Source of the DNA: Myxococcales bacterium | GTDB lineage: Bacteria > Myxococcota_A > UBA9160 > UBA4427 | Assembly: GCA_022563535.1 (NCBI GenBank) | Contig: JADFNE010000005.1 | Location: 46,397-110,396, forward strand | Direction: 5' to 3' | Length of the DNA stretch: 64,000 nt | Shown here: one piece after another, positions 1 to 64,000 of the stretch | How the letters are laid out: every line of letters starts with the position of its first letter | Position numbering within the stretch: position 1 is the first letter of the stretch | Position numbers and translations under genes: made by a program | The notes under the pieces: model-generated | Seen by the model: the letters and a program-made list of their open reading frames with translations, nothing else | Databases searched by the model: none | What the model was told of the DNA's origin: nothing

Positions 1-1
1 G

Positions 2-487
2 GCCTGCCGCGAGAACCTCGATCAGCTGATCTCCCGAGGCCATTCAGTAGTCGTTTTTCCCGAAGGCGCGCGCGGCGCGGCGCGTTCCTTTCGCGATCGC
101 TACCAGGTGGGTCGCTTCGGACGGGGTGGCGCGATTCGAGCGGCGATCGAAAATCGAATTCCACTGGTTCCGGTGGGCATCGTCGGCGCAGAAGAGGCTT
201 ACCCGCGGCTCGGCGACACGTCTACCCTGGGAAGACTGGCATCCCGGGATCTCGGCCTGCCAGTATTGCCCATCACGCCGACCTTTCCGCTGCTCGGGCC
301 ACTCGGCCTGCTACCGCTGCCGTCCAAGTGGGTGATCACGATCGGCGAACCCATCTCGTTGCTCGAACTGGAACCTGACGCGGCCAACGACGATGTCTCC
401 GTCTCCCATCTCACGGAGGCACTGCGCGAAGAAGTCCAACGCCTGGTTGAACGCGGACTCGAAGCGCGATCCTCGACTTGGCTCTAG
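2..487 (+). CDS. Lysophospholipid / 1-acylglycerol-3-phosphate acyltransferase family protein, 5' end cut by window edge
   Basis: The frame of ORF 107..487 stays open back to base 2. The translation contains the acyltransferase block VVVFPEGARG and IPLVPVGIVGAEE. Confidence 0.7.
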   Translation, partial: ACRENLDQLISRGHSVVVFPEGARGAARSFRDRYQVGRFGRGGAIRAAIENRIPLVPVGIVGAEEAYPRLGDTSTLGRLASRDLGLPVLPITPTFPLLGPLGLLPLPSKWVITIGEPISLLELEPDAANDDVSVSHLTEALREEVQRLVERGLEARSSTWL

Positions 488-505
488 CAGCCTGTTAGCA
501 GGCCG

Positions 506-1153
506 CTAGCGCTCCTGCGCCGAATCTCCCCGCCCTTCATCTCGGGCCGGTTGTTGGCTCGGCGAATTGGCAAAAGCTTTTTCGAGATCGCGCACGGCTT
601 GAGCCACGCGTTCGAGGTTTTGATTGAGCGCCTCTACGTCTTTGCGTCGGGGCAGGTCGAGAAGCTTGAAGACGCGTTCGACGGCGCTTTGGACCGCGGC
701 GTCGAGGTCCGGAGATGCATAGGCAATCCAATCTCCCAAGCCGCGCCGCTCTCCGCCCGAAGCGTTTTCCTGCTGCGATTGGGCATCTTTGTCCCCGTCG
801 GGCCGCGCTTCCGAATGGGGTCCCTGGATGATGCGCCGAAAACGGTCCTGGATCTCTTCCAAGTTTTCGCTGGCGTCACCCACGCCTTTTTTCAGCACGT
901 CGTACAGGGCGTCGCCGCCGCGTTCCATGATCTGTGAGAGCAAGCTCGAAGGAGGGGGACTGTTGGAACGCTTCGAATCGACCAGGATCTGGGAAAGCGC
1001 GATCGAAGTGATGTCATCGCCGGTCTCGTTGTCGATGACGCGAACTTCTTCGCCTTCGTCGAGTAGTTCGGCGATTCCCTTCAGCGTGATATAGCGGCTT
1101 GATTTGGTGTTGTAGAGCTTCCGGTTGGCGTAGCGTTTGATCAAAATCGACAT
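506..1153 (-). CDS. phaR: Polyhydroxyalkanoate synthesis repressor PhaR
   Basis: The internal ATG at 1153 gives MSILIKRYANRKLYNTKSSRYITLKGIAELLDEGEEVRVIDNETGDDITS, the canonical PhaR N-terminus. The upstream part of ORF 506..1240 is Arg/Pro-rich junk. Confidence 0.85.
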   Translation of the reverse strand: MSILIKRYANRKLYNTKSSRYITLKGIAELLDEGEEVRVIDNETGDDITSIALSQILVDSKRSNSPPPSSLLSQIMERGGDALYDVLKKGVGDASENLEEIQDRFRRIIQGPHSEARPDGDKDAQSQQENASGGERRGLGDWIAYASPDLDAAVQSAVERVFKLLDLPRRKDVEALNQNLERVAQAVRDLEKAFANSPSQQPARDEGRGDSAQER

Positions 1154-1273
1154 GGTGTTTCTCGATCTGTCTCGGCCAAACTCGGCGTGGAATCTCGGGT
1201 TTCGCGGAGAGGACCCAGGCGGTCCGCGGCTCCGCTGCAAGCTGTCAAACTAGCACGCGCAGGGGGTCGGAGC

Positions 1274-1834
1274 CTACCCCTCGATCTTGATGCGCTGCAC
1301 CCTTGGCGTCCTCTGCACACACTCGTCAGGCGACTTCTTCTCTGCTGCAGGAGCTGCCTCGTTCGCTTCGGAGCAGGGCTCGTCGCCCTCGGCAGACGCC
1401 CGGTCGCTCCCGGCGGTCTGGGGCCGAACGCCCAACTCCCATAAAAATTCGCGCAGGCCGAGAAATGCGCGCAGGACCGCGCGGGCATCATCGTCCGCCC
1501 GAGAGCGAACATCCCAGCGCGAAATCTCGGCATCGAGAGCCTCGAGCAGAGCGGAGAGGGCTGCGTTATTCGGGGAGGACGTCGCTCCCGAAAGCGCCTC
1601 GGTCATTTGATCCAGGGCCTGCGCGAATTCGGAGAGATGTGGATGCGTCTGTGCCGACTCGCCGCTCATGCCGATGCTGGCGGCGTCGAGCAGCGCCCGG
1701 GCGCTCGCCACGCCTTCGGCAAGCGCAAGCCCCGCGTGGTGCGCGGCGCGTTCGATGGCCTGTCGGACGGACCCGTCGGTTTCGCGCTTCTCACGCTTGC
1801 CGTCTCTTTGTTTCCGTTTTGAGTCTGCGCTCAT
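1274..1834 (-). CDS. Hypothetical helical acidic protein, coupled to the ArsA-like pair
   Basis: The ATG at 1834 (MSADSKRKQRDGKREK...) overlaps the upstream stop as ATGA. The longer 1274..2134 ORF overlaps the ArsA gene and is Arg-rich. Confidence 0.6.
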   Translation of the reverse strand: MSADSKRKQRDGKREKRETDGSVRQAIERAAHHAGLALAEGVASARALLDAASIGMSGESAQTHPHLSEFAQALDQMTEALSGATSSPNNAALSALLEALDAEISRWDVRSRADDDARAVLRAFLGLREFLWELGVRPQTAGSDRASAEGDEPCSEANEAAPAAEKKSPDECVQRTPRVQRIKIEG

Positions 1835-2997
1835 GTGGCGACCTCGCTGCCGATCAACAATTCGCTGGCGATCTGGCTGAGACCCTCGAGGTCGCTTATG
1901 TCCCGGGACTGTTCCGGCACCATGCGAAAAAAACAGCCGCTCCGCTCTGCACGGCCACACAGGACCCGGGTGTTTTCGTAGTCGCGGAGTGCTTCGTGCG
2001 CGTATTCGCTGGTCGCAGCGGCGGCTGCCTCGGCTGCGGCCGGATCGCCCAGTGCGGTCGCGAGCTGCTCGAGGTCTCGTCGGGCGACTCTCCCCGCAGC
2101 GAGATCCCGCGGCGGCGGCTGCGACCCGGGCCACAGGTGCATTCGGTTGATCACGACTCCCTGCACGGAGGCGTGGGCTTCGTCGAGGTGTTCGAGAAAC
2201 AGCTCGGCGTTGTAACTGGATTCCCGGCCGGGCCCCGCGACCAGGACAAAAGCCGCATCGCTTCCCAACAGGGTTTTCTGGATTCGGTTGGCCCGCTGTT
2301 TGAATCCGTCCGACATGTCGTCGATCGCCTTCAAGAAAGCCGCGAGGTCCTCGAGAAAACCCACGCCCGTCAAGCGTTCGACGAGTTGCAGCACCCCCTG
2401 AACCGGTCGCTGAAACAAGCGCACACCGAAGCGACCCGCTGTCACCGCGGGATGCACCAGCAACCGGACAAGACGGCTGTCGAGAAACTCGACCAGTCGC
2501 TTGGGTGCGTCGAGAAAGTCCAGCAGGTGTTGCGCCGGTGGCGTATCGACGACCACGAGGTCAAAGCGCCCCGATTCGGACATTTCCAGAACCTTTTCCA
2601 TCGCCGCGTATTCGCCGCTCCCGGCGAGCGCCCCGGAAACGTGCTGGTAGATCGGGTTGTCGAGAATTCTGCGATGAGAAGCATCGTCGGGGGCGAAGCG
2701 CGCGATCACGGCATCGAAGGTGCGCTTGGTGTCGAGCATCATGGCGTAGAGCTCGAATTCGGATTCGTCCTCGCGAAGCTGGACTCGCTGGGGTTCGTTT
2801 CCCAGTTCGCGAATCCCCATCGCGTCGGCCAGTCGTTTGGCGGGATCAATGGTCAGCACCAGGGTCTTGCGTCCCATGCGTGCCGCGGCCAGGGCCAGAG
2901 CCGCGGCCACTGTTGTTTTCCCTACCCCGCCGGTTCCGACGCATACGACAATGCTGCGCTCGCGGATGAGGTCTGCGGGGTTTCGAGGGGGCATCAC
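1831..2997 (-). CDS. ArsA/GET3-family P-loop ATPase (second of a pair)
   Basis: IVVCVGTGGVGKTTVAAALALAAARMGRKTLVLTIDPAKRLADAMG. ATGA overlap with the upstream paralog. Confidence 0.8.
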   Translation of the reverse strand: MMPPRNPADLIRERSIVVCVGTGGVGKTTVAAALALAAARMGRKTLVLTIDPAKRLADAMGIRELGNEPQRVQLREDESEFELYAMMLDTKRTFDAVIARFAPDDASHRRILDNPIYQHVSGALAGSGEYAAMEKVLEMSESGRFDLVVVDTPPAQHLLDFLDAPKRLVEFLDSRLVRLLVHPAVTAGRFGVRLFQRPVQGVLQLVERLTGVGFLEDLAAFLKAIDDMSDGFKQRANRIQKTLLGSDAAFVLVAGPGRESSYNAELFLEHLDEAHASVQGVVINRMHLWPGSQPPPRDLAAGRVARRDLEQLATALGDPAAAEAAAAATSEYAHEALRDYENTRVLCGRAERSGCFFRMVPEQSRDISDLEGLSQIASELLIGSEVAT

Positions 2998-3974
2998 GCT
3001 CGGCTTCCCGATTTGCGCAGCAGTTCGCGTCCGAGCCGCAAGAGGTCTCGCGGAGCTTCGATACTGCCGGGGATGTCGGACAGTGGAACGATCGGAAGCG
3101 CGATCCGCTCGGCCAGTTCGGAGACGTAGGCGTGGTTGAGTTCAAAGCGGGCGCGTCGCGCAGCGCAGCAGTGGGCGAGCACACGCGGAGCGGGCAGGGA
3201 TCCGAACGTCGTCCCGGCTGGCAATGCTTCGATTCGGGCTTCCAGATCGTCGAACTCCTTCGCAAAGGGGGCGGGGACCACGCGGTTGACCACGACGCGA
3301 TCGAGAGGCACACCCAGGTCGTTGCTCGCCCGCGCGACGAGTTCGACAGTCTCTCGCACCGGGAGTTCCTCGGCTAGGGTCACGGGCAGCAGACGGGTTC
3401 GATCCGAATCCTGAAGCAATGCCTCGATGTCTCGGGCGCGGCGGCGCAGGGGGCCGGATTTGATCGCCGACTGAACCACGCGCGGCACGTCGAGAAACGT
3501 CAGACCGTGGCCGCTGGCCGGAGCGTCGACCACGATCAAATCGTATTCGGGGCGAGCGCGATCTCGGCCGAGCCTCTCGAGCTGATCGATTTTTCCCAGG
3601 ATCACGAGTTCTCGCCAACCGGGGGCGGCCGCGAGCAGCTGGTGGAAGGTGGCATGTCGCAGACTTCGTTTCACCAGCGACTCGAGGCCGATCTGCATGC
3701 TGAGGTATTCCGCCAGGGCCTCGAAGGGGTCGATGTGGAAGACCCAGAGCGAGGGCTGAAGTTCGCGACCCGCATAGCCGACCGGCCGGGAATCGGGATC
3801 GAGCAGGCGGTGGAGATGCTCGTCCCGGCCCAGTTCGATGAGGGCGACACGACGACCACTCTCCGCGGCGGCCAGGGCAGTGGCGGCCGCCACGGTGGTC
3901 TTTCCGCAGCCGCCCTTTCCAGTCACGACGATCAGCCTGCAATCGAGCAGGGGTCGCTGAGGAGTTTCCGGCAT
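2994..3974 (-). CDS. ArsA/GET3-family P-loop ATPase (first of a pair)
   Basis: LIVVTGKGGCGKTTVAAATALAAAESGRRVALIELGRDEH. DLIVVDAPASGHGLTFL resembles the ArsA switch region. Confidence 0.8.
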   Translation of the reverse strand: MPETPQRPLLDCRLIVVTGKGGCGKTTVAAATALAAAESGRRVALIELGRDEHLHRLLDPDSRPVGYAGRELQPSLWVFHIDPFEALAEYLSMQIGLESLVKRSLRHATFHQLLAAAPGWRELVILGKIDQLERLGRDRARPEYDLIVVDAPASGHGLTFLDVPRVVQSAIKSGPLRRRARDIEALLQDSDRTRLLPVTLAEELPVRETVELVARASNDLGVPLDRVVVNRVVPAPFAKEFDDLEARIEALPAGTTFGSLPAPRVLAHCCAARRARFELNHAYVSELAERIALPIVPLSDIPGSIEAPRDLLRLGRELLRKSGSRA

Positions 3975-4190
3975 CTTTTGCCTTCCGGTTCGAACCAGGG
4001 GAAGTCTCGCAGCACATTACCGCTGTACGATCATAGATCAGCCCCAAACGAGCCTGCACCGCTTCCGCGATTCAAAGAAACGGAGAGCTGCGGCGGATTG
4101 AGGGAGAATCGGGGCGCCCGGGGCCGGTCCGTTCTCGCGGCGCTCAAGCGGTGCGCGAGTCCGTCCGAAACACCCACGTGAACCAGCGGA

Positions 4191-5807
4191 ATGTGTACCG
4201 AAGCTGGGGAGAATGCCTTGGTCGTTGAATGCAAGAAATGTGGGACGAGATTTCAGCTCGATTCGGCGCGGATTCCCGACGACGGGATTCGGGTGCGTTG
4301 CTCGCGCTGCAAGAACGCCTTCTTCCTCCAGCATCCTTCACAGAGCCAGGTGAACGCAGTCGAGGCGGTGGTCGAAGAGGCCGTCGCGCACGAAGGACTG
4401 GCACCCCCCGGCAGCACCCAGGATTTGCCGATCGCGCCGCAGTCGGAAACTCCGGCTACGAGCGTTGCGTCCGACGATGAAGATGAATTCGGCGACTACG
4501 AAGACGATGACAACTGGGAATTCAACGAAGATCCGCCCGAGTTGGATGAGGACGAGCCAGCAGAGGACGATCCTGAAGATGAATTTTCAGAAGATGACGT
4601 TTCTGAAGTCGGCTTGGCTGGCGGCGAGAATAGCGGAGAGTTCGACGCCAGTGACTTCGAGGATGATTTCCAGGACGTCGGTTCGATCGATCTAGATCAC
4701 GACCGCTCGTTTACGACCGATCCGGAGGCGAGCGCCTCCATTGCGGCCAGCTCCTTCGAATCGGAAGAAGCGCCAGCCGGCACGCTTTCGAACTCGATGG
4801 AAATGGGCGCCGACGACCTGATCGCCTCGAACATGTCGATCGAAACGCCCCCGCCCCCGGTCCCCGCCGCGGTCGAAATCGAGAAAGCATCGCAGCCCGA
4901 ACTCGGTATCGCGGGAGCGCGCGAAGAGGCCTTTGGCTCGGTAGACGATTTTTCCAATTTGATCGATTCCGACGAGCCGCCGGCCGCGACACCGGCCGCG
5001 ACACCGGCCGCAAGCCAGGTAGAAATCTCAGATAATCCCGAAGAATGGGACTTCTTCGGCGATGCGGACGCGAAGGCTCCCGGCGCAAAGTCGGCGGAGC
5101 CTCCTGCGCCGACGAACACGCTCCCCGAAACCGCCACATCCGCCGAACACACGCAACCTGTAGAACGCGAAGCACCGAATGACTGGAAGAGAATCGACGG
5201 CCACCGCCCCGCCAGCGGAATTGTGGCGATTGCCTCCGCTCTGGCCTGGGTCGCGATTCTCGGCCTGCTGGCGGCGGGGGTCTTCCTCGGTGTCACGGGA
5301 TCGGTCGATCGGAGCGTGAGCGCCCCCGCGTTCGTCAGCGTCGGAGAGATGCGGGTCGCCAACATTCGCGGACAGTTTTTGGAGACCGCTCGGGCCGGAA
5401 CCCTCTACGTGGTCACCGGCGATCTCGTCAACCCCGGCAACGCTGCCAGGGCGCTGCATCACACGGTGTACGTGAACCTGCTCGGAGCGGACGGTCGCGT
5501 GCTCGATGCGCCCCCCGCCTTTGCCGGTCGCGACGTTGCACTCAACCTGCTGCGCGAAATGACGGTCGACGAACTGCAAGAGAGCCAACTGATTGCTTCG
5601 CAAGCGTTGGCGATGCAGGAAATTGGTCCCGGACAATCGGCCACCTTTGCGGCGGCGTTTGTCGCGCTGCCGGAAGAGGCTTCGCATTTTCAAATCCGGA
5701 CAGTGAAGTCAGAACCGCCGACCGAGCTGGCGGTTCCGGACAGCGTTGAAGTCTCGCTGAGCGATGCGGGGCCAGAGCCGCAACCGGAGTCGCTGCAAGC
5801 TCCCTAG
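4191..5807 (+). CDS. MJ0042-type zinc-ribbon protein with long acidic disordered region, one TM helix and a DUF3426-like C-terminal domain
   Basis: N-terminus VVECKKCGTRFQLDSARIPDDGIRVRCSRCKNAFFL (double CxxC). D/E-rich stretch. TM helix IVAIASALAWVAILGLLAAGVFLGV. C-terminal domain GTLYVVTGDLVNPG...GPGQSATFAAAFVALPEEASHFQI. Confidence 0.75.
   Translation: MCTEAGENALVVECKKCGTRFQLDSARIPDDGIRVRCSRCKNAFFLQHPSQSQVNAVEAVVEEAVAHEGLAPPGSTQDLPIAPQSETPATSVASDDEDEFGDYEDDDNWEFNEDPPELDEDEPAEDDPEDEFSEDDVSEVGLAGGENSGEFDASDFEDDFQDVGSIDLDHDRSFTTDPEASASIAASSFESEEAPAGTLSNSMEMGADDLIASNMSIETPPPPVPAAVEIEKASQPELGIAGAREEAFGSVDDFSNLIDSDEPPAATPAATPAASQVEISDNPEEWDFFGDADAKAPGAKSAEPPAPTNTLPETATSAEHTQPVEREAPNDWKRIDGHRPASGIVAIASALAWVAILGLLAAGVFLGVTGSVDRSVSAPAFVSVGEMRVANIRGQFLETARAGTLYVVTGDLVNPGNAARALHHTVYVNLLGADGRVLDAPPAFAGRDVALNLLREMTVDELQESQLIASQALAMQEIGPGQSATFAAAFVALPEEASHFQIRTVKSEPPTELAVPDSVEVSLSDAGPEPQPESLQAP
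4979..5014 (+). repeat. In-frame 12-bp tandem repeat ccggccgcgaca x2 plus one degenerate copy (encodes PAAT PAAT PAAS)
   Basis: Read directly from the sequence at 4979..5014. Confidence 0.8.
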
Positions 5808-6001
5808 GGCTTGGTCTCGCCTTCTTCGACGCTTTCTTTTTCGGGCGTCACGTCGATCTCGTCTTGGCCCGACATCCCGCTCTTGAAATTCTTGATCGCC
5901 TTGCCGATCCCCGAGCCGAGTTCGGGCAGGCGCTTCGCGCCGAAGAGCACGACGACGATTGCCAGGATGATTCCGAGTTCCAACGGTCCCAAACCAAACA
6001 T
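5804..6001 (-). CDS. tatA: Twin-arginine translocase subunit TatA/E
   Basis: MFGLGPLELGIILAIVVVLFGAKRLPELGSGIGKAIKNFK is the canonical TatA. Confidence 0.9.
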   Translation of the reverse strand: MFGLGPLELGIILAIVVVLFGAKRLPELGSGIGKAIKNFKSGMSGQDEIDVTPEKESVEEGETKP

Positions 6002-6091
6002 GCCGACGTCCCCTTAGTTGTCCAACCAGAGGGGAATGTGCCGTTCGAACCTCTCGGGGTCAAGCCAGTCTGGCGGGGAGGGTCCGACCCC

Positions 6092-7174
6092 TCATTGGGT
6101 GGCGTGATCCGTCGCGGCGAGTTCCCGCTCGACAATGCTTTGAAATGTCTGAAGATCCTGGGCGCCGTGCAACAAGATTCCGTTGATGAAGAAGGTTGGG
6201 GTTGCCCTGGCCCCCAGTGCCACTGCGGCCGCTACGTCCTCTTCGATCCGTTGGCGAGTGCCATCGGCTTCGAGGCAGGTCTGGAAGGCCGCCGAATCCA
6301 GTCCAATTTGTTCCGCGTACTGCAACAGATTTGCGGCGAAAAGAGAACGCTGATTGGCAAACAGGAGATCGTGGTAGTCCCAGAAGCGCGATTGTCGTTC
6401 GGCGCAAACTGCGGCTTTCGCGGCCGGCAGAGCGTTTTTGTGAAAATCCAAGGGGAGGTGCCGGTAGACGAAGCGGAGCTTTCCAGGGAAGAGCTGGTCG
6501 AGTTCACGTAGGGTCGCTTCCGCGCGTTGGCAGTACCCACATTGGTAGTCGCTGAACTCGACGATCGTGACCGGAGCATCCGCCGGACCGCGCGATGCGC
6601 CCCCCGCTGGAACGCGATACCGCTCGACGGGTGGAGGCGGCGGTTGGATCAGCAGGATTTCGATATCGGCCTCGCGGCGCAGCGCGGTGACCACGCGAAC
6701 GGAATCGTCCGATACCAGAAACTTTCGGATCTTGGGGCGCAGCTGCTCGAGAGATTCGACGGGGGTGATGCGATCCCTGTATCGCTCGTAGAATTTGTCG
6801 ACTTCGTCGTTCGTCACGAGCCCCAGGGCCGCGGTCTCCTTGTCGAGATATGCGTCGGCAGAGAGTCCCTCACTGGCGGCGGCGCGGTCGATCAGTCTGT
6901 CCCCGATGACGCCCTCGAGGCCAGCCCGGTGCAACTGGTAGAGTTCAGCCGGGTCCTTCCCAATTTTGCGAAGCCAGTCGTCCTTCAGCCATCGATCGAG
7001 TTCTCGCAAATGGATGGGTTGGCCGTCGATCCGGGCGACCACAGCGCCGGCGGGCTCTTGTTCCTCGCTCGCGGGCAGGGATCGGTCGGCAGCCAGATTC
7101 GAACACGCCGTCGAGCAAAATGAGCTGGCGACCAGAAGAATTGTCAGCATCGCCTGTTCAAAAAATCGAGACAC
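6092..7174 (-). CDS. DsbA-family thiol:disulfide oxidoreductase lipoprotein with N-terminal chaperone-like domain
   Basis: Signal/lipobox LLVASSFCSTAC. Thioredoxin active site EFSDYQCGYCQRAE. ATPTFFINGILLHGA. Confidence 0.8.
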   Translation of the reverse strand: MSRFFEQAMLTILLVASSFCSTACSNLAADRSLPASEEQEPAGAVVARIDGQPIHLRELDRWLKDDWLRKIGKDPAELYQLHRAGLEGVIGDRLIDRAAASEGLSADAYLDKETAALGLVTNDEVDKFYERYRDRITPVESLEQLRPKIRKFLVSDDSVRVVTALRREADIEILLIQPPPPPVERYRVPAGGASRGPADAPVTIVEFSDYQCGYCQRAEATLRELDQLFPGKLRFVYRHLPLDFHKNALPAAKAAVCAERQSRFWDYHDLLFANQRSLFAANLLQYAEQIGLDSAAFQTCLEADGTRQRIEEDVAAAVALGARATPTFFINGILLHGAQDLQTFQSIVERELAATDHATQ

Positions 7175-7273
7175 GGCTCTCTACCCCCGCCGAAACGCTA
7201 TCCGAAGATCGTCGCTGCCGCTGCAGAGCACTGTGCGATTGATTCGTCCAGGTCTACGTGTAACGCTCAGGCG

Positions 7274-7744
7274 ATGGAACATCGAGAATTGATGGAACAA
7301 GCGATCGCTTTGTCCCAGGAAGGGATGCGCCTGGGGGACGGAGGCCCCTTTGGTGCCGTGGTGGCCCGGCGGGGGGAGGTAATTGCCGAGGGCTGGAATC
7401 GCGTGCTTTCGAGCCATGACCCCACCGCTCATGCCGAGGTTGTTGCGATCCGGGCCGCGGCAAAATCCCTCGGCTCTTTTTCTCTCGACGGCTGTGTGCT
7501 GTACAGCTCTTGTGAGCCCTGCCCAATGTGTCTGGCGGCCACGTACTGGGCTCGTATCGAACACGTCTACTTCGCCAATACCCGAGCCGATGCGGCGGCG
7601 ATCGGTTTCGACGACCAGTTTTTTTACGATGAACTTTCGCGGCCAGTCTCCGACCGTTCGCTTCCCATGACACACATGGAAGTTGCCGGTGCTGCGCTTC
7701 CCATGCAGGCATGGCGCGAAGACACAAAAAAGATCTCCTACTGA
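7274..7744 (+). CDS. guaD: Guanine deaminase (CDA-fold, Bacillus GuaD type)
   Basis: GGPFGAVVARRGEVIAEGWNRV...DPTAHAEVVAIR...SSCEPCPMCLAATYWARI...GFDD. Colinear with my recollection of B. subtilis GuaD. Confidence 0.8.
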   Translation: MEHRELMEQAIALSQEGMRLGDGGPFGAVVARRGEVIAEGWNRVLSSHDPTAHAEVVAIRAAAKSLGSFSLDGCVLYSSCEPCPMCLAATYWARIEHVYFANTRADAAAIGFDDQFFYDELSRPVSDRSLPMTHMEVAGAALPMQAWREDTKKISY

Positions 7745-7887
7745 GGGTGCGCTCCCATGTGTTGCATCAATTCGTTGAATGATGGCACCGCCTGCGTCTC
7801 TCTTGCGTGTTACACCGCTTCCGGGGGCCCGATTCTTCAATCTCATGGAGGCTCTGCCGATAAGTTCCGGTAGGGAGACCGGGCTCC

Positions 7888-8166
7888 ATGATCAAGGTCG
7901 TTCGCAGTGCGCTGTTGATCGCAGTGATCTACTTCGCGGGTAGCTACTACTTCGATAAACCCGAAGAGATCAAAAAAGACGCGGCCGCAGTTCGGGAGAT
8001 GGTCAAAGCGCTACCCGAACCCGAGCAGGTCATGGACTCGGTTCGCGCCACTGGCGACAGGGCAGATCAAGGGGTTTCTCGGGCCAAGCGACGCCTCGAT
8101 ACCGTTCGCGAAAAGGTCCAGCACTCCATCGCGCTCGGATCCGAGCGGTTCGCCGGTTCGGACTGA
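7888..8166 (+). CDS. Hypothetical small membrane-anchored protein
   Basis: ATG start and N-terminal TM helix SALLIAVIYFAGSYYF. No recognisable domain. Confidence 0.45.
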   Translation: MIKVVRSALLIAVIYFAGSYYFDKPEEIKKDAAAVREMVKALPEPEQVMDSVRATGDRADQGVSRAKRRLDTVREKVQHSIALGSERFAGSD

Positions 8167-8267
8167 TCGATCGGTGATCCGAACACCCTGCTAGCACCCC
8201 AGGTGAAATTCGCTCTGAAAAGGGCTAAAAGGTCCCGGCGAGAACCCGCCATGAGAGGGCCAATTCG

Positions 8268-8615
8268 ATGTCCGGGGAATCCGGGGAAGACGTTCTTTCG
8301 CGCTTGATCGAGCTGATCGAAGAACGCAAACGCCTGCGTCCAGAGGGCAGCTACGTCGTCTCGCTGCTCGATGGTGGAGTGGAGGCCATCGCGGCGAAGG
8401 TTCGCGAAGAAGCCGACGAACTCATCGAGGCCGCGGCCGCTGACGACACCGCTCACACCGCACACGAGGCCGCGGATCTGCTGTTTCATGTCTGCGTATT
8501 GTTGAGCCATGCAGGTGTTTCCCTCGACGATGTGCTGGCTGTTCTCGAATCGCGATTCGGGATCGGCGGCTTCGAAGAAAAAGCCAGTCGAGACAAGAAC
8601 AGGGAGAACGGGTGA
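8268..8615 (+). CDS. hisE: Phosphoribosyl-ATP pyrophosphatase HisE (monofunctional)
   Basis: LSRLIELIEERKRLRPEGSYVVSLLDGG...KVREEADELIEAAA...EAADLLFHVCVLLSHAGVSLDDV. Confidence 0.9.
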   Translation: MSGESGEDVLSRLIELIEERKRLRPEGSYVVSLLDGGVEAIAAKVREEADELIEAAAADDTAHTAHEAADLLFHVCVLLSHAGVSLDDVLAVLESRFGIGGFEEKASRDKNRENG

Positions 8616-9478
8616 TGCTGGGAGGCGAACAGCTGCGCATCGCAGTGCCGTCGAAAGGGCGTCTGCGCGACAGTGCAATCGAAATATTGCGGGGTGCCGG
8701 GCTTCACTTCCGTCTCTCCGGACGGCGGCTGTTCTCGATCTGCACAGAGACCGAAACGCGCATCATATTTTCGAACGTACAGGACATCCCGGTGTTGGTG
8801 GCGGAGGGCGTGGTGGATCTCGGGATTACCGGAAGTGATCAGGTGCTCGAGAAGCGCGTCGAGGTGATCGAACACTGCAAGCTCGGCTTTGGCCAGTGTC
8901 GCGTTTCGGTGGCGGCACACAAAGACAGCGAGATTCGCAAAGCGTCCGATCTGAGTGGCAAGGTCGTGGGGTCGAGTTTCCCCAACCTCGCGGCCGACTA
9001 TTTTCGCGGCGAGGGGGCCGAAGACGTTCACATCCTCGCGATCGAGGGTGCGGTCGAAGTCATGGTGCTTCTGGGGCTCGTCGACGCCATTGTGGAGATC
9101 GTCGAGACCGGCAACAGCCTGCTCGAGAACGACCTCGTGGAACTCTGGCCGGTGCTCAGCGCCGAGGCTGTCTTGATTGGAAATCGCAATCCCCGGGAAC
9201 CGGAGGAGCGCGATCTTCTGCTGCGTCGGATCGACGGGGTGCTTGCCGCGCGTCGCTATTCCCTGCTGGAGTACAACTGCCCGGCGGACAAGCTCGAAGC
9301 AGCCACCCAGGTCACCCCCGGTTTCAGCTCGCCAACAGTGCAGAGCCTGGTGGACAAGGACTGGTACGCGGTGCGGGTGCTGGTCGAACGGGCACACGTC
9401 CACCGGATCCTGGACAAGCTTTCCGCCATCGGCTGCGTAGCCATCCTCGAATCGGATATCCGTCACACCCGGCTCTAG
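8615..9478 (+). CDS. hisG: ATP phosphoribosyltransferase, long form (paralog 1)
   Basis: LRIAVPSKGRLRDSAIEILRGAGL...DIPVLVAEGVVDLGITGSD...ETGNSL, plus a HisG_C-like tail. The ATG at 8615 overlaps the hisE stop (TGATG); an alternative GTG lies at 8612. Confidence 0.85.
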   Translation: MLGGEQLRIAVPSKGRLRDSAIEILRGAGLHFRLSGRRLFSICTETETRIIFSNVQDIPVLVAEGVVDLGITGSDQVLEKRVEVIEHCKLGFGQCRVSVAAHKDSEIRKASDLSGKVVGSSFPNLAADYFRGEGAEDVHILAIEGAVEVMVLLGLVDAIVEIVETGNSLLENDLVELWPVLSAEAVLIGNRNPREPEERDLLLRRIDGVLAARRYSLLEYNCPADKLEAATQVTPGFSSPTVQSLVDKDWYAVRVLVERAHVHRILDKLSAIGCVAILESDIRHTRL

Positions 9479-9538
9479 ACCCGGATCTGGCGAACAGGGC
9501 TAGGGTTTGATTCAAGCGCCCACTGGAGTCGAGTATTT

Positions 9539-10378
9539 GTGACGTCGAGCGAACCCAATGGCCATGCTTCGGATTCTCGCATCTCCCGCGCCGCGACCGG
9601 CGGCGGAATTGGCGCGGGAGTGCGACTGCTGTTCGAAGGCGTTGGGATGTTGCTTCGCGAGCGGAGTCTCTGGACCCTCGCGGCAGTTCCGGTCACGTTT
9701 TGCGCGCTGGCCCTGATCACCGCGGGTTCCCTGATCTACTTCAACGCTTCAACCCTTGCCGAGGCGTTGACGGGTTGGCTGCCAGAGCTCGAAGTCGAGG
9801 CGTGGTACCAATGGTTGTGGCTGGGGCCGGCGAAGCTCTTGCTCGGCTTCACCGAGTACCTGCTCTTCGCGGCGTTTTGTGGCATTTCGCTGCTTCTCTC
9901 GCTGCTTCTCGCCAATCTGGCTTCGGCCCCATTTCTCGATGTGCTGTCTCAGCGGGTCGAGGAGATGGTCGCGGGAACGGTCTCGGATCCGGGGGATCGT
10001 GGCTTTGCGGCGGTCGCCGCCGGGGCAGGTCGGACGATCCGCAGTGAGTTTCAGCGCCTGGTGTTCTTTGCCGCCGTGTGGGGAGTGATTTCCCTGGCGG
10101 GTGTACTGATTCCCGGTGCGCAGCTGATCGCACCTCCGGCGCTGCTGCTCTTTACGGTGATTTTCTTGCCCCTGGACTACGCGGGTTACTTGTTCGATCG
10201 CCGCCAGATCTCGTTCATCGCGCGCCGCAACTGGTTGAGCGACAACCTTCCGATCATGTTGGGATTTGGTTCCACCGCGATGGGAACGGCGCTGGTTCCC
10301 GGGCTCAACCTGCTGCTGCTTCCGTCGCTGGTCGTCGCCGGCACGTTGCTCGCGCTGCGGCATCCGATCGACGTCTGA
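9539..10378 (+). CDS. EI24/CysZ-family integral membrane protein
   Basis: Multi-TM protein with LLANLASAPFLDVLSQRVEE and FLPLDYAGYLFDRR, motifs typical of the CysZ/EI24 family. GTG start. Confidence 0.6.
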   Translation: MTSSEPNGHASDSRISRAATGGGIGAGVRLLFEGVGMLLRERSLWTLAAVPVTFCALALITAGSLIYFNASTLAEALTGWLPELEVEAWYQWLWLGPAKLLLGFTEYLLFAAFCGISLLLSLLLANLASAPFLDVLSQRVEEMVAGTVSDPGDRGFAAVAAGAGRTIRSEFQRLVFFAAVWGVISLAGVLIPGAQLIAPPALLLFTVIFLPLDYAGYLFDRRQISFIARRNWLSDNLPIMLGFGSTAMGTALVPGLNLLLLPSLVVAGTLLALRHPIDV

Positions 10379-10388
10379 CGCGCGAGAT

Positions 10389-11270
10389 TTAGTTCGCCGT
10401 GAGCAGGTCGCTGAAAAATGTCCGCGCCGTTTTGGCGGCCGCACTTCCGAGCATCCCGTTCTCGCGGTCCGAGGGGCTGCGGAGCTTGGGTTCGGCGCAC
10501 GCGTCAAAGAGCGCGTTGTCGAAACGGCTCGCTTGTTTCGAGGACGCTTGCGGCGACTCCAGGAGCAGCACCGAGCGCGGTCCAATACCTCCGACAAACT
10601 GGATGGGATCGATCTCGGGCAGTGTCATTGCGCTGCAGTGAGCGAGGACGACTGCCCTGGTTCGAGGGTCGAGGCTCGCGAAGATCGCAGTGATGGCTGC
10701 GCCGTGGCCCAACCCCATGACCCCGATTCGTTGATCATCGATCGCGGGAAGCACGGCGAGACCGTCGAGGGTTCGTGAGAGGTCGCAAACTGCCTGTTGG
10801 GTGAACTCGAGCAGTAGTGCCTTGCCATTCGCGTCGAGTGGAACGTCTGAAGCCGAGTTGCCCCGCACCGTCTCGATGGCTTTCAGCAGTCTTTCGCTGA
10901 ACTTGGGGTTGCTCCGCTCTCCGTGGAGGGGAAGGTCGAGGGTCGCGAGGGCGAATCCTTCGCGAACCCAACTCCCGGCGAAATTGAGACTCGCCGAATT
11001 GCACCCTGCGCCGGCATCTCCCTGGATCACGACCAGTGGGCACGGCTCCGATCGCTCGTTGGGGATCAACAGACGACCCGTCACCCGGTCGCCGCGGCTG
11101 TTCAGTTCGAAGCGGTGCGAAGTCGCACGCGAGAATGCAGCTGGGCAGTCGCGAGAAATCAGCAGCAGGCCCAGGGATTCTTCGGGGTCGCCTGACGTGA
11201 ACGCGATGGGAACCGTCTTTGGCAGAGTGGGCTGGGCGGGTGATGTTGCGGATGACCGGGCGGAAGGCAT
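10389..11270 (-). CDS. Alpha/beta-hydrolase (dienelactone-hydrolase-like) fold protein; nucleophile elbow apparently degenerate
   Basis: PLVVIQGDAGAG...LDLPLHGERS...RIGVMGLGHGAAITAIFA. The expected G-x-S/C-x-G elbow reads G-L-G-H-G. Lies 28 bp downstream of the sigma gene on the same strand. Confidence 0.6.
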   Translation of the reverse strand: MPSARSSATSPAQPTLPKTVPIAFTSGDPEESLGLLLISRDCPAAFSRATSHRFELNSRGDRVTGRLLIPNERSEPCPLVVIQGDAGAGCNSASLNFAGSWVREGFALATLDLPLHGERSNPKFSERLLKAIETVRGNSASDVPLDANGKALLLEFTQQAVCDLSRTLDGLAVLPAIDDQRIGVMGLGHGAAITAIFASLDPRTRAVVLAHCSAMTLPEIDPIQFVGGIGPRSVLLLESPQASSKQASRFDNALFDACAEPKLRSPSDRENGMLGSAAAKTARTFFSDLLTAN

Positions 11271-11298
11271 AGGCGGCCAGCGTAGCCCGCTCGGCCTG

Positions 11299-11883
11299 CT
11301 AGCGGGCTAGTAGGATTTTGCGCGTGCGATACAGGTTCGATTTGATTGCGTTCTCACTCTTGTTGAGCGTCTCGGCAATCTCGTGGATCGGGCGTTCCTG
11401 CAGATGGTGGAGTTCGAACAAGATCTGCTGTTCCCGGGTCAGGCGGTTGTCTACCAATCGCTGGATGCTGTCGACCCGCTGCTTGAATTCGATCGTCTGG
11501 ATCGCGTTCGGGGAAACGGCCGCCGATGAGCCCAACTCGTCCGCTGCGGCGTCGGCATGTTCTTCTTCGAGAGAAACCGTAGGGTGACGTTTCTTCTTGA
11601 AGCGGGAAGCGATCGTGCGCCGGGTGACTCCGAAGATCCAGGCCCCAAACGGTGCTTCCCTGCGATAGCTGTCGATCGAAGAAAACACGTTGATGAAGAC
11701 GTCCTGGACGGTCTCCTCGACGTCGGCGGTGTTGTTCAAGCGCCGGTTCACAAAATGATAGATTCGCTTGAAGTAGCGATGATAGAGGCTCGAGAACGCC
11801 TCGTGATCTCCGTCGAGTATCAGGCGTACCAGCGTTTCATCGCTCTGCGCAGCAACATCGTCAGCTATGTCAGGAGCCGCCAC
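11299..11883 (-). CDS. Sigma-70 family (ECF-type) RNA polymerase sigma factor
   Basis: Region 2: FSSLYHRYFKRIYHFVNRRLNNTADVEETVQDVFINVF...FGAWIFGVTRR. Region 4: LTREQQILFELHHLQERPIHEIAETLNKSENAIKSNLYRTRKIL. Confidence 0.85.
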   Translation of the reverse strand: MAAPDIADDVAAQSDETLVRLILDGDHEAFSSLYHRYFKRIYHFVNRRLNNTADVEETVQDVFINVFSSIDSYRREAPFGAWIFGVTRRTIASRFKKKRHPTVSLEEEHADAAADELGSSAAVSPNAIQTIEFKQRVDSIQRLVDNRLTREQQILFELHHLQERPIHEIAETLNKSENAIKSNLYRTRKILLAR

Positions 11884-12141
11884 TTCTTCCCCTTTTGAAT
11901 CCCAGATCGAACCGGCGCCGCATAGGAGGGTCGGCTTGCACTTCTCCCCTTTAAGGGAGTGGCGTTTAATTTGAATAGGTGTCGAAAAATGTCAGTGAGA
12001 ACAGAAATTGGCAGTCGCTGGGGAAGCCAGATTCCTCTCGCGATCGACAGGAAACGCGATTGTGGTTTCAGGTCGGTAAGTTGGCGGGATACCTGCAGAA
12101 ACGCGTGAGACGGGGGCAAACGCGAGGCGCTGGGGGAACGA

Positions 12142-12975
12142 TCAAGGGAGCATGGACTTCTTGGCCCGCTCGTACACGAGCTTGGCGGTTTCGCGCAGTC
12201 CCTTGGCTGCCAACGAGTTGGGATGGGCTTGGCCGATGGCTCGTCGGGCGACGATCGCGCGGTAGACATCGAGATCTTCGACGAGCAGGCCATAACTCGT
12301 CAATGTCAATCCGAGTCGCTGTTCTACGTTGCGCGCCAGTCTTGTGAAAGTCTCTTCGCCATCTCGCTGTCCGACGGCGCCGTGTACGGTGATCCCCACT
12401 TCGGCCTTCGGGTTCTCCTCGAGAACCAGCGCGGCGAGGGCATAGGCTCGGGCCATATCGTGTTGCTGCGGAGAGGTGAACAGCAGCATCCATTCGAGAA
12501 GTTCCGCGGGTTGTTCGGCCCCCCGCAGCCAGACTGGCGGAATTCGCACGAGCACGATTCCACCGTCGGCGCAACCGTCGGCGCGAGCGGCCGCGAGAGC
12601 GACGGCTGCGCTGTGGAGCGATGCGAGGTCTTCGGCAGGGCAGGTCTCCAGCCGGACCCGGGGCGACTCACAAATGGATCGCGAAAAGAGAGCTTCTGCG
12701 TTGGGCGTCTCCGGGGTCAGGAGGGTCGCGTCGCCACCGAGGGCCGCAATTTCTGAGGCCAGGCCGGCGACCAGGGACGCGCGGACGATCTCGTGGTCTG
12801 CAATGGGGACGGCTGCGAGAGGCAGGGAAGAAGACCCGAGTTCGTGGACTTCGGGTTCGCGGTCAAACGCGTCGGTCGTGATCCCGGGCGTGCGAGAGAC
12901 TCCCGCCCGCTGATCCTCGTCGGCAGCGATCTCGGGCATGAAGTAGTGAAGTACGTCGGCAAGATCCCTGGGCAC
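12142..12975 (-). CDS. MinD/FlhG/ParA-like protein lacking the Walker A P-loop (putative pseudo-ATPase)
   Basis: GTG start preceded by GGAGA. The MinD-like C-terminal two thirds read WMLLFTSPQQHDMARAYALAALV...GITVHGAVGQRDGEETFTRLARNVEQRLGLTLTSYGLLVEDLDVYRAIVARR..HPNSLAAKGL. The segment aligned to GKGGxGK[ST] reads AVPIADHEIVRAS. Confidence 0.6.
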   Translation of the reverse strand: MPRDLADVLHYFMPEIAADEDQRAGVSRTPGITTDAFDREPEVHELGSSSLPLAAVPIADHEIVRASLVAGLASEIAALGGDATLLTPETPNAEALFSRSICESPRVRLETCPAEDLASLHSAAVALAAARADGCADGGIVLVRIPPVWLRGAEQPAELLEWMLLFTSPQQHDMARAYALAALVLEENPKAEVGITVHGAVGQRDGEETFTRLARNVEQRLGLTLTSYGLLVEDLDVYRAIVARRAIGQAHPNSLAAKGLRETAKLVYERAKKSMLP

Positions 12976-13016
12976 TGGGTTCTCCGGCCTCCTCGACTTC
13001 TCTCAGTGCATGTAGC

Positions 13017-14102
13017 TCAGCGGACTATCAGGACTGAGTTTTCTTGGCCTGTAGACGTGGGGACCCAGTTGTCGTTGTTGGGATCGCGGAACCATTCCCC
13101 GTCGACTACGTAGCGATATTGATAAGTGCCGGGGGGTAAGTGGAGGATCTTGGTCCAGATCCGAGTCTCTCCTTCGGATTCGATCATCGATCGGACGCCT
13201 TTGTCTGGAATCCAACCGTTGAAATCGCCCGCGATGCGGACTTCTCCCGCTTGAGCGTCTCGGTAGCGCACCACGACCTCGCGGGTCGGCGGCGGAGCCT
13301 TCTCTTCGGCCGGAATGTCGTTGCGCAGCTTTGGAGGCGGGCTGGCCACCAACTCGATCGCGAGCGTCGAATAGTCTCGCGCGCCGTTGGCCGAGGGGGC
13401 GTAGAGAGAAATGGGGAGGCCGCTACGGGCCGCTTCCCGCAATTTCACGTTGAGCCGGATTACGCTGTCAAAACACAGATCTTTGAACAATTCGCGAACA
13501 TCGCCCAGGGTCTGGCGCGCGTAGCGCGTGCGTCCGTCGTACATGGTGGGCAGGATGCGAACGGACAGATCGTGTCCGATGCGGTCCGAGAGCAGGGCCA
13601 CGGTTTCGAGCAGCTTCTGGACACCGTCGACGGCGAAGAAACTCATTTCGAGTGGGATCAGGACTTCGCGCGATGCTCGCAGAGCGTTGAAGGTCAGCAG
13701 GCCAACGTTGGGCGGGCAGTCGATCAACACGTAGTCGTAGTGAGGTGGAAGATTTTCGATGGCTGCGGCGAGACGCTCGGTGCGCGAGTCATGTTTCTCG
13801 CTCGCGAGTTTTTGTTCTAATGCGGACAACACGATGCTCGAAGGCGCCAGGTCGAGCCGCTCTGAAGCGTTGACGATGATCTCTTCAAGCTGCCGCACTC
13901 CAGCGGGTTCGGCGAGGATTTCGTAGAGATTTTGATCGAGTTCGTCGGGATCGATCCCGAGTGCCAGAGTGGCGTGCGCTTGTGGATCCAGGTCGACAAT
14001 CAAGACGCGTGAGCCGTCGGCTGCTAGTGCACCGGCGAGATTGACCGTCGTGGTCGTCTTGCCGCATCCACCTTTTTGATTGACGATGGCGATGACTCGC
14101 AT
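13017..14102 (-). CDS. ParA/MinD-family ATPase fused to a C-terminal AMPK-beta-type glycogen-binding (CBM48-like) domain
   Basis: MRVIAIVNQKGGCGKTTTTVNLAGALAADGSRVLIVDLDPQAHAT; YVLIDCPPNVG. Pro-rich linker. C-terminus EVRIAGDFNGWIPDKG...LPPGTYQYRYVVDGEWFRDPNN...ENSVLIV. Start taken at ATG 14102; the ORF extends to 14195. Confidence 0.8.
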   Translation of the reverse strand: MRVIAIVNQKGGCGKTTTTVNLAGALAADGSRVLIVDLDPQAHATLALGIDPDELDQNLYEILAEPAGVRQLEEIIVNASERLDLAPSSIVLSALEQKLASEKHDSRTERLAAAIENLPPHYDYVLIDCPPNVGLLTFNALRASREVLIPLEMSFFAVDGVQKLLETVALLSDRIGHDLSVRILPTMYDGRTRYARQTLGDVRELFKDLCFDSVIRLNVKLREAARSGLPISLYAPSANGARDYSTLAIELVASPPPKLRNDIPAEEKAPPPTREVVVRYRDAQAGEVRIAGDFNGWIPDKGVRSMIESEGETRIWTKILHLPPGTYQYRYVVDGEWFRDPNNDNWVPTSTGQENSVLIVR

Positions 14103-14180
14103 GGCGTTTCCCCCCAGTGCGGCGAACATGATAATCGCCGGCTGAACCCACGCTTGAGAGACTCGTACCGTATGCAGTGG

Positions 14181-14218
14181 CCTCTCAAAATTCACCTTCC
14201 CCGAGCTGCTCGGGGAGG
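14181..14218 (-). terminator. GC-rich hairpin followed by a short T tract between merR-like gene and parA-like gene (terminator or attenuator)
   Basis: 10-bp stem cttccccgag / ctcggggagg with a 3-nt loop at 14196..14218. On the minus strand it is followed by GTGAATTTTGAG. Confidence 0.35.
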
Positions 14219-14407
14219 TACGACTGTTATGTCAGCTACATTGGCCAGCTCAACATGGTCAACGATTCGCTTCGGCGTCTAGTCGTCTGTCCGTCTATCC
14301 GTCAGATTGTTCTGTCTTTTTCCCCCGCTCTTGCTTTTGTTTCTGAGCTTTTGTCTGGTTTCTCAGTTGAGTTGATGAAGGTGCTAAAACTGCTTTAAAA
14401 GGGTGTA

Positions 14408-14935
14408 TTAGGCGGTTTGGGTCCAATCTGCGATTCGTCTCGTCGCCCGCGCTCGCTTCGCTGGGGCGACCTTTGTTTCGCTTCTCCAGCGGTCCACTTC
14501 ACGCTTGAAGTCTGCGACTTCAAAGATCCACTCCTGTCCGGAGACGGCTTCGAAGGCGGTGTTCTCCAGGAAGACGAGCACGACTTCTCCTGTCGCCACC
14601 AACACCAGATCGGATAGCGGACGGTCGATGTTGGGGAGGATCTCGCGCAGGGCGCGGATGCTCGAGCGAATTCGCTGAACCGAAACCCCGGCGTCGATCA
14701 GTCGCTTGGTCGCCTTCAGTGCGACCAGATCTTGAAATGTATATCGGTGGTGCCCGCCGCGTGTCTTGACGGAGGGGATGACCAGATCGGTCTGCGCCCA
14801 GTACTGCAATTGTCGACGCGAGATTCCCAAGATCTGTACGACTTCTTTGGTGCGAAACAGGTCGGGCGGGTTGCCCAACGACCTGTTCGATTCGGTACTT
14901 GGTTCCGCCGCGCTTTGCACTATGGAGTTGTCCAT
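14408..14935 (-). CDS. MerR-family HTH transcriptional regulator
   Basis: LFRTKEVVQILGISRRQLQYWAQTDLVIPSVKTRGGHHRYTFQDLVALKATKRLIDAGVSVQRIR. Confidence 0.8.
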   Translation of the reverse strand: MDNSIVQSAAEPSTESNRSLGNPPDLFRTKEVVQILGISRRQLQYWAQTDLVIPSVKTRGGHHRYTFQDLVALKATKRLIDAGVSVQRIRSSIRALREILPNIDRPLSDLVLVATGEVVLVFLENTAFEAVSGQEWIFEVADFKREVDRWRSETKVAPAKRARATRRIADWTQTA

Positions 14936-15424
14936 CTCGAATTCCCTCTCTCCGAATCTGTTTCCCGAACTCGCGCCTGGCCTCTTCAGTCGTCTACCGC
15001 CCGACTCGGCTGCTTACGGATCCGCGCTGTGAAGACGACCTCTGTACCAAGTGCCAGTTGCGTCTTGCTCGATACTCAAGCGTCTGCAATCGACCGTGCA
15101 TCGTGCTGCCGTGCAGGCGATTTCGCGACCAAGTTCGAGTTCTCGCACCGGAAGCGAAGGATTTCTGCCAGATAAATCCGAAACCAGTCTGAAGTCAACC
15201 CAATCAACCTGCGAAATGTACCGATTGGGAGAAATGAATGCAGCAATCTCGGGGTTTTCCTCCAATACCTGCCGGTTTGTTCACTGACTTGGACTTTCCC
15301 GTGTGCTTCCCGACCGTGCCTGCACATTGTACGCATATGAGCGCAAAACAGGGGTATAAAAGTGTTGAATATCGCCGAATTCGCGAGAGAGAAGTCAGGG
15401 CGCGTCTGCGGTAGCCTGAGTTCC

Positions 15425-16630
15425 ATGGCCGACACTGAAAAGCAGTCAATTTCCTCAGGGGGAGCGCGAGAGGAGCGCATCCTGGTCGAGGACGAGGGTA
15501 CACGGCGGCCGTTCATGCGCGGCATCATGGTTCACTCCCTGATGGCGCGCGGGATCAGTTTCGAGGATGCGTTCCGCACTGCAAACTTGGTGAAAGATCG
15601 GACCCAGGAGCGCGGCATCGTTCAGAGAGCCGAACTCGCCAAGCTCGTCGTCGAGATTTTGGGAAGCGATGCGCTGGCTGACCATCAGCCCCCGATTCCA
15701 ATTCCAGGTGGGATCGTGGTGGGTGGCCTGGAGGATGCGAATCCCTTTTCCAAAGGACTGCTGGCTCAGTCGCTGCTTGCCGCGTCGGTAGACCCGAGCG
15801 ATGCCTTCGATGTGGCGCGGGAGATCGAGTTCGACCTGTTGCGCCAGGGGCGCCGCCAGATCAGCCGCCAGGACCTCCGTCGCGCCGCCTACGAAAAAAT
15901 GCTCCGCCGCTTCGGTCCCCGAGCCGCATCGCGTTTTCTGATCTGGCGTCAGTTCCAGGAACCCGAAAAGCCCGTGATCATTCTGCTTGGGGGCAGCAGT
16001 GGGGTGGGGAAGACCTCCCTCGCACTCGAGGCGGCCCGACGTCTCGGCATTCGTCGCGTGCTCTCGACCGATTCGATTCGCCAGGTGATGCGCTTGATGC
16101 TCTCCTCGGAGTTGGTGCCGGCGATCCACGCTTCGTCGTTTGACGCCCATCTCTCCATCGCCACAGACGCCAATGCCGCGGGTCGCGAACAAGACGAAGT
16201 CGTTCAAGGTTTCATGGCCCAGGCCACGGTGGTCTCCGTCGGTGTACGGGGGATGATCGAGCGCGCGATCGACGAAAATACGAGCATGATTCTCGACGGC
16301 GTGTCCCTGGTCCCGGGCCTGATCGATCTCGCGTCCTATGCCGCCGACGCCCACATCATCTACCTGGTCGTCGCCCGCCTGGACGAAGACAGTTTTCGCA
16401 ACCATTTTATCGCTCGAGGCAAGCGGCAGTTGCACCGCAACGCCACCCGCTACGTTGAGAACCTCGAGGGCATCCTGAAAATTCAGGAACATTTTCTCGA
16501 ACTGGCGGATCGCTACGACATCCCGATCGTGGACAACGCCACCATCGACGGGTCAGTGATGCTCGTCATTCGGCACGTCGTAGAAACGCTGCGCAAGTCC
16601 GGCAATTACGATGAGGTCGATTTGCTCTGA
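15425..16630 (+). CDS. 2-phosphoglycerate kinase-like protein (ATP-cone-like N-terminus + P-loop kinase)
   Basis: RRPFMRGIMVHSLMARGISFEDAFRTANLVKDRT. P-loop ILLGGSSGVGKTSLALEAARRLGIRRVLSTDSIRQVMR. ATG at 15425 preferred; the ORF opens at 15362. Confidence 0.6.
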   Translation: MADTEKQSISSGGAREERILVEDEGTRRPFMRGIMVHSLMARGISFEDAFRTANLVKDRTQERGIVQRAELAKLVVEILGSDALADHQPPIPIPGGIVVGGLEDANPFSKGLLAQSLLAASVDPSDAFDVAREIEFDLLRQGRRQISRQDLRRAAYEKMLRRFGPRAASRFLIWRQFQEPEKPVIILLGGSSGVGKTSLALEAARRLGIRRVLSTDSIRQVMRLMLSSELVPAIHASSFDAHLSIATDANAAGREQDEVVQGFMAQATVVSVGVRGMIERAIDENTSMILDGVSLVPGLIDLASYAADAHIIYLVVARLDEDSFRNHFIARGKRQLHRNATRYVENLEGILKIQEHFLELADRYDIPIVDNATIDGSVMLVIRHVVETLRKSGNYDEVDLL

Positions 16631-16661
16631 ATCGCCCTTTTGTGAGTTATGGCAGTGAGTT

Positions 16662-17336
16662 ATGGCCCGTACCCTCAAATACGACATCCCTGGAGTTGAT
16701 AGGCGTCGCAGTCTCGCCGACGCCTATGAGTTTGGTGTGCATTCGCTATTCGAACCCGAATACGCGAGCCCGTATTCCCTTGTCGTAGAGATTGGCTTCG
16801 GTCGCGGGGAATTTCTATTGGAGATGGCTGCGAAGTATCCCGAGCTGGCGTTTCTAGGCGTAGAAGTCTCCTGGAAGCGCGTGCTCAAGATGGCGCGCAA
16901 GGTGGCTCGGGCCGAACTCGAAAACGTCCGCCTGGTCGCCGGTCGCGGCGAAGCCATCCTGCACGACTGCCTGCCCGAAAAAAGTGTCAGCGAGATCTGG
17001 GTGAACTTCTCCGACCCCTGGCCGAAGGCGGCCCACGCCCACCGGCGGATTTTCCAGCCCGAGTTCATCCGGCGAGCTGCGGAAGTGCTCGAACCCGGCG
17101 GTGTCCTGCATATCGCCACGGACGATCCCAGCTATTCCGAACAAATCGGACAAGTGCTCGCAGCCGAACCCCAGCTCGTCAACCATCACACGCCGGCGGC
17201 GTTCGTGCGCGATGTGTCGGGGCGCATTGCAACTTCCTATGAAATGGATTGGCGGGCCGGCGGCAGACAGATGCATTTCTTCGATTACGGGCGAGCCTCG
17301 TTCGACGAACAGGACTTCGAGCCGGAGTTTTCGTGA
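16662..17336 (+). CDS. trmB: tRNA (guanine46-N7)-methyltransferase
   Basis: VVEIGFGRGEFLLEMAAKYPELAFLGVEV...IWVNFSDPWPK...LHIATD. Confidence 0.9.
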   Translation: MARTLKYDIPGVDRRRSLADAYEFGVHSLFEPEYASPYSLVVEIGFGRGEFLLEMAAKYPELAFLGVEVSWKRVLKMARKVARAELENVRLVAGRGEAILHDCLPEKSVSEIWVNFSDPWPKAAHAHRRIFQPEFIRRAAEVLEPGGVLHIATDDPSYSEQIGQVLAAEPQLVNHHTPAAFVRDVSGRIATSYEMDWRAGGRQMHFFDYGRASFDEQDFEPEFS

Positions 17337-18418
17337 AACACCCAGCCAATCTCAAAGACCACGGGCTGACCTCCCTGCGCAAGCGGTTTGTCGCCGAGGG
17401 CGTTCCCGCCTATCGGGCCAACCAGGTGATGAGCTGGCTCTACAAGCGCGGCATTGACGATATCCAGCAGATGACCGATCTCTCGGTCGAACTGCGGGAG
17501 TCGCTGGCCGAGCACTGGGAAACCCGCGCCATCGAGGTGCGGACGCTGCAAAAGTCGGTCGACGGTACGCGAAAACTGGCGCTTGCGACCCGGGACGGAA
17601 AGCTCATCGAGGCGGTGATCATTCCAGAAGAGCGCCGGAACACGTTGTGCATCTCGACCCAGATCGGCTGTTCGCTGGCCTGCGATTTTTGCGCCACCGG
17701 TGACATGGGCTTCACCCGCAATCTCACCACCGCCGAGATCATCGATCAAATTTTTCGTGCCCGTGAAGTCCTGGATGATCAAGCCGAAGAGGGCGAAGAA
17801 CGCATAGAGGGCGAGATCACCAACGTAGTGTTTATGGGCATGGGGGAACCGCTGTTGAATCTGCCCGCGGTGAAAGAAGCGATCGACATCATGATCGACC
17901 CGCGCGGGATGGGTTTGGCACCGAGAAGGATCACCGTGTCGACCGCGGGGGTGGTTCCGAAGATCTCCGAACTGATTGCAATTGCGCCCATCAACCTGGC
18001 GGTATCGCTGCACGCCACGACTGATGCCGTGCGCGATATCCTGGTCCCGATCAACAAGAAGTTCCCGCTGGCGGTTCTGCTCGGCCTGCTGCGCAGTGAT
18101 CCCAACGTAACGCGCAAGCGGCCTGTCTTCTTCGAGTACACCTTGCTCGCGGGGGTGAACGATTCCCAGGACGACGCCCGCCGGCTGCCCGAATTGCTGC
18201 GCGGCATCCCCTGCAAGATCAATTTGATCCCGGCGAACTCCCACCCGGGAGGGCGCTATCGCGCACCCGATCAGGACGTCATGGACCGATTCGCCGCGCG
18301 CGTCCACGCCAGCGGGATGCGGGTCACGTTGCGTCGCAGCCGGGGAGCCGATATCGCCGCGGCCTGCGGTCAGCTGGCCAACACCGCGATTGAGCCCTCA
18401 GCCCAAAGTCTCCAGTAG
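17333..18418 (+). CDS. rlmN: 23S rRNA/tRNA (adenine-C2)-methyltransferase, radical SAM
   Basis: FVAEGVPAYRANQVMSWLYKRG; CISTQIGCSLACDFCATG; VFMGMGEPLLN. The GTG at 17333 overlaps the trmB stop (GTGA); the ORF opens at 17249. Confidence 0.9.
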   Translation: MKHPANLKDHGLTSLRKRFVAEGVPAYRANQVMSWLYKRGIDDIQQMTDLSVELRESLAEHWETRAIEVRTLQKSVDGTRKLALATRDGKLIEAVIIPEERRNTLCISTQIGCSLACDFCATGDMGFTRNLTTAEIIDQIFRAREVLDDQAEEGEERIEGEITNVVFMGMGEPLLNLPAVKEAIDIMIDPRGMGLAPRRITVSTAGVVPKISELIAIAPINLAVSLHATTDAVRDILVPINKKFPLAVLLGLLRSDPNVTRKRPVFFEYTLLAGVNDSQDDARRLPELLRGIPCKINLIPANSHPGGRYRAPDQDVMDRFAARVHASGMRVTLRRSRGADIAAACGQLANTAIEPSAQSLQ

Positions 18419-18593
18419 ATCCTCCCAGGGGTATCGAAAAACCGCCTGAGTAAATCGCTCGGGGGTTTCTCCAAGCGGCAATCTGGGCATTTCACTGTGC
18501 ATCCTGGGTGTCAATGACGTTGAATTCCGGGTGGTTGCGCGTCAAGTCTTCGATTCTAACCGCCGATATAGGGTTGGGGGGAATCGACACCTC

Positions 18594-19265
18594 ATGCTTT
18601 ACGCCTTTGGTGATGTTCACGGCGAGTTGGACAAGCTTGACGAACTGCTGGATTCGTTGCCTTTACGCGACGGCGATCGGCTGATCTTTCTCGGCGACTA
18701 TGTCGACCGGGGGCGAGACGCCCGCGGTGTGATCGATCGGCTGATCGAAGTGCAAAAACACTGGCCGTGCGTATTCCTGCTGGGCAATCACGAGTCCATG
18801 TTTCTCGACTTCCTCGGTTGGACGGACGCGGCCTACTTCGGCGGCGAAGCCTTCTTGATGAATGGCGGCGATCAAACTCTCGAGAGCTACGGCTTCTTCG
18901 AAGAGACCGACAAGAAGAAGTACCAGCTTCCCAAAGACCACGAGGATTTCCTGCTCGGCCTCAAGTTGTTTCACCGGGAAGGGGACTACCTGTTCGTGCA
19001 CGCGGGCATCAACCGCTCGCTCCTGCGCGAACGCGACGTCGCTTACGTCCTGCACAAGGTCAAGGTCGAGGACCTGTTGTGGAACCGATCGACTTGCGAT
19101 CTTCCGCACAACATGCCGGTGACCGTCGTCTACGGACACACCCCGACCGAAGACTTCGAAGTCCGCTGGAACCTCCCGTTCAGTGTGGGAATCGACACCG
19201 GAGCCGTCTACGGCGGGCCTCTTACGGCGCTGCGCCTGCCGGACGAAACGCTGTTCCAGGTCTAG
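18594..19265 (+). CDS. Metallophosphoesterase (PPP-family Ser/Thr phosphatase 1 / ApaH-like)
   Basis: MLYAFGDVHGELDKL...LIFLGDYVDRGRD...FLLGNHE...FVHAG...GHTP. Confidence 0.8.
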   Translation: MLYAFGDVHGELDKLDELLDSLPLRDGDRLIFLGDYVDRGRDARGVIDRLIEVQKHWPCVFLLGNHESMFLDFLGWTDAAYFGGEAFLMNGGDQTLESYGFFEETDKKKYQLPKDHEDFLLGLKLFHREGDYLFVHAGINRSLLRERDVAYVLHKVKVEDLLWNRSTCDLPHNMPVTVVYGHTPTEDFEVRWNLPFSVGIDTGAVYGGPLTALRLPDETLFQV

Positions 19266-19305
19266 CTGGCGCCGTCCGTACCCGTTCCCGGACTACGCTG
19301 TCGTA

Positions 19306-21492
19306 CTACGTGGACGATTTCCCCGCCACCCAACTCTCGCGCTGCTTCAACTCGGGAACCATGATTGGGGTTCCCTTCTGCAGCGACGCAAAGTCGAGGT
19401 CCGGGTTGTACTGTCGCAGCAGCCAAAGCGGGATGCGGTAGTCCTTCTCCGCAAGCTTCCAAACCGAATCGCCTCTGCGCGCAATGTGGGTTCGCGTTCC
19501 CTCGATCTCATAGCGTTCGAAGAAGGCTTCCTGAATGGAGCGGTGGTAGTTCTGTCGCCGCGCTTCGAATGTTTCCCTTTCGGTCTGGCTCAAGTCGATT
19601 GCGATCCGCTGGCCGATCGCAATTGCGCGACCGTAGGGAATGTCGTTGATGCGCCGTAGACGACTCGCTCGGATGTTCAGCCATTCGGCGTAGTGTCCGA
19701 GAGTTTCGGCTCCCTGGACCTCGATCGTATCGTCGTTCGCCACGCCGTATTCACTCGGGTCGGCGAGCAGCTCGGTCAATTCGCTCAGCGCCGGGTCTTC
19801 AGCGGTCGCAACGAGCACGCCGCCCTGCATGGGTTCGAGCGCTTCGGCGGGGCGCTTGGGCGGATTGGACAGGGTCGCGATCGCGTCGGGATGCGGCCCG
19901 GTGGTCGCTGCCGCCATCACCGACTTCGCCGGGGATTTGCGCAAATTCAGCGTTTGACCGGGGTAGATACGATTGCGGTTGCGCAGGTGATTGGCGTCGA
20001 GGATGTCCAACTCGTTCAGGCCAAAGCGGCTGGCGATTCGCGACACCGTATCGCCGCGCCGGACCGTGTACTGGCCCGATGCAGGTACCTCGGCTCTCGC
20101 CGGCGGGCGCGAAGATTGATTCGCCATCGCGTGGCGAACAGTTCGTCCGTTGTCGGGAAGCTTGAGTTTTTGGCCCACTCGAATCTTGTGGCGACTGCGC
20201 AAACCGTTGATCGCGACCAACTGGCTGACGCTGACCCGGAACCTTCGGGCGATCGTCGAAAGGGTGTCGCCCCGGCGTACCCGGTAGTCCAGGTCTTTCG
20301 TCTGTGCAGCGTGACGTTGGGTGTCCGGGATCGATTCGAGAGCGAGTTCGACCGGGCGGGCGAGTAGGCTTTGGGGAACGCGCAGGGGAAAGTGTCGCGG
20401 AATGTATTTTGCGCCCCGCCACACCGCCGGTCGCAGAGATGGATTGGAAGTTTCGAGGGTTGAACGCTCAATTCCGAGCGCGCTACACAACGCGGCCGGC
20501 GTCGTGTAAAAGGGCACCTCGAAGGACGCGTAGTCGATGGGTGCGTCGAGTTCGAGCGGCCCGAAGTATTGCTGGAAGTTCGAACTCACCTCGGATGCAG
20601 CCAACAGTTCAACGTAAAAATTTCGTGAGGCGAAACCAAAGGTTCGGCTCTTGTAGTTGCGGTTGATCGCGACGATGTCTTTGGTGCCGAGCTTGCGCGC
20701 AGCCCGGCGCATTCCGGAGGCGCCGTGGTTGTAGGCCGTGATGGCCAATGGCCAGCTGCCCGTCACTTTGCGGTTCTGGGCGAGCAGGCGGGCCGCGGCG
20801 ACCGTGGCTCGGAACGGGTCGAGGCGTTCATCGATTACGTGATCAATTCTGAGGAACCGCCGTCCCGTCGAACGCGTGAACTGCCACAGGCCGGCCGCAC
20901 CGACCCGGGAGTAGGCCCAGGGGGTAAACGATGACTCTACGTGGGGCAGGGCGGTGAGTTCCAGCGGCAGGCCGTGAGCTTTGAAGACCTGCTCGATATG
21001 GCTCTTCCAACGGCCAGATCGCACGATCCCAGCGCGAAATTTGTCCGCCTGTCCGAGCTGAAAGCGCAGCCGGTTCCTGGCCGCGCGCAGTTCCTTGTTG
21101 CTCACGCCGCGGGGCCAGAGTGACAACACCCGGGCTTCCTCGGCAGTGAGTCCAGTGCGCTTGCCCTTGGACAAGCTGATGAGAATCTTGCGGTAGCCAG
21201 CTTTGATCTTGTCGCTCCAGCGTTCCCTTGCCCGCCCGCTGAGGCCGCTGGGGATCTTCGCCACTTCGTAGACGACACCGAGATGCCGGGAGTCGTGGAT
21301 CAGACCGCTCCCGGTCGTGACCTCGGAGTAGACCCGGACCCAGAATTGGATGTCGTCGGCGAGTTCGGGAGGGCGCGGCAACACGATGGGGCTGGAAAGC
21401 TCGGTGCACGTCGCAACCGTGGCCCCGGTCATCGCGACTGCCATCACTGCGACCACAATTACAAAGTGAAACGTGCGAAGGAATCGCGTCAT
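19306..21492 (-). CDS. mltD: Membrane-bound lytic murein transglycosylase D-like (SLT domain + LysM repeats)
   Basis: Signal peptide MTRFLRTFHFVIVVAVMAVAMTGATVATC. SLT motif LPHVESSFTPWAYSRVGAAGLWQF. LysM repeats YRVRRGDTLSTIARRF, YTVRRGDTVSRIASRF, HIARRGDSVWKLAEKD. ATG at 21492 preferred over TTG at 21513. Confidence 0.85.
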   Translation of the reverse strand: MTRFLRTFHFVIVVAVMAVAMTGATVATCTELSSPIVLPRPPELADDIQFWVRVYSEVTTGSGLIHDSRHLGVVYEVAKIPSGLSGRARERWSDKIKAGYRKILISLSKGKRTGLTAEEARVLSLWPRGVSNKELRAARNRLRFQLGQADKFRAGIVRSGRWKSHIEQVFKAHGLPLELTALPHVESSFTPWAYSRVGAAGLWQFTRSTGRRFLRIDHVIDERLDPFRATVAAARLLAQNRKVTGSWPLAITAYNHGASGMRRAARKLGTKDIVAINRNYKSRTFGFASRNFYVELLAASEVSSNFQQYFGPLELDAPIDYASFEVPFYTTPAALCSALGIERSTLETSNPSLRPAVWRGAKYIPRHFPLRVPQSLLARPVELALESIPDTQRHAAQTKDLDYRVRRGDTLSTIARRFRVSVSQLVAINGLRSRHKIRVGQKLKLPDNGRTVRHAMANQSSRPPARAEVPASGQYTVRRGDTVSRIASRFGLNELDILDANHLRNRNRIYPGQTLNLRKSPAKSVMAAATTGPHPDAIATLSNPPKRPAEALEPMQGGVLVATAEDPALSELTELLADPSEYGVANDDTIEVQGAETLGHYAEWLNIRASRLRRINDIPYGRAIAIGQRIAIDLSQTERETFEARRQNYHRSIQEAFFERYEIEGTRTHIARRGDSVWKLAEKDYRIPLWLLRQYNPDLDFASLQKGTPIMVPELKQRESWVAGKSST

Positions 21493-21650
21493 CGGTCCCT
21501 CACCAATCGGCAACTTCAGTTGGAAATTGAATACACAACAAGAGAGTTGATCCCGGGGGGGCGGTGGGGGTTCTCATTAAATTTGATGGCGCAGCGCGCT
21601 GATACTTCTAACCCTTCTGTGCGCGAGTTCCAGGGTTCTCGCTCAATTGA

Positions 21651-23177
21651 TTACTTCTTGCGCCCTTTTCGGCGCGACTTTTTCGCTTGTTTCTGCTTTT
21701 TCTTGCGATCCGCGGTGGAGGTCCGTCGCTTGGTGCGGCCGATGGGGCTTGCTCCCCCACCCAACATTGCCATCGGATCGAAGCCGGGCATTCCGCCCAC
21801 ACCGGGCAGGCTCGGCATTCCGCCTCCCATGCCCGGCATCCCGCCCGTGAGCTTTCCCATCAGGCCACTCTGCTGCCCGAGCATCGCCATCATTCCCTTC
21901 ATCTGCTCGAAGCGCTTGAGCAGATCGGTGACTTCCTTGGGTTTGCGGCCGCTGCCCGCCGCGATGCGCGTGGTTCGACTCTTGTTGATCAGCGAGGGAA
22001 CCTGTCGTTCGCCGGGGGTCATCGAGCCGACCATGGCTTTGACCTTGACCAGCTCTCCTTCATCGACCTGCTCCGCCATTCCGCCCATGCCGGGCATGCG
22101 CGCGAAAATTTCTTTGACCGGTCCCATTTTCTGGAGGGTCTGGAGTTGGGAAATGAGATCTTCCAGGGTGAACTGGCCCTTGAGGATCCGCTCGGCGTCT
22201 TCCTCGGCCTGTTTTTCGTCGACGACCTCTTCGAAATCCTTGACCAGGCCGACGATGTCCCCCATTCCGAGGATGCGTGACGCGAGGCCTTCGGGGCGAA
22301 ACTCTTCGAGGCGGTCCAGTGTCTCGCCGGTGCCCAGGAACTTGATCGAGATTCCCGTGACCGCCTTGACCGACAGCGCTGCCCCACCCCGGGCATCGCC
22401 GTCGAGCTTGGTCATGCAGATGCCGTCGATCTGGAGTTTCGCGCTGAAGGCTTCGGCGTGGCTGACGGCGTCGCGGCCCATCAGTGCATCGCAGACCAGC
22501 AGGGTGTTGGCCGGGGCGACAGCGGCGTCGATCTGTTGCAGTTCGTTCATCAGATCTTCGTCTGCGGCCAGTCGACCTGCGGTGTCGTAGATGATCGCGT
22601 TGCGGCCGTCGCGCCTGGCCCGCTCCTTTGCCTCGCGACAGATCTCCGCTGGCAACTGACCAACGCTTCCGGTGTGCACGGGAATCTCGATGGATTCGCC
22701 CAGGGTCTTGAGCTGATCGACCGCGGCGGGTCGATAGATATCCGCGGCGACCAACAGGGGCTTCCGGCCCTGGTTTTTGAGATACTTGGCGAGCTTGGCC
22801 GCGATGGTCGTCTTGCCGACGCCCTGGAGTCCGACCAACATGATCGAGATGGCGCCGTCCTTGCGGGCCAGCTCGGTCTCGACCGGCCCCATCAGGTTGA
22901 CGAGTTCTTCTTTACAGATGCCGACAAAATGTTGGCCCGTAGAGACCTTGAGCTTGCGTCCCCCGCGTTCTCGGGCGTAGGTCTTTACTTTTTCGCCGAG
23001 GGCGCGCTGTTTTACACGTTCCAGGAAATCTTTGGCGACCTGGAAATCGACGTCGGCTTCGAGCAGTGAGCGTCGGACGTCCGCGAGCGAATCCGCGATA
23101 TTCTCATCCGAGAGCTCGCGAATTCCGCGCAATCGTTCTGTCGCGGTTTTGAATCCTTGGCTGACTGTTTCGAGCAC
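21651..23177 (-). CDS. ffh: Signal recognition particle protein Ffh (with long Gly/Met-rich and polybasic C-terminal tail)
   Basis: LVGLQGVGKTTIAAKLAKYL...DTAGRL...TKLDGDARGGAALS. M-domain. Tail ...RKKKQKQAKKSRRKGRKK. Confidence 0.95.
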   Translation of the reverse strand: MLETVSQGFKTATERLRGIRELSDENIADSLADVRRSLLEADVDFQVAKDFLERVKQRALGEKVKTYARERGGRKLKVSTGQHFVGICKEELVNLMGPVETELARKDGAISIMLVGLQGVGKTTIAAKLAKYLKNQGRKPLLVAADIYRPAAVDQLKTLGESIEIPVHTGSVGQLPAEICREAKERARRDGRNAIIYDTAGRLAADEDLMNELQQIDAAVAPANTLLVCDALMGRDAVSHAEAFSAKLQIDGICMTKLDGDARGGAALSVKAVTGISIKFLGTGETLDRLEEFRPEGLASRILGMGDIVGLVKDFEEVVDEKQAEEDAERILKGQFTLEDLISQLQTLQKMGPVKEIFARMPGMGGMAEQVDEGELVKVKAMVGSMTPGERQVPSLINKSRTTRIAAGSGRKPKEVTDLLKRFEQMKGMMAMLGQQSGLMGKLTGGMPGMGGGMPSLPGVGGMPGFDPMAMLGGGASPIGRTKRRTSTADRKKKQKQAKKSRRKGRKK

Positions 23178-23411
23178 AGTGGTCCTCCGGGCCGCAGACT
23201 CTAGCAGCCAGCTTGAGCGCTACTGCAAACTCGCTGTGCAATCGCCTTGCCCCGGGTGAATTCGCCGTGCATGATTGCAGTGGGTCTGATCTCAGACGCG
23301 ATGAATGGGCGCCGGAGGAAGAGGAATGCAGGTGCAGGTGGAAACACGAGTGGCCGGTCGAGTTGCCATCGCGGAAGCCGACGTTCTCGTCGTCCTTGAC
23401 TGAGCGAAGCC

Positions 23412-24305
23412 GTGTTTTCTCGCAACACTCGCGCTGAATCGACTCCGAAGGCGGGTTTCCTCGCCTCACGGGACCGAGAGCAGGTGCTCACCTATCTGCG
23501 AGCCGATCCGCGGCTCAATCTTCAGTTGCTCGACCTGATCGACCGCGATTCCGATCAAGCGACCGCGCCGGAAACCGTGCCCGTCGTGCTCGTGGCGTGG
23601 CTTGGGGCCAAAGTGGTCGGCGTGGCTTCGCTGCGGCCGACCTTGCTGTTCGATGCGCACCTGGCGCGGCCGGCTCTGCGAGCCTTTCTTCCGTTCTTCA
23701 GCTCGATCGAGACCGGGCTGCTGAAGAGCCTCGACAGCGTGGTCACCGATCTTTGGGATCTGCTCGAATCCACAGGACGCAGGACATTGATCGATCGCTA
23801 CGAGATCGCTTTCTCGATTGGAGCGGGAGAACTCGAGCGAACTTCCCTGCCCGAGGGTGCGGTGTTGCGCCAGGCGGTCGAAAGCGATCTCGACGAGCTG
23901 GTCTACGCCGCAAGGGCGAGTCTGCGCGAAGAGAAGCGGCCGGATCCCGGGGAGCGCGATCCCGTGGGATTTGAACGCTGGGTGCGCGGGCGGCTCGAGC
24001 GAGCTCGTGTCATCGAGATCGGGGGGCGCCTGGCCTTCGTCGGCTATGCGGACGTTCGCCGCAGCGAGGGTTGGCTGGTCCAGGGGGTCTTCACCTGGCC
24101 CGAAATGCGCCGTCAGGGACTTGCGGCTGCAGCCATGGCCGGGCTTGTGCGCGAGGCCCTCGATGCTGGCGCAGATCACGTTCAATTGGCGGTCGTCGAG
24201 GGGAACGAAGCCGCGCTGAACTTGTACCGCGGACTCGGATTTCGCTCGTTCGCGCGCCTGCGAACGGTACTCTTTGTCGGAGACGCCGGGGCCGCGTCGC
24301 GGTAG
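23412..24305 (+). CDS. GNAT-family N-acetyltransferase
   Basis: C-terminal acetyl-CoA fold: WPEMRRQGLAAAAMAGLV...VQLAVVEGNEAALNLYRGLGFRSF. Confidence 0.7.
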   Translation: MFSRNTRAESTPKAGFLASRDREQVLTYLRADPRLNLQLLDLIDRDSDQATAPETVPVVLVAWLGAKVVGVASLRPTLLFDAHLARPALRAFLPFFSSIETGLLKSLDSVVTDLWDLLESTGRRTLIDRYEIAFSIGAGELERTSLPEGAVLRQAVESDLDELVYAARASLREEKRPDPGERDPVGFERWVRGRLERARVIEIGGRLAFVGYADVRRSEGWLVQGVFTWPEMRRQGLAAAAMAGLVREALDAGADHVQLAVVEGNEAALNLYRGLGFRSFARLRTVLFVGDAGAASR

Positions 24306-24400
24306 CACCTCCGAAGCCAGCTGATCGCGCACGGATCGATCTGAAGTGTGCGGTTGAAGTGCGGCATTTCGAACTGCGGCGATCTGAATTACGGGAAAAA

Positions 24401-27085
24401 ATGGCAGAACGAGAAATCATCGAAGTGGGAGACTCGAAACCTCCAGACGGAACGGACGAGCGGTCGTCGGGTCGCGATCCCTTTACGGCGATGGTGCCCG
24501 GCTTCAATCTGTTCGTGCGCTGGTTCGCACGGCGCTACTTCCGCCATTTCGAGCTGGATGCTGCAAAGGTCGAGCAACTGCGGGAGATGGAAAACCGCGG
24601 CGCGGTCGTATACGTGATGCGCTACTCGAGTCGGCTCGACTACTTCTTGCTCAACACCCTGTTCGCCCGTGAAGGCCTGCGGCTCTCAGCCTTCGCCAAC
24701 GGGATCAACTTCCACTATTTCGGAAAGCTGTGGATCGCGCTGCGGGCATCGTTCAACCGGGAACGGGGGCGCACGGGAAAAGATCGGCGCCAGTCCGATC
24801 GCCAACACGCTCGCCGTCTGGCCCTGGGCGGACAGTCGCAGTTCTTGTTTCTGCGCACCGAACGTCTCAAGAGTTTTTTGCGCGGGCGTAAGGGCGCCCA
24901 GAAAACCCATGAATTGAATCTGCTCCAGGAAGTGGTCCAGGCGGTTTGGGACACGGATCGCCCGGTCTACGTCGTGCCGGTGGCCTTGTTTTGGCGCAAG
25001 GGCCCCCGGGCCGAGAGCCGTTTTTTGAACCTGTCCTACGGTGCACTCTCTCGTCCTTCGGACATCGCCAAGGTCAGTTCGTTTCTCGCGACGTATCGCA
25101 GTCTGTCGGTAAAGATCGGCGAGGCGGTCGATCTCCAGGGGTTCATTGAAAGTCACCGCGCAGAAGGCCCGGCCCTGCTGGCACGCAAGGTCAGGCGTTC
25201 GATTTTGATTTACTTGTTCCGCGAAGAAAAGGTCGTCGAAGGACCGACCCTGCGCCCCCGCTATCGCGTCCAGCGCGAAGTCCTGGCCGACTCCGCTGTG
25301 AGGGACGCAATGCTGCAGCGCGCGATCGATCGCAGTTGGTCCGCCGAGCGGGTGCAGGCGGACGCGGAAAAGATCTTCTCCGAAATCGCGGCTTCGATGA
25401 ATTCAACTGTGCTCGCGGCGATGAACTCGATCGTGAGCTGGCTCTTCCGTCGCATGTTTACTTCCATCGAGATCTACGGTTTCGAGAAGGTCGTAGATAA
25501 CGCCAGGCAGCGTCCGGTGGTACTGGTGCCCAGCCATCGATCGTATTTCGATTTCCTGATTCTATCGGTGATGCTCTACGGCAAATTCATGCTTCCGCCC
25601 CACATCGCGGCGCGGGAGAATATGGCCTTCGGTCCGTTTGGCTTCATCTTTCGCCGGGTCGGCGCTTTCTTCATGCGGCGCACGTTCGATGATGCGCTGT
25701 ACAAGGAGATCTTTCGCTCCTACGTGGGTTATCTGGTGCGCGAGGGGTTCACCCAGGAGTTTTTCATCGAGGGGGGGCGTTCGCGGACGGGAAAGACGCT
25801 GCCGCCGCGTCTGGGCATGTTGACCTGGGACGTCGACGCCTTCATCGACAGTCACCAACACGACCTCGTCTTCATCCCGGTGGCGATCACGTACGAACGA
25901 TTGGTGGAAGAGAGTTCCATTCTCGACGAACTGTCCGGCGGGACCAAGACCAAAGAAAGTGTGCTCAATCTGGTACGTGCGCGTAAATATCTCGAGCGTC
26001 GCTTTGGCAGCGTGCACGTGTGTTTTGGCGAACCCATCTCGTTGGCCGACGTCCTGGGCGATCGGCGCGAAGTCTATCGGCAGTCCGGCCCCGAGGATCG
26101 GGAAATCGAAGCCGAGAAGCGGGATGTCATCGAGGCCCTGGGCTGGCGGATTGTCGAGCAGATCAATTGGTCCTTCGTCGCCAATGCAACCTCGGTCTCC
26201 GCGTGTGCGGTCATGGGTTCACCGCATCGCGGCGTGCGACGAGTTGAACTCGTTGAACACATTCGCGTCATCGTCGACCTGCTCAAGTTGCAGAAGACCC
26301 GCATGACCCGGGCATTGCTCGCGGACCAAAAGTCGTTCGAGGAGTCGATCTCGTTCTTGCTGCGAAACGATCTGCTGAAGAGTCGCGAAGATTCGGGGGG
26401 CGAGATTCTCTATTTCGACGAATCCCGTCGCACGGCGCTCGATCTCTATCGCAACGCGGTCGCCCATTTTCTGGCAACGCCCAGTTTTCTCGCCCGGCGA
26501 TTGCTGACCGGGGCAGACGGAGACGCACTGCGCCGGGACCTGGTTCAGTGGCAGAAGCTCTTCTATCAAGAGTTCTATTCTCCAGAGACCGAAGTGTCGG
26601 CGTCTCAGTGCGAGGCATTCCTGGGGCATTTCGTGGAGCGGGGTTGGATCACCCACAATGACGATGTCTGGTCGACCACGGGCGCGGGCCGCCCCGTCTT
26701 CGAAAATCTTGCAGAGCAGACTCGGAGCGTCGTAGATGTTTACGATCTCTCCTGCGACGTGGCCGCGCAGCTAGAAACCGTCGTCACCCGGGCGGAGTTC
26801 TACGATCGAGTCTCGGAGGCCTTCGAAGGGGCCTCGATCATCGGCAATGTGCGCCGTCGCGAAGCCGCCAACACCACCACCTTCTCGAATGCGGTCGACC
26901 TGCTCCTGCACAGAGGCGTCTTGACCGAACATCGGCGCGACGTCCCAGACAAGAAGGGCAGAAGTGCTGCGGTTCGGGAGAAGAAAGGCAAGCCGAAGCG
27001 ACAGGAGCGGGTGCTCACCCGAGCGGAAGATCCCGAAGCGCTGAGAGCGTTGCGCGTCGCTCTCGCAGTATCGGGTCCGCTCTAG
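24401..27085 (+). CDS. plsB: Glycerol-3-phosphate acyltransferase PlsB
   Basis: The ATG at 24401 gives MAEREIIEVG... HX4D motif VLVPSHRSYFDFLILS. FFIEGGRSRTGK. IPVAITYERL. The ORF's upstream extension (from 24071) overlaps the GNAT gene. Confidence 0.85.
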   Translation: MAEREIIEVGDSKPPDGTDERSSGRDPFTAMVPGFNLFVRWFARRYFRHFELDAAKVEQLREMENRGAVVYVMRYSSRLDYFLLNTLFAREGLRLSAFANGINFHYFGKLWIALRASFNRERGRTGKDRRQSDRQHARRLALGGQSQFLFLRTERLKSFLRGRKGAQKTHELNLLQEVVQAVWDTDRPVYVVPVALFWRKGPRAESRFLNLSYGALSRPSDIAKVSSFLATYRSLSVKIGEAVDLQGFIESHRAEGPALLARKVRRSILIYLFREEKVVEGPTLRPRYRVQREVLADSAVRDAMLQRAIDRSWSAERVQADAEKIFSEIAASMNSTVLAAMNSIVSWLFRRMFTSIEIYGFEKVVDNARQRPVVLVPSHRSYFDFLILSVMLYGKFMLPPHIAARENMAFGPFGFIFRRVGAFFMRRTFDDALYKEIFRSYVGYLVREGFTQEFFIEGGRSRTGKTLPPRLGMLTWDVDAFIDSHQHDLVFIPVAITYERLVEESSILDELSGGTKTKESVLNLVRARKYLERRFGSVHVCFGEPISLADVLGDRREVYRQSGPEDREIEAEKRDVIEALGWRIVEQINWSFVANATSVSACAVMGSPHRGVRRVELVEHIRVIVDLLKLQKTRMTRALLADQKSFEESISFLLRNDLLKSREDSGGEILYFDESRRTALDLYRNAVAHFLATPSFLARRLLTGADGDALRRDLVQWQKLFYQEFYSPETEVSASQCEAFLGHFVERGWITHNDDVWSTTGAGRPVFENLAEQTRSVVDVYDLSCDVAAQLETVVTRAEFYDRVSEAFEGASIIGNVRRREAANTTTFSNAVDLLLHRGVLTEHRRDVPDKKGRSAAVREKKGKPKRQERVLTRAEDPEALRALRVALAVSGPL

Positions 27086-27091
27086 CCCGGA

Positions 27092-27964
27092 TTATTCATG
27101 AAGCTCCTGCTGAATGATCAGCGTCGCCACTCCCGCCGGTTTGCTCTTCAGCGTACATACCCGGGTCCCGGCCTTGTGTCCCTCGCGAATTTCACTGACC
27201 TCGAGTCCCGCCTTTGCGATGCGTTCGGATGCGGCGTCGATGTCATCTACGCGATACGCCAGTCCCCAGAGTCGATCGCCTTTCGCGGGTTCGTCTGTCT
27301 GATTGCCGAGCGGGGTGCCGATTTCGATGGTGAAGTGGCCGAGTCGGAAGAACAAGATCCGTGTTTTTCGCTTTTCGAATGTTCGGTCCAGCGCCAGCCG
27401 AATTCCGAGCTTGGTTCCGTAGAGGTCGATCGCGCGCTCTGCATCCCCGCTGAAGATCACCACGTGGTCTCCGCCCATGACAGCGGCTCGCTCGCCGTCA
27501 ATCGCTAGCGATGGCGGCAACTCTTCCGGTGCGGAGAGCCACTCGACAAGGTGGATTCGCACGCCGGCGGACTCGGCGGGGTCGAGAACGCTTTGGAGGA
27601 AGCGTCGAAATGCGCCGGACGGTTCGTCTTTCGTGAGTCCTTCCACAGGTTCGCTCGGATTGAGCCCGTGATCGCGCAACTCCTCGACCGTGGCCGCGAG
27701 GTCGTCACTTGCCAGATGCAGCGCGTGCAAGCCGCCGCCGCGTGCTTCGATCTGCACTCGCAACGCGTTGCAAGTGGCGGTGTCACCCAGCGGGGAGAGC
27801 AGTTCGATGCATACATTGTCGAGCCGGAACAACACACACGCGGTTTCGTCACCGGGGTAGCCCCCCACCCACGCGGGACTGCGGCCGAGAACCTGCATCA
27901 TTTCCTTCTGCGCGCGGCCGAGGTCCTCGACAGCAATCGAAATCCGATCGGTTCGCTGCAACAC
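27092..27964 (-). CDS. Two-domain VOC (glyoxalase/bleomycin-resistance/dioxygenase) family protein, methylmalonyl-CoA-epimerase-like
   Basis: ISIAVEDLGRAQKEM...CIELLSPLG and VVIFSGDAERAIDLY...FTIEIGTPLG. GTG at 27964 chosen because the full ORF (to 28180) would overlap hisI. Confidence 0.65.
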   Translation of the reverse strand: MLQRTDRISIAVEDLGRAQKEMMQVLGRSPAWVGGYPGDETACVLFRLDNVCIELLSPLGDTATCNALRVQIEARGGGLHALHLASDDLAATVEELRDHGLNPSEPVEGLTKDEPSGAFRRFLQSVLDPAESAGVRIHLVEWLSAPEELPPSLAIDGERAAVMGGDHVVIFSGDAERAIDLYGTKLGIRLALDRTFEKRKTRILFFRLGHFTIEIGTPLGNQTDEPAKGDRLWGLAYRVDDIDAASERIAKAGLEVSEIREGHKAGTRVCTLKSKPAGVATLIIQQELHE

Positions 27965-28130
27965 AGAGACACCTTTCCTATCCACCGACCCACCATAGCA
28001 GCAGCCCTTCCGCCCCGACTCTCCTGCCAAGGGACCCCCTCGCCGATTCTGGCGCCCCCGCACAAATAAAATGACACCCCAAAGCTGGCTGCTAGCGGGC
28101 CTCTCCACTTCCCGGTAGCCTCGCCCCCCC

Positions 28131-28517
28131 ATGGAAATACTCAACCAACTCGACTTCGCCAAAAACGATGGCCTCGTCACCGCAATCGCCCAGGATCACT
28201 CCAGCGGAGAGATCCTCATGGTGGCCTTCATGAACGAAGAATCGTTCCGACTCACCGTCGAGACGGGCTCCGTGGTGTATTGGAGCCGCAGCCGCAAGAA
28301 GCTTTGGCGCAAGGGTGAGGAGAGCGGCAACACGCAGAAGCTCAAGTCGCTCTATATTGATTGCGACGGAGATGCGGTGTTGATGCAGGTCGAGCAGATC
28401 GGCGGAGCGGCCTGCCACACCGGCCGTCGCAATTGTTTTTTCCGCAAGCTCGACGGGGACACGTTCATCGACGTAGGGGTCAAGGTTTTCGATCCCGAAA
28501 AGGTCTACAAGAAATGA
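28131..28517 (+). CDS. hisI: Phosphoribosyl-AMP cyclohydrolase HisI (monofunctional)
   Basis: GLVTAIAQDHSSGEILMVAFMNEESFRLTVETGSVVYWSRSRKKLWRKGEESGNTQKL..IDCDGDAVLMQVEQIGGAACHTGRRNCFF. Confidence 0.9.
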   Translation: MEILNQLDFAKNDGLVTAIAQDHSSGEILMVAFMNEESFRLTVETGSVVYWSRSRKKLWRKGEESGNTQKLKSLYIDCDGDAVLMQVEQIGGAACHTGRRNCFFRKLDGDTFIDVGVKVFDPEKVYKK

Positions 28518-29416
28518 GCGACAAGACTTTTGCCGATCGCAGCCAGAAGAAGCTTCGTATCGGATTGCCCAAGGGCAGTCTCGAAGAGACCACCTTCAAG
28601 CTGCTTGCCCTGGCCGGGTTTTCGGTTCGCGTTGCGAGCCGCTCGTACTATCCCGAAATCGACGATCCCGAGATCGAGTGCATTCTGATTCGCCCCCAGG
28701 AGATGGCGCGCTATGTCGAACAGGGGGTGATGGATTGTGCGATTACCGGCGCCGACTGGGTGATCGAATCGGGTGCCGATGTCGAAGAAATCGCCGACCT
28801 CGAGGCACCCTGGCCCAACTACGTTCCGGTGCGCTGGATCCTGGCGGTAAAAGAGGGCTCGAAGTTCGAGAAGCCCGAGGACCTGCAGGGAAAACGGATT
28901 GCCTCAGAAGTGGTCGGAATGACCAAGCGGTACCTGGCCGCGAAGAACATCGAAGCCAAGGTCGAATTTTCCTGGGGCGCGACTGAAGTCAAGCCGCCGA
29001 TTCTCGCCGACGCGATCGTGGACGTCACCGAGACGGGATCGAGTCTGCGTGCGAACCGTCTCAAGGTGATCGATACGATTTTTGAAAGCACTCCGCGGCT
29101 GATCGCCTGCAAACAGTCCCTCGAAAACGAGTGGGTGCGGGGCAAGCTGGAACGCCTCACGCTGTTGCTCAACGGCGCAATTGCAGCCGCCTCTCGGGTC
29201 GGTCTCGCGATGAATGTTCCCCGGGACAAACTCGATCAGGTGTTGGCCCTGCTGCCCGCGCTCAATACTCCAACGGTGTCGACTTTGGCCGATCAAAACT
29301 GGGTCGACGTGAGCACCGTGGTCGAAGAACACCTGGTTCGCGAACTTCTGCCAAGGCTCGTCGAGGCGGGAGCCCGCGGCATTATCGAGTCCCCCCTGAA
29401 CAAGATCGTCGGCTGA
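28514..29416 (+). CDS. hisG: ATP phosphoribosyltransferase, long form (paralog 2)
   Basis: The ATG at 28514 overlaps the hisI stop (ATGA). LRIGLPKGSLEETTFKLLALAGF...DCAITGADWV...VTETGSSLRANRL, plus a HisG_C-like tail. Confidence 0.85.
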   Translation: MSDKTFADRSQKKLRIGLPKGSLEETTFKLLALAGFSVRVASRSYYPEIDDPEIECILIRPQEMARYVEQGVMDCAITGADWVIESGADVEEIADLEAPWPNYVPVRWILAVKEGSKFEKPEDLQGKRIASEVVGMTKRYLAAKNIEAKVEFSWGATEVKPPILADAIVDVTETGSSLRANRLKVIDTIFESTPRLIACKQSLENEWVRGKLERLTLLLNGAIAAASRVGLAMNVPRDKLDQVLALLPALNTPTVSTLADQNWVDVSTVVEEHLVRELLPRLVEAGARGIIESPLNKIVG

Positions 29417-29420
29417 AGCC

Positions 29421-29984
29421 GTGTTCCGCGTCGCATGGAGTTTACTCGGCGCGGTCTTTACCTACACCAAGATCGGTTGGTGGGGACTCGTCCTGCCGCG
29501 GATGCAAAAGCATCTCGTGGTGGCCCAGGCGATCGTGCACGGCGACGACGGCATCCTGCTCGCGGTGAGGCGTGATCTACAGGGGTGGGAACTCCCGGGC
29601 GGAAAGATCGAGGAAGGCGAGACCGCGGAAGCCGCAGTGTGTCGCGAAGTCCGAGAGGAGACGGGCCTCATTGTCGAAGTCGATCGATACGTGGGTGACT
29701 ACGTGCGCACCGGCTTTCGACCTCATACGGCCAAGATTTTTCTGTGTCGACAAGTAGGCGGGGCGTTCCAGACCAATTGGGAAACGCTCGATCTGCGCTG
29801 GTTTCCCCTCGAGTCGCTCCCCGACACCCTCTTCGGGTGGTTTCGTGAACCCCTGCGCGACGCGTTTTCCGGCTCGGCTCCGCCACCCGTAACCAAGACC
29901 AACCGCCAGGGAGTCCGCGAAATTCTGGCGGCCGTCCAGATCGACCTGCGAATGCGCATCTCCAACAACCAGGCAGGCTCCTAA
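29421..29984 (+). CDS. NUDIX hydrolase
   Basis: Nudix box GGKIEEGETAEAAVCREVREETGL. GTG start at 29421; an alternative ATG at 29502 (MQKHLVV) is possible. Confidence 0.8.
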   Translation: MFRVAWSLLGAVFTYTKIGWWGLVLPRMQKHLVVAQAIVHGDDGILLAVRRDLQGWELPGGKIEEGETAEAAVCREVREETGLIVEVDRYVGDYVRTGFRPHTAKIFLCRQVGGAFQTNWETLDLRWFPLESLPDTLFGWFREPLRDAFSGSAPPPVTKTNRQGVREILAAVQIDLRMRISNNQAGS

Positions 29985-32233
29985 ATTGAGGGCGGTTGGC
30001 CGATCGACGCGGGGTCGATTCTGTAGAGCGATAGATTTCCGTGTTGGTATGCGGGAGGATGGGCTACTCCCATTTCCGAGAGTTTGAGTTTGCACATGCG
30101 AAACTTGCGATGCGCAGACTTCGAACCGGAGTCCTTCCCCTTCAACAAAAACCAACGCACGTCGTTGCTGGTCAGGAACTGCGCGCGGTCCCGGTTCGTC
30201 CCCCGACAGAAGCCAGCGAGATCTCGCCAATTGAATCTGACCCCCGCCCCGAGTCGGCTGTTGAATAGCACTCGCTTTGTGGTGAAAGGCAGGACGCCCG
30301 CAGTCGGACCCTGAGGAATGATCCAGCTCTCCCCGTCTATTCGCCAGGTGTTCGATGGCACCAACACCCCTTCCGCATCATCGATGTGAGACTCGATGGC
30401 GCGCAAGTCGGCGAGATCGGCCGACGACACCGGCCCCCAGAAACTCTTGGCCGGATCGACGGATTCACTCTGGCCGTAAAGCAAGAAGGGGAGAATCGCG
30501 GCCAGTGCGGCGAATCCCGGGGTGATCCATGTCTTGGCGAAGAACGCTTCGACTCTCGCGCTTCGAGGGATCGCGGCAATCACCCAGCCAATGCTCGCGA
30601 GAAGGATCATCCCCTGGGCCACCAGCCCGACGTGACGGGTCGCGATTTCGCAATATTCGCGCAGGAGAACGAATTCGTATCCGCGACCTGGGGCGAGGCC
30701 TTCGCTGAAGTGTATTACCGCGATCTGTGCGAAGCCTCCAAACGACGCGCCGAGTGCGATCCCGAGCCACAAACCCATGGCCGCGCGGGCTTGCTGCGGC
30801 ATGTTTTCTTGCGAATGTTTGCGCATTGAAATTCGCATTGAAATTCGCATTGAAATCAAAGCCGTGGCGACGCTGATCCCGATGGCGAGGTGCACGGCGA
30901 TGCGGCCGGGGTCGCTGAATAGATCGTCGAAGAACGGGAAGCGCCAGCCCGCACCAAGCCAGCCGCGTGCGCCGTTCGCGAGAGAAAAGGCGAACAGGCG
31001 CAGCACGTCACTCCATTCTGCGTAGAGAACGGGTCGCAATTTTTCCACGACGAGTTCGTCGCTGGAGAGCAGTCCGAGTGATGCCGCCTGGTCGGGGGTC
31101 ATGATGCCGAAGAGATCGAGGAACCCCTGGCCCAGTCCCCCGAGCTGTGCGCTCCACTGGGCCACGATCCACGGGTCGCCAAGGGCGATGGCAAGCGGAA
31201 GACCGACTGCGACTGCAAGGGTCTTTGCGATGGGCAATGCAACGCGCGGCGCCGGCACAGGTGTCGCTGCAGCGCGAGAGAAGCCCCGCGAAATGAGCAA
31301 CACCGGAACGACGAACACCGCCAATTGCACCACGAGGACTGCATTCAATGCGAGCAGCAACAGCGCTGTGGCGGGAAGCATCGCCCATGAGAGCCAGCGC
31401 AGAGTCGGGCTCTGCAGAGCCCCGCCGGCTACGAACAAGAGGTACGGGAACATCAGGGCTGCACCCGAAGCAAAGCGCGGTGTGCCACCGAGATCGTATT
31501 CCGGGTAGATCATGCGACTGACCGCAAAGCTGTAGAACAGCAGGGCGCCGATCAGCAGCGCCGCGAGGATTCGGCTTCGACCTGGCTCTACGCCGTCGCG
31601 GCTGGCCTGCGCCCGGATCAGTTCCGCGAAGACCATGCACGGGAGAAATGCCTGAAGGAACGGCATGAGTTTGATCCAGGGCCCGAGCGGTCCGATTGCG
31701 CCAGCTGCGCTCCACTGGGCTGCCAGCAGGTGAAACGCTTTGGGGTAGAGGGCCAGAATGCGGGTGCCCCGCTCGACGAGTGGCAGATGGTTGGCGTCGA
31801 GAATCTGTGCGGTCCAGTAGATGTGTTGATGGGTGTCGAGGCCCAGCGCTCCGAGGTGCGACGACGAAGAGTAGACGAGGGCAACCTTCAACACGGCGGC
31901 GCTGCCTCCGAGCGCGAGCATCAACCCCTCGCGATCGATGCCGGGTCCGAAAAAGGATTCGTGTTCGCTTCGTCTCGCGGCAATTGCCAGGGCGACTGCT
32001 GTGCCCGTCCAGATCAAGACTCCAATGGGCAGCGAGTGGCCGACGAGTTGTTCGAGTCCGGCGTTCAGTGGCAAAATCAGATAGCCCGCAAACCACAGGA
32101 GCATCTGGGCGGCGTACACCGACGTGAAGGGCAGGGAGGAAAGCGGACGTGGGTGAAAGCGGCGAAGCAACAGGCTTCCCAGCAGCAGATGAACACCACC
32201 CGCAAGCGCAACCGAAAGTGCAAAGGGCGACAA
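29981..32233 (-). CDS. Large polytopic membrane protein of unknown function with C-terminal extracytoplasmic domain
   Basis: 750-aa ORF with many hydrophobic helices over the first ~560 aa and a soluble C-terminal ~170 aa. I cannot assign a family. Overlaps the NUDIX gene stop by 4 nt, tail to tail. Confidence 0.7.
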   Translation of the reverse strand: MSPFALSVALAGGVHLLLGSLLLRRFHPRPLSSLPFTSVYAAQMLLWFAGYLILPLNAGLEQLVGHSLPIGVLIWTGTAVALAIAARRSEHESFFGPGIDREGLMLALGGSAAVLKVALVYSSSSHLGALGLDTHQHIYWTAQILDANHLPLVERGTRILALYPKAFHLLAAQWSAAGAIGPLGPWIKLMPFLQAFLPCMVFAELIRAQASRDGVEPGRSRILAALLIGALLFYSFAVSRMIYPEYDLGGTPRFASGAALMFPYLLFVAGGALQSPTLRWLSWAMLPATALLLLALNAVLVVQLAVFVVPVLLISRGFSRAAATPVPAPRVALPIAKTLAVAVGLPLAIALGDPWIVAQWSAQLGGLGQGFLDLFGIMTPDQAASLGLLSSDELVVEKLRPVLYAEWSDVLRLFAFSLANGARGWLGAGWRFPFFDDLFSDPGRIAVHLAIGISVATALISMRISMRISMRKHSQENMPQQARAAMGLWLGIALGASFGGFAQIAVIHFSEGLAPGRGYEFVLLREYCEIATRHVGLVAQGMILLASIGWVIAAIPRSARVEAFFAKTWITPGFAALAAILPFLLYGQSESVDPAKSFWGPVSSADLADLRAIESHIDDAEGVLVPSNTWRIDGESWIIPQGPTAGVLPFTTKRVLFNSRLGAGVRFNWRDLAGFCRGTNRDRAQFLTSNDVRWFLLKGKDSGSKSAHRKFRMCKLKLSEMGVAHPPAYQHGNLSLYRIDPASIGQPPSI
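30822..30857 (-). repeat. AT-rich in-frame 12-bp tandem repeat cgcattgaaatt x3 (encodes ISMR x3)
   Basis: Read directly from the sequence. The protein shows ALISMRISMRISMRKHSQ. Confidence 0.9.
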
Positions 32234-32283
32234 GTAGCTAGGCCTCTCCCAGTTCGTTGACTGAGCCTACTGGGTTCTCAGAC

Positions 32284-32324
32284 ACAGAAAAGCCCCCGTC
32301 GGGGCCGTTCCCGACAAGGGCTTT
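32284..32324 (-). terminator. Rho-independent terminator candidate downstream of the 165-aa zinc-ribbon gene
   Basis: Stem aaagccc..gtcggg / cccgac..gggcttt (13 bp with a 2x2 internal mismatch, 6-nt loop). The minus-strand transcript ends GGGGGCUUUUCUGUG. Confidence 0.5.
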
Positions 32325-32430
32325 CTCTATTCCAGTCTCGGTCCAGCAGTTCCTTGGGAAAAATGATGGTGGATCCTGGATAGTACTACTTGTATGTCAG
32401 CGGCCCTTCCTGTCTGGCCGCCACAACTGT

Positions 32431-32928
32431 CTAGCGCCGCTGCTCTCGCAGTCCGCTGGCCTCCCACTCCTTACTGAGTTGCGCGAGCTTGCGTGAAAAT
32501 TCGTCGAAGGAATCGTCGAAGGACAAAATGATTTCGGTGGTGCGTGGAATATCGTCGCCGTTGAGGAGTCCGCGATATCGATTCAGGTTGGCCAAGATGG
32601 CTTCAGCAACTTTGAGGGCGCGCTTTTCGGTCTTGATCAGGGGAGACTGCAGGGTGTAGACGTTGTTGCGACCCCAGAGGCTTTCGTCGCGCACGATCCC
32701 GATCTCGCGGTAGACGCCGTTGATCGGATCGAAGTTGTACTCGACGCGAACCTCTTTGAAGATGTCGGAGTTGCCCGTATAGAAGCCGCGTTCTTTTTCG
32801 ACTTTGCCGAGTTGACGGCAACGGGGGCAGTAAAACGTATCACCGTGATTGAGCAGGAAGACACCCTTTGCGTAGTCTTCGCAATCGGTGTTCTCGCAAT
32901 AACCTACACCGCGTTTCATGCTTGCCAT
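32431..32928 (-). CDS. Orphan zinc-ribbon protein, unknown function
   Basis: MASMKRGVGYCENTDCEDYAKGVFLLNHGDTFYCPRCRQLG (Cx4C...CxxC) followed by a ~120-aa unassignable domain. The gene is visibly AT-richer than its neighbours but has coherent codon usage. Confidence 0.7.
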   Translation of the reverse strand: MASMKRGVGYCENTDCEDYAKGVFLLNHGDTFYCPRCRQLGKVEKERGFYTGNSDIFKEVRVEYNFDPINGVYREIGIVRDESLWGRNNVYTLQSPLIKTEKRALKVAEAILANLNRYRGLLNGDDIPRTTEIILSFDDSFDEFSRKLAQLSKEWEASGLREQRR

Positions 32929-33123
32929 CCTATGTTGGCCCTCTCCTGGCCCTGGGGTTTTTGGTGGCGCAAGGTGCTTTGTTCGCTCTGTTGGCTAAAT
33001 CCGCTCTGTGCTCGGGGCCGCATCAGTCTACTCTGCATGGTCCTTCCCGGGCAGTTGGAGGGAATGGAGAGCAAGCTGTGTGCCAATTGGCAATGGAATC
33101 TATGAACCCTTCGCACCAGTGCC

Positions 33124-33152
33124 GAGTTGGGAGTTGAGTTGCCAATGAGTTG
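33124..33152. repeat. Cluster of four GAGTTG hexamers
   Basis: Copies at 33124, 33131, 33136 and 33147. The adjacent 12-bp perfect palindrome TGCCAATTGGCA lies at 33081..33092. Confidence 0.6.
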
Positions 33153-33571
33153 CGCATAGAGATTTCTGTTGCGGCAGTACTTTTGACCCCTCATCTCGGC
33201 ACATTTGACGACCTAAACACTTCCTCCCCGGCTGCTGTGCAACCTTGATCACCCTCGCGATTGACCCATCGCGGCACCAGTGCCAAATCCTGCCTCGCGA
33301 TCGCTCTGATCGCGGTGCTGCCCCTTTCGGCGTTCGTCTCGATTTGCTGCGTGCTGAGCTGCGAGACTTCAGCTTTGCTTTCTTGCCTTGCTCCGCTTGT
33401 TCATGGTTGCGCACGGCAGATCAGCTGGATTGATGTCGACGACAGTGGTGCAGCTGTTGGTGTGGCCCGTGGTGCTCTTGTCGGGAGCGCCTCGAACCGC
33501 GGAACTCAGCTCTCCTTGGAGAAAGAGAAAGCCTGGGGGGAAATCTGGGTCACTGTAAGTGACGAGTCGAG

Positions 33572-33600
33572 CTTCCGGTCTCCTTCCGGTTGACTTCCGG
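33572..33600. promoter_or_regulatory. Three CTTCCGG heptamers phased at exactly 11 bp (candidate direct-repeat regulator binding array)
   Basis: CTTCCGG at 33572, 33583 and 33594. The 7-bp repeat plus 4-bp spacer architecture resembles OmpR/PhoB-type boxes. Confidence 0.35.
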
Positions 33601-33642
33601 AATTTGGCTCTATCAGCTTATACCTGCCTACCCTGCCTACTG

Positions 33643-33759
33643 TCAACCGCTATTTGATTTTCGACTCTTAGACAGGGAGTTGCACTCTCGAAGCAGGCTG
33701 ATTCCGTAGAGAACGAGCGGCAAAATGGTGACGGTATAGGCTGCGATCAGGTAGTTCAC
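33643..33759 (-). CDS. ccmD: Heme exporter protein CcmD (38 aa, below ORF-track cutoff)
   Basis: The GTG at 33759 overlaps the ccmC stop (GTGA). My hand translation gives VNYLIAAYTVTILPLVLYGISLLRECNSLSKSRKSNSG: a single TM helix with the size and position typical of CcmD. Confidence 0.6.
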   Translation of the reverse strand: MNYLIAAYTVTILPLVLYGISLLRECNSLSKSRKSNSG

Positions 33760-34508
33760 GACGCCTCCTCACCTGCGGCCAGGCCCTCGGCTTTGTCCCA
33801 TGCGGCCCGGGTGCGCAGGCTTTCGACCTCCCAGCGAAGCAACACCAGATAAGCAAAGACGAAGAACAGCGCGAGGTTGCCCATCAGGAAGGGCAGACCC
33901 ATGCCACTGCCGAGACTCCCTTGCTCGAGGTTTTCGGGGTGGATGGAGCGGTTGTCGAAAATTTCAATGATGTAGTAATTCAGCGGGATCAACACGACTC
34001 CCACGATCCCGTAGACCGCCGCAAAGCGCGCAGTTCTGGTGCCGCTCCCGCTAAAACTCCGCAGAAGCATGTAGGCCAGATAGATGAACCAGAGGAGCAG
34101 CGTTACGGTAAGCCTGGGATCCCAGGACCACCATTTACCCCACGTGCCCTTGGCCCAGATGGGTCCGGTCACGAGCATCAGGGTGCAAAAAAATACCCCG
34201 ACCTCGGTGGCCGCGATCGCCATGCGGTCAAAGTCTTCTCGATCCGTCCACAGGTAGAGCGCCCCACCGATCGCTGTGATGATGAAGCCCAGATAGGCGC
34301 CATAGGCCAGGGGGGGGTGGACGTAGAGAATCTTTTGGATGATGCCCTGCACGCTGTCGATCGGGGCCTGAACAACGGTCCATGCGTAAACCGCGAGCAG
34401 CAAAGCCAGCGGGCCGCCGAGCCAACCTCGAAGTCGAGCCACACCCAGCTCGAGGTTGGACCGCTGCGTCGTGGACTGCTCCTGGCTCGTCGGATCGTTC
34501 ATGAACAA
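33756..34508 (-). CDS. ccmC: Heme exporter protein CcmC
   Basis: WWD motif WAKGTWGKWWSWDPRLT. Multi-TM protein. Confidence 0.9.
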   Translation of the reverse strand: MFMNDPTSQEQSTTQRSNLELGVARLRGWLGGPLALLLAVYAWTVVQAPIDSVQGIIQKILYVHPPLAYGAYLGFIITAIGGALYLWTDREDFDRMAIAATEVGVFFCTLMLVTGPIWAKGTWGKWWSWDPRLTVTLLLWFIYLAYMLLRSFSGSGTRTARFAAVYGIVGVVLIPLNYYIIEIFDNRSIHPENLEQGSLGSGMGLPFLMGNLALFFVFAYLVLLRWEVESLRTRAAWDKAEGLAAGEEAS

Positions 34509-34569
34509 CCTCTGTTTTTCCTGACTTGCTTCGTATGCGCCGATCGCACGGGTTGACGAACTTTGGTTT

Positions 34570-35235
34570 TCACTCGTCGAGGATGTATTCGAAACCCAGA
34601 AACGAGACGACCAGATATATACCGTCGATTACCAGCAGCAGCTGAACGACTTCGAATGAAACGTTGCCCTCGACGATCAGCGAGTGGGTCCCCGCCACGA
34701 CACCGGCCAGCACCGGGAACAATGCCGGAAGTAGCAGGATCGGCAACAGCACCTCGCGCAGCCGAGTTCGCACACTCATCGCGGAAAACAGCGTGCCCGC
34801 GGTGCAGATTCCAAAGCTCCCCAGGGCGACAATGCCCGCCAGTTCGGGGGCGATTCCGAGCAAGTTGAGATCGAAGGCCAGGGCGAATGCAAAGGCCGTC
34901 GCGATCTGCACGATTCCGATCAGGCAGAAGTTTGCGAGCGCCTTGCCGACAAAGATCCAGCCTCGCTCGCCTGGAGCCAATGCGAGCCCGGACAGGGCGT
35001 CGTTTTCCAGCTCGAGGGCAAAGGATCGGTTGAGTCCGATGTTCGCCGCAAAGACATAGGCCACCCACAGGAGCCCGGCCGCGTTTTCCTCGACACCGGC
35101 CCGGGTGCCACTTGGCAGGGCGAAGTGAAAGACCACGACCACGAGCAAGGAGAAGAGCAACATCGCGATCACTCGGTCGCGAGAACGCCATTCGGTGAGC
35201 AGGTCCTTCCAGAGGATGGCGAGCGCAACGTTCAT
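34570..35235 (-). CDS. ccmB: Heme exporter protein CcmB
   Basis: MNVALAILWKDLLTEWRSRDRVIAMLLFSLLVVVVFHFAL; six-TM pattern. ATGA overlap with ccmA. Confidence 0.85.
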   Translation of the reverse strand: MNVALAILWKDLLTEWRSRDRVIAMLLFSLLVVVVFHFALPSGTRAGVEENAAGLLWVAYVFAANIGLNRSFALELENDALSGLALAPGERGWIFVGKALANFCLIGIVQIATAFAFALAFDLNLLGIAPELAGIVALGSFGICTAGTLFSAMSVRTRLREVLLPILLLPALFPVLAGVVAGTHSLIVEGNVSFEVVQLLLVIDGIYLVVSFLGFEYILDE

Positions 35236-35960
35236 GCACCGATTCCTCCCGCTTGTGCTGGACCGAGCACACTGGCTTCGAGATTCTCCGGGGTGATCTC
35301 CGCGCCGCTGGCCCGGAAGGCGACTTTGCCGCGAATCAGGGTGTCGACCCGGTCAGCCAGCTCTGCCGCCCGGCGCAGATCATGGGTGATCAGCACGAGT
35401 GCCCGGGACTGACTGCGCAGGGTATCGAGTCGAGCCGCCAGGCGATCGGCCGCTCGCCGGTCGAGCCCCGTGAAGGGTTCGTCCAGCAGGATGATCTGCG
35501 GATCGTGAATACACGCCCGGGCAATCGCGAGTCGCTGCGCCATCCCGCGCGAAAATGTTCCGACCCGAACCTCGGCCACTTCGAAGAGCCCCTCGGCTTC
35601 GAGCAGGGCATCCGCGCGCTCCCGCGCCCCGGTGACTCCATAGAGTTTCGCCGCAAACAGCAGATTCTCTCGGGCGCTCAATTCCGAATAGAGCAGCGTC
35701 GCGTGCCCGACATAACCGATGACCGACCGCGCCTTGCGGGGCTCGACTTCATTCCCCGTGCTTTCGACGAGTTTGACTTCGCCGCCGCTGGGCCGGGACA
35801 GCCCGGCGAGTATGCGCAGCAGCGTGGTCTTGCCCGCGCCATTGGGTCCGAGAATGGCGTGAATGGTTCCGCGACCCACTTCGAGATCGACTCCGCGCAA
35901 AGCGGCCAGGGCACCGAAGCGCTTGACCAATCCTCGGGCGCGTAGCGCCGCTTCGCTCAC
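35232..35960 (-). CDS. ccmA: Heme ABC exporter ATP-binding protein CcmA
   Basis: GLVKRFGALAALRGVDLEVGRGTIHAILGPNGAGKTTLL; FSRGMAQRLAIARA; ILLDEPFTGLD. GTG at 35960 overlaps the upstream stop (GTGA). The ORF track extends to 36068. Confidence 0.85.
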   Translation of the reverse strand: MSEAALRARGLVKRFGALAALRGVDLEVGRGTIHAILGPNGAGKTTLLRILAGLSRPSGGEVKLVESTGNEVEPRKARSVIGYVGHATLLYSELSARENLLFAAKLYGVTGARERADALLEAEGLFEVAEVRVGTFSRGMAQRLAIARACIHDPQIILLDEPFTGLDRRAADRLAARLDTLRSQSRALVLITHDLRRAAELADRVDTLIRGKVAFRASGAEITPENLEASVLGPAQAGGIGA

Positions 35961-37912
35961 CCGTTTGCTTTCACGGCAGCTTCCGCCCCGCCGTCGGTGT
36001 CTCGAGAAGCCCCGCACTTCGGGCAGAACTTCCAGCCGATGTTCAGCGTGCTGCCACAGTGTTGGCAACTCTCGCTGTGCGCGGGTTCGGCCGGATCTCG
36101 CGTACTGCTCGATTGGGGAGCCGTCGTCCCGGCAGCCGGGGCCGATTGCTTCGCGTCGCGTTCCTGTTGCAGCAACTCGAGCGCGCGCGCGCGCAGTTCG
36201 CTGCGCATGGTCTGGTATGAGGCCTCTTCGATCTTCGAGGTTTCGAAGTCGTGTTCCAGGTCGCGAATCGCTCCGTAGATCAGGTCGCGTTCAGTGCGAA
36301 TCTGCGCTCGTTCATACTGGTCGGCACGTGATCGTCTACCCTGGACCAGGGGCGACACGATGAACCAGACGCCGAGAGCGGCCAGGGCGCTGGTGGCCAA
36401 CAGGTTGGTATTGCGACCCCCGGAACCGCGATTGATCAATTCCATGTCGAGCGACACGACTTCACCCTCATCGATCGAGAACGCTTCCCGGTGTAAGTAG
36501 ATCCGCGTGCCCTGGCGAAACGGGCGAAGTCGATGAAGGCGTTCAGTCTTGACGACGATTCCGGTATCCGCGATCAGCACGTTCAATACTTTGACGGCGC
36601 CCGGCAGACGTATGTCGATCCGTGGCTTGCCGTCGACGACCGGCAGACGGTAGGAAAACCCCAATCGCGCTTCACCTGGAGACAACGGGCCGATCAATCC
36701 TAGACCGCCGGGAATGGGCAGCAAACCCAGGTTTTGCGCTTCTTCGCTGTAGCCGCGCAATTCGGCGTTGGGGGGCAACGCAAAGCTGAGCAACGGAGCT
36801 TCTATGCTGCCGGTGAGGTGAGCGCCGGGTGCCACCTCGAGATGAAGTTCGAAATTGACCTGCAGGAAGGTGTCGTCGGCGTCCAACCAGTAGTCGGCGC
36901 GGGGAAATGAAATCGCGCTTCGGTCGTTTGACATGTTCGGCAGCGATACGGCCACTGCGAAGCTGCTGCCCGCCGAGACCGGTCCGAGGGAGAGCGCGTG
37001 AAAGGACCGTTCGCCCAGGGTTACATCCGCACCGGTCGCAACCCCTGGGATCGTTAGCGTCGGGCCGTCGGGCGGGTACAAGATACTCGCGCGGCGACTC
37101 CCCGAATCGAGTTTCCAGCGGAGCTTCATCTCCTCCCCCGCATCTCGCACGATGGGGACCAGATAGCGAAAGCGCAGCTCGAGTCCGTCGGCGTAGATCG
37201 GGCCCCAGAAGATCAACTCGTCAGCGTGCAACTCGTAGCCGTCGGCGACTCCGCTGAGGCTGGTGTCGATTTGTTCCGCGCCCGCCGGAAGTGTGACGCG
37301 AAACGGCGGTTGCTTGCCGCTGCGGTTTTCGGGCGCGACAAAGATCACCTCGTCGCCAGAATTTTCGAGTTGGTGAACTTCTTCGATTCCGAGACTCGCA
37401 CCGATCCACTCGACTCGCAGGGACGATTCTCCGACGGAGACTCGCGAGGAATCATCGCTCGGTTCGTCGACGTCGATCACCAGGACAATTTCGTTCTGGC
37501 CGGGGTCGAACGCGACCCGCTTGCCGTAGGGAATGCCGCCATAGTTGGCGCCCACCAGGTAGGTGATCCCCGATGCACTCGATAGATCGGCAAAGCTGAA
37601 CGTCCCAGAACGATCCGTCAGGGTGGTGCGTATCCCCGGACTGCCGTCTGCGGCGAGGGAGTAGAGCACGATGGTAGAACCCTCGGTCTTCTCGTTGCCG
37701 CCGGGATGCAGCAACTGGCCGTAGATCACCGCGGTTCCGGGCGGGACGTCGGAGACCCCGCTCGCATTGCCGAGAGACTCATGCGGAGCCTGGGCCGCAC
37801 TGGTACCGACCCAAATGATCGGAACAAGGAGCAGCACCAGCGGCGACACCAGCACCAACAACGAGGCTCTGCAGTGACGAACGGACCGGTTGCCCGTGGC
37901 TGGGTTTCGCAA
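35957..37912 (-). CDS. Bitopic protein embedded in the ccm operon: signal peptide, CarboxypepD_reg-like domain, large periplasmic region, TM helix, cytoplasmic coiled coil + zinc ribbon
   Basis: Signal peptide ASLLVLVSPLVLLLVPIIWVGTSAAQA. GTAVIYGQLLHPGG...TLTDRSGTFSFADL. TM helix LLATSALAALGVWFIVSPLV. IRDLEHDFETSKIEEASYQTMRSELRARALELL (CcmI-N-terminal-like helix). CQHCGSTLNIGWKFCPKCGA. TTG start 2 nt after the ccmF stop. Confidence 0.75.
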   Translation of the reverse strand: MRNPATGNRSVRHCRASLLVLVSPLVLLLVPIIWVGTSAAQAPHESLGNASGVSDVPPGTAVIYGQLLHPGGNEKTEGSTIVLYSLAADGSPGIRTTLTDRSGTFSFADLSSASGITYLVGANYGGIPYGKRVAFDPGQNEIVLVIDVDEPSDDSSRVSVGESSLRVEWIGASLGIEEVHQLENSGDEVIFVAPENRSGKQPPFRVTLPAGAEQIDTSLSGVADGYELHADELIFWGPIYADGLELRFRYLVPIVRDAGEEMKLRWKLDSGSRRASILYPPDGPTLTIPGVATGADVTLGERSFHALSLGPVSAGSSFAVAVSLPNMSNDRSAISFPRADYWLDADDTFLQVNFELHLEVAPGAHLTGSIEAPLLSFALPPNAELRGYSEEAQNLGLLPIPGGLGLIGPLSPGEARLGFSYRLPVVDGKPRIDIRLPGAVKVLNVLIADTGIVVKTERLHRLRPFRQGTRIYLHREAFSIDEGEVVSLDMELINRGSGGRNTNLLATSALAALGVWFIVSPLVQGRRSRADQYERAQIRTERDLIYGAIRDLEHDFETSKIEEASYQTMRSELRARALELLQQERDAKQSAPAAGTTAPQSSSTRDPAEPAHSESCQHCGSTLNIGWKFCPKCGASRDTDGGAEAAVKANG

Positions 37913-37914
37913 AC

Positions 37915-39885
37915 TCAGGGCTGTTTCCCCGGACGGATGATCTCAGGATGGGGCCACATAATGGCGATCGATCCCGCGATCGCAATCGCGGCCCCGATCC
38001 ACAACCAGTTGACCAGTGGGTTGCGATGAATCTTGAAGGTCGCCGAACCGTCGGGTTCGACTTCGTTGAGCACCAGATAAAGATCTTCGAGCCAGGTCGA
38101 ATAGATGGCGGGAAGCGAGGAGGGCTGCTGTTCGAGCCAGTACAGCCGCTTCTCCGGCAGCATCGTCGCCACGGGTTTGCCCCGGTGATAGAGCGCGACC
38201 CGGGCGGTGGCCCCTCCGTAGTTCTGTTCCAGGATGGCGTTGGCCGTGAGGTAGCGAAGTTCGAACTGGTCGAGTTTGACCGACTCCCCGGGTTTGAGGT
38301 TTTCGAGGCGCTCCTGGTTGAACGCCGCGCCCGAGACCGCAATGAACATCAACACGATGCCCAGATGCACGATGTAGCCGCCGTAGCGTCGCTGGTTTCG
38401 CTGCAACAAGGTAAAGAACGCCCGTACGGGGTTCTCTCCCCGCTTTCGCATGCGAGCGCCGATCGCGCGGTGGTACTCCTGGGTGATTGTCGCGATGACA
38501 AACGCGGAGAGGGTCCAACAACCGATCGCCCAGACCGTCGCAGTGCTCCAGAACGTCGCCGCCAGGACCACGCCGACCACCACGCCGAACACCGCCGGGC
38601 CGACGAACTGGCGGCGGACACTGGCGACGGTGGCCCGTCGCCAGGCAATCAAGGGACCCACTCCCGTCAGGAAGAGCAGGAACAGGGTGAGCCAGCCTTC
38701 GAGAGAATTGAAGAACGCCGGACCGACGGTGGTCCGGTTGCCGCTCAGGGCTTCGGAAATCACCGGCAGCAGCGTGCCCCAGAATACGACGACGAGAATG
38801 GCCATGAACACCCAATTGTTCATCATGAAGCCCGCTTCGCGGGAGACCATCGACTCGAGTTTGTGTTGGCTCTTGAGTTGGGGTAGACGGTACAAGAGCA
38901 TGCCGAAATAGAGCGTCGCCGTGACCACGACGAAGGAGAAGAAGATTGGCGTGAACAGACCGTTGTTCGTGAAGGCGTGAACCGACTGCACGATCCCACT
39001 TCGCGTCAGGAAGGTGCCGAACACGCAAAGCAGGTAGGTGATTCCGATCAACACCAGGTTCCAGGTCTTCAGCATGTCGCGCTTTTCCTGGATCATCACC
39101 GAATGCAGATAGGCGGTGCCGGCGAGCCAGGGCATCAAGGCTGCGTTCTCGACCGGATCCCAGCCCCAGTACCCGCCCCAGCCGAGGATCTCGTAGGCCC
39201 AACGACCCCCGAGAACCAGGCCACCGCCCAGGCATGTCCAGGCGAACAGGGTCCAACGGCGCGTCGTCTGAAACCATTGGGTGCCGAGTTCCCCGGTCAC
39301 GAGATTTGCAAACGCGAAGGCGTAGGGGACGATGAAACCGGTGAAGCCCGCGTAGAGGACCACCGGGTGAATCGACATCAGCGGATGCTGGAGCAGCGGG
39401 TTCAGGCCATTGCCGTCCGAGCGCACATCGAGGGGGCCTACGCGATCAAAGGGCAGGGAGACGAAGCTGCATAGGCTCAAAAAGAAAATCAGATTGACCA
39501 GGATGCACATCACCACCCAGGGCATCAGGGTTCGATTGTCGTGCCGGTTCAAGAACACCGCCGCCGCGCCGTAGAGTGCGACCATCCAACCCCAGAGCAG
39601 CAGCGATCCGGCTTGCCCACCCCAGAGCGCCGCCAAACGAGAATTCAGTGACATCGCCCGGGCGGAGTGTTGGGCGACGTAGGCGAGGCTGAAATCGTTG
39701 GTCGCCAGGGCGTAGAACAACGCCAGCATGGCAACGGTGATTGCGCCGAACACCACGTAGAGCGATCGCTCGGCTACCTGGGTCCACTCATCGCGCTTGT
39801 TCAAACCGGCGGCCACACTGACGATGCAGCCGAGAATCGCTATGAGCCAGCCGAAGGTCAGCGCTTGTTGGCCGATGTCTGCCAT
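37915..39885 (-). CDS. ccmF: Cytochrome c-type biogenesis heme lyase CcmF
   Basis: WGGYWGWDPVENAALMPWL (WWD). Polytopic, 656 aa. Confidence 0.95.
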   Translation of the reverse strand: MADIGQQALTFGWLIAILGCIVSVAAGLNKRDEWTQVAERSLYVVFGAITVAMLALFYALATNDFSLAYVAQHSARAMSLNSRLAALWGGQAGSLLLWGWMVALYGAAAVFLNRHDNRTLMPWVVMCILVNLIFFLSLCSFVSLPFDRVGPLDVRSDGNGLNPLLQHPLMSIHPVVLYAGFTGFIVPYAFAFANLVTGELGTQWFQTTRRWTLFAWTCLGGGLVLGGRWAYEILGWGGYWGWDPVENAALMPWLAGTAYLHSVMIQEKRDMLKTWNLVLIGITYLLCVFGTFLTRSGIVQSVHAFTNNGLFTPIFFSFVVVTATLYFGMLLYRLPQLKSQHKLESMVSREAGFMMNNWVFMAILVVVFWGTLLPVISEALSGNRTTVGPAFFNSLEGWLTLFLLFLTGVGPLIAWRRATVASVRRQFVGPAVFGVVVGVVLAATFWSTATVWAIGCWTLSAFVIATITQEYHRAIGARMRKRGENPVRAFFTLLQRNQRRYGGYIVHLGIVLMFIAVSGAAFNQERLENLKPGESVKLDQFELRYLTANAILEQNYGGATARVALYHRGKPVATMLPEKRLYWLEQQPSSLPAIYSTWLEDLYLVLNEVEPDGSATFKIHRNPLVNWLWIGAAIAIAGSIAIMWPHPEIIRPGKQP

Positions 39886-40023
39886 GTGGGGCTCCCAGAT
39901 CCTGCTTCGTTGAGGCGACTCGAGTGTGGCTGGCTGGTTTGCAATCTGCGCCCGCGCCGTGTCGGAGACAATGTGTGACCGCGGGACGTGGACGCGGGTG
40001 ATCGAGGAGGCGAATGGCTGAGG

Positions 40024-40494
40024 CTAGAGGCTCGTCGCATCCTTTTGCGGCATTTCCGCGTTGGCCTCGAACTTCGAGGGACATTTGGCGAGAACGTTGT
40101 CGGCCATGAACACGCGATCGGTTCCGTTGATCGCGAGGGTTCCCTCGACCACGACGTCGGCACCGTCCTGAAAAAGATCAGGTGTCTCGAGCCCCTGAAA
40201 CAGCACAGCGAGGGTCGCCACTGAGGGGCCGCTCTTGTGGGGTGGGTCGTTCTGGACCTCGAACGTCACCTGCTTGGCCTCGAGGTCGCGGTCGATGCTG
40301 CCCGGGGCCACATAGCCGTGCACCCGCAGCGCTTTGCCCACTGAATCCTCGGCAAGCGCACTGCTGGCGAGAAACTCATCCAGGGTCTGGAAGTACTGGA
40401 AAGTCGGCGAGCCCTCGAGGTTCGAATACCCGTACCAGCCCAGGAGACTGAAAATGATCGTTGCGCCGACTGCGAGTTGAACGCCCTTGGACAT
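40024..40494 (-). CDS. ccmE: Heme chaperone CcmE, variant with Cys instead of the heme-binding His
   Basis: The ATG at 40494 gives MSKGVQLAVGATIIFSLLGWYGY (TM anchor). OB-fold part RVHGYVAPGSIDRD...VTFEV...VVVEGTL. C-terminus NVLAKCPSKFEA where E. coli has LAKHDENY. I checked the minus-strand codons by hand. Confidence 0.85.
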   Translation of the reverse strand: MSKGVQLAVGATIIFSLLGWYGYSNLEGSPTFQYFQTLDEFLASSALAEDSVGKALRVHGYVAPGSIDRDLEAKQVTFEVQNDPPHKSGPSVATLAVLFQGLETPDLFQDGADVVVEGTLAINGTDRVFMADNVLAKCPSKFEANAEMPQKDATSL

Positions 40495-40818
40495 GTTTTC
40501 CTGTGCTCCGACTGCTTCCGACGAAGGCGATCCGGTTCTTGACGCCGAGCCACCTGGCGCGTGTTGGGGGCCGTGGAGCCTATCATCGGGGTATTCTGGT
40601 GTCAAAGGGGAGAATAAAATTTTCCGTTCAATTTCAGTATGTTGCGGCGGCATTCGCCTGGGTTCCTCGGGCGGGGCTGCATTCGAAGCCCGGGCGTCTG
40701 GAGAGGGTATGCCGGGATTCGCTGACGCGGTCTCGAACACCGGAATCGATCGTGCGCTCGCACAACTCGCTAGTGTGCTCCCCGACCTGGAGTCGCGGAT
40801 CGGCTCGCAGTTGGAGGG

Positions 40819-41418
40819 TTGCGGGTGAAGATTCATAGGGCCGAACTGATCATCTCGTGCGCCAACGTGTCTCAGTTCCCCGCGACGGGGCTTCCCGAGG
40901 TGGCTTTTCTGGGGCGTTCGAACGTGGGCAAGTCGAGCCTCCTCAACTCCCTGGTTCAGCGCAAAAAACTCGCCCGCACGAGCAGCACTCCTGGAAAGAC
41001 GCGCTTGATCCACTTCTTTCATGTCCAATACGGAAAGGCCGAAGTGGTCCTGGTCGATCTGCCCGGCTACGGATGGGCCAAAGTGCCGCGCAAGGAAAGC
41101 GACAGTTGGCAGCGGTTGGTGGAAAGCTATCTCGGAGAACGCCCGGAGTTGCGCGCGGCGATGTTGCTTCAGGATTTGCGCCGCGACATTTCCGAAGACG
41201 AAACCCTGTTGCTGGAATGGTTGGCAGAGCGCGATGTTCCCTCGCTCATGGTACTGACCAAGGTCGACAAACTGAAGCCAATGAAGCGCAGGGCTCGGAT
41301 CGCCGCACTCGCAAAGGAAGTGCACGACTTCACCCAGGCGGTAGTGCCGACTTCTTCGCACAGCGGCGACGGCATCGACATATTATGGCGACAGATCTAC
41401 GACATGATCCAGCGCTGA
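40819..41418 (+). CDS. engB: Ribosome biogenesis GTPase EngB/YihA/YsxC
   Basis: PEVAFLGRSNVGKSSLLNSLVQRKKLARTSSTPGKTRLI...VDLPGYG...TKVDKL. Start is TTG 40819 or GTG 40825. Confidence 0.9.
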   Translation: MRVKIHRAELIISCANVSQFPATGLPEVAFLGRSNVGKSSLLNSLVQRKKLARTSSTPGKTRLIHFFHVQYGKAEVVLVDLPGYGWAKVPRKESDSWQRLVESYLGERPELRAAMLLQDLRRDISEDETLLLEWLAERDVPSLMVLTKVDKLKPMKRRARIAALAKEVHDFTQAVVPTSSHSGDGIDILWRQIYDMIQR

Positions 41419-41434
41419 TCGCCATCAGTCCGCT

Positions 41435-42199
41435 TCAGCGAAACAGGTCTTGTGAAGGAAGGCGCAGAAGGTCGCGGGTCTTGCCCGACCCCGATACGAT
41501 GATGCCCTCGACGAACACGGCGGGGATGCCCGAGTCCTTGACCATCAAGATGCCCGCGCCCGCGGCGATTTGATCGACCAGCGCAGTGGTCGTCGACTGA
41601 AGCTCGCGGCCCTCGAGGTCGAGACTGCCTCGGTGATCGATGATCGGCGCCATGCCGGCGCTTCCGATCGCGACGTCCACCAACCCCTCGCGCCACGGTC
41701 GGCCGAAGGTGTCGGTCACAACGACTCCGAGTTGTTCACTCCCGCGAGCGACCAGCGCTCGATGCAGTGCAGCGGCCGAAGCATCGCTGTCCAAGGGCAG
41801 CAGTACCGCGATGTCGTCTCCCAGTGAATTCGAGAGGTCGACTCCGGCGTTGGCACAAACGAAGCCGTGGTGGGTTTCGCTGATCATGATGCCGTGACCG
41901 CGTCGTACAATGCGGGCTGTTTCGCGCAATACGACCTCGACGTGACGCGGGTCTTTGTCGTCTTCTTTTGCAATCGTCTTGGCTTGTTCGCTCGGCTCCA
42001 CGTCGTTCAGGTCGACCAGTCGGTCTTCGGCTTTCGATACGATTTTTTGACACAACACGAGGATGCCCCGGCTCAAGACCACGCCCGAGCGTTCGGCGGC
42101 AGCGGCCAGGATCCCGGGCAGATCGTCGCCGGGCGAAATTTTTCCGATTCCCCGCAGTGCAATGAAGCGCAGTCCGTCGTCGCTGATTTCACACGTCAC
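41435..42199 (-). CDS. cofE: Coenzyme F420-0:L-glutamate ligase CofE
   Basis: ISPGDDLPGIL...VLCQKIVSKAEDRLVDL...RRGHGIMISETHHGFVCANAGVDLSN. Confidence 0.85.
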   Translation of the reverse strand: MTCEISDDGLRFIALRGIGKISPGDDLPGILAAAAERSGVVLSRGILVLCQKIVSKAEDRLVDLNDVEPSEQAKTIAKEDDKDPRHVEVVLRETARIVRRGHGIMISETHHGFVCANAGVDLSNSLGDDIAVLLPLDSDASAAALHRALVARGSEQLGVVVTDTFGRPWREGLVDVAIGSAGMAPIIDHRGSLDLEGRELQSTTTALVDQIAAGAGILMVKDSGIPAVFVEGIIVSGSGKTRDLLRLPSQDLFR

Positions 42200-42864
42200 T
42201 GCGCTCTACCTCGACCCCAGCCGAGGGCGTTGAAAATGTCGCGGGTCTGTTTGCCACCCCCGGTCTGGGCCATAAAGTCGTCGACATCTTCGGGCCGATC
42301 CAGATCGATCCAGAGAGACGGAAGGGAGAGTTCGCGGTACGGGATCCCGCGTTGTTTGGCTTGTTCGCGATGGGCTCGACAGCTCTGCGGACCAAAGCAA
42401 GAGGGGATCACGTCGGCTGGGGTGCGCAGAAGCGCTGCCGTGCCGCCATCGCGCGATGGTGCGAGCACGACCTGGCCACTGGTTGCCGGCGGATCCAGTT
42501 GTTGATCCTGCTGTTGATACAGACGCTCGAGTTCTTCGGGTAGCGCCCCCGCAACGTCGCCCAGAATCACCAGCGAACTTTCTCCAGCTGCGGCGAACTC
42601 GCGGGTGGCGGCGTCGATCGACTCGTTCAATCCCGGATCCGTGCGCAACAGCACGATTGCCCCCGCGGCGCGCGCGCATTCCGCAACCGATTCATCGGGG
42701 GTCACGACCGCGGTCCGATCAACGGACGGCGTTTCCTGTAGCGCCTGCACGATATCCCTCAACATGGCGAGACATAGATGCTCGAGATCGCTGCGTCCGA
42801 GTCGCGACGAAAGCCGCGTCTTTCCCAGGGAGAGATGTTTGACCGGAATGATCGCGAGACTCAT
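42196..42864 (-). CDS. cofC: F420 biosynthesis guanylyltransferase CofC/FbiD
   Basis: The ATG at 42864 overlaps the cofD stop (ATGA). MSLAIIPVKHLSLGKTRLSSRL...VVTPD...ILGDVAGALPEEL. The ORF's upstream extension is Arg-rich. Confidence 0.8.
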   Translation of the reverse strand: MSLAIIPVKHLSLGKTRLSSRLGRSDLEHLCLAMLRDIVQALQETPSVDRTAVVTPDESVAECARAAGAIVLLRTDPGLNESIDAATREFAAAGESSLVILGDVAGALPEELERLYQQQDQQLDPPATSGQVVLAPSRDGGTAALLRTPADVIPSCFGPQSCRAHREQAKQRGIPYRELSLPSLWIDLDRPEDVDDFMAQTGGGKQTRDIFNALGWGRGRAQ

Positions 42865-43868
42865 CGCAAACTCAGTGCCAGTTCGAGAGCAGTCGCGGCC
42901 AGCTGCGTCGAAATGTCGAGATCGGTCATCAACGTCTGTGTCGAGACCGCGCGCATTCCCAGTTCTTCTATGTCTGCGAGTTGGGCCGCATCCACTCGAT
43001 CGAAGACGAACCCTTGTGCGAGGTCTCGATACAGCCCGGCCACACCCAATGCAGAGACCTCGCAGCCGATGGCGCGAAGCAAGTGGTCCGCTGGCCCCTT
43101 TACCGGAGCGCCGCCGATGATCGGTGAGATTGCAACGACCGGAGCGCCCGAGTTGACAATGGCTTCGCGGATTCCTGGCACGGCCAGGATCGGTCCGATA
43201 GACACCACCGGATTGCTCGGGCAAATGATCACGATCTCAGCAGTCGCGATGGCAGCGAGAACTCCGGGTGCAGGGGTGGCGGCGCGCGCCGCGTCGAGAT
43301 GGACCGCGCGAACGTTCGCGGGAGATTTTTCTCGCACAAGATACTCTTCAAAGTGTAGACTGCGCCCGTCGTTCAATTCGACCAGGGTGGGGGCTGGGTC
43401 TTCGCTCATGGGAAGAATGCTGCAGCTCAGGCCGTGGGTTCGGCGCAGGCTTTCACTCAGCTGCGCAAGTCCATCGCCCGCGCGCATGCGCAGGGTACGG
43501 TGCAGGCAATGGGCAAAGTCGCGATCTCCGAGTCGGAACCAGGTTTCGTGTCCGAGGGTTCCGAGTTCTTCCATCAACGAAAAGGTGTCCCCGGCGAGTC
43601 CGAAGCCTTTGCCAGGGTCTACCGCGCCAGCGAGGGTGTAGGTCACGATGTCCAGGTCGGGGGCGACGTACACGCCATAGAACTCGCGATCGTCTCCAGT
43701 GTTCACGATCGTCGTGAGTTTCGCGGGGTCGGTCGCGCGAACCAGCCCACGCAACATTCGCGCCGCGCCGACGCCACCGGCCAGTGCCGCGACCCGGCCA
43801 GAGAACACGCGAACGGGTTCGATGTTGGTGTCGTCGGGGCTGGCCTTGTCAGCGTTCTGGGGGGGCAC
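42861..43868 (-). CDS. cofD: 2-phospho-L-lactate (LPPG:FO) transferase CofD/FbiA
   Basis: VAALAGGVGAARMLRGLV...IVNTGDDREFYGVYVAPDLDIVTYTLAG...ICPSNPVVSIGPIL. Confidence 0.85.
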   Translation of the reverse strand: MPPQNADKASPDDTNIEPVRVFSGRVAALAGGVGAARMLRGLVRATDPAKLTTIVNTGDDREFYGVYVAPDLDIVTYTLAGAVDPGKGFGLAGDTFSLMEELGTLGHETWFRLGDRDFAHCLHRTLRMRAGDGLAQLSESLRRTHGLSCSILPMSEDPAPTLVELNDGRSLHFEEYLVREKSPANVRAVHLDAARAATPAPGVLAAIATAEIVIICPSNPVVSIGPILAVPGIREAIVNSGAPVVAISPIIGGAPVKGPADHLLRAIGCEVSALGVAGLYRDLAQGFVFDRVDAAQLADIEELGMRAVSTQTLMTDLDISTQLAATALELALSLR

Positions 43869-43892
43869 GGCTGATCCTGATCTCGCTCTTTA

Positions 43893-44234
43893 CTAAGGTG
43901 AAGTGTTCGGGGTGTTGTTGTGGGTGTTGTTGAGGGTGCTGTTGGGTTCGAGTTTTACGAGCGCGGTCGTTAGTTGCGTCAGACGCTTTGCGATTGCGAC
44001 CATGCGGTCCGCGTTGTCGTCGCGATGTTCGGTGTCCAGATGGGTCTCACTCACGAGATTCATCAGCAGTGCCCGCTGTTCATCGATTTCGGCGCGCAGC
44101 CCCGTCATTGTAGCGGGAAGTGGGGACGAATCCTTCGCGTCGAGACTCGCGCACCCCAGGCTGCAGAACCCGATACCGCTGAGCCCTGCGGCCAGCACGA
44201 GCAGTCCCAGGAGATGGATTGGGTTGTGAAACAT
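43893..44234 (-). CDS. Hypothetical small lipoprotein
   Basis: The ATG at 44234 gives MFHNPIHLLGLLVLAAGLSGIGFCSLGCAS (lipobox-like). Coiled segment, then an Asn/Thr-rich tail. Confidence 0.55.
   Translation of the reverse strand: MFHNPIHLLGLLVLAAGLSGIGFCSLGCASLDAKDSSPLPATMTGLRAEIDEQRALLMNLVSETHLDTEHRDDNADRMVAIAKRLTQLTTALVKLEPNSTLNNTHNNTPNTSP
43910..43945 (-). repeat. In-frame 12-bp tandem repeat gggtgttgttgt x3 (degenerating), encodes the Asn/Thr-rich tail
   Basis: Read directly from the sequence at 43910..43945. Confidence 0.7.
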
Positions 44235-44428
44235 TGCGGCGAGTTTTCTCGACGTCTGGTTTGCAGTCAAGAGCTGAGGAAGTTTCGTGTGCGTGTGTTG
44301 GCGTGCGCGGTGGCCATGAATTCTCACGGGGGTCTGCGGTGTTCTGCGAGGCTCTGGGAATCGGTAGGCCGCGCGGGTAGATGGACCGACGCGCACAGAA
44401 TACGCAACTGGGCACGGCTCTTGCTTTT

Positions 44429-44461
44429 GAAACCCGATCGAAACCCGATCGAAACCCGACG
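44429..44461. promoter_or_regulatory. Head-to-tail 11-bp repeat GAAACCCGATC x3 in a divergent intergenic region
   Basis: Copies at 44429, 44440 and 44451 (the last ends ..GACG). The array abuts the first candidate start (GTG 44461) of the 653-aa gene. Confidence 0.5.
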
Positions 44462-46422
44462 TGGATGAGGGCATCCGCGCTGGGCACGCTGAGAAGAGGG
44501 GGAGGAGTCGGACCGCGGTGGATACGTGTGAATCGAGTTACGAAAGAATTCCATTTTCCGGGGCAGGTCTCGAGCAGAGTTCTGCAAGGTGGCGAGGCGG
44601 AATCATCTGCACGATCGCGCTTGCGGCGTTCGCTTCGCTGGTATCCGCATCTCGGGTCAGCGCCCTGGTAGAGCCTGGCTTGGTCGGCGATTGGAACCTG
44701 GGCATGGCCGTGCAGGGGCAAATGGAACCCCGAAAGCCTGCGGAGGCGAGGGTCATCTGGCGTCGAAGTGACGACTTCAGTGGCCGGGGCGATGCGGGGT
44801 ACGTCGCGGTCGCCGCAGATTCGAGCCGAGGTTGGTTGGCCGTCGGGGGCGAAGCTGGTCTTTCGGTCGGCCGCCCACTTCGCGACCTGCGCGCCCGGTC
44901 ACTCGCGATGAAGGGAGTTCGCGACCTACGCTTCGGGGCCGGTGGCGAGTTGTACATCGCCACGACTCGAGGGTTCTGGGTTCTCCCAGCCCTTTCTTCG
45001 TCAGCCTTTGATGCTGGGAAAGTCAATCATCTTCAAGAATTCAGCCCTGGGAGGGGAGAGGGTTCGCGTCGGGTAAATCGGGTTGCGACGGGACCGGACT
45101 TCGTCGCACTGGCGACCGACGACGGTGTGTTCGTTTCGAGCCCTTGGAAAGCGAGCCACGACAACCCGGCACAAGCGCCGCGCCTGAAGTGGACACGCCT
45201 CAACGCAGGCTTTCCTAACGGTCCCGTCTCTCTTGTAGCGGTTGAGCAAAAAGAGGATGCGACCTACTTGTGGACTGTGGTGGGTCCCGCGCTGTGGCGG
45301 ATCCGTCTATCTACCAAGAGCACTACCAAGAGCACTACCAAGAGCACTACCAAGAGCACTACCAAGAGCGGTACTACGACCGCTACTATGGTCGCGGTTT
45401 CTGATCTTCGGGAAGTGGTTGTGCCCGGTCGAGTCCATGGCGAACTCCCGGTGGATCTCGTGGCAGACCTTCCCGCCGAAGGTGTTGCACTCGTTTATGC
45501 CGACTCGATCTTTTTTCGCAACCGCGATGTGTCCTCGGGGCGTCACGCGTGGGAGGTCGTGCGCCCAGTTCTGCCGCCGGGTAGTTCAATTGCGCGACTC
45601 GGACACTGGCGCGGACGCTATTGGCTGACGACTGATCGCGGGATTTTGCTTTCGCACTCTCTGGCTGGTCCCTGGCGAAGGGCCGAGCCGCCGGCGGGGC
45701 GCGCGTCCGCCCAAGCTGCAGCCGTCCTGGGCAGCCGCCTCTATGTTGCGAGCGCCGGGGGGTTGCTCTATGCCGAGCCGCTTCACGGCACCGCGGTTCG
45801 TGCGACGCGAACCCGAACGACGCGAGCGCCGTCCATCGTCGCCGTCCATCGCATCGCTCTTCGCCACCAGGGTCTCGAGCCCCGGGTCTTCAAGGATGCC
45901 TGGCGCGGAGTTCGGCGGCGGGGGTGGTTGCCTGCCGTCGGGCTGCGCCTGGGAGTAGATCTCGACACCGGGCGCAGCTCCGACGACGACGAGGTCTTCG
46001 TATCCGGCGACTACCACCTGCTGCGCGACAAAGACGAAGACCGAAGCCTCGATCTCGGCGCTTCGATCACAATGACTTGGGACTTTCGAGATCTCGCCTA
46101 CGAACCCGACCAGATCGATCTTTCCCGAGAGTCGCGTCTCGTGATCGGGTTGCGCGACGATGTGCTCGATGAGATCAATCAACTCTACTTCGAACGGCTG
46201 GCGATCCTGGGCGATCTCGCAGCACTGCGTGAAGGATCCGAGGGTGAGTCCGATTCGAGTGGCACCGACACCGCCGACGACTCCAAAGATCTCTCCGATC
46301 CATACGCCGCAGCCCAACTCATCGTCACCCTCGAGTTGCGTCTCGAAGAACTGACCGCCGGGCTCGACGCCTGGACGGGAGGTTGGTTCGGCAAACAACT
46401 CGAGTCATCCGTGTCTTACTGA
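44461..46422 (+). CDS. Secreted repeat protein, unknown function (BNR/Ycf48-like beta-propeller suspected) with internal TKST repeat
   Basis: Signal-like IICTIALAAFASLVSASRVSA. Recurring motifs YIATTRGFWV, LATDDGVFVSSPW, LTTDRGILLSHSLAGPW, YVASAGGLLYA. Exact start uncertain. Confidence 0.65.
   Translation: MDEGIRAGHAEKRGRSRTAVDTCESSYERIPFSGAGLEQSSARWRGGIICTIALAAFASLVSASRVSALVEPGLVGDWNLGMAVQGQMEPRKPAEARVIWRRSDDFSGRGDAGYVAVAADSSRGWLAVGGEAGLSVGRPLRDLRARSLAMKGVRDLRFGAGGELYIATTRGFWVLPALSSSAFDAGKVNHLQEFSPGRGEGSRRVNRVATGPDFVALATDDGVFVSSPWKASHDNPAQAPRLKWTRLNAGFPNGPVSLVAVEQKEDATYLWTVVGPALWRIRLSTKSTTKSTTKSTTKSTTKSGTTTATMVAVSDLREVVVPGRVHGELPVDLVADLPAEGVALVYADSIFFRNRDVSSGRHAWEVVRPVLPPGSSIARLGHWRGRYWLTTDRGILLSHSLAGPWRRAEPPAGRASAQAAAVLGSRLYVASAGGLLYAEPLHGTAVRATRTRTTRAPSIVAVHRIALRHQGLEPRVFKDAWRGVRRRGWLPAVGLRLGVDLDTGRSSDDDEVFVSGDYHLLRDKDEDRSLDLGASITMTWDFRDLAYEPDQIDLSRESRLVIGLRDDVLDEINQLYFERLAILGDLAALREGSEGESDSSGTDTADDSKDLSDPYAAAQLIVTLELRLEELTAGLDAWTGGWFGKQLESSVSY
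45313..45372 (+). repeat. In-frame 12-bp tandem repeat accaagagcact x4 perfect + 1 imperfect (encodes TKST repeats)
   Basis: Read directly from the sequence. The protein shows STKSTTKSTTKSTTKSTTKSGTTT. Confidence 0.9.
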
Positions 46423-46474
46423 ATCTGAAGTTCAGCGTGTCCCGACCACCGACCCCGATCTGATTGGAAACAAC

Positions 46475-47245
46475 GTGCGTAGGAATAGGAATAGAAGCGG
46501 TAATCGATACAGAGGGATGGGGAAATACGAAAGGGCGGGGTGGAGCGGAGTCTCGAGGTTTCCAGCGCGTTGGGTTCAGCAGCTGATCCTCCACGGGATC
46601 GTCGGTCTAGTCCTTTCTGTCGCCGGGGGCGCGTCTGCGACTCCCGTCATCTCCGAAGTCCTCTACGACGCCGTCGGCATTGACAACGGTTATACGTTTG
46701 TCGAAATCTATGGAGCCCCCGGAGAAGTGCTCGACGGCCTGAGCCTCGAAGGTGTAAACGGAAGTAACGGTGCGGTGGGGCCGATCATTTCCCTCAGTGG
46801 TGTCATCCCCCAGGACGGCGTGTTTGTCGTTGCCGACGTGAATGGGGAGGGGGTGACGATGGTGATCAACGCCGATCAACTCGCGAACTTCGACTTTCAA
46901 AATGGTCCCGACTCGATCGTCTTGCTGGAGGGAGGTGTTGTGATCGACGCACTTGGGTATGGCGTATTTTCGGCGGGAGACGTGTTCGCAGGGGAGGGGG
47001 CGCCCGCCGCAGATGCGCCGGCGGGTTCGAGTCTGGCGCGGCTGTTCGCCGATCTCGATCAGGACGACAATTCCCTCGACTTCTCGCCGCTCGGGGTTCC
47101 CACACCGGGGGAAGTGACGTTGCTCCCCGTGCCGGAGCCCGACAGCGCTCTACTCATGATGCTGGGCTTGCTTGCGATGAGTTCTCGCCTGCGGCCGGCT
47201 TCTACACGCGTGACGCGCAAGAACCAATCGGCGCGGCTCGAGTAG
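46475..47245 (+). CDS. Lamin-tail-domain (LTD) protein with PEP-CTERM sorting signal
   Basis: PVISEVLYDAVGIDNGYTFVEIYGAPGEVLDGLSLEGVNGSNG (LTD pattern). C-terminal VPEPDSALLMMLGLLAMSSRLR (PEP-CTERM). The true start is probably internal to the ORF. Confidence 0.7.
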   Translation: MRRNRNRSGNRYRGMGKYERAGWSGVSRFPARWVQQLILHGIVGLVLSVAGGASATPVISEVLYDAVGIDNGYTFVEIYGAPGEVLDGLSLEGVNGSNGAVGPIISLSGVIPQDGVFVVADVNGEGVTMVINADQLANFDFQNGPDSIVLLEGGVVIDALGYGVFSAGDVFAGEGAPAADAPAGSSLARLFADLDQDDNSLDFSPLGVPTPGEVTLLPVPEPDSALLMMLGLLAMSSRLRPASTRVTRKNQSARLE

Positions 47246-47750
47246 CCAGCGCTCCAGAAGCAGTGTCCCGCGGCCGCCGCGACGAGCGGGGTTGCCGGGC
47301 ACTGTGTCGAGTGACGATCAGAACGAGAGATGTGCGCCGGGAGAAACGCTGTCGAACATCGCCCCGGCCTTCTCTATTTTCGCGACTGTCGAAAGTTCGC
47401 CTCCAGTCGCGCGCGATGGGTCGCTAGGATTATTGGAGTGCGCAACGTGGTGATCCGAACCTGAACGTCGGCTTTGGGAGCGAGCGTTCCGTTACGCAGC
47501 ACGACCGCGACGCCGGTTGCATGCTCCAGTGTTTGCGGTGACTCGAATTCCGTCGTCGACTCTATTTTTTCAGACGCAAAATCAGGGTTTTTATGGGGGT
47601 GTACAGACTTGCGGTCTTCGTGTCGCGTATTGCGCGAAACATGCACACGATCGAATGAACGCGAGGAACGAAGTTTGGCTCGCTAGAGCCAGTCATTCGT
47701 CGCTCGCGGCCCAACCGGGTACAAATCACCCTGCGAAGCCTGAAGACTTG

Positions 47751-47779
47751 TTGAGTTTTGTTGGTAAGCGGCGTATTTT
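47751..47779 (+). promoter_or_regulatory. Candidate sigma-70-type promoter for the VTC operon
   Basis: TTGAGT, 17-bp spacer, TATTTT, located 72 bp upstream of ATG 47852. Each hexamer matches the consensus at only 4 of 6 positions. Confidence 0.25.
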
Positions 47780-47851
47780 GGGTACACGCGCGAAGCACTC
47801 GGAAACGTTGTTCCGCTACCAGGTTTGTGCTGCCCGTTGGAGTTGATATAG

Positions 47852-48724
47852 ATGGCTGTCTTCGAGGCTCGTTTCGAGCGGCTCGAGCTGAAATATCTGA
47901 TTGACGAGTCCACCGCAGATCGAGTGCGGCGCGATATCGAGCCGTTCTGTCGGCCCGACCCACACAACGCCAAGCGTCTCGTCAAACGCAACGCCGTAGA
48001 CAACGCCCAGAACATCGTCCGACATGACGTCGAAAACATCTTTGCACCGGTCAGCAATAAACCGAAAGAAGAGGTGGGCTACGGGATCAGTTCGCTGTAT
48101 CTCGACAGTCCGGGTCTTGTTTCGTTTTATGCCAAGGAGCGCGGCGACCCCGAACGACTGAAGTTGCGAGTTCGTACCTATCGCGATTCGCCGATCGCCG
48201 TTCTCGAACTCAAGCGCAAGATATCGGACGTCATCAACAAGACCCGGGCGAGTGTTGATCCCGCACACGTGGAGCGGATCGCCAGCGGTCGACTCCCCGC
48301 GGCATCGAATCCCGAAGTCGATCGATTCTTGAAAGACTTCGCAGTGACCTCGATGAGTTTGGGCGCCCAGCCGGTGCTGCACGTGCGTTACGACCGCGAA
48401 GCCTATTCGAGTGATGTCGACACCTACGCCCGCGTGACGTTCGACCGACGCATCGAAGTTCAGCGCGCCCACGGCTGGGATCCCGCTCCGGCTACGGAAG
48501 GCTGGTGTTCGTTCGATCGCTACCGGCGCCCGGACCTGCGTGACAAAAACATCGTACTCGAGCTCAAGTGTCAGTCATTTGTCCCGTGGTGGATCACAAA
48601 TCTGATCCGCACCCATGCGCTCAAGCGCCAGTCGTTTTCGAAATACGGGATCGGCATCTACCTGACAAGTAAGCTCAATTGGGAGACCTCGTTGCCGAGC
48701 CGCTCCGCGAGGGCATTGCTTTGA
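47852..48724 (+). CDS. VTC-domain (polyphosphate polymerase / CYTH-like tunnel fold) protein
   Basis: FERLELKYLI; ISSLYLDSPGLVSFYAKERGDPERLKLRVRTY; AVLELKRK; YARVTFDRRI; VLELKC. This is the pattern of bacterial VTC-domain proteins. Confidence 0.75.
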   Translation: MAVFEARFERLELKYLIDESTADRVRRDIEPFCRPDPHNAKRLVKRNAVDNAQNIVRHDVENIFAPVSNKPKEEVGYGISSLYLDSPGLVSFYAKERGDPERLKLRVRTYRDSPIAVLELKRKISDVINKTRASVDPAHVERIASGRLPAASNPEVDRFLKDFAVTSMSLGAQPVLHVRYDREAYSSDVDTYARVTFDRRIEVQRAHGWDPAPATEGWCSFDRYRRPDLRDKNIVLELKCQSFVPWWITNLIRTHALKRQSFSKYGIGIYLTSKLNWETSLPSRSARALL

Positions 48725-48747
48725 ACACCGACGTTCTGTTTGGACAA

Positions 48748-49413
48748 ATGGAGCAGACCATTTCCGGCGGCAGCTGGGTCGCACCTTTGACGGCCCTCGT
48801 GAGCGCGTTTGTGTTCGGTCAGGTGTTGGCTTGGACCTACGAGCGCACCTATAGCGGGCTGAGTTATTCGCGCGGCTTCAGTCATACCCTGGTACTGGTG
48901 TGCATCAGCGCTTCCATCCTGGTCCTGTCGATGAAATATTCGCTGATTGCGGGGCTGGGACTGTTCGGCGTGCTTTCGATGATTCGCTTTCGCACGGACT
49001 TGAAGACACCGCGCGATCTGGTCTTTGTGATGGGGGCCGCGTGTATCGGGGTGGCATGCGGGGTGGGAGCCATGATCGAAGCCTTCATGGGAGCCAGCGC
49101 CTTCGCACTCGTTGCGCTGTACCTGTTTCTCGGTCCGTTCGGTTCCAGGTCCCGCTTTGACGGCGTGTTGCGCTTTCAACTCCCCACCCAACTCGACTCG
49201 GACACCAGTCTCGCGCAATTGATGCGATTGCACTGCCGGCGGCTGCACCTGCTATCCACCGCCGATATCGAAGAAGGCACACAGATAGAACATGTTTATC
49301 AGGTGAAGTTCTTTCGTGAGCGCGATCGGGAGGACTTGCTCGCAGCGTTGCGTCAAGATCTGGGCGCGCTCGAAACACGCTTGATGCTGCAAGACGCATC
49401 GTCGGAGTATTAG
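48748..49413 (+). CDS. DUF4956-family membrane protein
   Basis: WVAPLTALVSAFVFGQVLAWTYERTY; LIAGLGLFGVLSMIRFRT..KTPRDLVFVMGAACIGVACGVG. Soluble C-terminal domain. ATG at 48748; an alternative TTG lies at 48679. Confidence 0.7.
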   Translation: MEQTISGGSWVAPLTALVSAFVFGQVLAWTYERTYSGLSYSRGFSHTLVLVCISASILVLSMKYSLIAGLGLFGVLSMIRFRTDLKTPRDLVFVMGAACIGVACGVGAMIEAFMGASAFALVALYLFLGPFGSRSRFDGVLRFQLPTQLDSDTSLAQLMRLHCRRLHLLSTADIEEGTQIEHVYQVKFFRERDREDLLAALRQDLGALETRLMLQDASSEY

Positions 49414-49418
49414 ACAAG

Positions 49419-50306
49419 ATGTACGATCGAATTTTAGCGACTCGACGCAGTGCACAACGGGGAATCGGCCGCGTCTTCGACGCATTTGGCGCGCGCCCAT
49501 TTGGCATATTGGTGTTTGCGCTGAGCATTACACTGCTCGTGTATCTGCAATCCGGCGTGGTGGGCGGCATTCGCGCCGATGCAGTCGCGGCTGCAGGATT
49601 GGTCGAGCAGCCTGCGCGCGTTTCGTCGTATGTCACGAAGGTCTATGTGCGTGCGGGTGACGCGGTGGACGTGGGGGCGCCGTTGGTGGATCTATCGCCC
49701 CACTTCATCGACCGAGAGCTCGGTCGGATCGACGCGGAATTCCAAAAGCTGTTGCACGAATCAAAGCTCGCCCAGGCCCGCTTGCTGATCAAAGAACAGC
49801 GCTGGCTGAACCCGCAGATGCGGCGGCGGCCAGACGGTCCCTCGCTCGAAACCCCCACGGAGGCACTCTACGCCAAGGAGTTGGCGGCGCTGCAGGTCCG
49901 CCGATCACAGCTGCTCGCAGACCGCGAGGCGTTGACGATCAAGGCGAGCCATCCCGGTCGCATTGCGCTGGTCGTCAATACCGGCAGCGCCGTAGGGAAA
50001 GGAAGCTCGGTTGCGTCGGTGAGCCCCGAGTACGCAGAGGAGATCGTCGCCTATGTGTCACCGGACATGCAGCCAGACCTGGTCGCTGTAGGGTCGACGG
50101 TGCATATCGCGCGTTCCTCGTTCGCGTGCAGCGGCGCGGCCAAGGTACTGCGGCGCGGCGCCACGGTGCAAGAGGCGCCGGGCCAGTTGGTCGGCCTGTT
50201 GCGCTTTCCGGTGCACGGGTTGCCGGTCTACATTTCGATTCCACCGGACTGCCAGCTCGGTGTAGGGCAGGTTCTCAGTGTCGAGTTCGCTCGCGCGGTG
50301 ATGTAG
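49419..50306 (+). CDS. HlyD / membrane-fusion-protein-like periplasmic adaptor
   Basis: N-terminal TM helix FGILVFALSITLLVYL. Barrel-sandwich motif VTKVYVRAGDAVDVGAPLVDL. Coiled-coil segment. Second half-barrel GRIALVVNTGSAVGKGSSVASV. Confidence 0.6.
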   Translation: MYDRILATRRSAQRGIGRVFDAFGARPFGILVFALSITLLVYLQSGVVGGIRADAVAAAGLVEQPARVSSYVTKVYVRAGDAVDVGAPLVDLSPHFIDRELGRIDAEFQKLLHESKLAQARLLIKEQRWLNPQMRRRPDGPSLETPTEALYAKELAALQVRRSQLLADREALTIKASHPGRIALVVNTGSAVGKGSSVASVSPEYAEEIVAYVSPDMQPDLVAVGSTVHIARSSFACSGAAKVLRRGATVQEAPGQLVGLLRFPVHGLPVYISIPPDCQLGVGQVLSVEFARAVM

Positions 50307-51529
50307 TGCGCGCAGTGTTGACCTTGCCCCATCGTTTACAAGTTTGTGTTCTCGTGTGTTTGTTCGCAGCTGCTTGCGCAACGCCCCCGGCGCCGCCCGT
50401 CGATCACGAGCAGCGTATCGAACGAGCCGCCGGCGAACTCCCTTACGATCCGATCGTACAGGCACATCGAGCCGCAGTGGAAGCCGCGCAGGCGAACGAG
50501 CAGCGACCCAAGCTCGTCGATCGAGTCGAGCTTCGCGCCGGCGAGGATTACCTGGCTAGTGAGCATCAGCTCCGGGCGCTCGCCCGGGTAAAGGTTCGGC
50601 ACCCGGCCGAGCTGCGCGCCGAGCGCAACGTGCTGCGCGCCCAAACTGAAATTGAGGTGGCGCGCCTCGAAGAAGCGACACTCAAGCGCCGAGTGGAAAT
50701 GTGCTTTCCGTCGGTCGACGCGCTGGTCCGCGCCCAACAGAACGAGATATTCACCGACTACACCCTGCGGCAGAAAATTCTGTTGGCTTGGAATGACACC
50801 TGGCTTGAGTCGGGCGTGATTGACGAGTTGAGCGGAGTCCGGTTCCGGCTCGACAGTCGGGTGAAACTCGCGGTTCGTCAACCACCCCCGAGTGCCGATC
50901 ACGCTCGCATCTCGATACAGCTTCCGGACATCGGCGCCGGCCCCGGCGAGCTGGTACGCAACCCCGAACATCTGCGCGCCACCGTGCGTCAACATCACCC
51001 TTCGGCAGGACTGCAACGCGCAACCGCAGATCGCTATCGACGGCTGGCCGAACGGGCCCGCGCGCGACGTCTACCGGGACTCCGGTTCGTCGATTTGTCC
51101 TACGAACACCGGACCGCATCATCGCGCAACGGAGTTGGAGGCCAGGTTGCTTTCGAGATTCCTTTTGGGGGCGAATCTCGAGCCGAGATCGCGCGCTACG
51201 ACGCGTTGATTCGGCAGCAACGCTTCGAAGGGAACGCTCGGGTCGAGGACCAGATCTCCCTGAGTCTCCAGGCGCTCAACGATGTCCACGACTTTGAATC
51301 GCGCCACGAACAATGGCGCGAACTCGAACGGCTGGCGGCAGCTGCCGAAGAGGTAGCCGACCGCTGGTGGAAGTCTCGGCTCGCCAAGCCCTCCCAGGTC
51401 TCAGCACTGCTAGACGATGCTTATTCGGCCAGAATCGCCGTCCTGGACGCCCGGGAACGCGCGGCCAATGCTCAGTGCACCCTGCTTTCGATGACAGGCG
51501 TCACCCTCGACGACTGGCCGCGAGAATAA
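50306..51529 (+). CDS. TolC/OEP-like outer-membrane lipoprotein (putative)
   Basis: Lipobox VLVCLFAACA. Long helical repeats resembling outer-membrane efflux proteins (RAERNVLRAQTEIEVARLEEATLKRRVE; ...AYSARIAVLDARERAANAQCTLLSMTG). The GTG at 50306 overlaps the upstream TAG by 1 nt. Confidence 0.5.
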   Translation: MRAVLTLPHRLQVCVLVCLFAAACATPPAPPVDHEQRIERAAGELPYDPIVQAHRAAVEAAQANEQRPKLVDRVELRAGEDYLASEHQLRALARVKVRHPAELRAERNVLRAQTEIEVARLEEATLKRRVEMCFPSVDALVRAQQNEIFTDYTLRQKILLAWNDTWLESGVIDELSGVRFRLDSRVKLAVRQPPPSADHARISIQLPDIGAGPGELVRNPEHLRATVRQHHPSAGLQRATADRYRRLAERARARRLPGLRFVDLSYEHRTASSRNGVGGQVAFEIPFGGESRAEIARYDALIRQQRFEGNARVEDQISLSLQALNDVHDFESRHEQWRELERLAAAAEEVADRWWKSRLAKPSQVSALLDDAYSARIAVLDARERAANAQCTLLSMTGVTLDDWPRE

Positions 51530-51543
51530 TCCCCCCCTGCTTC

Positions 51544-52719
51544 TCAGTCGCCGGGTGTCGAAGCCGGTAGACCCAGTTCTGCGAGCAGGGCCTCGCGGTG
51601 GCCGTCCAGGGCGGGAGCCGCAGGGCGACGCGTAGGATCCTCAACCCCCGAAATCTTGATCGGGTTGCCCGCCACCTTGAAGTCATTGAGCCCGGGTTCT
51701 TCGACGGGAACCAGCATGTTTCTGGCTCGGATCTGCGGATCTTCGAGTACCTGGCCGACATCTTGAATGGGACCGCACGGGATACCCGCTCGCGAGAGGA
51801 CGTCTAACCACCTTGCACTTCCCTGGGCGCGCAGGGTCTGTTCGAGTTCAGTCTTGAGTGCATCCTGATGCTGGGTACGCAGATCGTTGGTCGCGAAGCG
51901 AGCGTCTTCCAGGAGGTCACTGCGTTCGAGTGCCCGGCACAACGACAAAAATAGCGAATCATTGCCGGCGGCGATGACGAAGAATCCATCGCCCGTAGCG
52001 AAGCAGTCAAAGGGAGTGATCGATGGGTGGCGAGAGCCGAGCGGGGTCGGGACTTCCCCCGTCGCCTGATAGCGCGCCACGGCATTCTCGAGTATTGCGA
52101 CTTGGCAGTCCAGCATCCCGACGTCGATCTTTTTTGCTTCTCCGGTTTGCGCACGATGAAAGAGCGCAGCGTTGACTCCGGTGCATACAAAGAGCCCCGC
52201 CGTGATGTCGCCCATCGAAGTTCCCACCCGGGTGGGGCGGCTACTGCCCGGTTGCCCCGTCAGGCTCATGATGCCGCCCATCGCCTGCACGACCAGATCG
52301 TAGGCGGGTCGTTCTCGGTAGGGTCCCGTGTGGCCGAAGCCCGAGACGGCTGCATAGATGAGTTGAGGGTACCGCTGGTGCAGCGTTTCCCAGCCGTAGC
52401 CGAGTTTTTCCATCGTGCCCGCTCGGAAGTTCTCGACCAGTACATCCGCGCGTTCGAGCAGGGCTTCGAAGACCGCGCGGTCTGCTTGGTCCTTCAGGTC
52501 GAGGGCGATGCTCTCTTTGCCGCGGTTCAGCGATACGAAGTAGGCCGACTTGTCTTCGATGAAAGGACCGATGTGACGCGCGTCGTCGCCGCTGCCGGGT
52601 CGCTCCACTTTGATGATCCGCGCGCCCAGATCGCACAACACCATGGTGCAGTACGGCCCTGCGAGCACTCGAGTGAGATCGAGAACCGTGATACCGGCGA
52701 GAGGGCCCGCTCCACTCAT
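51544..52719 (-). CDS. Family III CoA-transferase (CaiB/BaiF)
   Basis: The ATG at 52719 gives MSGAGPLAGITVLDLTRVLAGPYCTMVLCDLGARIIKVERPGSGDDAR. The ORF's upstream extension overlaps the lpd promoter region and was rejected. Confidence 0.85.
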   Translation of the reverse strand: MSGAGPLAGITVLDLTRVLAGPYCTMVLCDLGARIIKVERPGSGDDARHIGPFIEDKSAYFVSLNRGKESIALDLKDQADRAVFEALLERADVLVENFRAGTMEKLGYGWETLHQRYPQLIYAAVSGFGHTGPYRERPAYDLVVQAMGGIMSLTGQPGSSRPTRVGTSMGDITAGLFVCTGVNAALFHRAQTGEAKKIDVGMLDCQVAILENAVARYQATGEVPTPLGSRHPSITPFDCFATGDGFFVIAAGNDSLFLSLCRALERSDLLEDARFATNDLRTQHQDALKTELEQTLRAQGSARWLDVLSRAGIPCGPIQDVGQVLEDPQIRARNMLVPVEEPGLNDFKVAGNPIKISGVEDPTRRPAAPALDGHREALLAELGLPASTPGD

Positions 52720-52929
52720 AGAGTTCAATTCCTTTGTCGAAGCTTCTCGTTCTTGTGAATCTCGCTTCGTTGCTGATCTGCCGGAAGAGCGCTGCGCATC
52801 ATACCCGGATTCCCCCAGTCTGGCGCTATACTGCGCGTCCGCACGCAACCCGCCAAACTGAATGAAAAGCTGAACAGATGAGTTCCGTGGAAAACTTTGG
52901 GTCGGGCAGGGCAGGGGGAGAATCGGTCG

Positions 52930-54357
52930 ATGACGGGAAGTGAGACGAATTCTAGGTTCGACGTGATTGTGATCGGCGGAGGCCCGGGCGGCTATCCGGC
53001 CGCAATTCGCGCGCGCCAACTCGGTCTGAGCGTGGCGTTGATCGAATCGACCCACCTCGGTGGAATCTGTCTGAACTGGGGGTGCATCCCAACCAAAGCG
53101 CTGCTGTACAGCGCGGAGGTGTTTCAGCTGGCGCAACACCTGGAAGAGTTCGGAGTGAGCGCGGGCGAGCCGACCGCAAACATTGCGGATATGGTGACGC
53201 GCTCCCGACGAATTTCAAAGCGCCTGACTACCGGGATCAAACATTTGCTCAAGCAGAACCAGGTGGTGGTGTTCGATGGAATCGGTCGCCTCGCGGGCTC
53301 GGGGCGAGTTGTGGTCGAGAATAGGGGGGCTGCTGCGATCGATCTCACTGCCCCCAACATCATCCTGGCGACCGGTGCGCGCTCTCGCGATCTTCCTGGA
53401 ATCAAAGCGGACGGCGATCGAGTCTGGACATCGAAAGAGGCGATGATGCAGTCCGCAATTCCCAGCTCGCTGCTGGTCGTCGGTTCCGGGGCGATCGGGA
53501 TGGAATTCGCGAGCCTGTACAGCGACCTCGGCAGTCGGGTTACGGTGGTCGAAGCGCTACCACAGATTCTGCCGGTCGAAGACAGCGAGATCTCCGACTT
53601 GATCGTGAAAGATTTCAAGAAGCGCGGAGTGGAATTTCACACCGAGAGCACCGTGACCAAGCTCGAGCAAACCGAGACCGGCATGCGCGCGACGGTTCAA
53701 CTCGGGGCAGGAGAAGAGATCGTGCTCGAGGTCGATCGCGTCATTCTGGCAGTCGGAATCGTTGGAAACACGGAGCATCTCGGGCTCGAAGGAACTTCGG
53801 TACGAGTCGATCGCAGTCACATCGAGACAAACGAGTGGCTCGAAACCGGTGAACCCGGAGTCTATGCAATTGGTGACGTCGCGGGTCCACCGTGGCTCGC
53901 CCACAAGGCGACTCACGAGGGAATTCTCGTGGCGGAACGGATCGCGGGATTGCCCAATCTCAAACCCATCAACCCATTACGAATTCCGGGTTGCACCTAT
54001 TGCAGGCCCCAGATCGCGAGCATCGGATTGACTGAGGCACAGGCCAAGCTTCGTGCCAAGGAAAGTGGTCGCGAGATCAGAGTCGGGCGCTTTCCGTTTC
54101 GCGGCAATGGCAAGGCCATCGCCATGGGGGAGTACCAGGGAATGTTGAAGACGATCTTTGATGCCGCGACCGGCGAAGTGCTCGGCGCGCACATGGTGGG
54201 ACACGGCGTGACCGAACTCATCTCGAGTGTGAGTGCCGCCATGCAGCTCGAATCCACCGAGGCGGAGCTGATGCACACGATCTTTCCGCATCCGACCCTT
54301 TCAGAAGCCCTGCACGAATCGGTGCTCGCAGCCTTTGGACGGGCCATTCATATTTGA
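52930..54357 (+). CDS. lpdA: Dihydrolipoyl dehydrogenase
   Basis: FDVIVIGGGPGGYPAAIRARQLG...GGICLNWGCIPTKALL. NAD site VVGSGAIGMEFAS. C-terminal HPTLSEAL. Confidence 0.9.
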   Translation: MTGSETNSRFDVIVIGGGPGGYPAAIRARQLGLSVALIESTHLGGICLNWGCIPTKALLYSAEVFQLAQHLEEFGVSAGEPTANIADMVTRSRRISKRLTTGIKHLLKQNQVVVFDGIGRLAGSGRVVVENRGAAAIDLTAPNIILATGARSRDLPGIKADGDRVWTSKEAMMQSAIPSSLLVVGSGAIGMEFASLYSDLGSRVTVVEALPQILPVEDSEISDLIVKDFKKRGVEFHTESTVTKLEQTETGMRATVQLGAGEEIVLEVDRVILAVGIVGNTEHLGLEGTSVRVDRSHIETNEWLETGEPGVYAIGDVAGPPWLAHKATHEGILVAERIAGLPNLKPINPLRIPGCTYCRPQIASIGLTEAQAKLRAKESGREIRVGRFPFRGNGKAIAMGEYQGMLKTIFDAATGEVLGAHMVGHGVTELISSVSAAMQLESTEAELMHTIFPHPTLSEALHESVLAAFGRAIHI

Positions 54358-54537
54358 GAATGATCGAATAATTTGAAGTACGGCACCGCGCGCATGGCTG
54401 CTGCGTCGGCGGCCACCAGGCCGCTCGGTGCGCGATCCCACCGGAGGGGTGGTTTAGAGGGATCTACGCGGTGGATTGAATCACTCGATTCAAAACCTCC
54501 GCCACACCGAGACGGCCGGCGATCTAAGCGATCGTGA

Positions 54538-55428
54538 CTACGCCGACGTCGCGGCCACGTTACTTTGTGACGGTATGGACGCGGGCTCCACCTTGCGCAT
54601 GGCGCTGGTTCGCGGTTTCGAAGCCAGTAGCGATCGTCGCAGATCTTCGGGGCTCACCGGAGGGAGTCCCGCCTCTGTGGCGCGCTTGTGACAGGCTACG
54701 TAAATCGCCTGCTCCGAAAGTCGGCGAATTTCAATGCGGCCACCCTTGTTGACCGGATTGAACAGCGGCCCGGGCGCCACACCTCTTCGCGCCAGCCAGG
54801 CTTCCAATGCCAGCAGGCCTTCTCGATTTGCGGTGAAGCGACGGGGTGGCTTGGTGCCGTTGCCGCGGACGCAGATCGTGCTCGTGCGCCGATCGAAATC
54901 GGCGAGATCGAGCGCTGCAACTTCTGCGCGTCGCAGTCCGGCCCCAAATAGCAGGGCAAAGAGTGCTGAATCCCGTGGACCAGCGGGGGAGCGATCTTGC
55001 TCACACGCGGCGACTAGTGCTCGCAGTTCTTCCTGGCTCAAGGCCCTGCTCTTGCGAGGCGACGGGCCGGGGACCGCGGGAAGGTCGATTGCGCGCTGGT
55101 GGTCTTCAGCGGAGATCATGCCGAGGCGCCACACTTGCTTGAGAACACCGCGTAGCGCGGCGAGGTGCTTGTTCGCGGTAGCCGGCGCGAGCTCGCTGGC
55201 CAGTCGCGTTCGCAGTGCCGAAGTATGTTCGATGCGCAATGCACTCCACGGAAGAGAACGCATGTCACATCGCCCTTCTGACAAGTAACGGGCGATCTTC
55301 TGCAGGGCCTCGGTCATGGTTCTTCTCGAACCGGGACCCAATTGTGCGAGATAGAGTGCGGCCGGATGCTTGTCTTCCGGCGTTTCTCGTGCGAGTTCGA
55401 TGTCGCGAGACTCGAATCCGATGGTCAT
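54538..55428 (-). CDS. Tyrosine-recombinase/phage-integrase-like protein, apparently degenerate (no recognisable catalytic Tyr segment)
   Basis: SAM-like N-domain, then Arg-I box FGAGLRRAEVAALDL and VRGNGTKPPR. The HxLR box reads SPEDLRRS. The last 32 aa (LLASKPRTSAMRKVEPASIPSQSNVAATSA) have no LGH...Y motif, and I found none in the other two frames. Confidence 0.6.
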   Translation of the reverse strand: MTIGFESRDIELARETPEDKHPAALYLAQLGPGSRRTMTEALQKIARYLSEGRCDMRSLPWSALRIEHTSALRTRLASELAPATANKHLAALRGVLKQVWRLGMISAEDHQRAIDLPAVPGPSPRKSRALSQEELRALVAACEQDRSPAGPRDSALFALLFGAGLRRAEVAALDLADFDRRTSTICVRGNGTKPPRRFTANREGLLALEAWLARRGVAPGPLFNPVNKGGRIEIRRLSEQAIYVACHKRATEAGLPPVSPEDLRRSLLASKPRTSAMRKVEPASIPSQSNVAATSA

Positions 55429-55876
55429 GGTTACCCCCCCTTTTCAATCGACGCTGATGACGTCGTTCCCCTTTGCGTGACCCTCGTAAGTGGTGGACAC
55501 ATTTTGAAACCTATGGCGTTCGAGAGCCGCGAGGTATCGGGCGAAGAACCGAGCTCGGGGGTGGGAATCGTCTGTTGTGGAGTAGTTCGGTCTGGATCTT
55601 CTACCCCAAGTTGACGGAAAAATGGGCGATGGATTGCGCTTCGAGCAGGCAATTGCCGAGCATTGAAAGGAGATTGGACGGGTCGGGTCAATCGGCTCCG
55701 ACTCACAATTGTGATGGGGTATTTCCCGCTTTCTATGATTCTTTTCGCCGTCTGAGGTGACTCGCGAGATGCAACACGAATAGATTGTTCGTGTGTACCT
55801 TTTGTCGCTGAGAACGATCTGGGCCGGTGCAGGAATACTCTCAGGCCGCGGTCGCACCTTGCCGAAATAAATCGCC

Positions 55877-56386
55877 ATGCGACACGGATTTCTCGTCAGC
55901 ATGTCCGCGATTGCGGCTTTTGGGATCGGTGGGCTGTTGTACACGTCGGAGCCCTCGACCTGGTTCCCCGCCGTCAACGACTACTTCAGCCCCGACCCGG
56001 TACTCGTGGTGATCGTGGGGAGTTCCGAATTGGTCGACAGCGTGCGCGCAGTCATTTCTCCTGATCGCATCATCGCCGACACGGGCGATGCCTTCGCGCT
56101 GGTCGATCGTCGCATCATTGCGGCCAGTGCGGACGCCGCGAGTGGCCCGATCAATCAATTGGGTTGGATCGACGATCCGTTTGATCTGGTGGCAATGTCG
56201 AACGATCGCGGGCGGCAGTGGGAACAGAATCGCAACACGCCCAGAAGCAGCCGAAACAATCGCGCGATTAGCGACGAAGAGCGGGAGAAGGCCGCGCAGA
56301 TTGCCGAATTGATGCGGAAGCCGACACTGACTTCCACCGAAGCGGCTCAACTGCTCATGCACATGGATGCCACCGGCCAGTTTTAG
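55877..56386 (+). CDS. Hypothetical membrane-anchored protein
   Basis: ATG start. TM helix FLVSMSAIAAFGIGGLLY. Composition is more protein-like than the competing antisense ORF 55841..56362. Confidence 0.5.
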   Translation: MRHGFLVSMSAIAAFGIGGLLYTSEPSTWFPAVNDYFSPDPVLVVIVGSSELVDSVRAVISPDRIIADTGDAFALVDRRIIAASADAASGPINQLGWIDDPFDLVAMSNDRGRQWEQNRNTPRSSRNNRAISDEEREKAAQIAELMRKPTLTSTEAAQLLMHMDATGQF

Positions 56387-57558
56387 CTGTTCGTCTCTGG
56401 CTTACGTGCGGGCTTACGTGCGGGTTTGAGTGCGCTCTGGTTTCGAAACCAATTGATGGTTTCTGTGGCGTCATGTCGCTCCCGCACGAGATAACTCCGC
56501 ACGGCTCCGGCAAGACGTTCGTCCTTGAGATAGTGGGCGCTCACCGTGGGTTCGGCGTCGAAACCGCGAATCTGTTTGTATTCTCCACCCGCACCGGGCT
56601 CGAAGCGGGCCAGGCCGTGTTCAATGCAGTACTCGATCGGAGCGTAGTAACAAGTGTTGAAGTGGAGATGTCGCAGCTTCTGATCGGTCCCCCAGTAGCG
56701 GCCGTAGAGCACCTCTCCTTTGATCACGTTGAGCGTCCCGGCAACCGTCTCCTTACCCCGACGCGCCAAGGTGATTTGTAGTCGATCGCGAAAGCGCTCG
56801 GTGATCAGTTCGAAGAACTCTCGATTCAGATACTGGCGCCCCCAGTAGTAGTGATTCTCTATGTTGGCCAGGTAGAAGCGATACAGGTGAGACATGGCGT
56901 CTTGGTCGATCTCGTTTCCGACCAGGAACGAAATCTCGATTCCCTGTCGTACGAGTTCTCGACGCTCGCGACGAATCTGATTCCGGCGCTTGCTGCGAAA
57001 GCGCTGCAGATAATCCTCGAAACTCTGATAGCCGTCGTTCTTCCAGTGATACTGAAAGCCCATCCTCGTATCGAAGCCGATCTCCTTCAGGATATCTTGT
57101 TCTTCGGGTCGGCAGAAATTGACATGGGCTCCCGAGATATCCTCGTCCTCGCAGAGTTGGCGCAGAACCCCGCCGAATTGCCGGATCCAGTGCCTGTGGT
57201 CTTGATCTTCGGCGACCAGAAAGCGCGTACCGGTCACCGGGGTAAACGGAATTCCGACCAATAGCTTTGGGAAGTACGAAATTCCCGCGCGCTCCGCTGC
57301 CTGGGCCCAGCCGTGGTCGAATACGAATTCGCCCTCGCTGTTGTACTTGACGTAGAGCGGGCACGCGGCGACGAGCCGATCTTCTTCATAGCCGACCAGC
57401 GTACGCGGGATCCAACCCGTTTCGCCGCCGACACAACCGCTCTCTTCGAGGGACGCGAGCCATTCCCATTCGAGAAACGGCGATTCATCCCCCACGAGGA
57501 GGTTCCAGGCGTCTCGAGGTAGCGTGCTCACTCCCTCCGTCATTTCGATTCTGGGCAT
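56383..57558 (-). CDS. FemAB-like / GNAT-fold N-acetyltransferase family protein (DUF482 type)
   Basis: WNLLVGDESPFLEWEWLASLEESGCV...YVKYNSEGEFVFDHGWAQAAERAGISYFPKLLVGIPFTPVTG...LHFNTCYY. Confidence 0.7.
   Translation of the reverse strand: MPRIEMTEGVSTLPRDAWNLLVGDESPFLEWEWLASLEESGCVGGETGWIPRTLVGYEEDRLVAACPLYVKYNSEGEFVFDHGWAQAAERAGISYFPKLLVGIPFTPVTGTRFLVAEDQDHRHWIRQFGGVLRQLCEDEDISGAHVNFCRPEEQDILKEIGFDTRMGFQYHWKNDGYQSFEDYLQRFRSKRRNQIRRERRELVRQGIEISFLVGNEIDQDAMSHLYRFYLANIENHYYWGRQYLNREFFELITERFRDRLQITLARRGKETVAGTLNVIKGEVLYGRYWGTDQKLRHLHFNTCYYAPIEYCIEHGLARFEPGAGGEYKQIRGFDAEPTVSAHYLKDERLAGAVRSYLVRERHDATETINWFRNQSALKPARKPARKPETNS
56399..56434 (-). repeat. In-frame 12-bp tandem repeat ggcttacgtgcg x2 + degenerate third copy (encodes KPAR KPAR KP)
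   Basis: Read directly from the sequence at the 3' end of the gene. Confidence 0.7.
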
Positions 57559-57671
57559 GACAATGCAGTCTATAGCGTTCGGGCTATTCTCCCGCTGTGG
57601 AACCTCATCATCTTTTGAACCGCGAGGCCCTATTGGGAGCGAGAGGGCGCGCCCGCTCCGCGGATGTAATC

Positions 57672-57998
57672 ATGAGTGCTGGTGGCAATGTCCCCGGAGA
57701 TCAGCGCGACTCGGGGCTTGCGACCGAAGAGCGAAAAAAGACAAAGCGCCCGGATCGTTACAAGGTTCTTCTATATAACGACGACTACACACCGATGGAT
57801 TTTGTGGTGAGCGTGCTGGTAGATGTCTTTGGGAAGGGCCCCTCGGCGGCCACTCAGATCATGCTCCAGGTCCACAAGGGTGGACATGGCGTAGCCGGTG
57901 TCTATATCAGGGAGGTCGCGGACACAAAGGTCGCGACCGTGCATCGGTTGGCCGAAGAAAAAGGCTACCCCCTGCGCAGTGGTGTCGAGAAGGAATGA
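57672..57998 (+). CDS. clpS: ATP-dependent Clp protease adaptor ClpS
   Basis: YKVLLYNDDYTPMDFVVSVLVDVFGK...ATQIMLQVHKGGHGVAGVY. ATG at 57672. Confidence 0.9.
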   Translation: MSAGGNVPGDQRDSGLATEERKKTKRPDRYKVLLYNDDYTPMDFVVSVLVDVFGKGPSAATQIMLQVHKGGHGVAGVYIREVADTKVATVHRLAEEKGYPLRSGVEKE

Positions 57999-58049
57999 AC
58001 AGGGAACGCGCCGGCGTATCGCCGGGTTTTGACGGAGAACCAACGTAGT

Positions 58050-60305
58050 ATGGCAGGAGCCAGTCGCGAGTTGCACATGACGCTTCAATCGGCCTTTCAG
58101 GAGGCCGTGCACCGTCGTCACGCCTACGTGACGGTCGAGCATCTGCTGTTTGCCCTGCTGCACGACGAGCGCGGGGTGGAAATCATCCAGAGCTGCGGCG
58201 GACATGTAGAGACGCTCAAGCAGGAGCTCGAGCGATTCTTTCGAGAAGACCTGGAACGAGTGCCGGGAGACGAAGACTTCGAAGCCAGTCAAACCTTGGC
58301 GTTTCATCGAATTCTGCAGCATGCCGTCGATCACACCACGAGCGCCGAAAAAGAAGAGGTCGAAATCGGCGACCTGTTGATAGCGCTCTACCAGGAGCCC
58401 GATTCTTACGCGGTATTGCTGCTTCGCAGCCAGGAAGTCGATCGCCTCGATCTGCTTCAGTACATCTCGCACGGCATTGTCAAGACACGAGACGGTCAAG
58501 CGGGTGATCCACTGGATGCGACCAGTCCCGGTGGACTCGGGGAAGAAGCTGAAGGTGTTCCAGCCGATCCGTTGAAGGCGTTTGCCACAAATCTCACCGC
58601 CCTGGCGGCCGAGGGCAAGCTCGACCCGATGATCGGGCGGGGCAGCGAGCTCGAGCGAATCATTCACATCCTCGCGCGTCGACGGAAGAACAATCCCATC
58701 TTCGTGGGCGAAACCGGGGTGGGGAAGACTGCGTTGGCCGAGGGCCTGGCAATGCGCGTGCACGAGGGTCGTGTTCCAGACGACCTCACTGACGCGCAGA
58801 TCTACTCTTTGGATCTCGGTGCGCTACTGGCGGGTACTCGCTATCGCGGTGACTTCGAGGCGCGCTTCAAAGCATTGTTGGCCGCGCTCGACGCGTGCGA
58901 ATCGGCAATTCTCTTCATCGACGAAATCCATACGATTCTGGGGGCGGGTTCGGCACAGGGCAATACTGTCGATGCCTCGAACCTGCTGAAGCCGGTGCTC
59001 GCCGGCGGCAAGCTGCGCTGCATGGGTTCGACGACCTACCAGGAGTACCGTCACTTCGAACGCGATCGGGCGCTGGCGCGTCGTTTTCAGAAGGTGGACA
59101 TAGGCGAACCCTCCAGTAGCGACTGTCTGCGCATCCTGAAAGGCCTCGCCTCGCGCTATGAAGAGCACCACGGTGTCCGGTACACCAGTGGAGCCCTCAA
59201 GGCGTGTGTCGATCTTTCCGTGCGCCACATTGGCGATCGCTTCCTGCCGGATAAAGCCATCGACGTGATGGACGAGACCGGTGCAGCGGTGCGCCTGCGA
59301 CCTCAAAGCAAAAAACGCAAGACGGTGGGCGTGCGAGACGTCGAAGCCGTGATCGCCCGGATGGCTCGGATCCCGTTGGAGCGGACCCAGGGCGAAGATC
59401 GCGAGCGCCTGTTGAAGCTCGATGAAGACATCAAGAGCGTGGTGTTTGGTCAGGACAGCGCGGTCGAGTCTGTGGTCAGGGCAATCAAGCGTTCGCGCGC
59501 TGGACTCGGCGGAGTGGATCGTCCCATCGGGTCGTTCTTGTTTACGGGCCCGACCGGCGTAGGCAAGACCGAGTTGAGCAAACAACTGGCCAAGACCCTG
59601 GGAGTTCCCTTCCTTCGCTACGACATGAGCGAATACATGGAGAAGCATGCGGTCTCTCGCTTGATCGGCGCGCCGCCGGGATACGTGGGTTACGACCAGG
59701 GTGGCATGTTGATCGAAGACGTGCGCAAGAACCCCTATGCGGTGCTGCTGCTCGACGAGATCGAGAAGGCTCACCCGGATGTTTTCGACATTATGCTTCA
59801 GGTCATGGATCACGCGGTGCTCACCGACAACCAGGGGCGGGAAGCAGATTTCCGACACATCACGTTGATCATGACCTCGAACGCTGGCGCCCGAGAAGCT
59901 TCATCCAACGCCATCGGGTTTGGGGGTGGCAAGGCGGGCAGTACCTCCAAGGCACTCGAACGCCTGTTCAGCCCGGAGTTTCGCAATCGACTCGACGAGA
60001 TCGTCGTCTTCGAGCCTCTCGATCCCAGTGTGATGGACCTCGTCGTTGAAAAGTTCATCAAGGAACTCGAAGCGCAGCTCGCGGAGCGCAAGATCAAAAT
60101 TGAGCTGGACCCGGCCGCGCGAAAGTTGTTGGCCGAGTTGGGATATGAACCCGATTTCGGTGCACGGCCTCTCGCACGGGTCATTCAACGGGACATCATC
60201 GACGCAATTTCGGATCATGTCTTGTTCGGCAACCTCACCAAGGGGGGAGAGGTTCGGGTGAGCGTGACGGATGGTGGGTTTAGCTTCGAGTACTCTGATC
60301 GCTGA
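58050..60305 (+). CDS. clpA: ATP-dependent Clp protease ATP-binding subunit ClpA
   Basis: N-domain [17 protein letters not shown]. Two AAA+ modules: [17 protein letters not shown] and [17 protein letters not shown]. Alternative start at 58029. Confidence 0.9.
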
Positions 60306-60392
60306 TTTTGGCTAGTGCCGGCACGGGTGATGAATTAGGCGGATTTGCTGAGGGTTCGTCGGAAGGTCGGCTGGGCTGCTAGGGTGTGCGGC

Positions 60393-61322
60393 ATGGAAAT
60401 TCTGCTGGCGAGTCCCCGGGGTTTTTGCGCCGGCGTGGACCGCGCAATCGAAATCGTCGAACGCGCTCTCGAACGCTACGGCGCGCCCGTCTACGTGCGA
60501 CACGAAATCGTGCACAACCGGTATGTCGTAGACGCGCTGCGTGAAAAGGGTGCCATCTTCATCGAATCGCCGTCAGAAGCCCCGGCGGGGGCAAAGCTGA
60601 TATTCAGCGCCCACGGCGTCTCACCCGAGGTGCGTACCGAAGCCGCACGGCTCGACTTGCAGACGATCGACGCCACATGCCCATTGGTCACCAAGGTGCA
60701 CGTAGAAGTAAAGCGGATGGTCGCAGAAGGTTTTGAGATCATCATGATTGGGCACGCGGGTCACGTCGAAGTCGAAGGAACCATGGGGCAAGCGCCCGGC
60801 AAGATGTATCTGGTCGAAACCGTCGAGGATGTTCAGCGACTCCAGGTGCGCAACCCGGAGCGTCTCGGATGTGTGACCCAGACAACCCTGTCGGTCGATG
60901 ATACGGCGGTGGTCAAGGAGAGCCTGAAGCAGCGCTTCCCTTCCATCATCCTGCCCAAGCGCGACGACATTTGTTACGCCACGCAAAACCGACAAGACGC
61001 CGTGAAGACATTGGCCGAGCGGGCCGACCTGGTGATGATCGTAGGCGCCCCAGCATCCTCGAACAGCAACCGCCTGGTCGAAGTGGCGGCCAAGCGCGGA
61101 ATTCGCAGTGTGCTGATCCAAAACGCCGATGCCATCGAACCCGCCTGGCTCGACGGAGTCGAATGCGTCGGCGTCAGCGCGGGTGCGTCAACGCCAGAGT
61201 TCCTGCTCGAACGAGTGATCGACCGTCTCAAGGAGATTCACGGCGGTGAGGTTTACGTGCGTTCGCTGGGGGAAGTCGATGAGGGGATGACGTTCAAGTT
61301 GCCTGCGGTGCTGCGCGACTGA
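60393..61322 (+). CDS. ispH: 4-hydroxy-3-methylbut-2-enyl diphosphate reductase
   Basis: [23 protein letters not shown]...[10 protein letters not shown]...TCPLVTKVH...SSNSNRL. Confidence 0.9.
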
Positions 61323-61363
61323 AAAGCAAGGTCCTGTGCCCGACATTGAAACATCGATAGCGT

Positions 61364-62431
61364 TTGCAGCAACTGAGGAATTCTGGATTGACGAGCGAGT
61401 CAGCAAAATACACGGCGACCGAGCGGTTCCTCCGCAGTTGTCGAGGAGAGCCAGTCGATCGACCCCCGGTCTGGTTGATGCGTCAGGCCGGACGCTACCT
61501 GCCGGAGTACCGCCGGGTGCGCGAGGGAGTGAGCTTCGTCGAGATGTGCCGCAGTGTCGACCGGGCGGTCGAAGTCTCCCTGCAGCCGATCGATCTGGTG
61601 GGCAGCGAAGCGGTGATCATGTTTCAGGACATCTTCACGCCAATCCCCGGCATGGGAGTGGAACTCGACTTCGCTCCGGGGCCGGTGATCGCCGAGCCGA
61701 TTCGCAGCTCCGATCAAGTGGAACGGTTGCGGGTTCCCGACCCAACCGAGAGCGTTCCATTCGTTTTTGAAATCCTGCGAACCTTGCGGCGGGAACTCGA
61801 GGGGCGACAAATACCGTTGCTCGGATTCGCCGGGGCGCCCTTTACGTTGGCCGCCTACATGGTCGAGGGGCGCGGCTCAAAGGACTTCACCCAAATCAAG
61901 CGCATGATGCACCGCGAACCCAAATTGCTGAATGCACTGCTCGACAAGTTGACCGACTGCAGCGTGAGCTACCTCAACGCCCAGATCGAGGCGGGAGCTC
62001 AGGCGGTGCAACTCTTCGATACCTGGGCTGGGTTGCTCACTGCGGCGGAGTACCGCGAATGGATCCTGCCCCGCCACCAGCAGATCGCCGAGAGGGTCCA
62101 CCGGGACCGAGCTCCACTGATTCTCTACATGAACAATGGCGCCCATTTGCTCGAAGACTCCGTGGAGTCAGGGGCAGATGTTCTCTCGCTGGATTGGCGA
62201 GTGGATCTCGCAAACGCCGCTCGCAACTACGGCGACCGCGTGGCACTCCAGGGCAATCTCGATCCTGCCGCACTCGCCGCGCCCAGAGAGAAGATCGCGA
62301 CGATGGTGCAAAAGATGTCTCGGGACGCCGAACCCGCAAAGGGTTACATCGCAAATCTCGGTCACGGCTGTCTTACCGACACCCCGGTCGACGGAGTGCG
62401 CGCCTTTACCGAAGCAGTCCGCTCGCTGTAG
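61364..62431 (+). CDS. hemE: Uroporphyrinogen decarboxylase
   Basis: RFLRSCRGEPVDRPPVWLMRQAGRYLPEYR...FDTWAG...NLGHG. Confidence 0.9.
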   Translation: MQQLRNSGLTSESAKYTATERFLRSCRGEPVDRPPVWLMRQAGRYLPEYRRVREGVSFVEMCRSVDRAVEVSLQPIDLVGSEAVIMFQDIFTPIPGMGVELDFAPGPVIAEPIRSSDQVERLRVPDPTESVPFVFEILRTLRRELEGRQIPLLGFAGAPFTLAAYMVEGRGSKDFTQIKRMMHREPKLLNALLDKLTDCSVSYLNAQIEAGAQAVQLFDTWAGLLTAAEYREWILPRHQQIAERVHRDRAPLILYMNNGAHLLEDSVESGADVLSLDWRVDLANAARNYGDRVALQGNLDPAALAAPREKIATMVQKMSRDAEPAKGYIANLGHGCLTDTPVDGVRAFTEAVRSL

Positions 62432-62452
62432 AGGTTCCCGTCTCGCCAAACG

Positions 62453-63490
62453 TCAGGCGACCGCCTCTCGCACCATCGACGCCACCCCGTCGACCCACTC
62501 CGGATCCGCGTTGACGCAGGGTATGAGGCACAACTCCTCACCCCCCAATTCGTTCCACTGCGCTCGGGCGCGAATCCCCACCTCTTCCAGGGTCTCGAGA
62601 CAGTCGGCGACGAAGGATGGACAGAACACCGCGGGTCGCTTGATCCCTCGGGCCGCCAGCTCGGGCAGGACTTTGATCAGGTCCGGGTCGAGCCAGGGTG
62701 TGCGGCCGAGGCGAGACTGAAAAACCAGAGACGTGTTTTTCTCTTCCAGATCCAGATCGGCTATGAGTACGCGGGTGGTCGCGAAGCAGTGGGCGCGATA
62801 GCAACCTCGGTTGTCGGCACAAGACGTCTCGCAGCAATCTGGCTCGACCAGACAATGGCTCCCGCTCGAGTCGAGATCGCGCACCTGCCACTCCGGCAGA
62901 CCGTGATAGCTGAATATGACGTGGTCGGGAGCGAAGTCCTTCAAGATGGGCTCCGCCCTGGCCGCGTAGGCATTGCAAAAACTCGGATGCTCGAAGAACG
63001 CCCCCAGCGTGTGCAACGGTGGAGGTCGCTCTACCGTTTCCAGAACTCTGGCGACCTCTGCAAGCGCGCTGCCCGTGGAGGCGATTGCGTACTGGGGAAA
63101 TAGCGGCAGGACGACGATCCTCTCGAGATCGTTCGCGAGCAGCAACCTCATGCTCTCTGCAATGCTGGGCGAGCCGTAGCGCATCGCGAGTTCGACGCGG
63201 AAACCGTCTCCGAGCTGCTCGGAAACCGATTCGGCGAGGCTGCGCCCGAAGTACAACAGGGGCGAGCCCTCGGGCATCCAAATGGTTCGATATGCCGCCG
63301 CCGACCTCTGCGGCCTGAAGGGCAGGATCACAAAATTGAGCAGAAGCCAACGCAGTGGTCGCGGCAGACGGATCACGCGACGATCTGAAAGAAATTGACG
63401 CAAATAACGACGGACATCGCTGACTTCTGGTGAATCTGGGGTCCCGAGATTGACCAATAGAACACCAATTTGATTATCTTGATTTGCCAC
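62453..63490 (-). CDS. hemH: Ferrochelatase
   Basis: IGVLLVNLGTPDSPEVSDVRRYLRQFLSDRRVI...FSYHGLP...PSFVADCLETLEE. I chose GTG at 63490 so the gene does not overlap the divergent response-regulator start. The ORF runs to 63664, so the start is uncertain. Confidence 0.8.
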   Translation of the reverse strand: MANQDNQIGVLLVNLGTPDSPEVSDVRRYLRQFLSDRRVIRLPRPLRWLLLNFVILPFRPQRSAAAYRTIWMPEGSPLLYFGRSLAESVSEQLGDGFRVELAMRYGSPSIAESMRLLLANDLERIVVLPLFPQYAIASTGSALAEVARVLETVERPPPLHTLGAFFEHPSFCNAYAARAEPILKDFAPDHVIFSYHGLPEWQVRDLDSSGSHCLVEPDCCETSCADNRGCYRAHCFATTRVLIADLDLEEKNTSLVFQSRLGRTPWLDPDLIKVLPELAARGIKRPAVFCPSFVADCLETLEEVGIRARAQWNELGGEELCLIPCVNADPEWVDGVASMVREAVA

Positions 63491-63657
63491 GGACCCAGCA
63501 TGCCACAGGCCGCCTTCTCCCGCGGGTGGGTCGGGTGCCGCAAATCGAAAAAGAATGCTTTTGGTAAATCGGCGAAGGCTGTACGCTCTGGTTAACGACC
63601 GTCGGCGCATGTCTACGTTCGGAAGGTAGTGCGCACTAGATAACGAGTGAGGCACGG

Positions 63658-63999
63658 ATGGCATCGGTTCTCATCGTCGAAGACGAAAGCTCGCTGCGCG
63701 AAACCCTCGCGCGTTTTTTGATTCGAGAAGGTCACGAAGTAATCACCGCGGCGAACGGTCGCGAGGCCTTCGATCTCGGAATTTCAGCTAGCCCCGATGT
63801 GCTGGTGACCGATTGGATGCTCAAGAACCACATCCATGGACTGCACGTCGCCGACGCTTTGAAAGCCGTCAATCCCTCCCTACACACAATTTTGATCACC
63901 GGGTTTCCGTCGAAGGATCTGCTCTCTGAGTCTGATCGATGCGGCGTGTTGCAGTTGCTCGAGAAGCCCTTTGATTTGAATGATCTCAAACGGGCAGTC
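63658..63999 (+). CDS. Response-regulator receiver-domain protein, 3' end cut by window edge (not in ORF track because no stop is reached)
   Basis: My hand translation from ATG 63658 gives MASVLIVEDESSLRETLARFLIREGHEVITAANGREAFDL...DVLVTDWMLKN...ILITGFPS...LEKPFDLNDL. Confidence 0.85.
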   Translation, partial: MASVLIVEDESSLRETLARFLIREGHEVITAANGREAFDLGISASPDVLVTDWMLKNHIHGLHVADALKAVNPSLHTILITGFPSKDLLSESDRCGVLQLLEKPFDLNDLKRAV

Positions 64000-64000
64000 C

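Follow-up and report, generated by a model that had tools for sequence, protein, structure and literature searches.

A ParA-type ATPase fused to an AMPK-type glycogen-binding domain and its P-loop-less MinD-fold partner form a candidate glycogen-tethering module

Introduction

What would a ParA-type ATPase do with a glycogen-binding domain? The question is raised by three consecutive minus-strand genes in a 64,000-nucleotide stretch of a Myxococcales genome (the window), which encode a MerR-like protein, a ParA::CBM fusion and a 277-aa partner that has a MinD/FlhG fold but no P-loop. The original prediction, which placed these ORFs at the coordinates given here, took them for a candidate positioning system for glycogen granules, and our analysis partly supports it: what was deduced about the proteins from their sequences is right, and granule positioning is a role that the module may have. 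The module, which occurs in at least three bacterial phyla, is uncharacterised. As had been surmised, no description of a ParA-type glycogen system was found in the searchable literature, where ParA/MinD ATPases are not connected with glycogen or CBM48 either.

Results and Discussion

The fusion gene (13017..14102, minus strand) encodes a 361-aa protein composed of a ParA domain, a Pro-rich linker and an AMPK1_CBM/CBM48-type domain. The ParA/Soj-type ATPase domain (approximately residues 1-255; 13338..14102, minus strand; Pfam AAA_31, 4.7e-53; CbiA, 9.5e-22) carries the predicted intact deviant Walker A motif NQKGGCGKTTT with signature lysine K10 (14049..14081, minus strand), which can be read directly, as well as Walker A' and Walker B, the latter within the region YVLIDCPP. 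The pattern NQKGG.GKT recurs in 119 of the 120 closest homologues, and K10, G11, G12, K15, T16, D37, D39 and D128 do not vary between phyla. ParA 8ray (1.8e-49), HpSoj 6iub (1.6e-44) and TtSoj are the nearest solved structures, with about 45% identity between the domain and solved ParA/Soj structures; the McdA structure 6noo is also a detectable homologue (1.8e-14). Most members have a basic residue at the position matched to Soj R189, which we take to be part of the DNA-binding site. Invariant catalytic residues and a domain nearest to chromosomal Soj/ParA both argue for a positioning function. Lacking a signal peptide and beginning directly at the P-loop strand, the protein is judged to be cytoplasmic. 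An alternative GTG start at 14195, giving 392 aa, was rejected because homologues are 359-367 aa long and the ATG at 14102 has GGGGGGA in front of it.

The flexible Pro-rich linker SPPPKLRNDIPAEEKAPPPT (20 aa, residues 254-273; 13284..13343, minus strand), which reads as originally noted, varies by lineage in sequence and in length, from 20 to ~370 aa, and in Nitrospirota it comprises 284-373 aa, about 33% of which are Asp/Glu. Variable length between two conserved end domains is as expected of a tether. The linker leads into an AMPK-beta-type glycogen-binding domain of the CBM48 class (residues 274-361; 13020..13283, minus strand), an assignment that Pfam bears out with a match to AMPK1_CBM (PF16561) over residues 277-359 (3.5e-11; 43.6 bits vs a cut-off of 26.8). 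The C-terminal 97 aa match the glycogen-binding domain of AMPK beta1 (1z0n, 2.3e-9) and also the CBM48 domains of SEX4 and LSF1, while weaker matches comprise pullulanase/neopullulanase, Sip2 and two chance-level unrelated chains. Within the domain, AGDFNGWIPD is invariant. The five sugar-contact positions of AMPK beta1 read W, R/K, W, T/I/Y/F and N in the family and show either no change or conservative substitutions from Myxococcota to Gammaproteobacteria: W297, W337 and N355 (AMPK W100, W133 and N150) are invariant or nearly so, R330 replaces K126, and the L146 position is Thr here and hydrophobic in most lineages. This retention of sugar-site residues across phyla favours a real carbohydrate ligand, and a score above the Pfam threshold together with closest solved relatives that are non-catalytic and target glycogen or starch makes glycogen the candidate; the Thr at the L146 position counts against it, as does the capacity of CBM48-like E-set domains to mediate protein contacts.

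That capacity raises an alternative that we consider unlikely, namely that the module is a ParA system for a non-carbohydrate cargo, in which the E-set domain is a protein-protein module, glycogen is irrelevant, and the ligand is, for example, the 277-aa partner, protein X of other phyla or another assembly. The enzyme-type model CBM_48 (PF02922) indeed stays below threshold (17.5 vs 22.4 bits), and protein X, the product of a fourth gene conserved in Nitrospirota and in most partner-carrying gammaproteobacterial loci, ends in a peptide, L[ST]..E..FF..L, that could be a beta-sandwich ligand. Linkage to glycogen metabolism is also missing: there is no glgA/B/C/P/X or malQ gene in the window, none was evident by eye among the ORFs read in a few non-Myxococcota flanks, and a flank search across all 58 loci, which covered window neighbours only, had no glg gene among these. 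The neighbourhood survey thus recovered a conserved module but, within this limited check, no genomic-context support for the ligand. Weighing against a protein ligand, conservation sits exactly on the AMPK beta1 sugar contacts (both Trp, Asn, Lys/Arg and the mostly hydrophobic L146 position), AMPK beta, SEX4 and LSF1, the closest homologues of solved structure, target glycogen or starch, and the Myxococcota loci lack protein X, with the domain unchanged there.

The gene for the 277-aa partner (12142..12975, minus strand) begins 41 nt past the ParA stop, behind GGAGA, just as had been described. Its product matches nothing in Pfam or NCBIfam. The AF2 model (pLDDT 86.9, and >90 across most of the folded domain), Foldseek and hhalign all place residues 50-277 (12145..12828, minus strand) in the MinD/FlhG/FleN fold: Foldseek returns FlhG 4rz2 (E 4.6e-13), FleN, MinD 1hyq, NifH and Soj, with E values from 4.6e-13 to 1e-9 for the FlhG/FleN/MinD fold, and hhalign against P-loop-bearing FlhG-like proteins gives 99.3% (E 2.8e-20, 217 columns). 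In this profile-profile alignment, PIADHEIVRAS of the partner falls on SGKGGVGKT, so that the degenerate Walker A position reads AVPIADHEIVRAS (residues 55-67; 12775..12813, minus strand), and the degenerate Walker B position, IVLVRIPP (12535..12558, minus strand; hhalign columns), has Arg where ParA/MinD carry the catalytic Asp. P146, P147 and W149 are invariant or nearly so, and no full-length representative (at least 225 aa) checked among the best 150 of the family has a P-loop. The proposal of a pseudo-ATPase paralogue therefore stands as regards fold and P-loop loss; the protein is, however, a derivative of the MinD/FlhG branch and not a recent paralogue of its ParA neighbour.

Ahead of the fold lie a near-invariant peptide, MPRDLADVLHYFMPE (12931..12975, minus strand), and a variable linker (residues 16-49; 12829..12930, minus strand) that is predicted to be disordered (pLDDT <50 for residues 13-46) and is gappy and unconserved in the alignment. 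The N-terminus, MPRDLADVLHYF, is nearly invariant, with P2, R3, L5, D7, V8, L9, H10 and P14 each at least 90% conserved, and the motif occurs in nearly all full-length representatives of the family. Gammaproteobacterial and Nitrospirota members carry R.RLEKISHHFLS, and the variants of distant members (RRLGRGLSDVSNLFLSE and KRLGKGLEEVSHLFLSS) grade into a ParB-like LG(R/K)GL peptide, which we take to be the ParB N-terminal motif. An invariant peptide with ParB-like variants suggests that the partner probably activates the ATPase rather than being a passive pseudo-enzyme, with the peptide as the putative site of ParA interaction; the layout of invariant N-terminal peptide, disordered linker and folded domain is that of activators of the ParB/McdB/MinE type.

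The fusion was found in Myxococcota, Nitrospirota, Gammaproteobacteria, Acidobacteriota and Phycisphaerales, and its presence in many related and unrelated genomes, all of them uncultured MAGs, shows that it is no artefact. In 51 of 58 loci, from three phyla, the P-loop-less gene lies directly downstream, which counts for a positioning module, and dozens of independent loci keep the gene arrangement, far beyond chance. The partner gene is missing nearby in two Nitrospirae, two Acidobacteriota and some gammaproteobacterial loci, which counts against it. JGI annotates homologues of the fusion protein as 'chromosome partitioning protein'.

The first gene of the module (14408..14935, minus strand) encodes a 175-aa winged-HTH protein of the predicted MerR type (Pfam MerR_1, 6.3e-15). 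Its full length is conserved in Myxococcota, Nitrospirota and a single gammaproteobacterial locus, and it is a core component, not merely a local regulator. Its AF2 model, in which the C-terminal half is of low confidence (pLDDT 43-58), best matches CvkR in the PDB along its entire length (7xn2; E 7.6e-7, TM 0.55/0.63, 150 columns), and the predicted architecture is atypical and CvkR-like, with a C-terminal beta-sheet/helix domain. The spacers around merR are long (305 and 426 nt) and AT-richer, as noted originally (GC 0.54-0.56 vs 0.61 for the window). The hairpin reported in the merR-parA spacer is a perfect 9+9 palindrome, TCCCCGAGC-A-GCTCGGGGA (14198..14216), with no T-run after it; its sequence is not conserved, but in about half of related loci parA has another GC-rich palindrome ahead of it, 33-115 nt away. 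Upstream of merR lies a conserved promoter-like block (15169..15220, minus strand), which consists of an A/T-rich inverted-repeat region and GGGTTGACT and includes a -35-like TTGACT (15193..15198), an 18-nt spacer and TATCTG (15169..15174). The pattern GG[GC]TTGACT with upstream ACA(A/T)(A/T)(A/T)T-N8-9-TTTT was matched in 30 of 40 loci, and the full block in ~26; matches without the upstream A/T-rich repeat include loci L002, L028, L031 and L042. Fifteen of the 16 occurrences of ACAAAA-N8-TTTTG[GT] in 935 kb lie upstream of merR, and the copy of the inverted repeat in the window is degenerate.

A regulator this well conserved could mean that the module is a glycogen-sensing switch, in which the CBM, like the AMPK beta subunit, signals how much glycogen there is, and sequestration of ParA::CBM on glycogen alters its contacts with the FleN/FlhG-like partner and the MerR-type protein and thereby transcription. 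Such behaviour has parallels in Soj, which acts on DnaA and Spo0A, and in FleN, which antagonises FleQ. We regard a switch as improbable. In its favour, the MerR-like protein matches ParA in conservation and accompanies it across phyla; FlhG and FleN, to which the partner is structurally closest, regulate transcription and assembly; and the DNA upstream of merR has a promoter and one conserved inverted repeat that resembles an operator, not an array of the centromere type. An ECF sigma gene also follows the module in Myxococcota, but this gene, an esterase gene and other neighbours are kept only inside that clade and are absent from Nitrospirota and Gammaproteobacteria. Several gammaproteobacterial loci have ParA::CBM and the partner but no MerR, no regulated target is evident, and spatial ParA systems typically have the kind of complete ATPase machinery and ParB-like peptide seen here.

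It is very unlikely that the protein is an ordinary chromosome- or plasmid-partition ParA (Soj) with an extra domain beside an unrelated 277-aa protein and MerR, as its most similar structures and the JGI annotation might imply, given that no ParB/parS adjoins the module, no module protein has a ParB domain (Pfam, NCBIfam), scores for the NCBIfam equivalogs are far below their cut-offs (ParA, 101 vs 180; RepA, 113 vs 348), the neighbours are conserved with ParA::CBM in three phyla, and the window is housekeeping chromosome, not plasmid.

The best explanation, to which we give somewhat less than an even chance, is that the module keeps alpha-glucan (glycogen) particles tethered to, or distributed over, the nucleoid. 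ATP-bound ParA::CBM would dimerise and bind the nucleoid non-specifically, like Soj, while its C-terminal AMPK-type domain, on the flexible linker, would grip glycogen particles, so that many weak CBM-glucan contacts might together keep each particle on the ParA-coated nucleoid. The partner's N-terminal peptide (R3-x-L-x-D-V-L-H-Y-F), a putative relative of ParB LG(R/K)GL, would stimulate ATP hydrolysis and free ParA, thereby depleting ParA locally, which is how cargo is spaced or partitioned in other ParA systems. Its degenerate MinD-fold domain would then be a dimerisation or docking surface, not an enzyme, and the CvkR-like MerR protein may autoregulate the operon via the conserved promoter block. 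In the canonical scheme the activator sits on the cargo, whereas here a cargo-binding domain is permanently part of the ATPase; this counts against tethering, as does the fact that glycogen granules are undocumented in the uncultured carriers. The proposal, if correct, suggests that certain bacteria control where their glycogen lies by active tethering or positioning.

Comparison with known systems

CvkR (Alr3614) is an atypical MerR-type repressor of a type V-K CAST, and, like the model of the MerR-like protein, it consists of a winged HTH, a helix, three beta-strands and a C-terminal helix and has no long coiled coil of the classical MerR kind (PMC9938897). In contrast to CvkR, the MerR-like protein, which is only 20% identical to it, has no CAST or transposon in its context.

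The partner shares its fold and profile similarity (217 columns) with FlhG/FleN/MinD and, like FlhG, has a short conserved N-terminal peptide before the fold, PRDLADVLHYF as against DQAxxLR in FlhG. Unlike these proteins it has lost Walker A and the Walker B Asp, and it has no C-terminal extension of the kind that forms the membrane-targeting helix of FlhG/MinD, so that the last ~34 template columns are unmatched.

Like ParA/Soj of type Ia/Ib ParA-ParB systems, ParA::CBM has the deviant Walker A with signature lysine, Walker A' and Walker B, and like ParB the partner has a conserved Arg-containing N-terminal peptide followed by a flexible linker. In contrast to these systems, the module has neither ParB (no HTH or ParB-N CTPase domain) nor a parS array, the ATPase itself bears the C-terminal carbohydrate-binding domain, and the folded part of the partner is of a degenerate MinD/FlhG type.

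With McdA-McdB, which positions carboxysomes, and with PomXYZ, ParC-ParP and PpfA-TlpT, the module would share an orphan ParA-family ATPase with a non-DNA cytoplasmic cargo and an adjacent gene for a small partner whose N-terminal region is disordered. There a separate partner recognises the cargo, whereas here the ATPase is proposed to do so; none of these systems has a CBM or a P-loop-less MinD-fold partner. Type-1 McdA is not known to have the signature lysine, which ParA::CBM has.

The closest parallel for the fused domain is with AMPK beta, SEX4/LSF1 and plant PTST, in which a CBM48 takes an activity other than glycoside hydrolysis to a glucan particle; according to two sources, PTST2-type proteins and coiled-coil partners set starch-granule number and morphology in plastids (PMC11772324, 10.64898/2026.04.21.719982). 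Here, in contrast, the fused activity is a ParA ATPase, a combination that we did not find described, and the carriers are bacteria, in which the glucan would be glycogen.

Gene organization

Three co-directional genes had been predicted on the minus strand, and open reading frames were found exactly there: a merR-like gene (14408..14935, 175 aa), a gene for a ParA ATPase fused to an AMPK-type glycogen-binding domain (ParA::CBM; 13017..14102, 361 aa from an ATG) and the gene of the 277-aa partner protein (12142..12975, from a GTG). The parA frame is open as far as a GTG at 14195; we take 361 aa as the true product because homologues are 359–367 aa long and the ATG at 14102 is preceded by GGGGGGA. 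The partner start codon lies 41 nt beyond the ParA stop, behind GGAGA. The spacers flanking merR measure 305 and 426 nt and have a GC content of 0.54–0.56, versus 0.61 in the 64-kb window. The downstream neighbour is an ECF sigma gene (11299..11883). A divergent plus-strand gene (15362..16630, 422 aa) gave weak ATP-cone and P-loop kinase/zeta-toxin matches; its architecture resembles 2-phosphoglycerate kinase, and its synteny with the module extends to nearly all Myxococcota loci but to no other phylum. Synteny of the ECF sigma, esterase, CysZ and kinase-like neighbours is confined to the Myxococcota clade, and these genes say little about module function.

Several features elsewhere in the window were recorded in passing. 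A VTC-domain gene (polyphosphate-polymerase-like, 3e-37) adjoins a DUF4956 gene (47852..49413, plus strand); the two may be related to polyphosphate and share their genome with the putative glycogen module. Two full-length HisG paralogues (ATP phosphoribosyltransferase, long form with HisG_C domain) lie less than 20 kb apart on the plus strand (8612..9478 and 28361..29416). A tyrosine recombinase gene of the phage-integrase family (54538..55428, minus strand) is surrounded by small unannotated ORFs and may lie at the boundary of an integrated element. The cofE (F420-0:gamma-glutamyl ligase) and cofC-like genes (41435..43224, minus strand), which adjoin a ccmE/ccmF cytochrome c maturation cluster (33756..41361), point to probable cofactor F420 biosynthesis in this Myxococcota-like genome.

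The ParA::CBM fusion

Pfam analysis of ParA::CBM revealed matches to AAA_31 (4.7e-53, 180 bits against a cut-off of 27) and CbiA (77.7 bits against 25.4) covering residues 1–231, followed by AMPK1_CBM (PF16561) on residues 277–359 (3.5e-11; 43.6 bits, with the curated cut-off at 26.8); CBM_48 (PF02922), a model of the enzyme type, remained under threshold (17.5 against 22.4). The deviant Walker A motif NQKGGCGKTTT, with its signature lysine, recurs in 119 of 120 homologues. In an alignment of 16 fusion proteins from Myxococcota, Gammaproteobacteria, Acidobacteriota and Nitrospirae, K10, G11, G12, K15 and T16 are invariant, as are the Walker A′ and Walker B aspartates D37, D39 and D128. The nearest solved structures are chromosomal ParA/Soj proteins (8ray, 1.8e-49; HpSoj, 1.6e-44; TtSoj, 4.9e-38). 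The basic K220 aligns with the second arginine of PRNVRLSE in 8ray/Soj, a hint of possible ATP-dependent dimerisation and matrix (nucleoid or membrane) binding. Since the protein ends in the CBM, it has no amphipathic helix at the C-terminus. On these residues and matches, the ATPase of the module is predicted to be a working, Soj-like enzyme.

The C-terminal 97 residues match the glycogen-binding domain of AMPK beta1 (1z0n, 2.3e-9), then those of beta2, SEX4 and LSF1. The residues that we take to be the cyclodextrin/carbohydrate contacts of AMPK beta1, namely W100, K126, W133, L146 and N150 (numbering set from the 1z0n alignment, with chain position 33 as W100), correspond to W297, R330, W337, T351 and N355 in the window protein. 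Across phyla, both tryptophans and the asparagine are invariant or nearly so, the K126 position holds R or K, and the L146 position T, I, Y or F. The 16-protein alignment further shows A291-G-D-F-N-G-W297, P299, D300, Y327, Y329, W337, D340, P341, N343, G352 and S356 to be invariant and N355 almost so. Among the 120 closest database homologues, GDFNGW is present in 116, and Y.Y[RK], DG.W..DP and G..NS[VIL] are present in all. The domain is thus probably of the glycogen type with an intact sugar site, for which binding is predicted, and the conservation of both the ATPase residues and the sugar-site residues indicates that the two are under purifying selection.

PF16561-type domains were also found in the Nitrospirota and gammaproteobacterial homologues. 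Four Nitrospirota proteins could be aligned over residues 1–253 only, yet bear the same C-terminal CBM beyond a long linker (genes at L053:8001-10049, L054:3579-5465 and L056:8001-10157; L numbers denote related loci carrying a ParA relative). This linker comprises 284–373 aa, is about 33% Asp/Glu and holds up to eight tandem ADEDDEELLAA repeats, a very acidic disordered tether in contrast to the 20-aa Pro-rich linker of the window protein. An assembly or frameshift artefact was rejected as the source of the fusion: there are thousands of homologues, PF16561 is found in all of the best 120, and full-length matches occur in five phylum-level groups. Apparent triple fusions of ParA, CBM and partner in L022, L026 and L040 were also discarded, the long stop-free ORFs being out-of-frame readings through GC-rich DNA.

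The partner protein

The 277-aa protein has no match in Pfam, NCBIfam or PADLOC, and none of the 61 homologues retrieved by a word-indexed search is named. A family profile searched against 1.84 billion cluster representatives (clusters at 50% identity) recovered about 97 at E<1e-30 and about 270 at E<1e-10; the weakest of these 270 merge gradually with genuine P-loop MinD/FlhG proteins. The AlphaFold2 model built on the resulting alignment (pLDDT 86.9) consists of a short N-terminal helix (residues 5–9), a disordered stretch (13–46) and a seven-stranded alpha/beta core (50–277), and a Foldseek search of the PDB placed FlhG 4rz2 first (E 4.6e-13), followed by FleN, MinD, NifH and Soj. Genuine P-loop FlhG/MinD proteins were also reached in sequence by the family profile. 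Alignment with five of these using hhalign (99.3% probability, E 2.8e-20, 217 columns) sets PIADHEIVRAS of the partner opposite SGKGGVGKT in the Walker A columns, and the Walker B strand reads VLVRIPP, with R144 at the position of the aspartate. No P-loop was found in any of the checked full-length family representatives (at least 225 aa). Taken together, the fold matches, the hhalign result and the missing P-loop bear out the original prediction of a P-loop-less MinD/FlhG-like protein, in which both Walker A and the Walker B aspartate have been replaced. The protein is a descendant of the MinD/FlhG branch rather than a recent duplicate of the adjacent ParA. Four family representatives (P0297, P0324, P0325 and P0328) lack a P-loop yet give weak sub-threshold CbiA/ParA Pfam matches, and two of the four carry a ParB-like LG(R/K)GL N-terminus. 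In evolutionary terms these representatives seem to stand midway between true MinD/FlhG ATPases and the degenerate partners.

Conservation within the family is highest over the first 15 residues, MPRDLADVLHYFMPE. The pattern M[PA]R[DE]L.DVLH[YH][FL] opens nearly all full-length representatives, with R3-D-L-A-D-V-L in the window protein and R.RLEKISHHFLS in the Nitrospirota and gammaproteobacterial partners. Two distant members begin with RRLGRGLSDVSNLFLSE and KRLGKGLEEVSHLFLSS (RRLGRGLSDV and KRLGKGLEEV). ParB proteins contact and activate ParA through a peptide of the form LG(R/K)GL..LL, and judged by sequence the N-termini of these two members would be essentially that peptide. Neither a ParB/Srx CTPase domain nor a parS-binding HTH was found in the partner, which has a MinD-like fold and no Pfam or NCBIfam match. 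By analogy, we infer that the N-terminal peptide of the family is likely to be a ParA-activating peptide.

The MerR-like protein and its regulatory DNA

The first gene of the module encodes a MerR_1 protein (55.5 bits against 21.6, Pfam) that is kept end to end among Myxococcota, Nitrospirota and one gammaproteobacterial locus (phmmer 1e-43 to 1e-49), with about 50 invariant positions in an alignment of 35 sequences. Its AlphaFold2 model (pLDDT 65; good in the HTH, weak in the C-terminal half) comprises a winged HTH, a 17-residue helix, three beta-strands and a terminal helix. The HTH matches those of MtaN, NmlR, RacA, GlnR and CueR, and the best PDB match of the model is CvkR (7xn2; 150 columns, E 7.6e-7, TM 0.55/0.63). 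The long antiparallel coiled-coil dimerisation helix and C-terminal effector site of the classical MerR/CueR/SoxR architecture are absent from the model.

When the loci were compared, a conserved sigma70-like promoter block became apparent upstream of merR (15169..15220, minus strand), with a −35-like TTGACT at 15193..15198 and a −10-like TATCTG at 15169..15174, a position that implies a leader of about 225 nt. The block emerged from this comparison only: a consensus promoter/terminator scan returned no promoter and no convincing terminator. Its consensus is [AG]ACA(A/T)(A/T)(A/T)T-N8-9-TTTT-GG[GC]TTGACT, followed by 17–18 nt and a −10-like hexamer (promoter core GGGTTGACT); the pattern was found in 30 of 40 loci, but as a full block in about 26, the A/T-rich repeat upstream being missing from a few. 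Across 935 kb of loci there are 16 copies of the inverted repeat ACAAAA-N8-TTTTG[GT], 15 of them upstream of merR; these 15 take in three of the four Nitrospirota loci, and in the fourth the core is present with one mismatch. The closest relatives of the window carry CATTT-N8-AAATG at this position, with both half-sites changed symmetrically; the copy in the window itself is degenerate. A different candidate for the window operator, 15262..15280, was rejected on alignment with relatives, which puts the homologous block at 15190..15220. One putative promoter with one predicted operator upstream of merR suggests autoregulation rather than a centromere. No centromere-like repeat arrays were found in the spacers around merR, which hold only short chance-level repeats and one palindrome, and no Rfam families or tRNAs were detected there or anywhere in the window. 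The palindrome, a perfect 9+9 repeat (TCCCCGAGC-A-GCTCGGGGA, 14198..14216), lies in the merR–parA spacer, 96–114 nt upstream of the parA start, and is not followed by a T-tract. Roughly half of the related loci carry, at a comparable distance from parA, a GC-rich palindrome of another sequence. The window palindrome may be part of a structured leader, or a site of processing or attenuation.

Distribution

A scan of one genome per species yielded 58 loci with a ParA relative, all in MAGs from uncultured carriers. About 42 are of Myxococcota type ("Deltaproteobacteria", some mislabelled Spirochaetaceae), and the remainder belong to Nitrospirota/Leptospirillia, Acidobacteriota, Gammaproteobacteria (including Thiohalobacteraceae) and Phycisphaerales. 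The P-loop-less gene lies directly 3′ of parA::CBM in 51 of the 58, in all three major phyla, as counted with the family profile and an iterative search restricted to the loci; merR lies directly 5′ in Myxococcota, Nitrospirota and one gammaproteobacterial locus. ParA::CBM occurs without the partner in some Nitrospirae and Acidobacteriota loci. In two Nitrospirae MAGs, a gene for a patatin-like phospholipase with a GGGARGAYNAG motif takes the partner's place after ParA::CBM (L043:7177-8082 and L044:9224-10129).

A fourth conserved gene, X, stands behind the P-loop-less gene in Nitrospirota and in most partner-carrying gammaproteobacterial loci (L048:9972-10565, L049:9682-10191 and L056:10959-11555; also L051 and L053–L055). 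Its product of 170–200 aa ends in L[ST]..E..FF..L and has no Pfam match; neither the Myxococcota loci nor the window has a detectable counterpart. Homologues of the module proteins bear only the database names "AAA family ATPase", "chromosome partitioning protein", "hypothetical protein" and "MerR family transcriptional regulator". A defence system was rejected as the identity of the module, PADLOC giving only weak partial HTH and P-loop matches and none at all for the partner and X.

Proposed function

ParA/MinD ATPases are a general bacterial device for placing chromosomes, plasmids, carboxysomes, chemoreceptor arrays, flagella and the divisome. Our favoured reading, to which we would give a little less than an even chance, is that the module tethers or positions cytoplasmic alpha-glucan particles in the manner of ParA systems; we favour it because the conserved parts are a Soj-like ATPase, a length-variable tether, a CBM of the glycogen type whose sugar site is intact, and a partner bearing a ParB-like peptide. 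Points against it include the uncultured state of all carriers. The topology is also unorthodox, with the cargo receptor sitting on the ATPase itself, and linkage to glycogen-metabolism (glg) genes is absent: there are none in the window, where 30 further large ORFs were scanned and none proved glg-related, and none is evident in the few flanks of related loci that were read.

The same domains could instead form a glycogen-sensing transcriptional switch working through the MerR and FleN-like proteins; we consider it unlikely. No better placed is a system for some other cargo, in which the beta-sandwich would be a protein-binding module; the conserved sugar-contact positions are those of a glycogen-binding domain, and this too seems improbable. 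That ParA::CBM is a plain partition ParA is very hard to credit, since it falls below every cut-off of the NCBIfam partition ParA equivalogs (NF041546 and TIGR03453 give 101 bits against 180 and 113 against 348).

Pursuing the positioning of glucan particles further, we propose, tentatively and with some doubt, that this could be the first ParA/MinD system for a carbohydrate storage polymer. The CBM48-type domain built into the ParA ATPase would be the cargo receptor, through which glycogen particles would be tethered to the nucleoid and spaced or partitioned along it, and the P-loop-less MinD-fold protein with its ParB-like N-terminal peptide would drive the ATPase cycle as a new class of activator. 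Such a module would be old, or horizontally mobile, enough to have reached Myxococcota, Nitrospirota and Gammaproteobacteria. Glycogen is the most widespread bacterial carbon store, and we know of no dedicated machinery for its placement or inheritance. A literature search, from which an earlier description could have escaped since subscription journals were mostly not covered, found nothing relevant linking ParA/MinD with glycogen, CBM48 or AMPK1_CBM. If correct, the proposal would add a storage polysaccharide to the actively positioned cargos. The design would be new as well, the ATPase carrying its receptor as a fused domain while a pseudo-ATPase serves as activator. Experiments would have a simple entry point, as the CBM, the 15-residue peptide and the ATPase are accessible both in vitro and in E. 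coli. Should the ligand be something other than glycogen, the P-loop-less proteins of MinD fold would still be an undescribed class of ParA partner that crosses phyla.

Within the ParA/MinD positioning systems, we rate the cargo-binding fusion and the partner class as what is new here. The MerR-like protein has its nearest full-length structural match in the atypical MerR protein CvkR, which belongs to a structurally discrete subfamily with beta-sheet dimerisation and acts as a repressor (PMC9938897). The ATPase part is far closer to chromosomal ParA/Soj than to McdA. FlhG and MinD end in a C-terminal amphipathic membrane-targeting helix, which lies in the last columns of the template; the partner alignment stops at the last helix of the fold, leaving these final ~34 columns unmatched, and the partner has no counterpart of the helix. 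FlhG also carries an N-terminal activator motif, DQAxxLR, whereas the partner has MPRDLADVLHYF. In its layout, a conserved Arg-containing N-terminal peptide, a disordered linker and a folded domain, the partner resembles the ParA activators ParB, McdB and MinE-like proteins.

Follow-up and report, generated by a model that had tools for sequence, protein, structure and literature searches.

CcmI, which is the same protein as CycH and whose E. coli equivalent is the C-terminal half of CcmH, has NrfG as a paralog. In Rhodobacter the N-terminal module of CcmI keeps the protein in the CcmF/H heme-ligation complex, and its periplasmic TPR domain is thought to hold the apocytochrome. CcmH (N-CcmH, or Ccl2) partners CcmF in the periplasm, where it is held by a membrane anchor; it folds as a small bundle of three helices, carries a redox-active LRCxxC motif, and is missing in about two thirds of the systems grouped as System I*. 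This form of cytochrome c maturation is defined by a Cys-type CcmE, its F variant being rare, and in Desulfovibrio it was shown to work without CcmH and CcmG, with CcmI boosting cytochrome production (PMC3601427). How heme ligation in System I* is carried out with fewer parts, and whether CcmH and CcmI are replaced there by non-orthologous proteins, is an open question (PMC3601427, PMC9084895). CcmI of Rhodobacter also binds apoCcmE, and it was proposed that CcmFHI, CcmE and CcmABCD join in a larger assembly (PMC3884852).

Gene X and its place in the ccm operon

The window, that is, the whole 64-kb stretch of DNA that was analysed, carries a ccm operon on its reverse strand. Its genes include a Cys-type ccmE with a CPSKF motif (40024..40503, minus strand; PF03100, E 5e-21), the heme lyase gene ccmF (37915..39885, minus; PF16327, 2e-59; PF01578, 7e-33; TIGR00353, 7e-126), ccmA (35232-35960, minus; ABC_tran, TIGR01189), ccmB (34570-35235, minus; CcmB, TIGR01190), ccmC (33756-34508, minus; Cytochrom_C_asm, TIGR01191) and, after ccmC, a 38-residue ccmD-like open reading frame (33643-33759, minus; CcmD_alt_fam, E 0.02). 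Immediately downstream of ccmF lies an open reading frame of 651 codons with a TTG start (35957..37912, minus), here called gene X, which encodes a type I single-pass membrane protein.

Both ends of X are tightly joined to their neighbors. The preliminary description had placed the TTG two nucleotides past the ccmF stop and had noted a stop codon overlapping the GTG of ccmA, and reading of the sequence bore out both junctions: the ccmF stop TGA (37917-37915) and a 2-nt spacer, 'gt', precede the TTG at 37912 (37913..37917, minus), and the X stop TGA (35959-35957) overlaps the ccmA GTG (35960-35958) in a GTGA (35957..35960, minus). In related loci the junction between ccmF and X ranges from an overlap of 4 nt to a gap of 2 nt (-4 to +2), and the X stop overlaps the ccmA start at most X loci examined, with the same 4 nt shared in L001, L002, L004 and L013. 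A database copy with 99% identity (P0001) is annotated 15 residues shorter, a caveat for the start codon, although the long basic n-regions of homologs P0003, P0005, P0007 and P0022 back the longer start. The GC content is even along the whole ccm operon; scans of the operon against Rfam and for promoters and terminators gave nothing informative. Homologs of X fall into 178 clusters at 50% identity (E<1e-30), most of the best 150 being full length, and the AlphaFold2 (AF2) model of X has a mean pLDDT of 87. Judged from sequence, X is a real gene. Family statistics given below refer to a set of 59 members.

The order ccmE-ccmF-X-ccmA-ccmC was found in 10/10 loci examined, down to 28% identity, the named ones being Myxococcota metagenome-assembled genomes (MAGs). 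A scan of genome contigs with X alone recovered three true loci and three others that were zinc-ribbon-only matches. A word-index protein search, queried with X alone and then with the 59-member profile, added little beyond about 30 close relatives: P0179 and the fragment P0180 were the sole new distant ones. The wider neighborhood (EngB, an aminotransferase, CofC/D/E, a NUDIX protein and HisG) is also kept across X loci, and synteny within this Myxococcota lineage is therefore weak evidence when taken alone. Linkage of homologs to ccm genes, on which the preliminary description had made its reading depend, was found in all ten loci, and in another phylum the two halves of X turned up as neighboring genes of the ccm operon, as described below.

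The X operon shows the trait of System I*: CcmE is of the CPSKF type in the window and at each of the X loci in which ccmE is present. CcmH is absent from the operons bearing X; neither the 64-kb window nor the flanks of the X loci examined yielded one, and no LRCxxC motif is present anywhere in the window. A thioredoxin candidate at 62304 was rejected as a spurious frame within hemE/hemH. A tblastn search of plasmids with the TM-plus-helix segment of X gave no match.

Domains of the X protein and their relatives

The N-terminus of X (residues 1-40; 37793..37912, minus) is a signal peptide, probably cleaved, having a basic n-region, an h-region (model helix 18-34) and a family-conserved A-x-A|Q41 motif at which cleavage is predicted, with Q41 conserved in at least 90% of the members. 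It is followed by a CarboxypepD_reg-like beta-sandwich (domain 1, residues ~55-150; 37463..37750, minus). Its match to PF13620 in X itself is faint (E 0.08, 13.7 bits, against a gathering score of 32.3), but 44/59 family members match, the best at 1.7e-8, and in the AF2 model residues 58-147 form a compact sandwich with strands at pLDDT >95. The remaining ~350 periplasmic residues are predicted to form two beta-sandwiches of the Ost1/ribophorin I type, each of about 170 residues: domain 2 (residues 152-328; 36929..37459, minus), modeled singly at pLDDT 94.5, and the membrane-proximal domain 3 (residues 329-497; 36422..36928, minus). The latter is a tandem duplicate of the former (hhalign probability 99.5%, E 8.6e-23, 163 columns). 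The whole periplasmic region is all-beta in the model, at pLDDT >90.

The most conserved periplasmic patch lies in domain 3 at residues 449-484 (36461..36568, minus) and reads D449-T-G ... R458-L-H460-R-R-R463-P ... R470-x-Y472-L-H474-R-E476 ... E484. About six conserved arginines and one tyrosine surround its histidines, with D449 and H460 each kept in 58/59 members, R463 in 57/59 and H474 in 49/59. X has five cysteines in all (C14, C616, C619, C630 and C633), and its 456 periplasmic residues hold none; periplasmic cysteine is likewise absent from 49 of the 59 members and is conserved at no position. A thiol-redox role, as a substitute for CcmH or CcmG, was therefore rejected.

A single TM helix (residues 500-524; 36341..36415, minus) is modeled after the ectodomain in an N-out/C-in orientation, with the basic stretch GRRSR behind it, and leads into a cytoplasmic helix hairpin (residues 529-590; 36143..36328, minus) that carries the CcmI-N-type motif RDLEHDFETSKIEEASYQTMRSELRARA and an invariant D555. 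Both lie within a match to TIGR03142, the CcmI N-terminal family, which covers residues 506-593 of X (E 2e-5, 24.9 bits, below the cut-off of 29.3) and ends at model position 90 of 118. The TM helix and the amphipathic helix account for part of this score. Across the family the profile matches 43/59 members at E<0.01, the best at 9.8e-8. Judged by these family-wide matches, the TM helix and hairpin appear to be homologous to the membrane module at the N-terminus of CcmI. The chain ends in a C4 zinc ribbon (residues 613-636; 36005..36076, minus; C616, C619, C630, C633) that is matched by Zn_Ribbon_1 (PF13240) at residues 616-635 with 26.4 bits, above the cut-off of 25; all 59 members match, and the four cysteines are invariant. 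A sequence-profile search of the PDB with X returned zinc ribbons only, the best being at the C-terminal end of 9sfa_A, a 'putative regulatory protein' (E 7e-6).

The architecture that the preliminary description had read from the sequence held up well: a signal peptide or N-terminal anchor (here a signal peptide with a cleavage-type motif), a carboxypeptidase-regulatory-like sandwich, about 450 periplasmic residues free of cysteine, one TM helix with a CcmI-like cytoplasmic helix, now seen as a family-wide profile match, and a terminal CxxC...CxxC ribbon. Its argument that X is not a thiol reductase is supported by the family-wide cysteine counts. The tandem duplication and Ost1-like fold of the periplasmic residues, and the split two-gene form, had not been foreseen.

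When X is compared with CcmI, its TM helix and its cytoplasmic helix, with the D-L-x-x-D-x-x-x-G-K-[IL]...Y...R-x-E-L motif, resemble the N-terminal model of CcmI, and the TM helix has the same N-out/C-in orientation as TM1 of CcmI, which also leads into a cytoplasmic loop (CcmI architecture, PMC3884852). X is likewise encoded among ccm genes, and its presumed role, to assist the heme lyase CcmF without being a catalyst itself, would be alike. The differences are nonetheless considerable. X lacks the second TM helix, its chain staying helical and cytoplasmic from the single anchor to the ribbon in the AF2 model; its periplasmic part is N-terminal to the anchor and all-beta, whereas that of CcmI is C-terminal; and the cytoplasmic zinc ribbon is absent from CcmI. 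The TPR domain of CcmI is also missing, as none of the 59 members matched a TPR family at E<=10. From CcmH, X differs both in having an unrelated fold and in lacking a conserved periplasmic cysteine.

The periplasmic part found its nearest structural relatives elsewhere. Ost1/RPN1 is a non-catalytic subunit of the eukaryotic oligosaccharyltransferase (OST), thought to hold the substrate beside the catalytic subunit. In a Foldseek search with the full-length X model the top eight PDB hits were Ost1/RPN1 (E 1e-14 to 8e-11, 450-540 aligned columns), and with domain 2 alone the top eight were again Ost1/RPN1 (TM-score 0.56-0.61), with M1-aminopeptidase N-domains and ITIH1 scoring nearly as high on the single domain. 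Ost1 was described as a single-TM protein with 'two similar luminal domains' (PMC7226087). Like X, Ost1/RPN1 is a type I protein with a signal peptide, two similar beta-sandwiches of ~170 residues, one TM helix and cytoplasmic helices, and it is attached to a membrane enzyme whose substrates are unfolded secreted polypeptides, a likeness that may extend to X. It differs in the relative orientation of the domains, and X adds the CarboxypepD_reg-like domain and the zinc ribbon. Identity between the two is 9-13% and the whole-chain TM-score 0.2-0.3. None of the 59 members hit Ribophorin_I (PF04597) at E<=10, and no STT3/PglB-type oligosaccharyltransferase gene was called in the X loci examined, where the neighbors are ccm genes. 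The resemblance, drawn from predicted models, is a fold match only, and common ancestry is not established.

The split form in Anaerolineae

In Anaerolineae both halves of X occur as adjacent genes just upstream of ccmA, between ccmG and ccmA in 4/4 loci. One is a zinc-ribbon protein of ~170-185 residues; residues 505-638 of X align with the whole 183-residue TM-helix-zinc-ribbon protein of Anaerolinea thermolimosa (hhalign probability 99.0%, E 4e-18), and TIGR03142 matches the small protein at E 7.5e-4. The other is a lipoprotein composed of a CarboxypepD_reg domain, one sandwich, a TM helix and a helix, and residues 61-320 of X align with this beta-module protein (probability 99.0%, E 4e-18), its single sandwich being homologous to domain 2. 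The CcmI-type helix of X has a homologous helix in both Anaerolineae proteins. Most of the beta-module homologs also carry two CXXCH cytochrome c domains as an N-terminal diheme portion, but variants without them (P0190, P0229) fill the same operon slot, and redox chemistry was for this reason rejected as the core function. Public records label the Anaerolineae genes 'hypothetical protein' or 'c-type cytochrome'.

Like X, the pair lies immediately upstream of ccmA in operons with a Cys-type CcmE, and CcmE is of the Cys type (CPSKF or CPTKY) at all loci with either form. The pair differs from X in being encoded by two genes in the opposite order, in having one sandwich instead of two, in its lipoprotein signal and in the absence of the Arg/His patch; it also coexists with ccmH and ccmG, which separate it from ccmF, and it heads the ccmABCD block.

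Possible roles of X in System I*

We propose, at about even confidence, that X is a previously undescribed, non-TPR accessory subunit of the CcmI type belonging to the Cys-CcmE cytochrome c maturation system, System I*. The CcmI-type module would dock X onto CcmF, whose gene is translationally coupled to X. The periplasmic part, a CarboxypepD_reg-like sandwich followed by duplicated sandwiches with the fold and order of Ost1, would replace the TPR domain of CcmI, and may keep unfolded apocytochrome, holo-CcmE or both close to the active site of CcmF, a holding role that would parallel the one presumed for the CcmI TPR domain and that of Ost1 beside the catalytic OST subunit. The Arg/His/Tyr patch of the membrane-proximal sandwich is a likely contact site, and the C4 ribbon would be a conserved partner module, found as a separate small protein in Anaerolineae. 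Since the Anaerolineae pairs carry two copies of the CcmI-type helix, these helices may pair with each other. The proposal draws on the gene order kept in all ten loci and the tight coupling at both ends of X, on the TIGR03142 matches and the CcmI-like topology, on the Rosetta-stone relation between the fused X and the two Anaerolineae genes, on the Ost1-like fold, and on the ability of System I* in Desulfovibrio to work without CcmH and CcmG while CcmI boosts its output. Against it stand the TIGR03142 score of X itself, which remains under the cut-off, the lack of the second TM helix and the TPR domain, and the purely structural nature of the Ost1 resemblance; furthermore, an Anaerolineae pair heading ccmABCD fits a partner of CcmABCD as well as a partner of CcmF. 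The preliminary description had suggested that X may substitute for CcmH and CcmI. Replacement of CcmH is unlikely, since the homologous Anaerolineae pair coexists with CcmH and CcmG. The resemblance to CcmI held up in the family-wide TIGR03142 matches, and a CcmI-type partner role is the more likely of the two.

The Anaerolineae genes lie right in front of ccmA and are separated from ccmF by ccmH and ccmG, and X overlaps ccmA in the window and in most X loci examined. These positions would also suit a role for X as an added subunit of CcmABCD, the complex that releases heme, its helix and ribbon contacting the CcmA ATPase and its ectodomain contacting CcmE or CcmC. The binding of apoCcmE by Rhodobacter CcmI, and the assembly proposed to join CcmFHI, CcmE and CcmABCD (PMC3884852), are in keeping with such contacts. 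We consider this rather unlikely, as the sole module with a detectable known relative is that of CcmI, a component of the CcmF/H complex, X is coupled to ccmF in the window (2-nt gap) as tightly as to ccmA, and the E. coli CcmABCD structures require no such subunit. The conserved patch, with H460 and H474 amid arginines and a tyrosine, could instead point to a heme- or electron-handling factor for the Cys-type CcmE found at all loci of either form, in which the patch binds heme or helps to break the CcmE-Cys thioether and the diheme cytochrome c of most Anaerolineae homologs does an equivalent redox job; release of heme from that thioether is an acknowledged chemical puzzle (PMC3601427). Such a role is quite unlikely, given that cytochrome-c-less variants occupy the same slot, that the single Anaerolineae sandwich is devoid of the patch, and that X matched no known heme-binding fold or motif.

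That X is a regulator or sensor whose ribbon links cytochrome maturation in the periplasm to a target in the cytoplasm, as the preliminary description had offered as its alternative, would draw on the invariance of the ribbon and on its best PDB sequence match, the 'putative regulatory protein' 9sfa_A. It is nevertheless improbable: ribbons of the PF13240 type are generic modules, X carries neither a DNA-binding nor a kinase nor an anti-sigma domain, its conserved neighbors include no regulator gene, and the operon position favors a structural subunit. Least probable of all, and by our estimate very improbable, is that X is an unrelated envelope protein kept in the operon by the frozen gene order of its lineage. 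The conserved neighborhood from EngB to HisG is what such a protein would show, but in Anaerolineae, which belong to another phylum and have other flanking genes, the halves of X again stand beside ccmA, and X bears a CcmI-type module and is translationally coupled on both sides. A bolder extension of the CcmI-type proposal is that X and the split Anaerolineae pair are a bacterial counterpart of Ost1/ribophorin I, possibly a true homolog, serving as a type I, double-beta-sandwich, substrate-holding subunit for CcmF rather than for an oligosaccharyltransferase. This we regard as doubtful. If true, X would hold unfolded polypeptides emerging from the Sec translocon for CcmF and would, in Cys-CcmE systems, stand in for the half of CcmI that bears the TPR domain, and the accessory-subunit design would be older than, or independent of, the eukaryotic OST complex.

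The X family, with one gene in Myxococcota MAGs and two in Anaerolineae, offers a concrete, operon-conserved candidate for the question of how System I* ligates heme with fewer parts, combining a CcmI-type membrane module with a new kind of periplasmic domain. Its Ost1-like fold hints at a possible likeness in structure between two membrane machines whose task is to modify secreted polypeptides, and with a cultured carrier, Anaerolinea thermolimosa (GCA_001050195.2), the question is directly testable.

Gene order at the ccm locus

The minus-strand ccm operon consists of seven genes in the order ccmE-ccmF-X-ccmA-ccmB-ccmC-ccmD-like, in which X (35957..37912), a real gene, is an ORF of 651 aa with a TTG start. 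Its partners, all on the same strand, are a Cys-type ccmE with the motif CPSKF (40024-40503), ccmF (37915-39885), ccmA with a GTG start (35232-35960), ccmB (34570-35235), ccmC (33756-34508) and a ccmD-like ORF of 38 aa (33643-33759). Between the ccmF stop TGA (37917-37915) and the TTG of X stand only the two bases 'gt', while the X TGA (35959-35957) overlaps the ccmA GTG (35960-35958) as GTGA; the ORF and its codon junctions had been placed exactly in the preliminary description. GC content was even along the operon. A 99%-identical database copy has its start called 15 residues shorter, and the longer start is backed by homologs with comparable basic n-regions in their signal peptides. A search for the LRCxxC motif of CcmH across the window (1-64000) found none. 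Nor was a CXXCH heme-binding motif found in any ORF of at least 60 codons over the same 1-64000, which places the substrate genes of this Ccm system elsewhere.

Ten X loci were compared (the window, L001, L002, L004, L007-L009, L013, L015 and L016). The order ccmE(CPSKF)-ccmF-X-ccmA-ccmC was found in 10/10, down to 28% identity, with L013, a 3-kb fragment limited to X, ccmA and the tail of the gene upstream of X, showing just part of it. Start and stop codons usually overlap or almost abut, and the records bearing names are Myxococcota or Myxococcales MAGs. Linkage of X homologs to ccm genes, on which the preliminary description had staked its proposal, was thus seen at all loci examined. These loci also conserve wider neighbors (EngB, an aminotransferase, CofC/D/E, NUDIX and HisG), and therefore synteny of X with ccm alone could reflect shared ancestry.

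Several other genes of the region were recorded. Also on the minus strand, downstream of ccmD, lies a 165-aa protein (32431-32928) that has four Cys in an N-terminal motif (CxxxxC ... CPRC) and matches neither a Pfam nor an NCBIfam family; a 162-165-aa gene without a Pfam match has the same position in L001, L002, L004, L015 and L016, and it may be an operon member or merely share synteny. It is followed on that strand by a 750-aa ORF without a Pfam match (29981-32233), a slot filled by 709-744-aa genes in L002 and L004 and by no such gene in L001, L015 and L016. Just past ccmE and EngB are the F420-biosynthesis genes cofE (F420 ligase), cofC and cofD (41435-43868, minus strand), a set that L001, L004 and L015 likewise keep beside their ccm operons and that is unexpected there for a Myxococcota-like lineage. 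A 653-aa ORF (44461-46422, plus strand) without a Pfam match carries the short tandem peptide repeat TKSTTKSTTKSTTKSTTKS. About 24 kb away from the ccm operon are two heme biosynthesis genes, hemE (uroporphyrinogen decarboxylase, E 4e-128; 61364-62431, plus strand) and hemH (ferrochelatase, E 4e-94; 62453-63664, minus strand).

Architecture of the X protein

When 1.84 billion cluster representatives were searched exhaustively with HMMER, 178 clusters matched X at E<1e-30; of the best 150, most are full length, at about 560-670 aa. Across 59 aligned members (26-73% identity), the four zinc-ribbon Cys, D555 and several Gly and Pro positions are invariant, and a signal-peptidase-type site, A-x-A|Q41, is conserved. 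The AlphaFold2 model built from this alignment (mean pLDDT 87) shows a type I topology, with a signal-peptide helix (residues 18-34), three beta-sandwich domains (58-147, 158-323 and 334-492), a TM helix (500-524), two cytoplasmic helices (529-557 and 563-590) and a short zinc ribbon (613-636), which scored above the Pfam cut-off and was found in 59/59 members. Domain 1 is CarboxypepD_reg-like, scoring weakly in X itself and matching in 44 of the 59 (best 1.7e-8). Domain 2 pairs with domain 3 over 163 columns in hhalign (probability 99.5%, E 8.6e-23), so that the two are tandem duplicates; neither is covered by a Pfam or NCBIfam family. The best-conserved periplasmic stretch is in domain 3 (D449-T-G, R458-L-H460-R-R-R463-P, R470-x-Y472-L-H474-R-E476 and E484). 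Cys is absent from the 456 periplasmic residues of X and from those of 49/59 members, and no Cys column is conserved, which excludes a thiol-redox role, in line with the earlier reading that X is not a thiol reductase.

The models show an ectodomain predicted to be an Ost1-type double sandwich. With the full X model, the top 8 PDB matches in Foldseek were Ost1/ribophorin I of yeast and human oligosaccharyltransferase (E 1e-14 to 8e-11, 450-540 aligned columns; next match 4e-5); whole-chain TM-scores were low (0.2-0.3), so the domains are differently oriented in X and Ost1. When domain 2 was modeled alone (pLDDT 94.5), eight Ost1/RPN1 chains again came first (TM-score 0.56-0.61), followed by ITIH1, M1-aminopeptidase N-terminal domains and BDI_1141. 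Ost1 has 'two similar luminal domains' and a single TM helix (PMC7226087), a plan that X shares. No X family member gave a Pfam Ribophorin_I match, and the two proteins are alike in fold and architecture, with homology unproven.

Resemblance of the TM and cytoplasmic helices to the N-terminal module of CcmI, which had been suspected, was borne out across the family. Positions 5-90 of 118 of NCBIfam TIGR03142, a model of that membrane module, match X 506-593 (E 2e-5, 24.9 bits, under the 29.3-bit cut-off), and E<0.01 was reached in 43/59 members (best 9.8e-8). As described in PMC3884852 and PMC3601427, CcmI begins with a pair of TM helices, connected by a short link on the cytoplasmic side that is leucine-zipper-like in Rhodobacter, and continues into a periplasmic TPR domain acting as an apocytochrome chaperone. 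X shares with CcmI an identically oriented first TM helix and the cytoplasmic helix, but has neither a second TM helix nor a TPR domain; it thus bears a CcmI-type anchor without being a CcmI.

A split form in Anaerolineae

The decisive comparative evidence came via P0179, a distant match. It is one of a large family from Anaerolineae (Chloroflexota), with members in cultured Anaerolinea thermolimosa among others. Four Anaerolineae loci have the order ccmE(CPTKY)-ccmF-ccmH-ccmG-[Z]-[B]-ccmA-B-C-D, Cys-type CcmE being common to both lineages. Z is a small TM-helix-zinc-ribbon protein, all of which aligns to X 505-638 (profile comparison, probability 99.0%, E 4e-18), and one Z protein matches TIGR03142 (E 7.5e-4). 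B is a lipoprotein with CarboxypepD_reg, a single sandwich, a TM helix and then an X-like helix motif, and usually, not universally, an N-terminal diheme cytochrome c. It aligns to X 61-320 (probability 99.0%, E 4e-18) and its C-terminal helix to the X helix (probability 96.2%, E 2e-9). Judged by these alignments of its two halves, X is the fused counterpart of two adjoining ccm-operon genes in another phylum, and the fused/split pair is independent evidence that both halves act together and with the Ccm machinery.

Other features were observed at these loci. ccmF is called as at least two pieces in L019 (4191-6248; 389 aa and 293 aa), L014 (4119-6186) and L018 (3979-6034) and as a single 685-aa gene in A. 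thermolimosa (L017); the division could be a genuine split or reflect assembly frameshifts. Split ccmF occurs in plant mitochondria. At L014 7388-7900 the stored minus-strand call, without a Pfam match, probably has the strand wrong; the plus strand encodes the Z-type protein known from the other Anaerolineae loci, with its zinc-ribbon motif at 7874. Large multiheme cytochrome genes lie divergently upstream of the ccm operons (L014 1-2862, L019 1-3097), with nine CXXCH in one L014 ORF and NapC/NirT-type and MtrC-like Pfam matches.

Possible role in cytochrome maturation

X combines operon membership, translational coupling and an invariant cytoplasmic zinc ribbon with fused and split forms in two phyla, and we regard it as probably a Ccm component. 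That it acts as a CcmF/CcmI-like accessory is a more specific proposal, with about an even chance of being right. Its CcmI-type module would dock X to CcmF, as the CcmI membrane segment does in the CcmFHI complex, and the ectodomain, in place of the TPR, might hold apocytochrome and/or CcmE at the lyase through the Arg/His/Tyr patch of domain 3; in the split form Z and B would pair through their helix motifs. It had also been suggested that X substitutes for CcmH, which is unlikely because Z and B accompany CcmH and CcmG in Anaerolineae.

Next in confidence is a partnership with CcmABCD, supported by Z and B heading ccmABCD, behind ccmH and ccmG. Less favored is a role in heme or redox handling at the CcmE-Cys thioether; the His/Arg patch of X and the cytochrome c fusions of B would suit such a function, but variants without cytochrome c fill the same slot and the patch is missing from B. 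A regulator working via the zinc ribbon ranks lower still, and a hitchhiker gene is unlikely, given that the halves of X recur in a second phylum.

In public records the names are 'hypothetical protein' or 'c-type cytochrome', and our literature search returned no paper joining 'zinc ribbon' with ccm terms. As a CcmF/CcmI-like accessory, what we rate as new in X is a CcmI-type protein with a different, Ost1-like substrate-side domain. X bears on the question of how System I*, the variant Ccm with Cys-type CcmE, manages with fewer parts (PMC3601427, PMC9084895).

Follow-up and report, generated by a model that had tools for sequence, protein, structure and literature searches.

The window analysed here is a 64-kb stretch of DNA in which four co-directional genes, named g1 to g4, occupy positions 47852-51529, with spacings of 23 nt, 5 nt and a 1-nt overlap according to the ORF analysis. 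Together with the stretch that precedes them, the features are:

47246..47851, plus strand: non-coding stretch of 606 nt, 5' of g1, assigned to the unit by its position only
47852..48724, plus strand: g1, 290 aa, cytoplasmic VTC-domain protein of the tunnel-fold polyphosphate polymerase type
48748..49413, plus strand: g2, 221 aa, DUF4956 inner-membrane protein with an ATG start, 23 nt after g1
49419..50306, plus strand: g3, 295 aa, membrane-fusion (periplasmic adaptor) protein, 5 nt after g2
50306..51529, plus strand: g4, 407 aa, TolC-type outer-membrane factor lipoprotein

An alternative upstream start of g2 lies at 48679 (TTG), and the GTG start of g4 has one base in common with the TAG stop of g3. 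The non-coding stretch is presumed to be the promoter or regulatory region of the operon; no ORFs with a family assignment, no sigma-70-like site and no Rfam match were found in it. These coordinates agree with the gene layout given in a preliminary description of this DNA, and the sequence motifs quoted there were found in the proteins. Its statement that the cluster holds no ABC, RND or MFS pump gene also stands, as none was found inside the four-gene cluster and none recurs nearby. No pel genes are present at this locus and no CotH gene in the 64-kb window.

In Pfam profile searches, g1 matched the VTC family (PF09359) at E 3e-37, and it has no signal peptide. With E 1.5e-10, the profile built from 35 g1 homologues matched 3g3q, the catalytic domain of yeast Vtc4. 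Over these 35 homologues (44-77% identity) the residues R10/E12/K14, R106/R108, K130/R132, Y180/R182, R194, E237/K239 and S263/K264 are invariant, and their counterparts in Vtc4 are, in the same order, K200, R264/R266, K294/R296, Y359/R361, R373, E426 and S457/K458. By this alignment g1 conserves the residues of the Vtc4 catalytic tunnel; it would be a polyphosphate polymerase in activity. E12 is the Glu of the ancestral ExExK motif; since the bacterial enzymes keep it where Vtc4 has Thr, their chemistry could differ from that of Vtc4. Specific to the protein of this window is an insertion of some 20 residues in a loop at about residues 41-65.

The sole polytopic membrane protein of the unit is g2, which matched DUF4956 (PF16316) with 48.5 bits against a cutoff of 30.6. 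All 20 members of the g2 family that were tested matched the same profile, and 10 of the 20 also gave sub-threshold matches to MgtC. The protein probably has five transmembrane helices, with the N-terminus outside and the C-terminus inside, where about 85 C-terminal residues form a cytoplasmic domain. On the basis of hydropathy and motif positions, the soluble domain and all conserved motifs (Y..T..GLSYSR.F, G.G..G...RFRT.LK.PRD and RFDG.LRF) are predicted at the cytoplasmic face. The predicted periplasmic loops are very short, and therefore any contact with an adaptor must be made inside the membrane. No solved structure related to g2 was found and we know of no transport function for DUF4956.

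Sequence scores of g3 for HlyD_D23, HlyD_3 and Biotin_lipoyl remained sub-threshold. Its AlphaFold (AF2) model (pLDDT 81), compared with the PDB by Foldseek, matched MacA best (3fpp, E 6.6e-14), followed by EmrA, AcrA, MexA and ZneB, the matches to MacA, EmrA, AcrA and MexA spanning about E 1e-13 to 1e-10. In the model a conserved cytoplasmic N-terminal helix and a transmembrane helix (27-46) are followed by a lipoyl domain, an alpha-hairpin (helices 95-128 and 144-170) and a beta-barrel domain, and, as in EmrA and HlyD, a membrane-proximal domain is lacking. Many g3 homologues contain PF25919 or PF25984, and long orthologues pass the cutoffs of HlyD_3, HlyD_D23 and Biotin_lipoyl_2. We assign g3, mainly through its predicted fold, as a membrane-anchored adaptor. 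For g4, a match to OEP (PF02321) was obtained at 30.5 bits against a cutoff of 22, covering the C-terminal repeat only; more distant orthologues pass this cutoff as well, and hhalign against a two-repeat, OEP-positive orthologue group gave 99.4%. The AF2 model (pLDDT 87.8) matched TolC (7ng9, E 1.2e-12) and then OprM, CusC and CmeC, each over about 415 columns and full length. It shows two repeats, each a beta-hairpin with long helices, of which helix 100-169 counts 70 residues. Cys24 of the lipobox VLVCLFAAACA is invariant among 40 homologues. The four assignments of the preliminary description, namely a VTC-domain protein, a DUF4956-like polytopic membrane protein, an N-terminally anchored HlyD-like protein and a lipobox-bearing TolC/OEP-like protein, were thus all borne out. 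The VTC, DUF4956 and OEP profiles it had named scored above cutoff, but the HlyD and lipoyl profiles did not for this g3 sequence, and the last two ORFs fit the MFP and OMF families mainly by predicted fold.

A VTC-seeded survey provided 83 distinct loci, 69 of which extend far enough to be judged. In 68 of these 69 loci the VTC gene is accompanied by DUF4956, a gene for an adaptor and a fourth, abutting gene whose product is exported; this product is TolC-like in 48 loci, a Porin_O_P in five and, in 15 loci that all belong to Bdellovibrionota, a signal-peptide protein without recognised fold. The four-gene loci come from Myxococcota, Bdellovibrionota, Verrucomicrobiota, Lentisphaerota and other groups. 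Three gene orders were seen overall, including g2-g3-X-g1 in Bdellovibrio and g2-g3-g4-g1 in locus L078, but the gene set stays together and gene ends overlap or nearly abut. In the reverse test, seeded with the adaptor in 42 metagenome loci, the adaptor gene had g1 and g2 upstream and g4 downstream as far as the contigs reach, with a decayed remnant as the one exception, and the g3 family occurred only beside g1 and g2. One MAG contig carries two complete paralogous units (L010 and L027). As the arrangement recurs in >100 independent loci, it is not due to chance, and co-occurrence of the four genes is near-obligate. The preliminary description had proposed to survey how often VTC+DUF4956 pairs are followed by MFP and OMF genes and would have abandoned its idea for an arrangement unique to this contig; the arrangement is instead conserved across phyla despite the changes in order, mostly with a TolC-like gene. 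Clustering of all neighbouring ORFs revealed no widely conserved family besides CotH, no ABC, RND or MFS transporter, no conserved periplasmic binding protein or Pst-like component and no conserved candidate gene for making a different cargo.

The orthologous loci also hold clues to cargo and destination. In six of them (L022, L024, L025, L026, L028 and L116) a Porin_O_P gene (PF07396; matches at E 5e-48 and 5e-50) directly follows the adaptor gene in place of the TolC-like gene, and these porins carry an additional charged N-terminal extension, roughly 80-95 residues long, ahead of the part matched by Pfam. Among the members of the Porin_O_P family are OprP and OprO, channels specific for phosphate and pyrophosphate that are induced by phosphate starvation, serve uptake and are not paired with adaptors (PMC9769906); this clue supports a phosphate-type solute, not a transport direction. 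Long versions of the adaptor carry a Phytase-like domain (PF13449), above cutoff in Sorangium cellulosum. CotH kinases with signal peptides or lipoboxes are encoded beside the unit in 23 of 86 records of VTC-seeded loci, a count that includes duplicates, and in 13 of 42 adaptor-seeded loci; their presence is facultative. The exported CotH and LTD neighbours carry PEP-CTERM or lipoprotein signals, which suggests a target at the cell surface. Taken together, the Porin_O_P swap, the Phytase-like adaptor domains and the CotH neighbours point to a phosphate-type cargo. The first two of these features, which lay beyond the data of the preliminary description, point the same way as its proposal.

That proposal was a four-protein machine for synthesis and export of polyphosphate, and folds, conservation and the invariant tunnel residues support it. 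We likewise favour a system in which polyphosphate is made and exported from the cell in one coupled process, a reading to which we give an even chance and for which the support is comparative and structural. The four proteins would contact each other as one envelope-spanning assembly. Cytoplasmic g1, seated on the cytoplasmic face of a g2 oligomer, would build a chain in its tunnel from the gamma-phosphate of ATP, like yeast Vtc4, and the growing chain would cross the inner membrane through g2, the putative conduit. Anchored g3 would serve as a periplasmic sleeve joining g2 to the outer-membrane channel g4, so that the polymer may move outward to the cell surface or medium without an ABC, RND or MFS pump, the push coming from polymerisation itself. 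The topology fits, as g1 has no signal peptide, the g2 motifs and soluble domain are predicted to be cytoplasmic and the cytoplasmic N-terminal helix of g3 is conserved. Several points count against it, among them that neither the g3 nor the g4 family has the net positive charge expected to suit a polyanion, that the only remote relative detectable for g2 is MgtC, a regulator and not a channel, that the very short periplasmic loops of g2 restrict any contact with the adaptor to the membrane, that the retained Glu12 could mean a different chemistry, and that docking of an adaptor onto a porin is difficult to envisage. None of the in silico tests by which the preliminary description held its idea to be refutable did refute it. 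Our literature search found no biochemical or genetic work on any bacterial VTC or DUF4956 protein, in line with its remark that such pairs are functionally uncharacterised; within the literature searched, a polyphosphate export route of this kind is undescribed in bacteria.

Alternatively, VTC and DUF4956 could deposit polyphosphate in the periplasm, as an equivalent of the vacuole lumen, with g3 and g4 exchanging only Pi, PPi, short chains or counter-ions and extruding no polymer. Eukaryotic VTC indeed fills a storage compartment (PMC12526157), a porin that suits Pi or PPi but not long chains can replace TolC (PMC9769906), and the Phytase-like domains might act in the periplasm on a compound rich in phosphate. 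We nevertheless consider this unlikely, as TolC-type channels are in the majority (48 of 69 loci) and the signals of the CotH and LTD neighbours suggest a surface target. Moreover, an adaptor and TolC together make a sealed duct, through which cargo bypasses the periplasm.

Quite unlikely is that g1 uses its tunnel fold to synthesise or cleave a different triphosphate compound, or to hydrolyse ATP or triphosphate, and so energises DUF4956 for the export of some unrelated substrate by way of the adaptor-TolC duct, an alternative that the preliminary description had itself raised. The substrates of TTM (tunnel-fold) enzymes are diverse triphosphates (PMC4641920, PMC9582702), the Glu12 missing from Vtc4 is kept, and DUF4956 is unrelated to the Vtc1-type channel domain; yet g1 matches the VTC family specifically with an invariant polymerase residue set, Porin_O_P, the Phytase-like domain and CotH kinases recur in orthologous loci as three independent links to phosphate, and nearby ORFs hold no conserved gene for making another cargo.

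Import or salvage, in which phosphate, pyrophosphate or polyphosphate would enter via the outer-membrane channel and DUF4956 and the VTC-like enzyme would bind, cleave or use the chain in the cytoplasm (e.g. polyP + ADP to ATP), is very unlikely. The uptake role of OprP and OprO under phosphate starvation (PMC9769906) and the Phytase-like domains, which suggest scavenging of external phosphate compounds, speak for it, but the neighbours include no conserved periplasmic binding protein or Pst-like component and the CotH association is left unexplained. TolC-type channels paired with adaptors are known as exporters and, to our knowledge, Vtc4-type enzymes have no activity other than that of a polymerase. 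Finally, that g3 and g4 form an ordinary efflux pump with its transporter elsewhere, beside unrelated VTC and DUF4956 neighbours, is hardly credible and close to refuted: their folds are generic for efflux-pump components and JGI annotations label g3 homologues AcrA or multidrug efflux subunits, but the near-invariable grouping across several phyla and three orders, the restriction of the g3 family to the neighbourhood of g1 and g2 and the paralogous units on one contig contradict it.

The proposed export of polyphosphate shares its logic with the eukaryotic VTC complex and with synthase-dependent polysaccharide secretion. With the vacuolar polymerase-translocase (Vtc4/Vtc3 or Vtc2/Vtc1) the unit shares the Pfam family of the catalytic domain, the pairing of the enzyme with a small membrane protein and, as proposed, the coupling of synthesis to the chain leaving the cytoplasm across a membrane. 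In contrast, the bacterial unit has no SPX domain, g1 is a separate, soluble protein to which no three-helix membrane domain of the Vtc1 type (PF02656) is fused, the remotely MgtC-like DUF4956 takes the place of the membrane partner, and g3 and g4 lengthen the path over the periplasm and outer membrane. In the secretion of alginate (Alg8-Alg44-AlgK-AlgE) and cellulose (BcsA-B-C), the chain is driven across the inner membrane by its polymerisation there and is taken up by a dedicated outer-membrane channel, and the periplasmic domain of Alg44 is adaptor-like, all of which resembles our proposal; here, however, the polymer would be an inorganic one and the polymerase, a soluble tunnel-fold protein, is not a membrane glycosyltransferase, a c-di-GMP receptor domain is lacking and the outer-membrane part is TolC-type. 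EmrAB-TolC (MFS), MacAB-TolC (ABC) and HlyBD-TolC (type I secretion) likewise join an anchored lipoyl/hairpin/beta-barrel adaptor, with an N-terminal transmembrane helix in EmrA and HlyD as in g3, to a trimeric TolC-type channel, and MacA, EmrA and TolC are the best structural matches of g3 and g4. Unlike these exporters, the unit has DUF4956 and a polymerase as inner-membrane partner, g3 is short and g4 small, their sequence similarity to known members is marginal, and some lineages swap the channel for Porin_O_P or an unrelated-looking signal-peptide protein, the window's own g4 being TolC-type and not a porin. The same VTC+DUF4956 pair also occurs in Gram-positive bacteria in uncharacterised CotH-VTC('PPP')-DUF4956(-DUF4832) genes adjacent to pel exopolysaccharide loci, likewise with a frequent CotH-family kinase link and a cell-surface polymer context (Whitfield et al., 10.1101/768473). 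Adaptor and outer-membrane genes are lacking from the Gram-positive version, which fits the absence of an outer membrane. The recurrent link to exported CotH was absent from the preliminary description, and its Gram-positive counterpart is already on record (10.1101/768473).

The four-gene unit occupies window positions 47852-51529 as four co-directional ORFs, placed as in the preliminary description, and the junction sequences agree with the spacings of 23 nt, 5 nt and a one-base TAG/GTG overlap given there. The ORF calls are:

47852-48724, + strand, g1, VTC-domain protein
48748-49413, + strand, g2, DUF4956 membrane protein
49419-50306, + strand, g3, predicted membrane-anchored periplasmic adaptor
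50306-51529, + strand, g4, predicted TolC-type lipoprotein

The unit stands alone at its locus, with a 606-nt non-coding stretch directly upstream and a convergent CoA-transferase gene ending 14 nt past it. The flanks contain CoA-transferase, flavoprotein disulfide reductase and integrase genes and no transporter, and the reported absence of an ABC, RND or MFS pump gene from the cluster holds for the unit. A promoter scan of 47200-51700 found no promoter-like site, and terminator-like sites in this region were fewer than the shuffle expectation.

The g1 product matches PF09359 with an E-value of 3e-37 over profile positions 2-231 of 235, which places it, as first proposed, in the VTC family and does so over the full domain length; it carries this domain only and lacks a signal peptide. 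Searching the PDB with a profile of 35 g1 homologues returned only yeast and other eukaryotic Vtc4/Vtc3 chains (3g3q, E 1.5e-10), Vtc4 being the yeast polyphosphate polymerase of the VTC complex. With the numbering offset checked on chain 5iiq, which runs at native +3, the following residues are aligned and invariant.

Residues of g1 aligned with Vtc4
K14, Vtc4 K200
R106 / R108, Vtc4 R264 / R266
K130 / R132, Vtc4 K294 / R296
Y180 / R182, Vtc4 Y359 / R361
R194, Vtc4 R373
E237, Vtc4 E426
S263 / K264, Vtc4 S457 / K458

K14, R106, R108, Y180, R182, R194, E237, S263 and K264 are invariant in the 35 homologues. K200, R264, R266, Y359, R361, R373, E426, S457 and K458 were reportedly found by Hothorn et al. 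in 2009 to be needed for Vtc4 catalysis, and on this list, which indicates that the Vtc4 catalytic tunnel residues are conserved in g1, we take the aligned g1 columns to be the catalytic ones. Glu12 is kept in the bacterial family, with Thr at that place in Vtc4. As judged from sequence, g1 would be a candidate for ATP-dependent polyphosphate synthesis; in the literature searched, we found neither a published enzyme assay of a bacterial VTC-family member nor any paper addressing what VTC or DUF4956 proteins do in bacteria. The g1 of the window has a loop insertion of ~20 residues (KRLVKRNAVDNAQNIVRHDVENIF; residues about 41-65, window 47972-48046) that is absent from nearly all homologues, themselves about 265 aa.

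The DUF4956-like identity of the second gene was confirmed by 48.5 bits against PF16316 (cutoff 30.6), a family that also matches all 20 of the g2 orthologues tested. Judged by hydropathy and the positive-inside rule, g2 probably has five helices, an outside N-terminus and an 85-residue cytoplasmic C-terminal domain, and the invariant motifs GLSYSR, RFRT..K.PRD and RFDG.LRF all lie on the predicted cytoplasmic side. Membership of the MgtC/SapB family (PF02308) was rejected, the best score being 23.3 bits vs a cutoff of 31.4; sub-threshold MgtC matches occur in 10 of 20 family members, and a relationship, remote at most, is possible. Sequence profiles of g2 and g4 found nothing in the PDB, a solved relative of g2 included.

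For the third gene, the HlyD-like identity stands by predicted fold and in orthologues, whereas the window sequence itself stays below the family cutoffs (HlyD_D23 17.8 vs 30, HlyD_3 18.6 vs 22.2, TIGR01843 23 vs 209). Its AF2 model (pLDDT 81) shows the architecture expected of an adaptor, with one transmembrane helix (27-46), a split lipoyl domain, a hairpin of two helices (95-170) and a beta-barrel domain, and its best PDB matches are MacA, EmrA, AcrA, MexA and ZneB (E 1e-13 to 1e-10), the first four at Foldseek probability 1.00. Orthologues in L052, L084, L049 and L065 exceed the HlyD_3 or HlyD_D23 cutoff, and precomputed matches to PF25919 or PF25984 exist for many homologues; the g3 sequence profile retrieved from the PDB only biotinyl/lipoyl-like stretches. 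An ABC, MFS or RND inner-membrane partner for the adaptor was found neither in the unit nor as a recurring gene in 83 loci.

The description of the fourth gene as lipobox-bearing and TolC/OEP-like proved correct. It scores 30.5 bits against OEP PF02321 (cutoff 22, repeat 2 only), and hhalign aligns it to two-repeat OEP-positive orthologues at 99.4%. In the AF2 model (pLDDT 87.8) two repeats, each a beta-hairpin plus long alpha-helices, form a predicted TolC-type protomer, which Foldseek matches at full length to TolC, OprM, CusC, CmeC and VceC, in alignments of about 415 columns. The N-terminus is hydrophobic and leads into AAAC, with Cys24 invariant in 40 sequences, which indicates lipoprotein targeting as in the OprM/NodT subgroup. 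The fold assignments of g3 and g4 rest on predicted structures. Invariant cysteine pairs occur in g1 (C33/C240), g3 (C237/C278) and g4 (C133/C391; window protein numbering), and those in the periplasmic proteins may be disulfides.

Three metagenome neighbourhoods with VTC identities of 72%, 63% and 51% contain the same four genes in differing surroundings. A scan of one genome per species gave 254 relatives, of which the best 80 of 254 were used, and 83 distinct VTC-seeded loci were analysed: their ORFs were called, searched with iterated HMMs and clustered all against all, with spot checks against Pfam.

Fourth gene in the 83 VTC-seeded loci
TolC-like, 48 loci
Signal-peptide protein of about 385 aa, fold uncertain (Bdellovibrionota), 15 loci
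Porin_O_P, 5 loci
Judgement precluded by contig end, 14 loci
VTC alone without partners, 1 locus

The unit stays intact despite changes of order, which is g2-g3-g4-g1 in L078 and g2-g3-X-g1 in Bdellovibrio (there with overlapping stops and starts) and its relatives, where X (BdX) is the signal-peptide protein of the Bdellovibrionota loci L055-L085 (e.g. L056 8811-9974). BdX has no Pfam family and aligns to TolC-like groups at only 38-46% hhalign probability; its fold is therefore uncertain and it cannot be called an outer-membrane factor. By their labels, the carriers are Myxococcota including Sorangium cellulosum So ce26, Bdellovibrio, Bacteriovoracaceae, Halobacteriovoraceae, Oligoflexia, Bradymonadia, Opitutales, Puniceicoccaceae, Lentisphaerota and spirochaete MAGs. 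Two complete paralogous units (L010 and L027) lie ~30 kb apart on one MAG contig, JAJDAN010000003.1.

In the reverse test, peptide patterns specific to the adaptor served as seeds for 42 metagenome loci, and in these g1 and g2 lie upstream and g4 downstream wherever the contig permits. The sole exception is L120 (6001-7510), where an adaptor cut down to residues 19-237 leads straight into a TolC-like gene of which only residues 118-406 are left, with no VTC or DUF4956 gene within 6 kb; decay of a former unit or faulty assembly is the probable cause. The arrangement first noticed in the window thus recurs in both VTC- and adaptor-seeded loci as a near-obligate linkage, and clustering of all neighbouring ORFs turned up neither a further partner of broad conservation nor an ABC, RND or MFS gene. 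Apparent g2-g3 fusions proved artefactual, arising from cross-contamination of the iterated HMMs and from long shadow ORFs in high-GC DNA, and were dropped after clustering.

Clues to cargo and destination came from genes replacing, extending or accompanying the unit. In one Myxococcota clade, a Porin_O_P gene (PF07396; Pfam E-values 5e-48 and 5e-50) directly follows the adaptor:

L026, 8247-9701, Porin_O_P
L028, 8063-9448, Porin_O_P
L024, 9673-10997, Porin_O_P
L022, 3039-4178, Porin_O_P
L025, 5725-6836, Porin_O_P, frameshifted
L116, 5608-6857, Porin_O_P

Among the members of this family are OprP and OprO, through which phosphate and pyrophosphate, respectively or jointly specific substrates, cross the Pseudomonas outer membrane (PMC9769906). 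Since the outer-membrane part is here swapped for an unrelated porin family, this phosphate-linked substitution is independent evidence of a phosphate-type anion crossing the outer membrane. In these porins the Pfam match is preceded by an additional, charged N-terminal stretch of about 80-95 residues; we speculate that this stretch extends into the sleeve of the adaptor. The adaptor also occurs in long versions (583-723 aa) with an added C-terminal Phytase-like PF13449 domain, presumably periplasmic, which passes the Pfam cutoff in L071 alone and falls short of it in Bdellovibrio, L052 and L065:

L071, 11454-13508, long adaptor, Sorangium cellulosum So ce26
L056, 7051-8811, long adaptor, Bdellovibrio bacteriovorus
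L052, 11459-13510, long adaptor
L065, 6999-8771, long adaptor
L005, 6694-7875, - strand, stand-alone DUF3616 relative beside the unit, divergent

About a quarter of loci have a CotH-family kinase gene beside the unit: one is present within 10 kb in 23 of 86 VTC-seeded locus records, counting duplicates, and in 13 of the 42 adaptor-seeded loci. These kinases begin with a signal peptide or lipobox, after which comes an LTD domain; the 64-kb window was found to contain no CotH. Examples are:

L006, 13696-16149, - strand, CotH
L026, 10808-12619, - strand, CotH
L092, 8139-10631, - strand, CotH
L108, 8182-10053, + strand, CotH

A CotH-VTC-DUF4956 trio beside Gram-positive pel loci has already been recorded as uncharacterised (10.1101/768473).

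The best-supported model, to which we give an even chance of being right, is polymerase-driven polyphosphate export. In it, g1, placed at the cytoplasmic face of a g2 oligomer, would use ATP to build polyphosphate, the chain would pass through g2, and the g3 sleeve would conduct it into the g4 channel. The model starts from what is shown, namely the family and fold assignments, the conserved catalytic residue set, the four-gene linkage and the phosphate-linked substitutions; enzyme activity, a conduit role for g2, contacts between the proteins and outward transport are inferred. The synthesis-and-export interpretation of the preliminary description gains support from comparative evidence and predicted structures, and the new clues strengthen it. 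Against it stand the resemblance of DUF4956 to MgtC only, a regulator, and only remotely, as well as the minimal periplasmic loops of DUF4956. Likewise, g3 and g4 have no electropositive bias. By net charge and pI, the families of g3, g4 and BdX do not lean consistently to the positive (mature g4 has a median net charge of -8), a result that is neutral as to a polyanion cargo.

A periplasmic polyphosphate store would agree with the Phytase-like domains on the adaptor and with a Porin_O_P channel in place of the TolC-like one; we consider such a store unlikely. Slightly less likely still is that tunnel-fold chemistry drives another cargo; against it speak the recurring phosphate-linked features (Porin_O_P, Phytase-like domain, CotH kinases). 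Import or salvage, which we hold to be quite improbable, would fit the Porin_O_P proteins as uptake channels, a point that also counts against export, and would have to accommodate a putative polymerase in the unit. Coincidental adjacency is effectively excluded by the linkage in VTC-seeded and adaptor-seeded loci and the lack of any further widespread partner.

The polymerase-driven export model can be carried further. ATP is not available outside the cytoplasm, and polyphosphate made by the VTC protein and extruded via DUF4956, adaptor and outer-membrane channel would serve the neighbouring exported CotH-family kinases instead as phosphoryl/energy donor; as a joint reading this is tentative and rather unlikely. 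If true, it would mean polymerase-driven secretion of an inorganic polymer and an extracytoplasmic phosphorylation economy, and would account as well for the presence of the CotH-VTC-DUF4956 trio at biofilm loci of Gram-positive bacteria.

The unit may work like the eukaryotic VTC complex, yet it is not a member, since it has neither Vtc1-type three-helix PF02656 domains, its membrane protein being DUF4956, nor an SPX domain for SPX regulation. EmrAB-TolC and MacAB-TolC resemble it in the outer two parts, g3 and g4, but their defining transporter is absent; synthase-dependent polysaccharide secretion is closest in concept. To our knowledge, no machinery is known that brings polyphosphate to the bacterial surface or medium. 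Polyphosphate in bacteria is credited to PPK1 and PPK2, and in a 2025 review VTC remains the eukaryote-type and PPK the prokaryote-type polymerase (PMC12526157). What is new is the joining in one unit of a putative VTC-type synthase-translocase and a predicted tripartite duct, each of a known kind. Polymerase-driven export, if true, would be a second, VTC-type polyphosphate route in bacteria with a product destined for outside the cytoplasm, and the first adaptor and outer-membrane duct driven by a polymerase instead of an ABC, MFS or RND pump. It assigns DUF4956 a testable role, offers a rationale for the unexplained CotH-VTC-DUF4956 association and is open to direct test in cultivable carriers (Bdellovibrio, Sorangium). 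The presence of the unit in predatory bacteria raises ecological questions on metal chelation, attack on prey and matrix building.

The window has a G+C content of ~60%, and one of its proteins is 100% identical to hypothetical protein IH881_03165 of a Myxococcales MAG. Rfam over the whole window and PADLOC gave no match, NCBIfam gave nothing above cutoff, and a defence-system reading, lacking a PADLOC match, is without support. Other features of the window are:

41435-43868, - strand, three genes matching the F420 biosynthesis families F420_ligase (CofE), CofC and CofD
44461-46422, + strand, 653-aa ORF without Pfam family, TKSTT x5 tandem peptide repeat
46475-47245, + strand, 256-aa LTD-like PEP-CTERM protein, 606 nt upstream of g1
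54538-55428, - strand, phage-integrase-family gene, 3 kb downstream of the unit

The F420 genes are unrelated to the unit. The 653-aa ORF was rejected as a CotH candidate and has a conserved counterpart only in L001 (453-2237), the closest relative, which also has the same downstream synteny (CoA-transferase, flavoprotein reductase, integrase). The 256-aa protein has a signal-anchor-like N-terminus, the LTD-like motif VISEVLYD...FVEIYG and a PEP-CTERM sorting signal, and the LTD theme of this exported protein is also seen in the CotH neighbours of other loci.
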